From the IMG/VR virus record IMGVR_UViG_3300030060_003974, positions 44,684-64,683 of that record: 20,000 bases of DNA; one strand, 5' to 3'. Under the pieces are notes generated by a model that was given only the letters and a program-made list of their open reading frames with translations, did no database searches and was not told the origin of the DNA. A program made the translations under genes and the position numbers. This document shows positions 1 through 20,000 of this stretch, piece by piece (positions within the stretch are counted from its first letter, which is position 1; the number at the start of each line of letters is the position of its first letter). The stretch comes from an uncultured virus (IMG/VR IMGVR_UViG_3300030060_003974) (Duplodnaviria; Heunggongvirae; Uroviricota; Caudoviricetes).

Positions 1-1
1 T

Positions 2-3000
2 ATTGATAACTACCAAATTAATGAAAGAGGATTTATGCCATCTACGGTATTTGACGTAGGAAGATTAAAAAGAGAAGCAAAGGAATTTGGATATGGTGTA
101 AGAGTCGCAAGATACAGAGAGGGGTATAGAGCTGGAGAAATATCTGGGTATTACTTAACTAAAGGTGGTAAATTCTTTAATCCTCGTGCTAGATATCAAA
201 TGATAGATTCTAACAATCCTATTGAGGTTGTTGTTGATGCTAGAAAAAACAAAATATCAGACGCAGCTATAAAAATAAAGCTTAGAGCAGATGGGTTAAC
301 CACCTCTCAAATAGCTGCAGCTTTAGAAAACGCTGAACTTTTTGCAGACATAAGCACTCAAGTGCCTTCAGCCTTTTTAATTTTAGGTGATAAGGTTGGA
401 AGAAAAGTATATAAACGTGTAGTTGACTTTGTACAAAAAACAAATATAGAAAACGCTAAAAAGAAATACAGAATAAGCGATGCAGAAATGGCTGCTATAG
501 CTGATAAAAAAGAAAAGGCGTTAAGAAAAAAAGCTAAATTAAAATCTCCTGATACAATTAAAGATGAGATAGCTGACTTTACAGCAAGGATGAAAAAGAA
601 AAATCCAAAGCTTACTCAAGATGAATTGAATGAGTTGGCTGTAAAAAAAGCTAATGATATAAATAGAGTAGAAGAGAAGAAGCTTAATACAGTTAACAAA
701 GCCATGAGAAAGTTTCGTGAAGACCAGGTTAAAAGAAATAACTCTAAACCAGCTAAACTAACAAAGGCAGAAATTATTGATCAAGCCATAGAGGTTTTAC
801 AAACTGACCCTGCTTACATAGATGCTGCAGGTAAAGTAGAAGGTAAGTCAGACTTACAAAGTCTAATGGTGGATCAGCTAATTGTGGCGCTGTCTACCAA
901 AGCTGCGCTTGATACTAACACCAAGGTTGAACAAGCTAAACAAAGAATAAAAAAACAAACTAAAGGTAAGGTTAAGATAAACACTAAGAAAGATTTATTT
1001 TATACACAAACTCAGTTAATTAATTTAATTAAGAAAACCATACCAGCTGCTCAGTTTAACAAGAAGCAAGTTAAAGACCTTATGGCTAAGGTAAGAGATT
1101 TAGTGAAGCCAGGGATAAATGTAGAACAAATATTTGACGAGGTTGTTGCTGAAATAAACACTATCAATAGTAAAATTTTACAACAAGAAATGACTGGTAT
1201 ACTAACTAAAAAGTATGAGAGTAAAAGTGGTGGTGTAACTAAAGCAAAACAGATAATAGGTGATGTAGCGGCTAGAATCAAAAACATACTTAAAAACTCT
1301 TTAGTAGAAGAAAATAAAAACTTAGACCTAGCTGAATTAGACAACCAGGTGACTAAGAAAAATGCTCAGCTTCAAGATAGGATGAATGAATTAGAGGCTG
1401 AAATAAAAGGTACTCCAGAAAACGTTGAGGAGCTTGTAAACGAGATGGCTGATATACAATTAGCTATGATGATTAACAGCACTTTAACTTTAGAAGACAG
1501 CTCTACAGCTAAAGTACAAGAGTTAAGCGCTATATTACAAAACTTAGATGAGTTGCTAATAGATGGTAATACACAATTAAAACTTGCTAAACAAGCTCAG
1601 TATCAAGCCCATCTTGAAAATATCAATGCGGCATATGAAGCTATTACAGGGGAGAAATTAGATTTAGGTATAAAAGAAAACATAGAAAAGGCTAAGAAAA
1701 AAATTGCTGAGACTAAAACACAGAAAGAACAAAATGCTTCTAAGATATTTTTACTTAGTAGAATGATGAGTACAATAGCTTCAGGGTTAAGCTACTTCCG
1801 TGATGCTACTTCAGGTCTTTCATTATTGATGGAGAAAATTGATGTACTTCCTGGTGAATTGTTTGGTGGGGTGATGCAAGATTTAGTGTACGAAAAAATA
1901 AACGAATCTAGTTATGCTTTTAAACAGTTTCAGATTGATAATCAAAAAATGTTAGAAGACAAAGCTATTGAATTATTTGTAGACCCTAGGTTCTTAGGTA
2001 TCAAGAAACCCTCATTTATAAAAAGAAGACAGGCTCGTAACGCTTTGCGAGACATGAATATTCCTGCTAATAAAAAAGGAGGGTTACTAGGTAGGGCTGG
2101 AAGGAAACTAAGATCTATGTTTACTAGAGCGGGTGCAAAAGAAATTTATACCACTTTTACTAAAGGAGTTAGAAGAGATGCTGATGGTAACCCTATATTT
2201 AGAGACCAAGCTGCTGTTGACCAGGCGTTAGCTGATTATAAAAATGCTACAGGATTTTTTAACAGACTGCGTAAGAAAGCCATACTAAGAGGGGTGATGG
2301 ATAAAAACGTAATTGATTTAAGTGATGGACAAACTTATTATTTATACAATCAATACAAAGACCCTCGTAATCATATAAATTTTGAAAACTCTCCAGATAT
2401 TGGGAAGGATCATGCTCGTATTATGCAACAGCTTGAGGAGTCTATGTCAGATGAATTAAAAGCTTGGGCTGACTGGCAAGTGAATGAGCTTTATCCTTTT
2501 CTATATACAAGATATAACAGAGTGTTTAAGAAATTATACCACACTAATTTAAACTGGAATAGATACTATGCAGGTAGATTATATTTAGATGGAGTAGAAA
2601 GAGATGCTGTAAACTTAACAGGTAAACCTAATATTTATAAAAAAGATGGTGTTACAAGCGCATCTATGTTTGATAGAGTCCACCATAATAATGCTATTGA
2701 ACTAGCAAATGGTAATGATGTGTTGTCTACATACTTGACTGATATGGATTGGTTTGCTGCTTACGGAGAAAGTATAAACGAAATTAGTAAGATGTTTGGT
2801 AATTCAGTTATAGCTGGCGCAATAAAAGCTAAAGAAGGAAAATTCTTTTACGATACTGTTATTAAAATTATAGATGAAATAGCAGGTAGAGGAATACAAG
2901 CTTCAGGAGCAAATAAATTTATTAACGTAACAAATAACTTCTTCTTAACTACACGATTAGCTTTAACACCAATTCTTGCAATAAAACAATTATTATCTAC

Positions 3001-4282
3001 GGTAACGTATGTAGGAGATATTGGTGTAGTAAACTGGTTAAAATACGCAGGTATGATGACAGCAAACACTCTAACTTTTGGAAAGTTCGGTAAAGGTTTT
3101 GCGGGAGCTGCAAAAGAAATATTTGCAAACTCACCGTACATGAAAGACAGATACAGTGCAGGATTCCAAAGAACACTAGAGGCTTATGATGGAACAAAAG
3201 AAACAAGATTAGTAGGATCGAGTGGTCAATCGTATCTACAGTTTGTTATGGACTTTAACTTATTTTTCTCAAAGCTGGGTGATGCTGGAGCGATATTCTT
3301 AGGTGGTATTCCTAACTATTTGTACTTTAAAGAACAGGCTCGTAAGACTAACCCTGATGCTACAGAACAAGAAATTATTGATATTGCAATAAAGCAGTTT
3401 CAAAGAAACACTAAAAATACTCAGCAGTCTTCAGACCTTCAAGATAAAGATATTTACCAAATGGGAGGTAGCGCCTTAAGGTATTTAAATATGTTTAAAA
3501 CATCTCCTAAACAATATTTAAGAAACTCTATGTATTCACAGATACAATTAGGTAGAAAAATTGGAGCTGCAACCAAAGCAATATTCCAAGGTAAAAATCC
3601 CTTAACAGCGATGAGTCAAGCAGGAAAAGGAACATTTGCAGAAAACTTAAGAAACTGGTTCTTATACCACGTTACAATGCCTGTTAGTTTCCAGTACGTA
3701 AGTATGGGATTGCCTGGTTTATTAAAGCCAGAGTTTGATGATGAAGATATTAATGATTTAGCTAGAGCTGCTGTATTAGGTAATGTAAATGCTGTATTTA
3801 TTTTAGGTGACTTAATTAAAGCAGCTACAGATTTAACGATAGGAGGAAAAAGATATGGTGAAGATGCAGGTATCAATTTACCTATCTATGAGCTGTATGA
3901 AAACTTTGGTAAAAACTATGTAAAAATGATAACTGTAAAAGACCCTCAATTAAAATATTTCTATGCTGTAAAAGCTTTTGCTGGTATAGGAGACATGGTA
4001 GGTCTTCCAGGATCAAAAGGAGTTCAACTGTTCCATCATTTAGATAAAATAAGTAATGGACGAATAAGTAATAATGAAAAGTTAATGAGAGCTTTAGGAT
4101 TTAGCGAGTATATAGTAAAGCAAAGTTTCCCACAAGAAGAAAAACCACCTGTAGGGTTAACTAACAAAGAAAAAAGAGAGTGGAAAATAAAACAAGAACG
4201 AAAGAAAAGTGGTAAAGGCCCAGTCTTAACTAATAGGGAAAAAAGAGAAAAGAAAATGAGAGAAAAAAAGAAAAGAAAATAA
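2..4282 (+). CDS. Very large phage protein, probably 5'-truncated by the window; putative virion-associated/internal (ejection-type) protein
   Basis: The 1415-aa ORF from 35 has an open frame back to position 2 (ATT GAT AAC TAC ... TTT ATG). It has a helical K/E-rich N-half and a more hydrophobic C-terminal region, and lies on the opposite strand to the replication genes. Function is inferred from size and context only. Confidence 0.6.
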   Translation: MDNYQINERGFMPSTVFDVGRLKREAKEFGYGVRVARYREGYRAGEISGYYLTKGGKFFNPRARYQMIDSNNPIEVVVDARKNKISDAAIKIKLRADGLTTSQIAAALENAELFADISTQVPSAFLILGDKVGRKVYKRVVDFVQKTNIENAKKKYRISDAEMAAIADKKEKALRKKAKLKSPDTIKDEIADFTARMKKKNPKLTQDELNELAVKKANDINRVEEKKLNTVNKAMRKFREDQVKRNNSKPAKLTKAEIIDQAIEVLQTDPAYIDAAGKVEGKSDLQSLMVDQLIVALSTKAALDTNTKVEQAKQRIKKQTKGKVKINTKKDLFYTQTQLINLIKKTIPAAQFNKKQVKDLMAKVRDLVKPGINVEQIFDEVVAEINTINSKILQQEMTGILTKKYESKSGGVTKAKQIIGDVAARIKNILKNSLVEENKNLDLAELDNQVTKKNAQLQDRMNELEAEIKGTPENVEELVNEMADIQLAMMINSTLTLEDSSTAKVQELSAILQNLDELLIDGNTQLKLAKQAQYQAHLENINAAYEAITGEKLDLGIKENIEKAKKKIAETKTQKEQNASKIFLLSRMMSTIASGLSYFRDATSGLSLLMEKIDVLPGELFGGVMQDLVYEKINESSYAFKQFQIDNQKMLEDKAIELFVDPRFLGIKKPSFIKRRQARNALRDMNIPANKKGGLLGRAGRKLRSMFTRAGAKEIYTTFTKGVRRDADGNPIFRDQAAVDQALADYKNATGFFNRLRKKAILRGVMDKNVIDLSDGQTYYLYNQYKDPRNHINFENSPDIGKDHARIMQQLEESMSDELKAWADWQVNELYPFLYTRYNRVFKKLYHTNLNWNRYYAGRLYLDGVERDAVNLTGKPNIYKKDGVTSASMFDRVHHNNAIELANGNDVLSTYLTDMDWFAAYGESINEISKMFGNSVIAGAIKAKEGKFFYDTVIKIIDEIAGRGIQASGANKFINVTNNFFLTTRLALTPILAIKQLLSTVTYVGDIGVVNWLKYAGMMTANTLTFGKFGKGFAGAAKEIFANSPYMKDRYSAGFQRTLEAYDGTKETRLVGSSGQSYLQFVMDFNLFFSKLGDAGAIFLGGIPNYLYFKEQARKTNPDATEQEIIDIAIKQFQRNTKNTQQSSDLQDKDIYQMGGSALRYLNMFKTSPKQYLRNSMYSQIQLGRKIGAATKAIFQGKNPLTAMSQAGKGTFAENLRNWFLYHVTMPVSFQYVSMGLPGLLKPEFDDEDINDLARAAVLGNVNAVFILGDLIKAATDLTIGGKRYGEDAGINLPIYELYENFGKNYVKMITVKDPQLKYFYAVKAFAGIGDMVGLPGSKGVQLFHHLDKISNGRISNNEKLMRALGFSEYIVKQSFPQEEKPPVGLTNKEKREWKIKQERKKSGKGPVLTNREKREKKMREKKKRK

Positions 4283-4530
4283 TGTCACAGTTTGATGAGC
4301 ATAAATGTATGGATCAAAGCTATCAGGTAATTACTGGTAGAAAATCTTTTGAAGACCTTTTAGAAGAAGAGGAAGATGTGGCTCTTATGTTTAATCCTAC
4401 CCGACCAATTATAGTAATGGTAGATGATATCTACGACATACTAATAGATTACTTCGCCTCAATTGAGGAGTATGAAAAATGTCAAGAAATTTTAGATATA
4501 AAAAATTTAGCAAAGGCGATTCAAGAGTGA
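4282..4530 (+). CDS. Small phage protein with UVR (UvrB/C)-like motif
   Basis: ATG overlaps the upstream TAA (TAATG). C-terminal YFASIEEYEKCQEILDIK resembles the UVR motif (E.YE.A..IRD). Confidence 0.6.
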   Translation: MSQFDEHKCMDQSYQVITGRKSFEDLLEEEEDVALMFNPTRPIIVMVDDIYDILIDYFASIEEYEKCQEILDIKNLAKAIQE

Positions 4531-4685
4531 AATATTCTAGGCCTTCTTACTTTGATGAGGTCTATCGAAGCTATTGATCTGTTACGCATATATTGCTCTA
4601 TAGACTTATCAATGTCATCAGTTCTTAATTCTACAGAATCTTTAGTCCCATCTGTCAAAGTATATTTTACTAGGTAAGTTTTCAT
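4521..4685 (-). CDS. Hypothetical protein, 54 aa (MKTYLVKYTLTDGTKDSVELRTDD...), not in ORF track
   Basis: Translated by hand. ATG at 4685 directly follows the stop at 4686; TGA at 4523-4521. It fills the gap up to the convergent + strand gene. Confidence 0.7.
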   Translation of the reverse strand: MKTYLVKYTLTDGTKDSVELRTDDIDKSIEQYMRNRSIASIDLIKVRRPRIFHS

Positions 4686-5777
4686 TTAAAAATAATGTGT
4701 TAGTCTAGCGACTTGACCAGTGGTTTTTTCGTGTATAAAACCCTCGCAAGCTAAAGGTGCGCCAGTGTAACCTTTTCTTGAATGCCAGCTATCTGCTGAA
4801 GAAGGAGATCTCATATACTCTACAGTCACTCCTATAAAATCTTTTCCGTCTCTCCATTTGTGTTTTATTTTATGATGCAAATGATGTAAGTACCAATACC
4901 TATGGGTAGTTAATGCCCAGTCTTTCGGGTTTTCTTGAGCCATTAATAACGGGAGGTTATCCATCTTCGCTCCATCCCCATGCTCTATCCCAAGCAAATT
5001 AGTTCCATAAGAATAATACTTTCGATGAGAAACACTGATGTCAAACTTTACATCTTTAGCTTTTCTAAACCAGCTTTTTAAAGTATGAGCTAAATGAAAA
5101 CCTGATTGGTAATCGTGATTACTCATACTATGAACTACATCTACAGGCCCTATCTTTCTTAACATTTCCACACACTTTACATAAAGCATTAAAGCTATCT
5201 CATAATGCTCCCACCATTTACCATCAGTATCTTGATAAGTTCCTTTAGTAGTAGTAGAGTAAACATTGTCAATATGTAAAATATCGTTTCCTATGCAGAA
5301 TAAAACACGATCTATATCAAACCCTTTAGATTTTTCAATCAACCCTGTAACACCCTCTAAAACTCTTTTAACAGCAGTTTCACAATCATATTTCTGATTT
5401 GTCTCTATCTCGTTTGCATATTTCCCAATATGTACATCAGCAGGGTTTATAACCAACAGGTGTGATCCTTTTTTTCTTTTTATGGTTGGGTAGTCTGGAG
5501 AATAGTCAGCTACAAACTTATTAACTTTAGCAAACAACTGCTGTTCATCTAGCCCGATATTCTCTTTGGTTACAATAGAAAATCTATATTCGCCACTCCC
5601 ACTCTGCCAGTGTTTAACACTTACGACATCCTTTTTATCTATACCTCTTTCATCTAGATGTAGATCAAGAGCTGTGTTGTTGTTTATATTATCTAGATTT
5701 GTGGCTCTTTTTTGTAGAATATAATCTACCTCTTCGTGAGACAGCCTTAGTCTTTTACCGTAATTTTTAGATTTCAT
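4686..5777 (-). CDS. Calcineurin-like metallophosphoesterase (phage nuclease/phosphoesterase)
   Basis: Metal-binding motifs in canonical order: ADVHIG (DxH), GNDILH, SNHD, HGD, HHLHH. Confidence 0.8.
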   Translation of the reverse strand: MKSKNYGKRLRLSHEEVDYILQKRATNLDNINNNTALDLHLDERGIDKKDVVSVKHWQSGSGEYRFSIVTKENIGLDEQQLFAKVNKFVADYSPDYPTIKRKKGSHLLVINPADVHIGKYANEIETNQKYDCETAVKRVLEGVTGLIEKSKGFDIDRVLFCIGNDILHIDNVYSTTTKGTYQDTDGKWWEHYEIALMLYVKCVEMLRKIGPVDVVHSMSNHDYQSGFHLAHTLKSWFRKAKDVKFDISVSHRKYYSYGTNLLGIEHGDGAKMDNLPLLMAQENPKDWALTTHRYWYLHHLHHKIKHKWRDGKDFIGVTVEYMRSPSSADSWHSRKGYTGAPLACEGFIHEKTTGQVARLTHYF

Positions 5778-5958
5778 CAGATAGAGATTGAATTAAGTCA
5801 GCAAGAACTTTAATTAAATTTTGTGCCTTCTTCCTTGCTTCCTCATGCTCTCTATCCATTAAGTCTTCGTAGATATCATTTCCAAAGTCGTGAATACTAT
5901 TAGACACGAAGTTAATGTGGCTAATGGTATTAACGTCATCTCTGGAAACTCTAGACAT
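5767..5958 (-). CDS. Hypothetical protein
   Basis: 63-aa ORF with short overlaps to both co-oriented neighbours. Confidence 0.7.
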   Translation of the reverse strand: MSRVSRDDVNTISHINFVSNSIHDFGNDIYEDLMDREHEEARKKAQNLIKVLADLIQSLSDEI

Positions 5959-6373
5959 TTATTTTTTCTTGGATAGCTTTTATATTATTAGATAGTTCTT
6001 GTACTTGTAAATTTAGTAATTTATTTTGTTTAACCAAATTATTCACGGTGTTTTTAAGTAACACAGGATTTAGCTCAATGTATTCTTGACAGTCCATTTT
6101 CCATACTTGCATGGCTTTAGAATAGTTTCTGTTAAGGTTTTTATCTACTTCAACTTCATTTTTAAAATTTCTTAACGCAGACATTACAGTAACATGATTC
6201 ATACCGAATTGTTTTCCGATGAATTGATAAGTCATTCCTAACTCTTGTCTTAAAATAGCGTAACAAATAGCTCTAGCTTGAATAAATTCTGTTTTACGAC
6301 ATCTTAGAGAAGGATCTACTCCTAATATATCTTTAACTATTCCCTTTAAGGCGTTGGTCTTTGCAATATTCAT
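5951..6373 (-). CDS. DnaA C-terminal-like helix-turn-helix protein
   Basis: ARAICYAILRQELGMTYQFIGKQFGMNHVTVMSA matches the DnaA domain IV pattern (AR..AMYL.R......IG..F.RDHTTV). No AAA+ domain is present. Confidence 0.75.
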   Translation of the reverse strand: MNIAKTNALKGIVKDILGVDPSLRCRKTEFIQARAICYAILRQELGMTYQFIGKQFGMNHVTVMSALRNFKNEVEVDKNLNRNYSKAMQVWKMDCQEYIELNPVLLKNTVNNLVKQNKLLNLQVQELSNNIKAIQEKINV

Positions 6374-6689
6374 TTGATTTTATATATAAATTTAAATTCA
6401 TTAAGTCTAAATATTCATCCATAGAAATTATTTCTATGTCAGAAAGAATTGGGTTGTCTCCTAAAGGTCTTACAAGTTCTAATGCAAAAGCCACTGGCTT
6501 ATTATTATACATAACCAACCCGCCTACTACATAAGAAACTAAGTTACTGCTAGGAATATACCTGAGATTCTTTTCGATAAACTCAGCTATTCTTACACTT
6601 AACGGAAACTCTATGTCTTGTAGGTTTTCAATAAAGAAATCATCTATATCGTACTTCCTAACCTCTGTATATTTCGGTTTTACATCCAT
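6333..6689 (-). CDS. Hypothetical protein
   Basis: 118-aa ORF in a tightly packed operon; start uncertain. Confidence 0.65.
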   Translation of the reverse strand: MDVKPKYTEVRKYDIDDFFIENLQDIEFPLSVRIAEFIEKNLRYIPSSNLVSYVVGGLVMYNNKPVAFALELVRPLGDNPILSDIEIISMDEYLDLMNLNLYIKSNEYCKDQRLKGNS

Positions 6690-6897
6690 GATCTCTAAGT
6701 TGTTTTAATCTAAATTCTTGAAGCCGAGAAACTTTACCACCCGATGTTTTGCATTCACTAAACAAAACATCTGCGTCAGGTGGTATAGCTAATAAATCGG
6801 GAATACCGTTCTTATTAGTCTTAATGAGTTTAATAACAAAATACCCCTCGCTTTCCAACTCTTTTATTCTCTTGCTTTGTATTCTTTGTTCTGTCAT
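6658..6897 (-). CDS. VRR-NUC / PD-(D/E)xK nuclease (Holliday junction resolvase-like)
   Basis: Motifs E..IQ, GIPDLL, FSECKT, S.LQ; adjacent to an SF2 helicase. Confidence 0.85.
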   Translation of the reverse strand: MTEQRIQSKRIKELESEGYFVIKLIKTNKNGIPDLLAIPPDADVLFSECKTSGGKVSRLQEFRLKQLRDHGCKTEIYRG

Positions 6898-6900
6898 TTA

Positions 6901-8148
6901 CTACAAATCTAACAAATCTCTTTTAAAATGATTAAGAGTGTAGTCCTTTTTCTTTAACACAGCCTTGTATATTTTATACTCAATACCACCTTCAGAAAAC
7001 ACCCAATAAATTTTATTATACTTTCTCTCTTTAGTAGTCATCCTATCTCTTGATTGCCAATAAGATGTAGCGCTGAAATCAATATTGTAATAAACTAAAG
7101 CTTCAGCATTACGTAAGCTTATACCTTCCCTACCACTTACAATTTGTAATGCAATATTCTTGTTGGTATGGTCAAAAGTGTAAAGATCAGTACACACACT
7201 ATCTCCAAATATTTTCTTAATAGCATTCAGCTCTTCCTTAAATTTGTAAAATATAGCTATCTTTTTAGTACCAAATTGTTTTCTAATAAAATTAGCTTTA
7301 TTATAATTTAAAACAGTAGAGTTTCCAGACTCAAACTTTACAGTACCTGAATATAATTGATGTAGCTTCATCATAAGTTTTACTGCAGTGTCAGCCAAGA
7401 CAACCTCTTCCTTACCCTCAACAACCAAGTTTTTCTTTAACAACCTAATCACATCAGCAGTGTATTTATCTATAGGAACAGTAAGTATTTCTTCATTAGT
7501 CTTAGTAATGAATCCCGCATCCTTTTGAGAATAATTAATAGTATAGGGTTTCATCTTTCGTAATATTTCCTCTCTACCACGTGAGTAATCATTTACCATT
7601 AAACTGCTCAACTTTTTTTGAAACACATCAACATATCTTTTACAAAAAGAATAAAAGTTTTTATGTTCTGCAAAAGGATTCATAGGTATACCATAAACCT
7701 GATGATACATTTGACTGTAAGACTCAGGAGTAGGTGTACCACTCATTAGAATAACATAAGCGTTACGTGATATACGAAGTAATTCTTTAACATCCTTTGC
7801 TCTTTTACTAGGCTTAGGAAATGCACCCAAACCATGTGCTTCATCTATAATTACTGCATCCCATAAAATCACAGGTAGTTTATGCATAGACTCATAATTA
7901 ATAACGTGTAAATCAAAAGATGGTTTTAATAAATCGTAATCAGCCTCAATGCTTGAGATAGCTTTTTTCTTTGTAAGAAACAAAACCTTTGGGGTTTTTT
8001 GAGAATGATTTAGAATCCTATGACATAAACCCATTGAGGTTAAAGTCTTTCCTGTTCTAACTTCCATAGCTAGATACAGAAACTTATATTTTTGTAACAC
8101 CTGTAACCCTTGTGTTATAATTAACTTTTGATAATCTCTAAATTCCAT
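6901..8148 (-). CDS. Superfamily 2 (SNF2/DEAH-like) helicase
   Basis: Q-motif FRDYQ, Walker A-like MEVRTGKT, DEAH, SGTP, GISL, QSRDR. Start moved to 8148 (MEFRDYQ) to shorten the overlap with the primase. Confidence 0.85.
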   Translation of the reverse strand: MEFRDYQKLIITQGLQVLQKYKFLYLAMEVRTGKTLTSMGLCHRILNHSQKTPKVLFLTKKKAISSIEADYDLLKPSFDLHVINYESMHKLPVILWDAVIIDEAHGLGAFPKPSKRAKDVKELLRISRNAYVILMSGTPTPESYSQMYHQVYGIPMNPFAEHKNFYSFCKRYVDVFQKKLSSLMVNDYSRGREEILRKMKPYTINYSQKDAGFITKTNEEILTVPIDKYTADVIRLLKKNLVVEGKEEVVLADTAVKLMMKLHQLYSGTVKFESGNSTVLNYNKANFIRKQFGTKKIAIFYKFKEELNAIKKIFGDSVCTDLYTFDHTNKNIALQIVSGREGISLRNAEALVYYNIDFSATSYWQSRDRMTTKERKYNKIYWVFSEGGIEYKIYKAVLKKKDYTLNHFKRDLLDL

Positions 8149-10531
8149 CTTCGTATTTTTTATTTTCAAAATGAATCCACTTACCAATCATATCTCTACC
8201 TATTGAAACTTTTAACGTATCTTTATAGATTGCATAAGAATTTAACCATTTATTAAATTTAGTTCTGGAGATAGTAAATTTAGATTTAGGTGCGTAGTCA
8301 GGATATTCATTTATAAAGTCATTATATAAATCGGACATATAAATTCTTTTATCCATTATAAACTTCTCGCTTTCAGTATTATTAATTATACCAAGCCATT
8401 CTAAAAAGTCGTGACTTGTTTCTGCAGATAACTTTCTAATCCTTAGGTTAACAAACTCACTTTTCATTAAACCATTCATTAAGTAAAGCTGAAGGTTGTT
8501 AATCATATAATTATCAAACTGACACCACTCATCATCATCCCACTCTCCAAACATCATTTTTCCAAATTCAACTAGAGGGGTAAAATCTTTATTGTAATGT
8601 TGTGTTAATTCTAACTCCCATTTTCTTCTTTCAAAACTAGCACCCTTACCTCTTATAGCGTAGTTGGTAGTAATAGCAACTTTAGGGCTTTTGCTAAAAG
8701 GAATTTTAATTGCATCTTTATTTTTCTTTTCTAAAGTTAGACCCTCAGTTACTACACTAAATAATCTTTCAAAGTCAAATGCTTTTTTTACATCATCGAA
8801 ACATAGTATTTGTGTATCAGCAGAAACTAATTGATAAGCAAAACTCTTTTCAAAATTAAAAGATTTACCATCAATAACCACTAACTTTTTCATATGAGAT
8901 AGTCCGTTCATAAACAATCCTTTTCCTGTACCACCTTCAGGGTTTTCAGATATTACCTCATCATTTAAAATAGTAGCGGGACTGTAAGATAAATTTTTCC
9001 ATCCATGTAGTAAGTATCCTATAGTGGAACGCATAGAGTTTATACGACTTTCATTCTCGCCACAAATGTTAGAAATAAATACTTTGTAATCACACTCCTT
9101 AGGTTTGCATAAAGTAAAAGTCCTGTCTATAACATGATCCTTCCACACATAACCACCCAAATCTATGTAATCAATCATAGTAACTTTGTCTTGTGTAATT
9201 TTTACTGCACTGTTTTTGTAATATAAATAAGCAGTATCTTTATCGTCCTCTATAAAATAAACATCTATAGATGCTAAAAGGGTTAGAAACTCCTCTCTAA
9301 AATACCTTGTGTGTTCAGCAAAATAATTATAGACACTGAAGTCATCAATACCTAAAAGATAAGAAAGTATAAAGTCTTTAATTTCTTTTTCACTTGTGTG
9401 GTCTATTAAGTTATTAGTAACCTTAACAAATATATAACTCTTACTACCCTCTGGGTTAAATTTATAAAAACCATTCTCTTCTAAAAAGTTTTTAAATAAA
9501 ATGTGTACAATTTTAATTGTCCCTTTTTCGTTCTTAGTCCAAAATTTATGATTCGCTTGTTCTTCTTCAAGCCTGTTAATCACATTGTCTGCTATACCGA
9601 CCTCAATCTTGGACTCTTCTAACTGAGATCTAATTTCTTTTTTTGATACTCCTCTTTTAAGTTTTTCTTTTACTTCATTGATTTTATCTTCATCCTGATA
9701 ATATTTTGTACCGAAGTTTTGTTTATGAGAATAAGCAGACTGAATTGTTCTACGTACTTCATTGGAAGGAAAATCCCGTGATGCAAATCTATTCATTACA
9801 TACTCAGCTAGGTTTTGATTTACACCAAAGTCATTAAAAGCTGAGGCTAATATATAAACATTATTGTTTCGTTCCCCCTCTATCATACCGTATTTTCTAG
9901 TCCACCATTTAAGTAGGATGTCAACTATTTTATTTTCATCAGTAATTGGAATGGTAGGTATATCTACGTGTTTAGTTATCTGCTCATACTCCTGTTCTTC
10001 TATATCTTCCCATACACTTGCTAGTGTGTTTATATGGATTAGTGGGTCATAAGACTCATAACAAACTCTAGATAAATTTTTAGAGGTTTTGTCAAAGTGT
10101 GGAGAATCAAAATGTTTTTGTAAAGCAAGAAAGTATCCTTTATGATTAGCTATATCCTCAGGTATACGAATTAAAGCCTTTAATCCTTCCCCACTTGGAC
10201 TTATAAATACCGAGTATACATACTTGCTTTTAGATAGTCTTTCTTTTTCTTGTAGTAATTCTTTGTTAGACTTATAACCATCAAAGTCTAAGCATATTAT
10301 ACCACTGTGGGTGTTTAAAGAGTTGTCGTTTCTTTTTGTAAATTGACCACTAAAACATATAGCGGGTAAAGATTGTTTAAGTAAATTACGTTTGGTCTTA
10401 TCCTTTTCTTGTCGGATTTTCTTTACTAAATCCTTAGATTTACCCTCCTGAATTCTATTTAAAACAACAGCAATATCTACAAAAAAGGGCTGTGAAGTCT
10501 CTTTTATGTTTTGAAATATGGTAATTTTCAT
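8138..10531 (-). CDS. DNA primase-helicase (BT4734/VirE_N-like primase domain, PriCT, P-loop helicase)
   Basis: N-terminal KQSLPAICFSG, ICLDFD, FISPSGEGLK, D...SRVCY.SYDP; GERNN PriCT-like segment; Walker A GGTGKG, Walker B CFDD and ITTN. Confidence 0.85.
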   Translation of the reverse strand: MKITIFQNIKETSQPFFVDIAVVLNRIQEGKSKDLVKKIRQEKDKTKRNLLKQSLPAICFSGQFTKRNDNSLNTHSGIICLDFDGYKSNKELLQEKERLSKSKYVYSVFISPSGEGLKALIRIPEDIANHKGYFLALQKHFDSPHFDKTSKNLSRVCYESYDPLIHINTLASVWEDIEEQEYEQITKHVDIPTIPITDENKIVDILLKWWTRKYGMIEGERNNNVYILASAFNDFGVNQNLAEYVMNRFASRDFPSNEVRRTIQSAYSHKQNFGTKYYQDEDKINEVKEKLKRGVSKKEIRSQLEESKIEVGIADNVINRLEEEQANHKFWTKNEKGTIKIVHILFKNFLEENGFYKFNPEGSKSYIFVKVTNNLIDHTSEKEIKDFILSYLLGIDDFSVYNYFAEHTRYFREEFLTLLASIDVYFIEDDKDTAYLYYKNSAVKITQDKVTMIDYIDLGGYVWKDHVIDRTFTLCKPKECDYKVFISNICGENESRINSMRSTIGYLLHGWKNLSYSPATILNDEVISENPEGGTGKGLFMNGLSHMKKLVVIDGKSFNFEKSFAYQLVSADTQILCFDDVKKAFDFERLFSVVTEGLTLEKKNKDAIKIPFSKSPKVAITTNYAIRGKGASFERRKWELELTQHYNKDFTPLVEFGKMMFGEWDDDEWCQFDNYMINNLQLYLMNGLMKSEFVNLRIRKLSAETSHDFLEWLGIINNTESEKFIMDKRIYMSDLYNDFINEYPDYAPKSKFTISRTKFNKWLNSYAIYKDTLKVSIGRDMIGKWIHFENKKYEDGI

Positions 10532-10535
10532 AAGA

Positions 10536-10616
10536 TTATGTTGAATTTATGTTGATTTTGTGTTTTGTAAGTTCCTCATTATCAATATTTAACTAATATT
10601 TATGTTGAAATGTTAA
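10536..10616. repeat. TTATGTTGA direct repeats in an AT-rich spacer (possible origin/operator)
   Basis: TTATGTTGA at 10536, 10547 and 10600, with a degenerate ATGTTAA at 10610, immediately upstream of the primase. Confidence 0.45.
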
Positions 10617-10657
10617 TAATGACTACATAATGTGAAGGTAAGTAATTTAAGTCAAAT

Positions 10658-10691
10658 AAAAAAGGACAGGGGAGAAAAACTCCCCCACCCT
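10658..10691 (-). terminator. Intrinsic terminator after the SSB gene
   Basis: On the - strand AGGGUGGGGGAG-UUUUU-CUCCCCUGUCCU forms a 12-bp stem (3 G-U pairs) followed by a U tract, about 25 nt after the stop at 10716. Confidence 0.8.
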
Positions 10692-10715
10692 TATATAACC
10701 TACCTTAGATTATGG

Positions 10716-10973
10716 CTAGAAAGGTAAGTCTGGCTCAGCTTGTGGTTCAGCTTCTTCCTTTTTCGCCTCAGGCTTCCAAGTGTCCACTGCAACATAATGC
10801 GTTTTACCATACTGATCAGCCTCTCTTTTCTTCTGAACGATTAGCTTTACATACTTCTTACCATTGTATTCGAACATGTGTTCCTGTGGTAAATCTGATA
10901 AACATAAACTACAAGCGACTTGGTCTCCATCAAATTTGGAAACCCCGCTACCTACATAGATTTTTTCTGACAT
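10716..10973 (-). CDS. Probable single-stranded DNA-binding protein
   Basis: Small beta-rich protein with an acidic tail ending in DLPF; located in the replication/recombination cluster. Confidence 0.7.
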   Translation of the reverse strand: MSEKIYVGSGVSKFDGDQVACSLCLSDLPQEHMFEYNGKKYVKLIVQKKREADQYGKTHYVAVDTWKPEAKKEEAEPQAEPDLPF

Positions 10974-11137
10974 AATTTATTTATTTTAATGTTTTGTTCC
11001 ATATGATTAATTGTAGATATGATGATATCATCCTTATCTTGTCTACTATTACAGGACATTGGAACTTGAATCCACATAATAGAATTGCTTGGTGTTTTTT
11101 TTGGTATCCAAGACCAAAGTTTATTAAAGATTTTCAT
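10952..11137 (-). CDS. Hypothetical protein
   Basis: ORF track 10952..11197; start more plausibly at 11137 (MKIFNKLWSW), which minimises the overlap. Confidence 0.55.
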   Translation of the reverse strand: MKIFNKLWSWIPKKTPSNSIMWIQVPMSCNSRQDKDDIIISTINHMEQNIKINKLCQKKSM

Positions 11138-11867
11138 AATGAATGTATTGATTAATATCTTCATTTGCATTTTCTGAAAAGAATCTATTATATACAATCA
11201 CTGCTTCAGCAACCTTTTGTTGACCACTAGCTAAAAATATTTCAGTCGGCTCATATATACCTAAGTTGTGTGTTTGTTTATCAACTACATAAAAATGTAG
11301 AGGTTTATCAAACAACATTTGATATATATATGCCTGACTGTCATATCCAAAAGCACGAGCCTTTTTAGGAAACTGAGAAAGCGAACTTGTTGTCTTCAGA
11401 TCAATTAATATATTCTCTGAAACAATATCTGCTTTACCTTTCCAATTTAAACCCATATGATTACCTATGTTAGCAACCTCAAACTCATTACCCTCTCTAT
11501 ATATATCCTCAAAAAAGGTAAGGTTTTGCTTCATTGCATCTGCACATTTATTTAAATTATCTACCTCACTCTGTAACAATAGAATATCCTCTTTACTTTC
11601 GTAAACAGTTTCTTTGTAGACCTTAGTAGTACGTGTTGATGCATCAACTATTTCGTATTGATTTAGTTTTTCAGGCTCAAGCATAAGGGTGTGAAAATAA
11701 CTACCCTCAAGCATTGCTTTAGTTTTTTCAACAGTCTGATGAAAATCCTTTGGGTTATCTCTCAATGTTTTTATGTCGGAGTTTGATAACCATTTTTTTC
11801 CAAAGTCGCCATAATAACGACTGTCATCCTTCAACATATTAAGGATGTCTGTTTTGTTTAACTCCAT
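11124..11867 (-). CDS. PD-(D/E)xK exonuclease, RecE/DUF3799-like
   Basis: LSNSDIK, GSYFHTLMLEP, KGKADIV, IDLKTT, Y..QAYIY; adjacent to an annealing protein. Confidence 0.85.
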   Translation of the reverse strand: MELNKTDILNMLKDDSRYYGDFGKKWLSNSDIKTLRDNPKDFHQTVEKTKAMLEGSYFHTLMLEPEKLNQYEIVDASTRTTKVYKETVYESKEDILLLQSEVDNLNKCADAMKQNLTFFEDIYREGNEFEVANIGNHMGLNWKGKADIVSENILIDLKTTSSLSQFPKKARAFGYDSQAYIYQMLFDKPLHFYVVDKQTHNLGIYEPTEIFLASGQQKVAEAVIVYNRFFSENANEDINQYIHYENL

Positions 11868-11868
11868 A

Positions 11869-12414
11869 TTAAGAAAGTTTAGCTAGTTCCTTTTTAACAG
11901 ATGCTTTTATACTGTATTTAGTTTCTAACTGTGGAATTATTTTAGCTAGACCTAACGCTTTGTTCTTCGCTATATAACTTAATACGTTATACCAATTTTC
12001 ATCCCCTATGTCTAATACAATCTTTTTTTGTTGAGTTTTGATTGTAGATTTTTTAGGGCTTGGCTTGGATTGATTAGCTATTGCGTTTTCAACTTCGTTA
12101 GCTGAGGCAACAGATGTGTCAATACCAATACCAAAATTCCCTAATGCTCTACCCCACGCTGATGTTTCGCAATTTTCAACGTAAGATGTTTTGTTAATGA
12201 AGGTACTCCCTTTTTCTTCCTCAGCCATACCCGTTGCTATGACTCTACCATCTTCATTTATAATAGATGCGAGGATTAGGATTGATTTGTCAGTTTTCTC
12301 CAACACTTCTGATGTTAAAGAAAATTTAGGATATGTTTTTCTAAAATAGATTAACCTTTCGTTAACCTCAACATACTCCTTACCTTTGATGTTTACTGTT
12401 TTTAATTTTCCCAT
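11869..12414 (-). CDS. Putative single-strand annealing recombinase (Rad52/Sak-like)
   Basis: IKGKEYVEVNERL and ENCETSAWGRAL motifs; exonuclease-SSAP-SSB context. Confidence 0.65.
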   Translation of the reverse strand: MGKLKTVNIKGKEYVEVNERLIYFRKTYPKFSLTSEVLEKTDKSILILASIINEDGRVIATGMAEEEKGSTFINKTSYVENCETSAWGRALGNFGIGIDTSVASANEVENAIANQSKPSPKKSTIKTQQKKIVLDIGDENWYNVLSYIAKNKALGLAKIIPQLETKYSIKASVKKELAKLS

Positions 12415-12419
12415 TTGAT

Positions 12420-12821
12420 TTATTTTAATTTAATTAATTTGATTTTGTGTTTTGAGTATCTATTTAAAATACCCTCTCTTCTTGTTTTTAAATTCTGAAT
12501 GTGCTTGTCGTTTTTACGTGTGTTAACCTCAACTTTCATCTTGTTTTCAATCAGATCAAGTTTATGTAAGCAATTATTCATTGCAGTTATAACGCATCCA
12601 CGTTTCCACCCATTATTAAAAAAAACTTCATACTCGGTTTCGGTTAACTCCTGAAAGTAATCTCCACCTTTAGAACAATTAAGTATTTCTATATAGTCGG
12701 TAAACTTTTGCAACTTAACTCCCATATTTAAAAACGACTCTCCTCTACTCATAGTACAATAAATAGAAGATTTGTCTTCCTGTGCTTGTTCAAATATTTC
12801 TTGTAAACTATACTGCTTCAT
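12420..12821 (-). CDS. Hypothetical protein
   Basis: 133-aa ORF in a packed operon. Confidence 0.7.
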   Translation of the reverse strand: MKQYSLQEIFEQAQEDKSSIYCTMSRGESFLNMGVKLQKFTDYIEILNCSKGGDYFQELTETEYEVFFNNGWKRGCVITAMNNCLHKLDLIENKMKVEVNTRKNDKHIQNLKTRREGILNRYSKHKIKLIKLK

Positions 12822-13104
12822 TAATTGATTCTATAATATTTTTATAATCCTTATCGTTATCAATTGTCTGCTTTGCTTTTTTATATCCGTGAATGATGGT
12901 AGTGATGTGAACATCAAGACCAGCTTCAGACATAAATCTTTTTATATAAGCAACACGTATAGGTCTTTCCATGCATAAGTAGTAAAGCATTTGTCTTGCA
13001 TCTACTTTTTCTTGTTTCCTACTTTTGTCAAACATTTCATCTAAACTTAAATGAAACTGTTTTGATATAGCAGTAGCGTAGCTATTAAATATTTCTTTTT
13101 TCAT
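12808..13104 (-). CDS. Second DnaA C-terminal-like HTH protein
   Basis: F.LS..EM..KSR....VDARQMLYYLC and HITTIIHG match the DnaA domain IV pattern. Confidence 0.75.
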   Translation of the reverse strand: MKKEIFNSYATAISKQFHLSLDEMFDKSRKQEKVDARQMLYYLCMERPIRVAYIKRFMSEAGLDVHITTIIHGYKKAKQTIDNDKDYKNIIESINEAV

Positions 13105-13340
13105 TATTTCTTTTTTTCGTTTAATCTCTCTATTTCAAATTCTAAATGTGCAATCGCCTTACGTAAATCCTCGACAGGAGTTTGATGTTTCCTAGAACTA
13201 CGTAAGCAGTAAGTAACTGCAGTTCCGATATTGTAAGTGCAATCAAAATCACTAACAACATATCGTGCTTGATAATTTCTTTTTTTATTTGTACCTACAT
13301 AATAATGTGGTACTCTTCCATCTGTGGAATTTATACTCAT
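13104..13340 (-). CDS. DUF3310-like protein (T7 gp1.7 nucleotide kinase-like family)
   Basis: PHYY, GTAVTYCLRSSRK, EDLRKAIAHL. Start moved to 13340 (MSINSTD), just after the upstream stop. Confidence 0.75.
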   Translation of the reverse strand: MSINSTDGRVPHYYVGTNKKRNYQARYVVSDFDCTYNIGTAVTYCLRSSRKHQTPVEDLRKAIAHLEFEIERLNEKKK

Positions 13341-13344
13341 TCTT

Positions 13345-13548
13345 TTATTTTTTAAATTTATATTTCGACATATCATTATTGATAATCGTTTTTGGATTTG
13401 CTTTAGGTGGGAGTGGCTCAATAAATCTTTTTTTATATTCTATTTTACCACTGTATTTAAAGTAGTTATTTAAATCAACAAACACGTTTTGGTGGTGCTG
13501 ATCTAATAATTTTTTCTGATATAATTCTTTTATAAGATGTGTAGGCAT
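13345..13548 (-). CDS. Hypothetical protein
   Basis: 67-aa ORF; first gene downstream of the predicted promoter. Confidence 0.65.
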   Translation of the reverse strand: MPTHLIKELYQKKLLDQHHQNVFVDLNNYFKYSGKIEYKKRFIEPLPPKANPKTIINNDMSKYKFKK

Positions 13549-13570
13549 TGATTAGTATTTAAGAGAATAT

Positions 13571-13650
13571 CAGGGGGGACAAAAACATTTAATATTATGG
13601 GTTTCTTACACCCTTAAGATTATTGGCTATTATTAACCTAAACCCCCCTG
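13571..13650. other. GC clamp inverted repeat (CAGGGGGG...CCCCCCTG) in a predicted 5' UTR
   Basis: Perfect 8-bp inverted repeat at 13571-13578 and 13643-13650 enclosing 64 AT-rich nt. Confidence 0.55.
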
Positions 13651-13678
13651 TATATCCACATTATGAAAACACACGTAG

Positions 13679-13710
13679 CAAAACTATATAATTACTTTTG
13701 AATATGCAAG
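13679..13710 (-). promoter_or_regulatory. Bacteroidota-type primary sigma promoter
   Basis: - strand CTTG-N20-TAGTTTTG matches the -33 (T)TTG / -7 TAnnTTTG consensus, upstream of the replication operon. Confidence 0.65.
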
Positions 13711-13838
13711 TTATTATTTGACTTATTTTTAAGCATTGCATAATGCTCTATTGTTAATTGTTGTAGCCATCTTATGTAGTCATAATTTGGCTTGTCTTTT
13801 AACTTTTCTTTTAAAATAAGTTTCTCTAATTCATTCAT
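13692..13838 (-). CDS. Hypothetical protein, 48 aa (MNELEKLILKEKLKDKPNYDYIRWL...), not in ORF track
   Basis: Translated by hand; ATG lies 2 nt after the stop at 13841. Confidence 0.65.
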   Translation of the reverse strand: MNELEKLILKEKLKDKPNYDYIRWLQQLTIEHYAMLKNKSNNNLHIQK

Positions 13839-13840
13839 AA

Positions 13841-14641
13841 TTATCCAAATATTATTGGTTGATTTCCTTTTCTATCTTTATGACAGTGATACTCAAACAC
13901 TTCTTTAAGTGTCTTCCCATAGTATTCGTTTAAACTATAGCATTCATACCACCCCTCTTCATATGTATCACAAGCATTGGTGTGTTCTGTGCGTAGGTAA
14001 GATACTTCACATAAAAACTTGTACCCCTCTTCATATTCTACTACTTTGGTTTCGTGATTGTATACTCCAGACATTTCTTTAATGACTCCTCTGTCGTTAA
14101 TAGCAAACTCTTTAGAATCATCCCAATGTGGCTCTTCATACTGTCCACCACCAATAAACTCTCCATCTTCATACTCCATCCATCCACCCCATCCTGATTC
14201 CTCTTCATAAAAATAAGAAAATCCTTTAACAAGTTTTGCAAACTCTAAGATTAACTCTTCATCAAGTGGACTCCAAGCAGTAGTAAAGACATAGGTTTTG
14301 GTGTCTTCGTGAAATTCGTTGTCATAGCAACCCCACTTTGTACCCCAATTATCTAACGCCCAAGCATACCAATTATCAACTCCATATTTGGATTTGAATT
14401 TATTAGACATTTCTAAGGTTATCCCTGTGTTCCATATTCTCTCGCCTGACTCTCTTTTCTTCTCTTGATCCTGATATTCCTTTTCAGAAATAATAGTAGC
14501 TGGAGAGCTGGTGTGGTTTAACTCTTTAGGCATTGGATAAAGGTATTCAGCTAAACCTCTTTCTAGTTTTGCAATTTTTTTAAGTAGTTTGCAATCTTCT
14601 TTACTGTCCAATTGAATTGAACAAAAAACGTGATTAGGCAT
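13841..14641 (-). CDS. DUF1281/YubB ferredoxin-like domain protein
   Basis: MPNHV start, NWYAWALDNWGTKWG and FTTAWSP motifs characteristic of this family. Confidence 0.8.
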   Translation of the reverse strand: MPNHVFCSIQLDSKEDCKLLKKIAKLERGLAEYLYPMPKELNHTSSPATIISEKEYQDQEKKRESGERIWNTGITLEMSNKFKSKYGVDNWYAWALDNWGTKWGCYDNEFHEDTKTYVFTTAWSPLDEELILEFAKLVKGFSYFYEEESGWGGWMEYEDGEFIGGGQYEEPHWDDSKEFAINDRGVIKEMSGVYNHETKVVEYEEGYKFLCEVSYLRTEHTNACDTYEEGWYECYSLNEYYGKTLKEVFEYHCHKDRKGNQPIIFG

Positions 14642-14676
14642 AATATTATATTTAAATTAAACTTCGATTCGTTATC

Positions 14677-14721
14677 TACCACGAAAAGCCCGACACATTT
14701 ACGTGCCGAGCTATTCGCAGA
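14677..14721 (-). ncRNA. Unidentified structured RNA motif, copy 2
   Basis: UCUGCGAAU-AGCUCGGCAC-GUAAAU-GUGUCGGGCU-UUUCGUGGUA; aligns with copy 1 at 16931-16977 with compensatory changes. Confidence 0.6.
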
Positions 14722-14732
14722 ACAAACCACAA

Positions 14733-14828
14733 TTATAAACATTTACTCAATACTATCAATATGAATGTTATTACTACTCCTAAAAAAGAATAGAATGTTG
14801 CTTTTGCTTTATCTTCGTATTTACTCAT
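14733..14828 (-). CDS. Small membrane protein, 31 aa (MSKYEDKAKATFYSFLGVVITFILIVLSKCL), not in ORF track
   Basis: Translated by hand; overlaps the upstream stop by 8 nt; single hydrophobic segment. Confidence 0.6.
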   Translation of the reverse strand: MSKYEDKAKATFYSFLGVVITFILIVLSKCL

Positions 14829-15162
14829 CTTCTTGCATTTTATCTGCGTACTTACACGCAGAGTTATAAATATTTCTATCGTACTCTTGTACAAAGTCAA
14901 CAAAGTAATTCATCCATTCGTACAGTCCTGTATTCATAAAGCTATCCATCTCTCTTACTTCAATATCATCCTCATACTTCAATCCATTGATAGAATTTAC
15001 AACATACTTGTCAGGTGCGATTAAGTCGCACAATTGTTGGATTTGACATACATCATCTTCTGCCTCCCAACCTTTACCAAATTGTAAGTCAGCAATTTTT
15101 TCTAAATTGTTTGCCGACACAAAACTATATGTAGACATATAGCGTTCAGTTTTTATTCTCAT
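14821..15162 (-). CDS. Hypothetical protein
   Basis: 113-aa ORF with an A/U-rich AAUUAUG start context. Confidence 0.75.
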   Translation of the reverse strand: MRIKTERYMSTYSFVSANNLEKIADLQFGKGWEAEDDVCQIQQLCDLIAPDKYVVNSINGLKYEDDIEVREMDSFMNTGLYEWMNYFVDFVQEYDRNIYNSACKYADKMQEDE

Positions 15163-15173
15163 AATTTTAAATT

Positions 15174-15359
15174 TTAATAGTTGTCCATTCCTAAAAAGAG
15201 GGTGATGCTTGAATCACCCCCATCCTCCCACACTTCTATAATGTCGAGGATGTTGTCTCTATCAGGAATATTTGCTTTAGTTAAGTTCGCCACAGGCAGA
15301 ATCTCAGCATCCTGAAATTCACAATCCTGTAGCATTTTTACTAGTTCTTTTACTTTCAT
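15174..15359 (-). CDS. Hypothetical protein
   Basis: 61-aa ORF, MKVKELVKML start typical of small phage proteins; ATGA overlap with the upstream gene. Confidence 0.75.
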   Translation of the reverse strand: MKVKELVKMLQDCEFQDAEILPVANLTKANIPDRDNILDIIEVWEDGGDSSITLFLGMDNY

Positions 15360-15535
15360 AATTTTAAATGTTTAGGGTCGTAATTTTTACCATCTTGATA
15401 TTCGAGGATTGCATAAACATCTGCTTTGTTATCATAAGCAAACTTCATTGCCTCTTTTTTAGTTTCAAATTCATAGTCATTCTCTATGTAATCTCCACTC
15501 TCTGTGTACTCTCGTAATTCTACTATATAATTCAT
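15356..15535 (-). CDS. Hypothetical protein
   Basis: ORF track start is 15541; ATG at 15535 is preferred because it gives the same 19-nt post-cleavage leader as three other ribozyme copies. Confidence 0.7.
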   Translation of the reverse strand: MNYIVELREYTESGDYIENDYEFETKKEAMKFAYDNKADVYAILEYQDGKNYDPKHLKL

Positions 15536-15548
15536 ATTCATATGTTTT

Positions 15549-15646
15549 GGTTAATAAGGAAGATGATACGACATATAATCATCTATTACATTGTTGGTTT
15601 CTCCTAACAACAACCTTTTCGGATATTGAATCCTCATCAGTTAACC
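15549..15646 (-). ncRNA. Hammerhead ribozyme type I (HH7), UUA cleavage triplet, branched stem III
   Basis: GGUUAA-CUGAUGA-GGAU-UCAAU-AUCC-GAAA-AGG-[54-nt insert]-CCU-UA-UUAACC; predicted cut between 15555 and 15554. Confidence 0.85.
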
Positions 15647-16296
15647 TCTATTGATTTAATTATTTCCTCGCATAGCTGAGGTGGTATCTTGCTTCTCTCG
15701 TGATTACCTTTTAGTCCCTGTGTACCTGTTTGGCTTCCTCTTGGTGCTGGTGTATGACACGAGTCCCCATTCTTACACATTGGTCGTGGAGTCCATCCCA
15801 TATCGTTAGTCCAAATGTCAGTAGGTTTCATTCTTGAGTCGCCATATTGACAATAGGTAACAGTTTCTCTTCTGTGTTTCATATCCTCCCAATGAGGTGC
15901 TTTTCTCATTTTACCTCTTGGGTTTTCTACGTACCACAATAGCTTTGGATTCTTGTCTAGATAATCAGAAATGATTCCTAATGTTTTCTCGAAGATTTTT
16001 AAGCCGATCATCTCAGGATCACGAGGGGTAAAATTCTCTCCTGACACCCATTTCTTACCTATACAGGCAACAGAAAAATCAGTACAGGGTGGAGATGCCC
16101 AAATGACATCAGGAATCCACAACTCATCTAACTCTCCTACATTCATTTCATTCATACGATAGTCCCAATCCATAATATCGCCCACCCAATTTGTATTGGG
16201 ATAAGCTACATTATCAACAGAGAATACCTCGTGACCACGTTGCTCGGCAACTTTGCCTACACTACGTGAACCACTAAATAGTTCTAGTATTTTCAT
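15637..16296 (-). CDS. DNA (cytosine-5) methyltransferase
   Basis: Motif I ILELFSGS, catalytic motif IV WASPPC, motif VI VENP, YCQYG..RMKPT.IW. Confidence 0.88.
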   Translation of the reverse strand: MKILELFSGSRSVGKVAEQRGHEVFSVDNVAYPNTNWVGDIMDWDYRMNEMNVGELDELWIPDVIWASPPCTDFSVACIGKKWVSGENFTPRDPEMIGLKIFEKTLGIISDYLDKNPKLLWYVENPRGKMRKAPHWEDMKHRRETVTYCQYGDSRMKPTDIWTNDMGWTPRPMCKNGDSCHTPAPRGSQTGTQGLKGNHERSKIPPQLCEEIIKSIEVN

Positions 16297-16309
16297 AATT
16301 GTTGGTTTT

Positions 16310-16389
16310 GATTAAGACACAAGAGTAATAAGCTACCANNNNNNNNNNCACCTCTTGTGTTTCGGACATCAAGTCCTCATCAGTTAATC
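16310..16389 (-). ncRNA. Hammerhead ribozyme type I (HH6)
   Basis: GAUUAA-CUGAUGA-GGAC-UUGAU-GUCC-GAAA-CACAAGAG-[loop containing N gap]-CUCUUGUG-UC-UUAAUC; predicted GUC cut between 16316 and 16315. Confidence 0.9.
16339..16348. other. Assembly gap (10 N)
   Basis: Run of n inside the stem III loop of HH6. Confidence 1.
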
Positions 16390-16626
16390 TGTTTTGTATT
16401 TATCAACTAAATTTTCTAATGCATATATGTATTTAAATATATGGTCGCTTTTGTTTAGTTCATCTTGATACGCTTGGCTAAAAACGTATATCTCTTCTGC
16501 ATCTAACTCTACTGACAAATGGCGTTCATTAAAATCAGTGAATTCAGGCTCATATATATACTCTAAAATTTTGTTAGATAAATGAATCATTTGTTCCTCT
16601 TGAAAAGGAGTAAGTTTGTTTTTCAT
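16384..16626 (-). CDS. Hypothetical protein
   Basis: 80-aa ORF; its TAA forms the end of the HH6 stem I 5' strand. Confidence 0.75.
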   Translation of the reverse strand: MKNKLTPFQEEQMIHLSNKILEYIYEPEFTDFNERHLSVELDAEEIYVFSQAYQDELNKSDHIFKYIYALENLVDKYKTD

Positions 16627-16907
16627 AATTTAATTGTTTTATATTCATCTAGATATTTGTCCCACAAAACGCTACCTGTTCTAATTAAATGTTTATTCGT
16701 TTCTGATAATCCATCAATCGAAAATCCATCTACAGACAGGATAAAGTTTGTGTCTTTGGTTTTGTATTCTTTCATAATCAATTTGATACAGTAAGATACA
16801 TAATCTAAATCTAATTCTCTGTCATAAGGTACTATGTCAATGAAATCAGATTTTCCAAATCCAGAATCTATTTGAATGTTATTATTACTATTAATTTTTT
16901 CTTTCAT
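16623..16907 (-). CDS. Hypothetical protein
   Basis: 94-aa ORF with the shared ACUAUCAAAUUAUG leader. Confidence 0.75.
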   Translation of the reverse strand: MKEKINSNNNIQIDSGFGKSDFIDIVPYDRELDLDYVSYCIKLIMKEYKTKDTNFILSVDGFSIDGLSETNKHLIRTGSVLWDKYLDEYKTIKL

Positions 16908-16930
16908 AATTTGATAGTGTTATTGGTTTG

Positions 16931-16977
16931 TACCACCAAAACCCCAACACGTTTTACTGTGTTGAGGTAAGGGCAGA
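16931..16977 (-). ncRNA. Unidentified structured RNA motif, copy 1
   Basis: UCUGCCCUU-ACCUCAACAC-AGUAAAAC-GUGUUGGGGU-UUUGGUGGUA, flanked by GUUUGU/ACAAAC (16988-16983 with 16931-16926). Confidence 0.6.
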
Positions 16978-16992
16978 TAATCACAAACTAAA

Positions 16993-17238
16993 TCAGGATG
17001 CGTTTAAGGGCGATTCTATATTGTACTCGCCATCCATAATAATTGCATCAATAATTTCTTCTTCATAATTGTATAGGACATCAGTGACATCATCTCCATT
17101 GAGAATCATTTTATCTATTGTAATCTCCTCAATAGGTGGGGAATCATAACTTCCTGACTCAACGTAGTGTTCGTAATAAACTTCTACTACATTGTTTTCG
17201 GACAGTTCCCAATCGAATTGTAATTTAGTAGCTTTCAT
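16993..17238 (-). CDS. Hypothetical acidic protein
   Basis: 81-aa D/E-rich ORF containing G.YD.PP. Confidence 0.75.
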   Translation of the reverse strand: MKATKLQFDWELSENNVVEVYYEHYVESGSYDSPPIEEITIDKMILNGDDVTDVLYNYEEEIIDAIIMDGEYNIESPLNAS

Positions 17239-17240
17239 AA

Positions 17241-17495
17241 TTATAATGTTGGTATTGTTTCATAACCTTTGATTGTAGTGAACAACGCACCACCATCATT
17301 ACCCTCATCATCCATAGATGAATAGAGCCAAAACTTCTCGCCTTTTTTGTTTTCCATTAACATACATAAAGGAGATTTGTACCACATCATGTCTTCTACT
17401 ACTTCTTCAGACATATACTCGACTTTAATTATCTTACATCCTAAAAGATGTTTCTTTGCTAAATCAGTCCAACGTGTTTCTGTGTTTGTATTCAT
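17241..17495 (-). CDS. Hypothetical phage protein
   Basis: 84-aa ORF with C-terminal SMDDEGNDGGALFT; follows HH5. Confidence 0.75.
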   Translation of the reverse strand: MNTNTETRWTDLAKKHLLGCKIIKVEYMSEEVVEDMMWYKSPLCMLMENKKGEKFWLYSSMDDEGNDGGALFTTIKGYETIPTL

Positions 17496-17516
17496 TTTTG
17501 ATAGTATTATAGGTTT

Positions 17517-17571
17517 GTAAATGACACCTACATTGTAGGTGTTTCGGATATTTAATCCTCATCAGATTTAC
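17517..17571 (-). ncRNA. Hammerhead ribozyme type I (HH5)
   Basis: GUAAAU-CUGAUGA-GGAU-UAAAU-AUCC-GAAA-CACCUAC-AAU-GUAGGUG-UC-AUUUAC; predicted GUC cut between 17523 and 17522. Confidence 0.93.
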
Positions 17572-17722
17572 TTTCTCTTAGATTTTCTCTTGCGATTGCA
17601 TTCTCTTTTGCTCGACAATATACACTGTAGTGATTTTCACGTACATAATCCATAAAGTCAGTATAAAAAAGAATATCATCTTCTAAATTTAAGAGGTCTG
17701 TTGTCCATAGTTTTGTTTTCAT
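17552..17722 (-). CDS. Hypothetical protein, 56 aa (MKTKLWTTDLLNLEDD...RESKSDED), not in ORF track
   Basis: Translated by hand; ATGA overlap with the upstream gene. Its last codons read through the HH5 core and it stops in loop II. Confidence 0.65.
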   Translation of the reverse strand: MKTKLWTTDLLNLEDDILFYTDFMDYVRENHYSVYCRAKENAIARENLRESKSDED

Positions 17723-18132
17723 TTCTTAAAGGTTTTAATAAAGTTATTTACTGTATCATCAAATTTAATTTGATAATCATAATCTCGCATTTGTATACGA
17801 ATTTTGTTGTCACTATTTGCATAAACAAAATATGTATATTCTTCCCAACAGTCATTGCTATTAGGTAGATTAACATAAATATTTCCACGTGGATTATCGT
17901 TTTTTAACGCACATAATGTTAGAGCAGTTAACTCTTCCATCCCATTGGCGTATTTCACTGAGGCAGATGCTTCATTATGAATAACTCCATTGGTCAACGT
18001 AAATTGTTGCAGAATCTCTGCTAATTCAACTCCGTGTGCATCAGGATAACCATCATAGTGTCTATACATAGTTAATAAAGTAGAAGAACCTCTTCCACCA
18101 TTTTCGAAATGTGTTAAACTTCGTGTTCCCAT
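17719..18132 (-). CDS. Conserved hypothetical phage protein (MGTRS...HYDGYP...EYTY type)
   Basis: 137-aa ORF with a motif set seen in many small phage proteins; function unknown. Confidence 0.8.
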   Translation of the reverse strand: MGTRSLTHFENGGRGSSTLLTMYRHYDGYPDAHGVELAEILQQFTLTNGVIHNEASASVKYANGMEELTALTLCALKNDNPRGNIYVNLPNSNDCWEEYTYFVYANSDNKIRIQMRDYDYQIKFDDTVNNFIKTFKK

Positions 18133-18150
18133 AATTGATAGTTTTTATGT

Positions 18151-18209
18151 ATTATAAGACACCTGTGTTTGACAGGCGTTTCGGATTTTAAATCCTCATC
18201 AGTTATAAT
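18151..18209 (-). ncRNA. Hammerhead ribozyme type I (HH4)
   Basis: AUUAUAA-CUGAUGA-GGAU-UUAAA-AUCC-GAAA-CGCCUGU-CAAAC-ACAGGUG-UC-UUAUAAU. A G-U wobble in stem III pairs only on the - strand. Predicted cut between 18158 and 18157. Confidence 0.93.
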
Positions 18210-18517
18210 TGAAATTGTCTAAGAAAATATCTGTACAGGTTTTTGACTCCTACTATTCTATTCTTCCACTGAGCATCTTGTGTTTTGTAAGTTCTAGTGG
18301 TTGTGTCATAGAAGACATTTCCTGAACAATACCATTGATGAAAATGGTATCTTCTAAGATTAGATTTATTCGGTTTACCTTTTAAATCGTATTCAGCGAT
18401 TTTATCTTCAGTTAATTTATCTTTAACCTCTTGTAAACTCCACTTGTATCCATCCTCTTCAAAAAACTCTTGATAGAATCGAAGAAACTTGATACTGTAA
18501 TTGAATTGATTGTACAT
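18203..18517 (-). CDS. Hypothetical protein
   Basis: 104-aa ORF flanked by HH3 and HH4. Confidence 0.75.
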   Translation of the reverse strand: MYNQFNYSIKFLRFYQEFFEEDGYKWSLQEVKDKLTEDKIAEYDLKGKPNKSNLRRYHFHQWYCSGNVFYDTTTRTYKTQDAQWKNRIVGVKNLYRYFLRQFQL

Positions 18518-18530
18518 AATTGATAGTTTT

Positions 18531-18586
18531 GATTAGGACACCTGTTCGCACAGGTGTTTCGGATACTGAATCCTCATCAGCTAATC
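18531..18586 (-). ncRNA. Hammerhead ribozyme type I (HH3)
   Basis: GAUUAG-CUGAUGA-GGAU-UCAGU-AUCC-GAAA-CACCUGU-GCGA-ACAGGUG-UC-CUAAUC; GNRA tetraloop on stem III; predicted cut between 18537 and 18536. Confidence 0.95.
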
Positions 18587-18702
18587 TCAATGTAGAAAAT
18601 CCACATTCCAACATAAAATATCAACCCTAGAAAAACTAGGAAGAATAATTCATAGAAGAAATTGATTGGGTCTTCTTTGATAGATTTAAAAAATTCTCTC
18701 AT
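18577..18702 (-). CDS. Small membrane protein, 41 aa (MREFFKSIKEDPINFFYELFFLVFLGLIFYVGMWIFYIEIS), not in ORF track
   Basis: Translated by hand; one strongly hydrophobic segment. Its TGA stop is the first UGA of the HH3 CUGAUGA core. Confidence 0.7.
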   Translation of the reverse strand: MREFFKSIKEDPINFFYELFFLVFLGLIFYVGMWIFYIEIS

Positions 18703-18720
18703 AATTAATTGTTTTAGTTA

Positions 18721-19113
18721 TTAAAATTTGATTGTCCCTTTACTGTTAACCTCATTGTAATGAGAATCCTTAAACTCTTCTACAAGGAATTCTCTATCTT
18801 CATCACTCAAGATGTTATGCCAGATGAATTCAAACTTCCTGTCGTGAATCGTATCGTGATAGTGATGATGCTCATACAATTTGTCATATCGTTCAACCTC
18901 TCTTTTATGTCTAGCTTCAACTGTCTCTACACGTTGCAGTGCTTCATCCAATTGAATCTGTCTATTTTTGGCTAAACTTGTCCATTGTAAAAGTCCATAG
19001 AGCATCTCAATTTTTGAGGTTTTAAGTGCCTCTTGGACATCTTCCTCAGTATGCTGAGGAAAGTGTCTTAAGAGCATCTCTTTGTCAATAATAATATCAG
19101 TATTTATTTTCAT
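18721..19113 (-). CDS. Hypothetical protein
   Basis: 130-aa ORF; ATGA overlap with the upstream gene. Confidence 0.75.
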   Translation of the reverse strand: MKINTDIIIDKEMLLRHFPQHTEEDVQEALKTSKIEMLYGLLQWTSLAKNRQIQLDEALQRVETVEARHKREVERYDKLYEHHHYHDTIHDRKFEFIWHNILSDEDREFLVEEFKDSHYNEVNSKGTIKF

Positions 19114-19358
19114 AATTTGTTAATTAGATTCAGTGCTTTTTTAATTGTTTTCGCAGTATATTGTGCGTTCTGAAAGTGGAAATAATCTTCGCCAATATTG
19201 GCTAGAAATTCTAGATTCCATTTAACAACATCTAAAGCATTTTTAGAATCGGTTCTTGTGTAACCCTTACTGCACTTTGCAGTAGGTTTTGATGTGTTGA
19301 TGACTGTGCTTTTAGACACTAAATCTTCACACATCTTAAAATACTCATTGTAATTCAT
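19110..19358 (-). CDS. Hypothetical protein
   Basis: 82-aa ORF following HH2. Confidence 0.75.
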   Translation of the reverse strand: MNYNEYFKMCEDLVSKSTVINTSKPTAKCSKGYTRTDSKNALDVVKWNLEFLANIGEDYFHFQNAQYTAKTIKKALNLINKL

Positions 19359-19371
19359 ATTTGATAGTTTT

Positions 19372-19475
19372 GATTAAGACACCTCAGGTCAAAATAGCCA
19401 AATCTGTGATCAGATTTTCGGTCATTTTAACCTGTAAAATAGGTGTTTCGGATAATAAATCCTCATCAGTTAATC
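19372..19475 (-). ncRNA. Hammerhead ribozyme type I (HH2) with long stem III extension
   Basis: GAUUAA-CUGAUGA-GGAU-UUAUU-AUCC-GAAA-CACCU-[56-nt hairpin insert]-AGGUG-UC-UUAAUC; predicted cut between 19378 and 19377. Confidence 0.92.
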
Positions 19476-19877
19476 TTCATCTTCATCTTCATCATCATCT
19501 TCGATTTCAATGTCCCAAGCATCACAAATATCTCGTTTGAGATAGTCGTCATCCTCCCATCTTTCAGCAACCATATTGAAGATATCTTCATCCATATAGA
19601 TTTTGTTATCTTCTTCAAAGTTATATGCGTATGAATTTTTCATAAACGCATCACAGATTGCCTCCAGTAGATTGTCATCATAGTAGTACACATCTTCAAG
19701 TATGCTTGTTTTACCACTCATATCATCAGTAAAAATATAGACATCATAACTGTCTGCAGTTTCCTGTGAATGAATCATATAATCTAGCCCACTAAAATCA
19801 TTATCTGTAATTTCTAATGGAAGATGTTCGTTAACAAATTGCTTGAATGTTAGTACATTTAACTCGTAAGTTTTCAT
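19470..19877 (-). CDS. Highly acidic hypothetical protein
   Basis: 135-aa D/E-rich ORF ending EIEDDDEDEDED, flanked by HH1 and HH2. Confidence 0.8.
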   Translation of the reverse strand: MKTYELNVLTFKQFVNEHLPLEITDNDFSGLDYMIHSQETADSYDVYIFTDDMSGKTSILEDVYYYDDNLLEAICDAFMKNSYAYNFEEDNKIYMDEDIFNMVAERWEDDDYLKRDICDAWDIEIEDDDEDEDED

Positions 19878-19899
19878 AATTTGATAGTTTATTGTGATT

Positions 19900-19955
19900 A
19901 TTATAAGACACCTCTTTCAAGGTGTTTCGGATTTTGAATCCTCATCAGTTATAAT
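19900..19955 (-). ncRNA. Hammerhead ribozyme type I (HH1)
   Basis: AUUAUAA-CUGAUGA-GGAU-UCAAA-AUCC-GAAA-CACCU-UGAAAG-AGGUG-UC-UUAUAAU; predicted GUC cut between 19907 and 19906. Confidence 0.95.
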
Positions 19956-20000
19956 GGTTAAGCATTGTTAATCGCACCCTCATAAGAGGTTAGATTATTA

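What the first reader, a model, noticed from the sequence alone, without database searches (positions are those of the whole stretch)
14677..16977. Second, unidentified covarying RNA motif in two spacers that lack a hammerhead
Seen in sequence (- strand): copy 1 (16977-16931) UCUGCCCUU ACCUCAACAC AGUAAAAC GUGUUGGGGU UUUGGUGGUA; copy 2 (14721-14677) UCUGCGAAU AGCUCGGCAC GUAAAU GUGUCGGGCU UUUCGUGGUA. Both have a 10-bp stem with a U-G pair at position 4, a GUAAA-containing loop and conserved UCUGC and GUGGUA flanks. Paired changes are C-G to G-C, A-U to G-C and A-U to G-U in the stem, and C-G to G-C in the outer CUGC(S)/(S)GUGG helix. Both sit between a stop and the next start, like the hammerheads, and copy 1 precedes the same ACUAUCAAAUUAUG leader. 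Inference: another processing element (unrecognised self-cleaving RNA or RNase III-type site) or a weak terminator. I cannot match it to a ribozyme class I know.
Basis: partly seen in the sequence, partly recalled or inferred. Interest (0 to 1): 0.7.

Follow-up and report, generated by a model that had tools for sequence, protein, structure and literature searches.

The report
Phage hairpin swapping places with hammerheads
The two hairpins are real copies of an apparently undescribed RNA element, common in phages of Flavobacteria-like hosts, that sits just before genes, sometimes where related phages have a self-cutting hammerhead ribozyme, and most likely marks a spot where a host enzyme cuts the message, although no cut has been shown.

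Summary
Both copies exist exactly as described, and chance does not explain them. They belong to a large family with no Rfam match: 125 distinct hairpins, 120 from viral or metagenome contigs. The shared core is a strongly covarying ~10-bp stem, a 4-nt U-rich linker and an N-G-Y-R-G-U-R tail at fixed spacing. A same-strand, Shine-Dalgarno-less start follows within 80 nt in 121 of 125.

Five gene clusters follow a hammerhead in some phages and this element in others. It also stands in tandem before consecutive early genes and after major capsid genes. Best reading (0.5): a protein-cut mRNA processing site, probably host RNase III, analogous to T7 R1.1, with a predicted nick at UUUUS^GUGGUA. Main rival (0.22): a leaky terminator or pause like T7 TE. 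A new ribozyme is unlikely (0.07). No RNA end data cover it. The scan earlier noted a similar kind of element in soil Bacteroidota phages (e1-6066947; same family not tested).

The parts
16926..16988 (-). Copy 1. Lower helix 16988-16983/16931-16926; P2 16976-16972/16937-16933; 10-bp stem 16968-16959/16950-16941; loop 16958-16951; U linker 16940-16938; tail GUGGUA 16936-16931
   Evidence: R1 69.6 bits, R2 53.9 bits; this copy was in both training sets
16936..16937 (-). Predicted (not shown) nick in copy 1, between S and GUGGUA; would leave a 29-nt leader before the ATG at 16907
   Evidence: inference from the T7 R1.1 register; coordinates
14666..14728 (-). Copy 2. Lower helix 14728-14721/14673-14666; P2 14720-14716/14683-14679; 10-bp stem 14712-14703/14696-14687; loop 14702-14697; U linker 14686-14684; tail GUGGUA 14682-14677
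   Evidence: R1 59.8 bits, R2 47.2 bits; in both training sets
14682..14683 (-). Predicted (not shown) nick in copy 2; would leave a 41-nt leader before the ATG at 14641
   Evidence: same inference as for copy 1; coordinates
16623..16907 (-). 94-aa ORF downstream of copy 1, no family
13841..14641 (-). 266-aa ORF downstream of copy 2 (phrog_20518/12644; weak DUF1281_C below cut-off)
16993..17238 (-). 81-aa ORF upstream of copy 1
14733..14903 (-). Short ORF upstream of copy 2 (stop ends at 14733, about 20 nt before the stem)
15555..19948 (-). Seven type-I minimal hammerheads of the same operon. CUGA at 19948, 19469, 18580, 18202, 17565, 16383, 15640; predicted cuts after 19907, 19378, 18537, 18158, 17523, 16316, 15555; leaders 13-29 nt to the first ATG
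   Evidence: one weak RAGATH-1-hammerhead hit, E 1.4, below gathering
13679..13709 (-). Bacteroidota-type promoter-like site (TTG ... TAnnTTTG; consensus recalled), the first two-box match downstream of the early gene array

Best explanation
The element is an mRNA processing signal cut by a host protein, most likely RNase III, and is the functional analogue of the T7 early R-sites. Shown: it is a transcribed-strand hairpin with a near-perfect ~10-bp upper stem, a 4-nt linker, a tail at fixed distance that pairs irregularly with the upstream flank, and a Shine-Dalgarno-less start shortly downstream. Inferred: the enzyme measures along the upper stem and nicks the 3' strand at UUUUS^GUGGUA (window 16937|16936 and 14683|14682). 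That leaves the upstream cistron capped by a protective 3' hairpin and releases the next cistron with a short, unstructured A-rich leader, the same product the hammerheads make by themselves. Cleavage itself and the identity of the enzyme are not shown.
For: (1) Slot exchange: of 110 clusters of downstream proteins, 5 follow a hammerhead in some phages and the motif in others. Three of them are hammerhead-led genes of this window: the DNA methylase, the 84-aa gene and the 137-aa gene. (2) Leaders match: 18-32 nt for 38 of 41 hammerheads; mode 20 nt (range 7-54) for 158 motif copies with the predicted nick. (3) Arrays: in L414 three consecutive genes each carry a copy, the first in a long 5' leader; G006 has 4 copies in 1.5 kb. 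Stacked terminators there would throttle the operon. (4) The U4 run is not required. Of 25 copies that match none of the three forcing patterns checked, 15 lack UUUU (one, L688, looks like chance); 11 keep three U and 3 real ones keep two or fewer. (5) The tail pairs with its own upstream flank better than with shuffled or swapped flanks: mean -7.18 vs -5.34 (sd 0.22) and -6.07 (sd 0.16) kcal/mol, n=125. In 65 other hairpins the figures are -4.4 vs -4.05. Pairing reaches tail positions 8-10, past where a terminator would release. (6) The register fits T7: the R1.1 cut is at nt 5887 (PMC8708148 passage) and needs an 11-bp helix (PMC1540722 passages). The family majority shares A-U at pair 9, U.G at 12, C-G at 13 and U-A at 16 with most of the five T7 hairpins, and non-canonical pairs are common at pair 7 as in T7. 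(7) 5 of 5 genomes tested from the presumed host order encode RNase III; the phage does not.
Against: No RNA end data: the four metatranscriptome contig sets do not cover copy 2 and copy 1 was outside the stretch laid. The stem base is a generic terminator stem: 27 of 38 U4-followed hairpins with the same stem lack the tail, and T7 terminator TE shares five consecutive pairs with the family, so stem likeness to T7 R-sites does not discriminate. Pairs 9-13 were also fixed by my search patterns. The lower helix is complete (5 of 5 pairs) in only 27 of 125 (cross-swap mean 16.4, max 26) and 56% paired at a fixed register, so many members fall short of the two helical turns typical of substrates. 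RNase III does not explain the unpaired A-N-A-A after GGU. The lower half-site carries G-C where the E. coli enzyme has antideterminants (inference from PMC1540722). Host 16S leader-trailer helices resemble the stem base in 1 of 4 genomes. Members are related, so the shuffle z-values overstate significance. Slot exchange can also arise from recombination at shared leaders whatever the function.
Confidence: 0.5

Rival explanations
1. A leaky intrinsic terminator or strong pause, like T7 TE, that steps expression down along an operon. Release would be about 7 nt past the stem (UUUUSGU|G).
For: GC-rich 10-bp stem followed by UUUU in most members. The same stem ends ordinary long-U hairpins in unrelated phages, and T7 TE has the same C-G, U.G, C-G, A-U, C-G pairs and a short U run. 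19 of 125 members lie 19-24 nt after what looks like a capsid gene end; 12 of the 13 longest upstream ORFs hit the major head family phrog_10, a classic attenuator slot (own knowledge). G-11 G-10/Y-1 G+1 pause geometry holds in 112 of 125 vs 10 of 65 other hairpins, and B. fragilis RNAP obeys the consensus pause (PMC11685472 passage).
Against: Only 5 U in the first 8 nt in 98 of 125. UUUU is missing in 15 of 25 unforced copies, with linkers such as CAGU, CAUA and UUGC. Tandem copies stand before consecutive early genes. There is no host-type promoter box between either window copy and its next start, and no NusG-family antiterminator in the phage. Three of the four pause positions were fixed by my patterns. 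Termination does not explain the near-universal downstream start (121 of 125 vs 25 of 65).
Confidence: 0.22
2. A 3'-stabilising hairpin plus a site for a single-strand-specific nuclease (host RNase E/G- or Y-like, or phage-encoded) that reads the G-U-A-N-A-A tail at a fixed distance from the stem.
For: Tail spacing is fixed and A13/A14 are about 90% conserved and mostly unpaired. The lower helix is optional. The element is almost confined to phage-like contigs, as expected for a phage factor.
Against: It occurs in two very different phage gene contexts (early arrays and HK97-type capsid operons), so one shared phage nuclease is less likely; I did not search for one. B. subtilis RNase Y has only a weak consensus (PMC11780869 passages). 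The specificity of Bacteroidota nucleases was not found in the literature search.
Confidence: 0.12
3. An unrecognised small self-cleaving ribozyme.
For: It shares and swaps slots with hammerheads. Hammerhead cores lie within 1.5 kb in 10 of 111 family loci vs 1 of 54 others. This guilt-by-association logic found twister sister, pistol and hatchet (PMC6765202 passages).
Against: No Rfam ribozyme match. Loop, internal loop and 5' flank are all variable, I saw no loop-tail complement that would give a pseudoknot (inspection, not a formal search), and only about four tail bases approach invariance, too few for any known catalytic core.
Confidence: 0.07
4. A DNA-level signal: an extended -10-like promoter (TG-G-TANAA), an ops-like recruitment site, an operator for the phage's DnaA-domain-IV proteins, or a cassette recombination site.
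For: The tail resembles TGnTATAAT, and the GGTAG of RfaH ops (5'-GCGGTAGC in PMC11685472). The phage encodes two Bac_DnaA_C proteins. The element is repeated in a modular gene array.
Against: The position equivalent to the -7 T is T in 4%. No sigma70_r2, NusG or tyrosine integrase match in the phage. GTGGTA occurs 42 times across the genome without clustering. G.U pairs and strand-asymmetric folding point to RNA.
Confidence: 0.06

Closest known systems
T7 early-mRNA RNase III sites (R1.1; the labels R0.3, R0.5, R1, R1.3 are recalled)
   Same: Repeated intergenic hairpins in a polycistronic early transcript, each before a start. About 10-bp upper stem with U.G then C-G in the same positions, and an internal loop on the 3' side where R1.1 is nicked.
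   Different: C-G rather than G-C at pairs 10-11; a G-rich tail instead of T7's GAUU/GAUA; an irregular, optional lower helix; a Shine-Dalgarno-less host; also found after capsid genes. Neither model hits T7, so this is analogy, not homology.
T7 terminator TE and short-U intrinsic terminators
   Same: Stem pairs C-G, U.G, C-G, A-U, C-G; short U run followed by G/C.
   Different: U run dispensable in some copies; tail pairs back to the 5' flank; tandem copies inside an early operon; nearly always tied to a downstream start.
Bacterial/phage hammerheads (RAGATH-1-hammerhead RF03152) and ribozyme-associated motifs
   Same: Same slot, same genes, similar leader length.
   Different: No catalytic core; no Rfam match.
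Flavo-1 RNA (RF01705)
   Same: Hairpin motif of Bacteroidetes (table row and supplement excerpts of PMC2864571).
   Different: Different sequence and fold in the excerpts seen; the RF01705 search of the phage gives one sub-cut-off hit elsewhere and none at the copies.
RfaH ops / Bacteroides opsX pause sites
   Same: GGTA core; pause hairpin with consensus pause geometry.
   Different: No GCG..AGC non-template hairpin; GGTA lies 3' of the putative pause; no NusG paralogue in the phage.

Membership tests
RNase III substrate, T7 R1.1 type | About 11-bp helix between cut and loop | tested here: met
   Pairs 9-17 formed in nearly all of 125; pairs 7-8 are U.U, A-U or C.U, like C.U at pair 7 in three T7 hairpins (requirement from PMC1540722). 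The cut position is assumed by analogy.
RNase III substrate, T7 R1.1 type | About two helical turns in all | tested here: inconclusive
   Met by the window copies with their lower helices; across the family the lower helix is irregular (27 of 125 complete; 56% paired at a fixed register).
RNase III substrate, T7 R1.1 type | No G-C antideterminant at proximal-box positions 2 and 4 | tested here: inconclusive
   Upper half-site: A-U at pair 9 in 111 of 125 and no G-C at pair 7. The lower half-site is G-C rich. The rules are for the E. coli enzyme.
RNase III substrate, T7 R1.1 type | Enzyme present in host | tested here: met
   5 of 5 genomes of the presumed host order; the host itself is inferred, not known.
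RNase III substrate, T7 R1.1 type | rnc-dependent cleavage | not testable with these tools
   No raw RNA reads; contigs do not cover the site.
Intrinsic terminator | GC-rich stem of 7-10 bp | tested here: met
   98.9% of cells paired, 0 of 500 shuffles as high.
Intrinsic terminator | 7-8-nt U-rich tract after the stem | tested here: not met
   5 U of 8 in 98 of 125; UUUU absent in 15 of 25 unforced copies; not listed by the terminator scan. Weak terminators such as T7 TE also have a short tract.
Intrinsic terminator | RNA 3' ends at the U run | not testable with these tools
Known self-cleaving ribozyme classes | Match to an Rfam ribozyme model | tested here: not met
Known self-cleaving ribozyme classes | Invariant catalytic nucleotides in loops or junctions | tested here: not met
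   Loops and 5' internal loop vary.
Known self-cleaving ribozyme classes | Protein-free cleavage | not testable with these tools
   needs a bench assay
Flavo-1 (RF01705) | Model score at or above 42 bits | tested here: not met
   No hit at the copies; none in 20 loci carrying the motif or its pattern.
Sigma-70 extended -10 promoter | T at the last position of the hexamer | tested here: not met
   4% T
RfaH ops / opsX | GCG..AGC non-template hairpin and a cognate NusG paralogue | tested here: not met

The most novel reading that the evidence does not exclude
The hairpin-N4-NGYRGUR element is a phage-restricted cleavage module whose tail is read sequence-specifically, either by the RNA itself (a new minimal self-cleaving ribozyme) or by a nuclease activity not yet described in Bacteroidota or their phages. 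It would be exchanged with hammerheads as a plug-in gene-cassette border.
Probability: 0.15. Interest if true: 0.9.

Novelty: new variant of a known kind. Interest (0 to 1): 0.56.

Why it matters
What self-cleaving ribozymes do near phage genes is described as largely elusive, with polycistron processing only suggested (PMC6765202 passages). Here the same genes follow a hammerhead in one phage and this hairpin in another. If the hairpin is cut by a host nuclease, that is direct evidence that the purpose is to cut the early message into short-leader cistrons for Shine-Dalgarno-less Bacteroidota ribosomes, and that ribozyme and protein-cut sites are alternative parts for one job. It also gives more than 100 natural variants and a predicted cut site for defining RNase III specificity in Bacteroidota, and a new RNA family for annotation. 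If it is only a leaky terminator, it is a modest but still undescribed phage terminator family.

Tried and rejected
Rfam: nothing credible at either copy, in 20 further loci, or at gathering level in two sets of 7 loci (the only hit was DUF805b on a different hairpin). Twister, hairpin, HDV, pistol and hatchet were considered from recall only and dropped for lack of any core.

The loose TCTGC..GTGGTAG scan gave one new homologue among 112 loci, showing that UCUGC is a poor handle. Cultured relatives and look-alikes (Elemovirus NC_055853 whole; 26 kb of MW202828; 40 kb of PP540027) show no copy. blastn of one copy against GenBank phages found nothing. Host chromosomes: 13 pattern matches in 301 genomes vs 20 for the reversed-pattern control, none family-like by eye; not found in those searched.

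RNA runs: the best share of words was 0.06, and the contigs miss the element; no evidence either way. Host 16S leader-trailer helices and rnc leaders were inconclusive. A second mini-hairpin GGU-ANAA-RMC in the tail pairs too inconsistently. Promoter, ops, DnaA-box and integron readings: see rivals.

Literature searches found no description of the motif; one search looked for five spellings of the core in full texts and found 0 papers. The library lacks most subscription journals, and the supplement of the 224-motif paper (PMC5737381) could not be read, so an unpublished or non-Rfam listing there is not excluded.
Full report
Setting. The window is the last 20 kb of a 64,683-nt single-contig virus record. 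Gene content and the best cultured matches of its primase, Flavobacterium phages of the genus Elemovirus at 40% identity over the first 299 residues, point to a podovirus of Flavobacteria; the host is inferred. Positions 20000 to 13690 on the - strand are an array of small genes. A Bacteroidota-type promoter-like site (consensus recalled) lies at the other end of the contig, near C1 1250, ahead of a similar stretch, and the next two-box match is at window 13709-13679. Single -7-like boxes occur inside genes at 19623, 17767 and 15127, but none lies between a motif copy and its next start. Seven type-I hammerheads stand in this array and two more at the contig start.

Observation. Both copies are as described. 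They fold with z -4.1 and -7.1, better on the coding strand, and each extends into a further lower helix, giving an imperfect hairpin of more than 20 pairs. A descriptor written from them finds two sites in the window and none in 300 shuffles. Rfam has no credible match.

Homologues. Pattern and neighbour searches gave close copies first, then divergent ones with other stems and 5' flanks such as CUACC, CCGCC, CCUAG and CCCAA. It did so too in metagenomes: 121 loci, 102 distinct, 62 paired. In 185,579 GTDB genomes it gave only 26 loci, 25 distinct, 5 paired. In 301 genomes of the presumed host order a looser pattern gave 13 matches against 20 for the reversed control. The working set is 125 distinct hairpins (126 less one with a short flank), 120 of them seen only in viral or metagenome contigs. 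Most were found with patterns that fix ACCUC, GGGGUUUU and GGUA, so conservation of those letters in this set is not evidence.

What is really conserved. Two checks avoid that bias. (a) A stem-only scan (120 loci, 89 distinct) shows that the stem is generic: 38 are followed by four U, and 27 of these lack the tail, many with long U tracts. But 11 carry GGUA at exactly the family spacing, where about 0.3 would be expected at uniform base frequencies. All 11 have a start within 50 nt, against 9 of 21 without the tail. (b) Among 25 copies that match none of the three forcing patterns checked, the linker is UUUU in 10, has three U in 11 and two or fewer in 4 (one of these, L688, looks like chance; L450 has four U in a shifted register). 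The tail reads Y-R-G-U-R, a form my descriptor required. The upper stem covaries strongly: in 47 diverse members 98.9% of cells pair, the three free pairs show 20-28 double changes each, and 0 of 500 shuffles reach that. The lower helix is weaker: 56% paired at a fixed register and complete in 27 of 125 (swap control mean 16.4, max 26). Own flanks still stabilise more than shuffled or swapped ones (-7.18 vs -5.34 and -6.07 kcal/mol), an effect not seen in 65 other hairpins. Members are related, so these controls overstate significance. UCUGC and the GUAAA loop are local features.

Context. 121 of 125 have a same-strand ORF start within 80 nt (25 of 65 for other hairpins). None of the 121 has a Shine-Dalgarno-like word; A stands at -3 in 85, at -12 in 98 and at -13 in 88. 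103 follow a same-strand stop, mostly at 19-26 nt. Two settings recur. In early arrays, copies stand before consecutive genes, including the first gene after a long leader (L414), with four copies in 1.5 kb in G006. In structural operons, 19 of 125 follow a capsid-like C-terminus at 19-24 nt, and 12 of the 13 longest upstream ORFs (of 20 scanned) hit the major head family phrog_10. Clustering the proteins downstream of 158 motif copies and 41 hammerheads gave 110 clusters: 87 motif only, 18 hammerhead only, 5 both. Three of the five are hammerhead-led genes of this window. Hammerhead leaders are 18-32 nt in 38 of 41; motif leaders counted from GUGGUA peak at 20 nt.

Mechanism. Shown: structure, covariation, spacing, context and exchange with hammerheads. 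Inferred: a cut. T7 R1.1 is nicked at nt 5887 (PMC8708148, passages) and needs an 11-bp helix (PMC1540722, passages and figure legends). Aligning the T7 hairpins of locus L278 on that register puts the family's A-U, U.G, C-G and U-A pairs where most T7 hairpins have them, and the nick at UUUUS^GUGGUA. E. coli in vivo double-cut sites prefer G-C between the cuts (PMC6212723, section 27); one of the two positions here is G or C in 75%. The phage has no RNase III match and the five host-order genomes tested all have one.

Against this: T7 TE shares five consecutive pairs too, the lower helix is often short, the unpaired A-N-A-A is unexplained, and host 16S stalks resemble the stem base in only 1 of 4 genomes. 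The terminator reading has real support: the capsid slot, and pause geometry in 112 of 125, mostly forced by my patterns (PMC11685472 passages). It fails on copies without a U run, on tandem copies in early operons and on the tie to a downstream start. I put protein-catalysed processing, probably RNase III, at 0.5; leaky terminator or pause 0.22; single-strand nuclease plus stabiliser 0.12; ribozyme 0.07; DNA signal 0.06. Processing and partial termination are not exclusive. Public RNA contigs do not cover the site.

Comparison and novelty. It works like T7's early R-sites by inference, but is not a homologue: neither model hits T7. It is not Flavo-1, ops or a sigma-70 promoter by the tests listed. 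No Rfam family and no paper in ten searches describes it; the supplement of PMC5737381 was unreadable and may bear on that. Papers seen: PMC1540722 passages and figure legends part 1; PMC2864571 passages and supplement excerpts; PMC11685472, PMC6765202, PMC8782170, PMC11780869, PMC8708148 and PMC5737381 passages; PMC6212723 passages and section 27; all others as search listings only. I saw it after forming my reading, did not test whether it is the same family, and do not count it as support.

Verdict. A real, widespread, apparently undescribed phage RNA element; a new variant of a known kind; mechanism likely but unproven. Interest 0.56.

Noticed in passing
window 19948, 19469, 18580, 18202, 17565, 16383, 15640 (- strand); contig C1 662 and 340: Nine minimal type-I hammerheads with short stems I and II whose CUGA often overlaps a stop codon; none reaches an Rfam gathering score in the window (one hit at E 1.4). 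Several carry large inserts in stem III: a long hairpin at 19469 and a two-hairpin junction at 15640, which cuts at UUA rather than GUC.
   Followed up: partly
window 16339-16348: A 10-N gap lies inside the stem III loop of the 16383 hammerhead. Relatives L001, L002 and L004 show the loop filled, ending in GYUGGUAGA, like the motif tail; in L008 the same methylase gene is preceded by the motif instead.
   Followed up: partly
contig C1 1-340 vs window 19650-19950: The contig starts with a diverged second copy of the 19948 hammerhead and the 135-aa gene start, suggesting terminal redundancy or a two-strain assembly.
   Followed up: no
L010 1964, L012 3355, L013 3692, L014 1827, L015 3538, L016 2680, L017 4252, L022 4676, L024 5278, L027 4814, L051 4238: Hammerhead cores in more distant phages where the stem III strand seems to run straight into CUGAUGA with no evident stem I.
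   Followed up: no
L260, L261, L262, L264, L266, about 150 nt upstream of the 266-aa orthologue: A different conserved structured element fills the slot of copy 2 in these phages; no Rfam hit at gathering level in L260, L261 or L266.
   Followed up: partly
L026 about 800-7000, repeated; L026 3742-3776: A short GGCUCG-loop-CGAGCC hairpin is repeated before many early genes, and a DUF805b RNA (39 bits, above cut-off) lies next to a motif copy.
   Followed up: partly
window 12808-13104 and 5951-6373 (- strand): Two stand-alone Bac_DnaA_C helix-turn-helix proteins; no cluster of DnaA-box-like sites was found.
   Followed up: partly
window about 19018-19090: A long hairpin (about -27 kcal/mol in a 70-nt window) inside the 130-aa ORF 18721-19113.
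   Followed up: no
L535, L540, L548 (Rhodobacterales chromosomes), L532 (Saprospiraceae MAG): Rare cellular hairpins matching the stem and tail pattern; the Rhodobacterales ones lack the A-rich leader.
   Followed up: partly
L716/L720 (G276) 16S leader-trailer helix: The helix contains ACCUC/GAGGU, the motif's stem base with U-A in place of U.G; not seen in three other genomes.
   Followed up: partly
L573, L249, L466, L431, L580, L619 directly after the tail: Some members have a small second hairpin right after GGUA (GAGG..CCUC or GGC..GCC) that could protect a new 5' end.
   Followed up: no

What the first reader, a model, noticed from the sequence alone, without database searches (positions are those of the whole stretch)
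15535..19906. Ribozyme cleavage would give downstream genes a standardised short, SD-less leader
Seen in sequence: predicted post-cleavage leaders are UUAAUC-AAAAC-UAUCAAAU-AUG (HH2), CUAAUC-AAAAC-UAUCAAUU-AUG (HH3), UUAAUC-AAAAC-CAACAAUU-AUG (HH6) and UUAACC-AAAAC-AUAUGAAU-AUG (HH7, using the 15535 start). All four are exactly 19 nt. HH4, HH5 and HH1 give 25, 27 and 29 nt and share ACUAUCAA just before the AUG. Established: Bacteroidota mostly initiate translation on unstructured A-rich leaders without SD pairing, and 5'-OH ends resist 5'-monophosphate-stimulated decay (RNase E/J type). Inference: cleavage frees the initiation region from stem I and creates stable, uniform 5' ends, like the ribozyme insulators used in synthetic biology.
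Basis: partly seen in the sequence, partly recalled or inferred. Interest (0 to 1): 0.7.

Follow-up and report, generated by a model that had tools for sequence, protein, structure and literature searches.

The report
Phage hammerheads cutting just before genes
Seven self-cutting RNAs sit between the early genes of an uncultured bacterial virus and would cut 19 to 29 bases before the next start codon, just outside the host's normal A-rich start signal; this is a known kind of phage arrangement, and the spacing has a minimum but no fixed standard.

Summary
Seven type I hammerheads lie on the minus strand of a probable Bacteroidota phage, with an eighth site elsewhere in the genome. Cut-to-AUG distances are 29, 19, 19, 25, 27, 19 and 19 nt, and an orthologue confirms the 15535 start. 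Among 306 phage hammerheads, 226 cut 18-33 nt before an AUG but only 20 at exactly 19, and orthologous leaders drift by 1-4 nt. The spacing is a floor: stem I ends at least 12-13 nt before the AUG, next to the Bacteroidia A-12/A-13 start signal. SD-less leaders are a host trait. Only 2 of 72 genes in the genome have an SD word, ribozyme-free genes show the same profile, and 94 of 292 hammerhead leaders elsewhere do carry an SD. Cleavage barely opens the start region (median 0.5 kcal/mol). A 5'-OH end does not block RNase J, but RNase J was not found in 61 flavobacterial genomes, so stabilisation stays plausible. Best reading: protein-free, T7-like processing of one early transcript into 3'-hairpin messages with native-length leaders. 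Such clusters were described by Perreault 2011, and this scan noted the same layout in other genomes. No RNA data were found.

The parts
19900..19955 (-). HH1 type I hammerhead (stems 7/5/7 bp, GUC, cut between 19907 and 19906)
   Evidence: a second allele with a longer stem III and the same 29-nt leader lies at the other end of the contig
19878..19906 (-). 29-nt post-cleavage leader of the 135-aa gene (AUG 19877)
   Evidence: orthologues 29, 27, 25 nt
19372..19475 (-). HH2 type I hammerhead with a long stem III insert; the upstream stop codon lies in the 5' arm of stem I
   Evidence: MFE fold is the hammerhead, z -5.9
19359..19377 (-). 19-nt leader of the 82-aa gene (AUG 19358)
   Evidence: orthologues 21 and 20 nt
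18531..18586 (-). HH3 type I hammerhead; the upstream stop is the UGA of the core
   Evidence: z -3.2
18518..18536 (-). 19-nt leader of the 104-aa gene (AUG 18517); this gene and one ribozyme are absent from L132 and L133
18151..18209 (-). HH4 type I hammerhead (stems 7/5/8 bp)
   Evidence: z -3.1
18133..18157 (-). 25-nt leader of the 137-aa gene (AUG 18132)
   Evidence: orthologues 22 and 22 nt
17517..17571 (-). HH5 type I hammerhead; the upstream 56-aa ORF reads through the core and stops in loop II
   Evidence: z -4.0
17496..17522 (-). 27-nt leader of the 84-aa gene (AUG 17495)
   Evidence: orthologues 29, 29, 29, 27 nt
16310..16389 (-). HH6 type I hammerhead (part of the stem III loop is undetermined in the window)
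16297..16315 (-). 19-nt leader of the DNA methyltransferase gene (AUG 16296)
   Evidence: 19 nt in three relatives, no ribozyme in L454
15549..15646 (-). HH7 type I hammerhead, weakest copy (UUA triplet, 4-bp stem III with a branched insert; the MFE fold is not the hammerhead)
   Evidence: z -1.7; orthologue in L454
15536..15554 (-). 19-nt leader of the 59-aa gene (AUG 15535)
16905..17000 (-). Long non-hammerhead hairpin followed by a leader with the same ACUAUCAA word (AUG 16907)
   Evidence: z -3.0; conserved in L132 and L134
14640..14745 (-). Long imperfect hairpin before the 266-aa gene; candidate RNase III-type processing site (inference)
   Evidence: z -6.0; conserved in L132 and L133

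Best explanation
The hammerheads are protein-free processing sites in one long early transcript that starts at a Bacteroidota-type -7 promoter upstream of the array. Each is packed between the previous stop codon and the next gene's ordinary Bacteroidia start signal. Cleavage (inferred from an intact core; not assayed) leaves stems II and III and a cyclic phosphate on the 3' end of the upstream message. The downstream message gets a 5'-OH, unstructured leader made of the 6-7-nt stem I arm plus at least 12-13 nt of the host's A-rich start region. The leader length is bounded, not standardised. The floor exists because stem I does not intrude on A-13..-1 (shown as a pattern; the cause is inferred), and the loose ceiling reflects compact packing. 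The look-alike words in this genome's leaders come from copying and exchange between paralogous ribozyme-plus-leader units (shown by hybrids in relatives). The likely benefit is 1-4-gene messages with independent lifetimes and ribosome access, as with RNase III cuts in T7 early RNA (inferred).
For: Intact cores and three stems in 7 of 7. One TAHHTTTG at genome position 1253 upstream of the array; the two inside it lie in coding sequence. 226 of 306 homologues at 18-33 nt; 15 of the 20 shorter ones have a later in-frame AUG. The floor moves with stem I: 26 of 175 six-bp stems give 19 nt or less, against 0 of 30 stems of 7 bp or more (Fisher p 0.017). A at -3, -12, -13 in 0.81, 0.89, 0.75 of 175 SD-less leaders, the positions shown to raise translation in F. 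johnsoniae (PMC6847099). Ribozyme-free genes have the same profile. SD-less median 23 nt, against a native median 5' UTR of 24 nt in a Flavobacterium (PMC9723704). Upstream stop within -13..+16 of the core in 243 of 345. Ribozyme-gene units gained or lost in relatives, with hybrid leaders. Clustered phage hammerheads cleave in vitro and in E. coli (PMC3088659).
Against: No RNA evidence for cleavage, ends, stability or translation in this phage. The same genes occur without a ribozyme in relatives (methyltransferase in L454). A related phage with similar genes in this region gave no hammerhead call in the 20.9 kb examined (L131), so any benefit is not essential. The stem-length effect rests partly on related contigs and is not corrected for kinship. 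Start codons were called by a first-AUG rule. 41 of 347 ribozymes had no qualifying AUG within 100 nt. The host is inferred.
Confidence: 0.62

Rival explanations
1. One reading: cleavage is a translation-activating insulator. The uncut ribozyme hinders initiation, and cutting creates a uniform, stable 5' end that boosts the downstream gene.
For: For the shortest class (18-20 nt, n=42) cleavage lowers the opening energy of -19..+12 by a median 2.0 kcal/mol. HH4 in this genome gains 4.7 kcal/mol. RNase J was found in 0 of 61 and RNase E/G in 61 of 61 genomes of the likely host family. RNase E/G prefers 5'-monophosphate ends (recalled). Type I hammerheads in 5' UTRs of fungal RNA viruses need self-cleavage for translation (PMC13725137). 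The haloviral HHphage lies 13 nt before a start codon and near a mapped 5' end (PMC3088659). In L246 two ribozymes have an SD word in the stem I arm.
Against: Lengths are not uniform (20 of 306 at 19 nt; orthologues drift). The median gain for -13..+12 is only 0.46 kcal/mol over 226 ribozymes, and 0.2 or less for HH1, HH3, HH6 and HH7. Upstream flanks pair with their own leaders less than permuted flanks do (-2.53 against -2.87 kcal/mol). A ribosome terminating on the upstream gene would melt stem I anyway (inference).
Confidence: 0.2
2. The ribozyme-plus-leader repeats are mainly recombination handles or mildly selfish insertions. They persist because cutting at this position does no harm. 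The floor is simply the closest place where they do not damage the start signal.
For: Three unit gains or losses among G000, L132 and L133. L132 and L133 have an HH3-type arm joined to an HH4-type leader tail. The same stem III insert occurs at HH1 in one allele and at HH5 in L134. ACUAUCAA occurs in 13 of 306 homologous leaders, 12 of them in close relatives of this phage.
Against: Recombination does not need an intact catalytic core or covarying stems, and both are kept. The copies differ in stems I and III.
Confidence: 0.1
3. Translation-gated processing or decay timer. Ribosomes finishing the upstream gene keep the ribozyme unfolded, so cutting happens when translation falls and serves to uncouple or shut down early genes.
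For: In all 7 window copies the upstream stop lies in or next to the ribozyme, and one ORF reads through the core. The stop is within -7..+3 of the core in 177 of 345 homologues. A 5'-OH ribozyme product is destabilised in B. subtilis.
Against: The overlap is also explained by compact packing and by UAA/UGA being part of the stem and core words. No RNase J was found in the likely host family.
Confidence: 0.08

Closest known systems
Clustered hammerhead ribozymes flanking single genes or short blocks in phages and prophages (Perreault et al. 2011, PMC3088659)
   Same: Several hammerheads between genes of one phage transcript, variable gene content, proposed processing into short mRNAs. One haloviral example lies 13 nt before a start codon.
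   Different: Here there are eight type I sites in a probable Bacteroidota phage. The passages I read give no distribution of cut-to-AUG distance and no link to the A-12/A-13 start signal.
RNase III processing of the T7 early transcript (as summarised in PMC4858673)
   Same: One early polycistronic RNA is cut at several intergenic structures into mono- and dicistronic messages. [quoted passage not shown]
   Different: T7 uses a host protein enzyme, which leaves 5'-phosphate ends. Here the RNA cuts itself and leaves 5'-OH.
RiboJ ribozyme insulator (PMC6206723)
   Same: Self-cleavage removes upstream RNA and defines a 5' end ahead of the start region.
   Different: RiboJ leaves a hairpin at the 5' end of the downstream message and makes ends identical. 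These type I ribozymes leave the hairpins on the upstream message, and their leaders vary from 19 to 29 nt.
[quoted passage not shown]
   Same: Type I topology upstream of a coding region. Self-cleavage was needed for translation in a reporter.
   Different: Eukaryotic cap-independent initiation in RNA viruses. No such test exists for these DNA phage copies.
glmS ribozyme
   Same: Bacterial self-cleavage upstream of a gene, leaving a 5'-OH message.
   Different: It is metabolite-dependent and destabilising through RNase J1. No RNase J was found in the likely host family here.

Membership tests
Type I hammerhead ribozyme | Core CUGANGA ... GAAA ... NUH around a three-way junction | tested here: met
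   7 of 7 window copies; six GUC, one UUA
Type I hammerhead ribozyme | Stems II and III closed by loops, stem I open, with covarying pairs | tested here: met
   Stems of 6-7, 4-5 and 4-9 bp; 15 of 17 pairs change on both sides in 31 copies chosen for pairing
Type I hammerhead ribozyme | Match to a curated Rfam hammerhead model | tested here: not met
   No hammerhead family at E up to 1 in the window or E up to 10 in genome 1-2200. This is a limit of the models (inference), because the core and stems are complete.
Type I hammerhead ribozyme | Tertiary contact between stem I and loop II that gives fast cleavage | tested here: inconclusive
   A flanks stem I on both sides (0.82 and 0.87 of 306), and the commonest loop II sequences of the 6-bp class are five nucleotides that begin and end with U. 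The contact was not modelled, and there is no extended stem I.
Type I hammerhead ribozyme | Self-cleavage at the predicted bond | not testable with these tools
   Needs an in vitro assay
Clustered phage hammerheads (Perreault 2011) | Several ribozymes flanking single genes or short gene blocks in a phage genome | tested here: met
   Eight sites in the early arm; terminase, portal and virion genes in the genome
Clustered phage hammerheads (Perreault 2011) | Identity of the flanked genes not constant | tested here: met
   Gains, losses and swaps among G000, L132, L133, L435 and L454
RiboJ-type insulator | Identical 5' end on every downstream gene | tested here: not met
   Leaders of 19-29 nt here; 20 of 306 at 19 nt elsewhere
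RiboJ-type insulator | Protective hairpin retained on the downstream message | tested here: not met
   Type I topology leaves stems II and III upstream of the cut
RiboJ-type insulator | Higher or context-independent expression after cleavage | not testable with these tools
   Needs reporters
Bacteroidia SD-less start region | No SD; A at -3, -6, -12, -13 | tested here: met
   All 8 ribozyme leaders have A at -3, -12 and -13, but only 2 of 8 at -6; genome-wide 2 of 72 genes have an SD word

The most novel reading that the evidence does not exclude
Phage type I hammerheads are natural makers of imitation transcription starts. In hosts without RNase J they turn one promoter's transcript into many messages whose 5'-OH leaders match native 5' UTR length, resist RNase E/G and translate better. 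The cut is set one Bacteroidia start-signal length from the AUG, and the processed RNA unit coincides with the unit in which early genes are exchanged between phages.
Probability: 0.3. Interest if true: 0.65.

Novelty: new member of a known kind. Interest (0 to 1): 0.36.

Why it matters
The function of bacterial and phage self-cleaving ribozymes is largely open; the 2019 review calls glmS the only well-understood case (PMC6765202). The spacing rule measured here gives a cheap test in Flavobacterium johnsoniae: vary catalysis and stem-to-AUG distance separately. If cleavage stabilises or boosts the downstream message, it would assign a job to a very common phage element and supply compact expression parts for Bacteroidota. 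The arrangement itself is already known.

Tried and rejected
Rfam gave no hammerhead or other convincing family. RNA evidence: no RNA holder was listed, and laying three same-sample metatranscriptome contig sets gave one 34-nt partial piece and nothing usable; this says nothing about expression. Named prokaryote genomes: 31 pattern matches, of which only 6 loci held full hammerheads, too few and too uncertain in origin to sort leaders by host phylum. Extended stem I pairing that would hide the leader: rejected, because own flanks pair less than all 30 permutations. Generic-hairpin control: 90 of 200 predicted non-hammerhead hairpins end under 12 nt from an AUG, against 20 of 306 for stem I; the control is noisy because MFE folds extend into A/U leaders, so I give it little weight. 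The stop-to-AUG control (51% of 345 gaps under 18 nt) compares unlike distances and is used only as context. The 13-nt start for HH7 was rejected. Circular monomers: by eye only 2 of 7 neighbouring arm pairs are complementary, and Perreault 2011 detected no circles; not pursued. No polynucleotide kinase or RNA ligase family was found among the 69 ORFs scanned, one of them overlapping another. Sigma-70 promoter scan was at chance level (45 against 48.5). Literature searches listed no paper giving cut-to-start distances for phage hammerheads; the library lacks most subscription journals, and I did not read the supplements of Perreault 2011, whose alignment file may hold related sequences.
Full report
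Setting. The window is the last 20 kb of a 64,683-nt virus record whose two ends overlap by about 390 nt with strain differences. The genome encodes a terminase, portal, virion proteins, endolysin, GroEL and GroES on the plus strand. Small unknown genes, a DNA methyltransferase, an exonuclease, a primase-like protein and a helicase lie on the minus strand. A Bacteroidota host is inferred. Only 2 of 72 genes have an SD-like word, and A is found at -3, -12 and -13 in 0.69, 0.69 and 0.61 of genes against a background of 0.33. A TAHHTTTG box, the -7 promoter consensus given in PMC6847099 (passages), lies at genome position 1253 ahead of the early arm. The 797-aa primase-like protein matches an uncultured spring phage over its length and Flavobacterium, Polaribacter, Maribacter and Bacteroides phages in part.

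The observation. The rest of the genome adds an eighth site with a 26-nt leader and an allele of HH1 with a longer stem III but the same 29-nt leader. HH2-HH5 fold as hammerheads in the minimum-energy structure (z -3.1 to -5.9). HH1 (z -2.7) forms stems II and III but not stem I in that structure, and HH7 (z -1.7) does not fold as a hammerhead; HH6 was not in that fold set. Rfam does not recognise them. For HH7 the 15535 start is right: it has A at all four favoured positions, and the orthologue in L454 has no upstream AUG.

Is 19 a standard? The scanner made 525 calls, and 0 in shuffled loci. These reduce to 362 distinct ribozymes; 347 have enough downstream sequence, and 306 of those have an AUG opening 35 or more codons within 100 nt. 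Of the 306, 226 lie at 18-33 nt, 60 are longer, 20 are shorter and 20 are exactly 19. Fifteen of the 20 short ones have a later in-frame AUG at 18-50 nt. With one ribozyme per locus the figures are 140, 16 and 9 of 206 for 18-33, under 18 and exactly 19. So the distance is constrained, with a sharp lower edge, but it is not fixed. Orthologues agree. The HH2 gene has 19, 21 and 20 nt; the HH4 gene 25, 22 and 22; the HH5 gene 27, 29, 29, 29 and 27; the HH1 gene 29, 29, 27 and 25. The leaders that stay constant are the methyltransferase (19 in four genomes), the HH7 gene (19 in two) and the 66-aa gene (26 in two).

What sets the floor. Ribozymes with a 6-bp stem I pile up from 18-19 nt, and those with 7-8 bp from 20-21 nt. 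Among leaders of 12-33 nt, 26 of 175 six-bp stems give 19 or less, against 0 of 30 longer stems (p 0.017, not corrected for kinship). The free distance from the end of stem I to the AUG therefore starts at 12-13 nt. In 175 SD-less leaders of 18-40 nt, A is at -3, -11, -12 and -13 in 0.81, 0.78, 0.89 and 0.75. These are the positions that raise translation in F. johnsoniae (PMC6847099 passages; PMC13000457 passages). A 19-nt leader is thus the 6-nt stem arm plus the 13-nt host start signal: the tightest packing without overlap. The SD-less median of 23 nt is close to the native median 5' UTR of 24 nt in F. psychrophilum (PMC9723704 passages).

What the ribozyme does not supply. The SD-less, A-rich character belongs to the host. 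In 227 ribozyme-free, low-GC, SD-less genes of the same loci, A is at -3, -12 and -13 in 0.67, 0.74 and 0.72. Of 292 hammerhead leaders of 12 nt or more, 94 carry an SD word, with a median of 30 nt. The word ACUAUCAA also precedes the ribozyme-free gene at 16907. It occurs in 13 of 306 homologous leaders, 12 of them in close relatives, so it is a lineage repeat. In L454 the methyltransferase has no ribozyme, while another gene that lacks one here has gained one with a 19-nt leader.

Does cleavage free the start region? Computed opening energy for -13..+12 falls by a median 0.46 kcal/mol on cleavage, and for -19..+12 by 0.94 (n=226). For the 18-20-nt class (n=42) the figures are 0.93 and 1.96. 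In this genome the -13..+12 change is 0.2 or less for HH1, HH3, HH6 and HH7, 0.4 for HH2, 1.6 for HH5 and 4.7 for HH4. Upstream flanks pair with their own leaders less than permuted flanks do. A modest effect on the shortest leaders is possible; a switch is not indicated. These are secondary-structure estimates that ignore tertiary contacts.

Stability. The claim about RNase J is wrong as stated: the 5'-OH product of glmS is degraded by RNase J1 (PMC11780869 passages). But RNase J passed the family cut-off in 0 of 61 genomes sampled from the family of Flavobacterium sp. LPB0248, while RNase E/G did in 61 of 61. With the 5'-monophosphate preference of RNase E/G (recalled, not checked in Bacteroidota), a stabilising 5'-OH remains plausible. 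Unlike RiboJ, which leaves a hairpin on the downstream RNA (PMC6206723 passages), type I topology leaves stems II and III at the 3' end of the upstream message, where they could slow 3' exonucleases (inference).

Upstream side and gene traffic. The upstream stop lies within -13..+16 of the core in 243 of 345 ribozymes, and within -7..+3 in 177. In the window it is in the stem I arm (HH2, HH4, HH6), in the core (HH3, HH7) or in loop II (HH5). Relatives differ by whole units. L132 and L133 lack the 104-aa gene and carry an HH3-type arm joined to an HH4-type leader tail. L133 lacks the 66-aa gene and HH1. Both lack HH7 and its gene. One stem III insert appears at different sites in different genomes. 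This explains the shared leader words by copying and crossover.

Comparison with what is known. Perreault et al. 2011 (passages and the first results section) described hammerheads flanking single genes or blocks in prophages, showed cleavage of three such clusters, and proposed processing into short mRNAs. They also noted a haloviral hammerhead 13 nt before a start codon. The 2019 review (passages and its bacteria section) lists altered stability or translation as suggested but unproven. T7 does the same job with RNase III (PMC4858673 passages). Type I hammerheads aid translation in fungal RNA viruses (PMC13725137 abstract and Discussion). PMC10085705 (passages) says the reason for the phage association is still unknown. 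Five searches listed no paper with the distance distribution; supplements were not read. Six earlier notes of this scan report the same layout in other genomes.

Verdict. These are real ribozymes with real but loose spacing, in a known kind of arrangement. Shown: the anatomy, the floor, its fit to the host start signal, the drift among orthologues and the unit exchange. Inferred: cleavage in vivo, the benefit, and the host.

Noticed in passing
G000 about 1240-1090, minus strand (L130); L133 3407-3535; L475: A conserved, structured leader of about 130-150 nt lies between the -7 promoter and the first early gene. It has an invariant 21-nt core in three genomes, a variable internal hairpin, and a 3' end that shares about 20 nt with the end of the first hammerhead. 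No Rfam match; only 2 exact hits of the core in the viral collection; function unexplained.
   Followed up: partly
window 16905-17000 and 14640-14745, minus strand: Two long non-hammerhead hairpins sit at other junctions of the same early arm and are conserved in relatives; they may be RNase III-type processing sites.
   Followed up: partly
window 15221-15198, minus strand: A terminator-like hairpin with a U run lies inside the end of a 61-aa ORF, two genes after HH7; it may end the ribozyme-punctuated transcript.
   Followed up: no
G000 1-392 against window about 19650-20000: The contig ends overlap with strain differences; the two HH1 alleles differ by a 43-nt insert in stem III, and nearly the same insert sits at HH5 in L134.
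   Followed up: partly
L246 about 2500 and 3194 on the minus strand: Two hammerheads have an SD word inside the 3' arm of stem I with AUGs at 15 and 10 nt.
   Followed up: no
window 17552-17722, minus strand: The 56-aa ORF reads through the whole catalytic core of HH5 and stops in loop II; the same ending is kept in L132 and L133.
   Followed up: partly
G000 2149-4368 and 18656-19225: The phage encodes GroEL, GroES and a second GroES-like protein.
   Followed up: no
window 5951-6373 and 12808-13104, minus strand: Two small proteins match the DnaA C-terminal helix-turn-helix.
   Followed up: no
L131 (MW202828.1 40000-60850): The closest annotated phage by the primase-like protein gave no hammerhead call in this stretch.
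   Followed up: partly
L199: Several intergenic hairpins followed by one repeated word occur before genes without a hammerhead core, perhaps another cassette-type repeat.
   Followed up: no

What the first reader, a model, noticed from the sequence alone, without database searches (positions are those of the whole stretch)
15549..19955. Seven hammerhead ribozymes punctuate a phage early operon: candidate self-processing polycistronic mRNA system
Seen in sequence: seven spacers (19900-19955, 19372-19475, 18531-18586, 18151-18209, 17517-17571, 16310-16389, 15549-15646) read on the coding (-) strand as stem I-CUGAUGA-4-bp stem II with 5-nt loop-GAAA-stem III-NUH-stem I, with an intact core in all seven. 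The stems covary: stem I AUUAUAA/UUAUAAU, GAUUAA/UUAAUC, GAUUAG/CUAAUC, GUAAAU/AUUUAC, GGUUAA/UUAACC; stem II GGAU/AUCC vs GGAC/GUCC; stem III CACCU/AGGUG vs CACAAGAG/CUCUUGUG vs AGG/CCU. Selection is therefore on RNA structure rather than DNA sequence. Established: this is the hammerhead catalytic consensus in type I topology; it cleaves 3' of NUH, leaving 5'-OH and 2',3'-cyclic phosphate ends. Hammerheads are already known from bacterial and phage intergenic DNA, so the class is not new. Inference: seven in 4.4 kb would cut one early transcript into units of 529, 841, 379, 635, about 1207 and 761 nt carrying 1-4 genes each. This would be a protein-independent analogue of RNase III processing of T7 early mRNA. 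The array may continue beyond 20000.
Basis: partly seen in the sequence, partly recalled or inferred. Interest (0 to 1): 0.95.

Follow-up and report, generated by a model that had tools for sequence, protein, structure and literature searches.

The report
Hammerhead ribozyme array in phage operon
Seven genuine self-cutting hammerhead RNA motifs sit between the small early genes of an uncultured marine phage and probably chop one long message into shorter ones; the layout has been known in phages since 2011, so this is a clean, large example and not a new system.

Summary

The array continues past the window end. The contig ends overlap imperfectly, and the contig start holds one further hammerhead plus a strain variant of copy 1, giving eight distinct copies.

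The same subtype fills other viral contigs: at least 130 stretches, 207 model matches in 100 loci, and up to 14 matches in 6.3 kb. Across 127 distinct sequences, 99.6% of cells pair and 16 of 18 pairs show compensatory changes.

A covariation between the last loop II base and the base 3' of stem I falls where a known tertiary pair lies.

Rfam models align in register but stay below threshold. Cleavage is untested, and no RNA data were found.

Perreault et al. 2011 already proposed that clustered hammerheads cut phage transcripts. This scan has noted such arrays in over 100 other genomes.

Verdict: a new member of a known kind, of modest interest.

The parts
19900..19955 (-). Hammerhead 1, type I. 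Stem I is 7 bp, stem II is GGAU(U)/(A)AUCC. It cuts after C at 19907. The upstream stop codon lies at 19960-19958, and the leader to the ATG at 19877 is 29 nt.
19372..19475 (-). Hammerhead 2. Stem III is long and interrupted. It cuts after 19378. The stop codon TAA of ORF 19877-19470 forms the last three bases of the 5' strand of stem I.
   Evidence: (the minimum-free-energy fold is the full hammerhead, z -5.27)
18531..18586 (-). Hammerhead 3. It cuts after 18537. The stop codon of ORF 18702-18577 is the UGA inside the CUGAUGA core.
   Evidence: Rfam RF00163 aligns end to end, 15.3 bits against a threshold of 34
18151..18209 (-). Hammerhead 4. It cuts after 18158. Together with ORF 18517-18203 it forms a cassette that is absent from the closest relative, L044.
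17517..17571 (-). Hammerhead 5. It cuts after 17523. ORF 17722-17552 reads through stem I, the core and stem II, and stops in loop II.
16310..16389 (-). Hammerhead 6. Stem II is GGAC/GUCC and stem III is 9 bp. It cuts after 16316. Loop III holds a masked run of 10 N.
15549..15646 (-). Hammerhead 7. H17 is A and the cleavage triplet is UUA. Stem III is short and carries two inserted hairpins. It cuts after 15555. The stop codon of the methyltransferase ORF is the UGA of the core.
   Evidence: the ortholog in L095 has C17; the minimum-free-energy fold competes; 31.5 bits
15356..19877 (-). Thirteen co-oriented small ORFs of 41-219 aa, cut into units of 1-4 genes. Only the 219-aa ORF at 16296-15637 has a family match (DNA methyltransferase, phrog_757).
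16908..16995 (-). The one long spacer in the array without a hammerhead. It folds into an extended hairpin of -25.9 kcal/mol (z -3.33) followed by UUUUGG. It could be an RNase III-type site, a weak terminator or a stabiliser.
   Evidence: no Rfam match
16908..19895 (-). Span that holds the six in-window copies of the leader word ACUAUCAA, each 2-3 nt before the ATG of the first gene. They follow hammerheads 1-5 and the hairpin spacer. The words begin at 19888, 19368, 18527, 18142, 17505 and 16918.
   Evidence: 10 copies on the minus strand of the genome, about 2.4 expected from base composition

Best explanation
These are active-type type I hammerhead ribozymes built into the gene junctions of the early operon of a roughly 64-kb uncultured marine phage. 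The phage is probably Flavobacteriia-infecting.

**Proposed mechanism (inferred unless marked otherwise).**
1. A promoter in the long non-coding region at the contig start drives one minus-strand transcript across the small early genes.
2. As each 55-104-nt element is completed it folds and cuts itself 3' of C17 (A17 in copy 7).
3. The upstream piece keeps its stop codon. That codon lies inside or just before stem I or the core. The piece ends in the folded stems II and III with a 2',3'-cyclic phosphate.
4. The downstream piece starts with a 5'-OH and a 13-29-nt A-rich leader.
5. The short, AU-rich 6-7-bp stem I then falls apart, so the cut is effectively irreversible.
6. The result is seven messages in the window, eight in the whole operon, of 379-1207 nt with 1-4 genes each. 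Their stability and translation no longer depend on neighbouring sequence.

**Shown here:** the sequence anatomy, the strand, covariation of all three helices, and a covariation signal at the position of the known tertiary contact.

**Inferred:** the single transcript, cleavage in vivo, and the effect on expression.
For: **In this genome.**
- The core and three helices are intact in 7 of 7 copies, at the stated coordinates.
- The motif count is 7 against 0.00 expected.
- Model R2 was built only from 150 matches in other viral contigs. In this genome it finds exactly 9 matches, all on the minus strand: the seven, the extra copy at C1:571-668, and the strain variant at C1:250-346. It finds nothing else at E <= 1.

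**Covariation across contigs (127 distinct sequences).**
- 99.6% of 2138 cells pair, against 66.4% in shuffles and 23-42% when partners are slid.
- 16 of 18 pairs change on both sides.
- The two invariant pairs are G10.1-C11.1 and A15.1-U16.1, as the hammerhead consensus requires.
- Orthologous copies in the closest relative differ by compensatory changes, for example GGAU/AUCC against GAAU/AUUC in copy 2.

**Tertiary motif (176 sequences of the subtype, 9 of them from this genome).**
- Stem I is held at 6 bp in 161 of 186 unique hammerheads.
- An A precedes stem I in 175 of 176.
- The last loop II base covaries with the base 3' of stem I. Of 175 sequences, U:A occurs 150 times, A:U 14 times (in 8 contigs besides this genome), G:A 8 times, and other combinations 3 times.
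- Those are the positions of the reverse-Hoogsteen pair L1.U1: 3' A of loop 2 seen in the Schistosoma and sTRSV hammerhead crystal structures (Dufour et al. 2009, PMC2632901, passages read).

**Layout.**
- 172 of 186 unique hammerheads have an ORF start within 80 nt downstream, median 23 nt.
- An upstream stop lies between -29 and +11 of C3 in 169 of 186.

**Single transcript.**
- No TAnnTTTG box lies in any ribozyme spacer on the minus strand. Two lie upstream of the first gene, at C1:1435 and 1253.

**Precedent.** Triple hammerhead arrays from prophages cleave in vitro at all sites (Perreault et al. 2011, passages read).
Against: - No cleavage or transcript data exist. None of the 20 listed runs that hold the stretch is on record as RNA, and three metatranscriptomes of samples that hold the DNA gave no usable cover (see Tried and rejected).
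- No Rfam family reaches its gathering score. There were 0 matches at gathering. RF03152 scored 26.0 and 22.9 bits against 56.3. RF00163 scored 15.3 against 34 on copy 3 alone.
- Minimum-free-energy folding gives the complete junction for only 2 of 8 copies. For copy 7 and for the upstream copy a competing fold is predicted.
- Copy 7 uses a UUA triplet and a 4-bp stem III, which from recall is a slow combination in minimal hammerheads.
- The alignment used for the covariation counts was fitted to the model. The loci were fetched with a pattern that fixes stem II, so stem II counts lean towards the structure.
- The upstream stop codon lies in or near the 5' half of the ribozyme. A terminating ribosome would therefore unfold it, and cleavage efficiency in vivo is uncertain.
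- The promoter consensus used is recalled, not computed.
Confidence: 0.85

Rival explanations
1. The repeated hammerhead-plus-leader module acts mainly at the DNA level. It serves as the boundary of exchangeable gene cassettes. Recombination between near-identical modules adds, drops and reorders small early genes, much as the promoter-stem-loop cassettes of T4-type phages do (recalled: Arbiol et al. 2010). This does not exclude RNA cleavage.
For: - Against the closest relative (L044, 80-91% DNA identity) the window has three extra pieces. Two are bounded by hammerheads.
- The first is [ORF 18517-18203 + hammerhead 4]. The single hammerhead of L044 aligns to both copy 3 and copy 4.
- The second is [hammerhead 7 + ORF 15541-15356].
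- The third, ORF 16907-16623, is bounded by a roughly 30-nt repeat of the leader.
- In L095 the homologous genes stand in a different order, with hammerheads at the junctions.
- Array size differs among related records: 8 distinct here, 6 in G004, 4 in G002, 1 in G001, 1 in a cultured Elemovirus and 0 in MW202828.
- The same roughly 45-nt loop III insert occurs in non-orthologous hammerheads.
Against: - Only one close relative was compared base by base, and three indels is a small sample.
- Junctions between genes are where indels survive in any case.
- A pure DNA role would not keep every catalytic base and compensatory pairing.
Confidence: 0.25
2. Cleavage is not constitutive but is gated by translation of the upstream gene. 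A ribosome terminating at the stop codon embedded in stem I, the core or loop II unfolds the ribozyme. The cut would then report whether the upstream ORF is being translated.
For: - The stop lies at -3, +1 or +11 of C3 in 72 of 186 unique hammerheads, and within 29 nt upstream in 97 more.
- In the window it lies at -12, -3, +1, -3, +11, -3 and +1 for copies 1 to 7.
Against: - The overlap is equally explained by genome compaction, and by the stop codons that TTAA-CUGAUGA happens to contain.
- No kinetic or expression data exist.
Confidence: 0.1
3. The elements are structured repeats that no longer cut. They could be decayed ribozymes serving as 3' stabilisers, attenuators or protein-binding sites.
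For: - Rfam thresholds are not reached.
- Stem I is weak and not predicted by folding in 4 of 8 copies.
Against: - Every catalytic base is kept in 7 of 7 copies here.
- Both core-adjacent pairs, G10.1-C11.1 and A15.1-U16.1, are invariant in all 127 distinct sequences.
- The tertiary-pair positions covary. Decay would erode these first.
Confidence: 0.04
4. Pairs of hammerheads release gene-length RNAs that are ligated into circles or spliced products, as in viroids and retrozymes.
For: - Cleavage leaves 5'-OH and cyclic-phosphate ends that can be ligated.
- Some neighbouring copies have compatible stem I strands. For example the 3' strand of copy 2 can pair with the 5' strand of copy 3 with one G-U (read).
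Against: - Compatibility is not systematic along the array.
- Perreault et al. report that they could not detect spliced or circular products (passage read).
Confidence: 0.03

Closest known systems
Clustered hammerhead ribozymes flanking genes in prophages (Perreault et al. 2011, PLoS Comput Biol, PMC3088659; passages read)
   Same: - Several complete hammerheads lie on one strand, flanking single genes or short blocks of phage genes.
- The inferred role is processing of a long phage transcript into gene- or operon-length mRNAs.
- The genes in between are not constant.
   Different: - There are eight distinct copies here, against the triple arrangements that were tested there.
- All copies here are type I, of one compact subtype: a 6-bp stem I, a 4-bp stem II and a 5-nt loop.
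- The host range is probably marine Flavobacteriia phages.
- Stop codon, ribozyme, leader and start codon are fused into one module of about 80 nt.
- The paper's figures and PDF supplements could not be seen, so larger arrays or this subtype may already be listed there.
Extended natural hammerheads with the loop 1 / loop 2 tertiary contact (Schistosoma and sTRSV structures; Dufour et al. 2009, PMC2632901; passages read)
   Same: A fixed-length stem I is followed by a base that pairs with the 3' base of loop 2. 14 of 175 sequences carry the canonical U (loop 1 side) and A (loop 2 side).
   Different: - Stem I is open here, so the 3' tail takes the place of loop 1.
- 150 of 175 carry the swapped orientation, A on the stem I side and U in loop 2.
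- Loop 2 reads U-N-A-W-U and does not fit the RNnA motif.
- In that paper the swapped arrangement was made only as a double mutant, which partly restored activity.
Rfam RF00163 (Hammerhead_1, type I) and RF03152 (RAGATH-1 hammerhead)
   Different: - Scores are 15.3 against 34 bits and 22.9-26.0 against 56.3 bits, so routine annotation misses the array.
- RAGATH-1 has a 1-bp stem II and an extra 5' hairpin, which these copies lack.
- A cultured Elemovirus phage does carry a RAGATH-1-like copy.
RNase III processing of the phage T7 early transcript (recalled)
   Same: One early polycistronic RNA is cut at intercistronic structured sites into stable mRNAs of one to a few genes.
   Different: - The cut there is made by a host protein at double-stranded hairpins. 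Here it would be made by the RNA itself.
- The end chemistry differs: 5'-OH and 2',3'-cyclic phosphate here, against 5'-phosphate and 3'-OH there.
- Only the hairpin at 16908-16995 looks like a protein-cut site.

Membership tests
Hammerhead ribozyme (class) | Conserved core C3 U4 G5 A6 N7 G8 A9 and G12 A13 A14 | tested here: met
   CUGAUGA and GAA are present in 7 of 7 window copies and in both copies at the contig start.
Hammerhead ribozyme (class) | Three helices around the core, with A15.1-U16.1 and a pair at 10.1-11.1 next to it | tested here: met
   - Stems I, II and III are 6-7, 4-5 and 4-9 bp in 7 of 7 copies.
- Both core-adjacent pairs are invariant in 127 of 127 distinct related sequences.
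Hammerhead ribozyme (class) | Cleavage-site base H17 is not G and follows U16.1 | tested here: met
   H17 is C in six copies and A in one. Among 186 unique related copies it is C in 146 and A in 40.
Hammerhead ribozyme (class) | Helices supported by compensatory changes | tested here: met
   - 16 of 18 pairs change on both sides.
- 99.6% of cells pair, against 66.4% in shuffles and at most 41.8% when partners are slid.
- Caveat: the alignment was fitted to the model.
Hammerhead ribozyme (class) | Tertiary contact between stem I and loop II, needed for speed at cellular Mg2+ | tested here: inconclusive
   - The positions that correspond to the known L1.U1 : loop 2 3'-A pair covary (U:A 150, A:U 14, G:A 8, other 3, of 175).
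- Stem I length is fixed at 6 bp in 161 of 186.
- A coupled one-pair extension of both helices would explain the same counts.
Hammerhead ribozyme (class) | Site-specific self-cleavage giving 5'-OH and 2',3'-cyclic phosphate | not testable with these tools
   No RNA run holds the stretch.
Type I topology | Stem I is open; stems II and III are closed by loops | tested here: met
   The order is stem I 5' strand, core, stem-loop II, GAAA, stem-loop III, UH, stem I 3' strand in 7 of 7 copies.
Rfam RF00163 Hammerhead_1 / RF03152 RAGATH-1 hammerhead | Bit score at or above the family's gathering score | tested here: not met
   - There were 0 matches at gathering in the window.
- RF03152 scored 26.0 and 22.9 against 56.3.
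- On copy 3 alone, RF00163 scored 15.3 against 34 and RF03152 scored 24.8.
Clustered phage hammerheads (Perreault et al. 2011) | Several hammerheads on one strand flanking genes of a phage or prophage | tested here: met
   - Seven in 4.4 kb, eight distinct in the operon, all on the coding strand.
- The phage nature follows from primase/helicase, SNF2 helicase, VRR-NUC, exonuclease and methyltransferase matches.
RNase III processing sites (T7 early type) | Extended double-stranded hairpin with an internal loop between cistrons, cut by host RNase III | tested here: inconclusive
   The hammerhead spacers do not have this form. The spacer at 16908-16995 does fold into such a hairpin (z -3.33), but nothing shows that it is cut.

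The most novel reading that the evidence does not exclude
The fused module (stop codon, type I hammerhead, ACUAUCAA leader, start codon) is the unit by which these marine phages gain, lose and reorder early genes. A ribozyme-delimited gene cassette would bring its own message boundaries, so any newly acquired gene is expressed independently of its neighbours. The module also uses a naturally swapped version (A:U instead of U:A) of the hammerhead's tertiary pair as its majority form.
Probability: 0.25. Interest if true: 0.55.

Novelty: new member of a known kind. Interest (0 to 1): 0.3.

Why it matters
What bacterial and phage hammerheads are for is still called an open question in reviews (PMC6155905 and PMC6765202, passages read).

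Dense, regular arrays like this one give a well-defined test bed.
- There are eight cut sites in one operon.
- The junction architecture is fixed.
- Close relatives differ by whole cassettes.
- A cultured relative (Flavobacterium phage, genus Elemovirus) carries at least one hammerhead in the same kind of region.

There is also a practical point. Standard Rfam annotation misses the whole array, and gene callers place spurious ORFs over the ribozymes.

The covariation at the tertiary-pair positions is natural evidence for a contact so far supported by crystal structures and mutants.

None of this changes the known picture of what such arrays probably do.

Tried and rejected
**RNA evidence.** No RNA holder is listed. 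The 20 runs that hold the stretch are all DNA, from marine metagenomes in 10 studies. Three metatranscriptomes of samples that hold the DNA were laid as contigs. Two gave nothing and one gave a single 34-base piece under 90% identity. This says nothing either way about expression.

**Rfam at gathering.** No match in the window.

**Other ribozyme classes.** Nothing appeared in the remaining spacers or in the 5' region at the contig start in E-value mode up to 10.

**GenBank phages.** blastn of the array found no match.

**MAFFT alignment.** The alignment of all eight unmasked copies misplaced the 3' halves because of the loop III inserts and was not used. The model was seeded from the four compact copies instead.

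**Loop II pseudoknot.** A search for pairing of loop II with flanking sequence found nothing beyond the single covarying position.

**Own promoter per gene.**
- Sigma-70-like sites are at chance level (37 against 35.0).
- No TAnnTTTG box lies in the spacers.

**Trans cleavage of half-sites.** It was rejected because in type I copies with a closed stem III the cut site is part of the ribozyme strand. One 3'-half remnant without a core was seen at about L001:1100-1160.

**Nested hammerhead in the shared loop III insert.** The core word is not there (read).

**Two plus-strand descriptor hits** at C1:22183-22496 have minimal stems (4/2/3 bp) and loops of over 200 nt. They were dismissed as chance.

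Full report
**What is there**

The window is the last 20 kb of a 64,683-base viral record, which CheckV rates as 100% complete.

Reading the minus strand of 15400-20000 shows seven spacers of the form stem I, CUGAUGA, stem-loop II, GAAA, stem-loop III, UH, stem I.

The core is complete in 7 of 7, with A15.1-U16.1 and G10.1-C11.1 present. H17 is C six times and A once.

The 24-base motif occurs 7 times in the window, all on the minus strand. The mean over 200 shuffles is 0.00.

The ORF map agrees with units of 1, 3, 1, 2, 4 and 1 genes between cut sites that are 529, 841, 379, 635, 1207 and 761 nt apart.

**The array continues**

The contig ends overlap imperfectly. C1:1-264 and C1:303-392 match the last 349 bases at 94.7% and 98.9% identity. 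The record is therefore a circular or terminally redundant genome assembled across two strain variants.

The copy at C1:347-249 is the allele of copy 1 with about 43 extra bases in loop III. A DNA contig from another study shows the same 43-base insert at 19915/19916 and runs on past the window end.

Upstream lies one further distinct hammerhead, C1:669-570, with a different stem II. Before it come two small ORFs and about 1 kb of non-coding DNA.

This gives eight distinct copies. Model R2, built only from sequences of other contigs, finds exactly these nine elements in the genome and nothing else at E <= 1.

**Are they hammerheads?**

By the defining consensus, yes.

By Rfam thresholds, no.
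- There were 0 matches at gathering.
- There were two weak RAGATH-1-hammerhead matches, 26.0 and 22.9 bits against 56.3.
- On copy 3 alone, Hammerhead_1 aligned end to end at 15.3 bits against 34.

Thermodynamic folding alone is mixed.
- The full junction is the minimum-energy fold for copies 2 and 3.
- Only stems II and III form for copies 1, 4, 5 and the variant of copy 1.
- A competing fold is predicted for copy 7 and the upstream copy.

**Comparative evidence**

A model from the four compact window copies finds 207 matches in 100 of those loci, 405 kb in all.

On the 150 best matches (127 distinct), the counts are as follows.
- 99.6% of 2138 cells pair, against 66.4% in shuffles and 23-42% with slid partners.
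- 16 of 18 pairs change on both sides.
- The two invariant pairs are the ones the hammerhead core requires.

There are two caveats. The alignment is fitted to the model, and the fetch pattern fixed stem II.

Orthologous copies in the closest relative show compensatory differences in stems II and III.

**A compact junction module**

Among 186 unique hammerheads found by descriptor in all fetched loci, 9 of them from this genome:
- stem I is 6 bp in 161;
- the median length is 56 nt;
- 172 have an ORF start within 80 nt downstream, median 23 nt;
- the upstream stop lies at -3 (37 cases), +1 (25) or +11 (10) of C3, at -29 to -5 in 97, and was not found in 17.

In the window the stops lie at -12, -3, +1, -3, +11, -3 and +1. 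The leaders are 29, 19, 19, 25, 27, 19 and 13 nt.

The word ACUAUCAA stands 2-3 nt before the ATG after copies 1-5, after the upstream copy, and after the hairpin spacer. There are 10 copies on the minus strand of the genome, with about 2.4 expected.

**Tertiary contact**

An A precedes the 6-bp stem I in 175 of 176 sequences, and loop II reads U-N-A-W-U.

The last loop II base covaries with the base just 3' of stem I. Of 175 sequences, U:A occurs 150 times, A:U 14 times, G:A 8 times and other combinations 3 times. The A:U cases come from 8 contigs besides this genome, with unrelated stems.

In type I topology, the base 3' of stem I is the counterpart of L1.1. Dufour et al. [quoted passage not shown] They also report partial rescue by the swapped double mutant (passages read).

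So 14 sequences, including window copies 1 and 4, carry the canonical orientation and 150 carry the swapped one. A coupled one-pair lengthening of both helices would give the same counts, so I rate this as suggestive.

**Context**

The genes downstream on the same strand are phage replication and recombination genes:
- a PDDEXK exonuclease;
- a BT4734-like primase/helicase;
- an SNF2 helicase;
- VRR-NUC;
- a DNA repair exonuclease.

The array genes themselves are small and unassigned, except for a 219-aa DNA methyltransferase.

The primase is 65% identical to that of an uncultured podovirus (MW202828) and 40% identical, over 38% of its length, to Flavobacterium phages of genus Elemovirus. The DNA occurs in marine metagenomes.

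From recall, Bacteroidetes promoters carry a TAnnTTTG box at -7. On the minus strand near the array, that word occurs at C1:1435 and 1253, upstream of the first gene. Otherwise it occurs only inside ORFs, never in a ribozyme spacer. Sigma-70-like sites are at chance level. This fits one transcript but does not prove it.

**Mechanism**

The most likely mechanism is co-transcriptional self-cleavage at each junction, as set out under Best explanation.

The type I orientation keeps each stop codon on the upstream product. It leaves the folded ribozyme as that product's 3' end. It gives the next gene a short, unstructured leader with a 5'-OH.

Whether a 5'-OH stabilises or destabilises the message depends on the host's RNases (recalled: RNase J1 degrades the glmS product in Bacillus, while RNase E prefers a 5' monophosphate). 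It cannot be decided here.

**Cassette dynamics**

Compared with the closest relative (L044), the window has three extra pieces.
- [ORF 18517-18203 + copy 4].
- ORF 16907-16623, between leader repeats.
- [copy 7 + ORF 15541-15356].

L095 has homologous genes in another order.

The number of R2 matches ranges from 0 to 6 in five related or similar-sized records. R1 gave 14 matches in a 22.5-kb contig.

The modules therefore mark the places where early genes come and go. This is the basis of the most novel reading.

**Novelty**

Perreault et al. 2011 state that multiple hammerheads flank genes in prophages. They state that this implies processing of long phage transcripts, and that three triple arrays cleave in vitro at all sites (passages read). 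Later reviews repeat the idea and call the function open.

My searches found no paper on arrays of this size, on this subtype, or on the swapped pair. However, the figures and PDF supplements of the 2011 paper could not be seen.

This scan has already noted hammerhead arrays in at least 107 other genomes, including an eight-copy marine case and a Flavobacterium-type phage case.

The finding is real, clean and large, but it is a new member of a known kind.

Noticed in passing
window 16908-16995 (-): This is the only long spacer of the array without a hammerhead. It folds into an extended hairpin (-25.9 kcal/mol, z -3.33, 0 of 200 shuffles as good) followed by UUUUGG, and is conserved in relative L044. 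It could be an RNase III-type site, a weak terminator or a stabiliser.
   Followed up: partly
window 19888, 19368, 18527, 18142, 17505, 16918 (-); L001:560 and 237 (-): The leader word ACUAUCAA stands 2-3 nt before the ATG of the first gene after most cut sites. It is absent before internal genes of each unit and is conserved in related contigs. There are 10 copies on the minus strand against about 2.4 expected. Its role is unknown; it could be a translation signal or a protein operator.
   Followed up: partly
L001:1-392 and window 19652-20000: The contig ends overlap at 95-99% identity, so the 'linear' record is a circular or terminally redundant genome assembled across two strain variants. 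The variants differ by a 43-base insert in loop III of hammerhead 1, also seen in a DNA contig of another study.
   Followed up: yes
L001:249-347 (-) and L062 (-), hammerhead cutting at 426: Nearly the same insert of about 45 nt sits in loop III of two non-orthologous hammerheads: the variant of copy 1 here, and the ortholog of copy 5 in another contig. This suggests exchange between copies or a small mobile hairpin.
   Followed up: no
L001:1100-1160 (-): The 3' half of a hammerhead (end of stem III, GUC, stem I 3' strand and leader, like the upstream copy) stands before the first gene of the operon without any CUGAUGA core upstream. It may be a decayed copy or the origin of the leader.
   Followed up: no
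L140:7096-7153 (-) = MT497078.1:27095-27152: The cultured Flavobacterium phage vB_FspP_elemoE_10-3D has one hammerhead among its small early genes (R2 40.8 bits). It has a 1-bp stem II of the RAGATH-1 kind. In the record it is covered by a 35-aa ORF called on the opposite strand.
   Followed up: partly
G003:C1:8352-14667 (loci L038, L039): A 22.5-kb viral contig holds 14 matches to model R1 within 6.3 kb, twice the density of this window.
   Followed up: partly
window 15637-16296 (-): This 219-aa ORF shows the PPC and ENPRG motifs of cytosine-5 DNA methyltransferases on reading. It matches phrog_757 (1e-31) but no Pfam family at E <= 0.01.
   Followed up: no
window 35-4282 (+): This 1415-aa ORF has no Pfam or PHROG match at the thresholds used.
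   Followed up: no
window 19361-19540 (+) and 19443-19634 (+): Mechanical ORFs of 59 and 63 aa on the opposite strand run across hammerhead 2. Such frames are likely to be mis-called as genes where ribozymes are not annotated.
   Followed up: no
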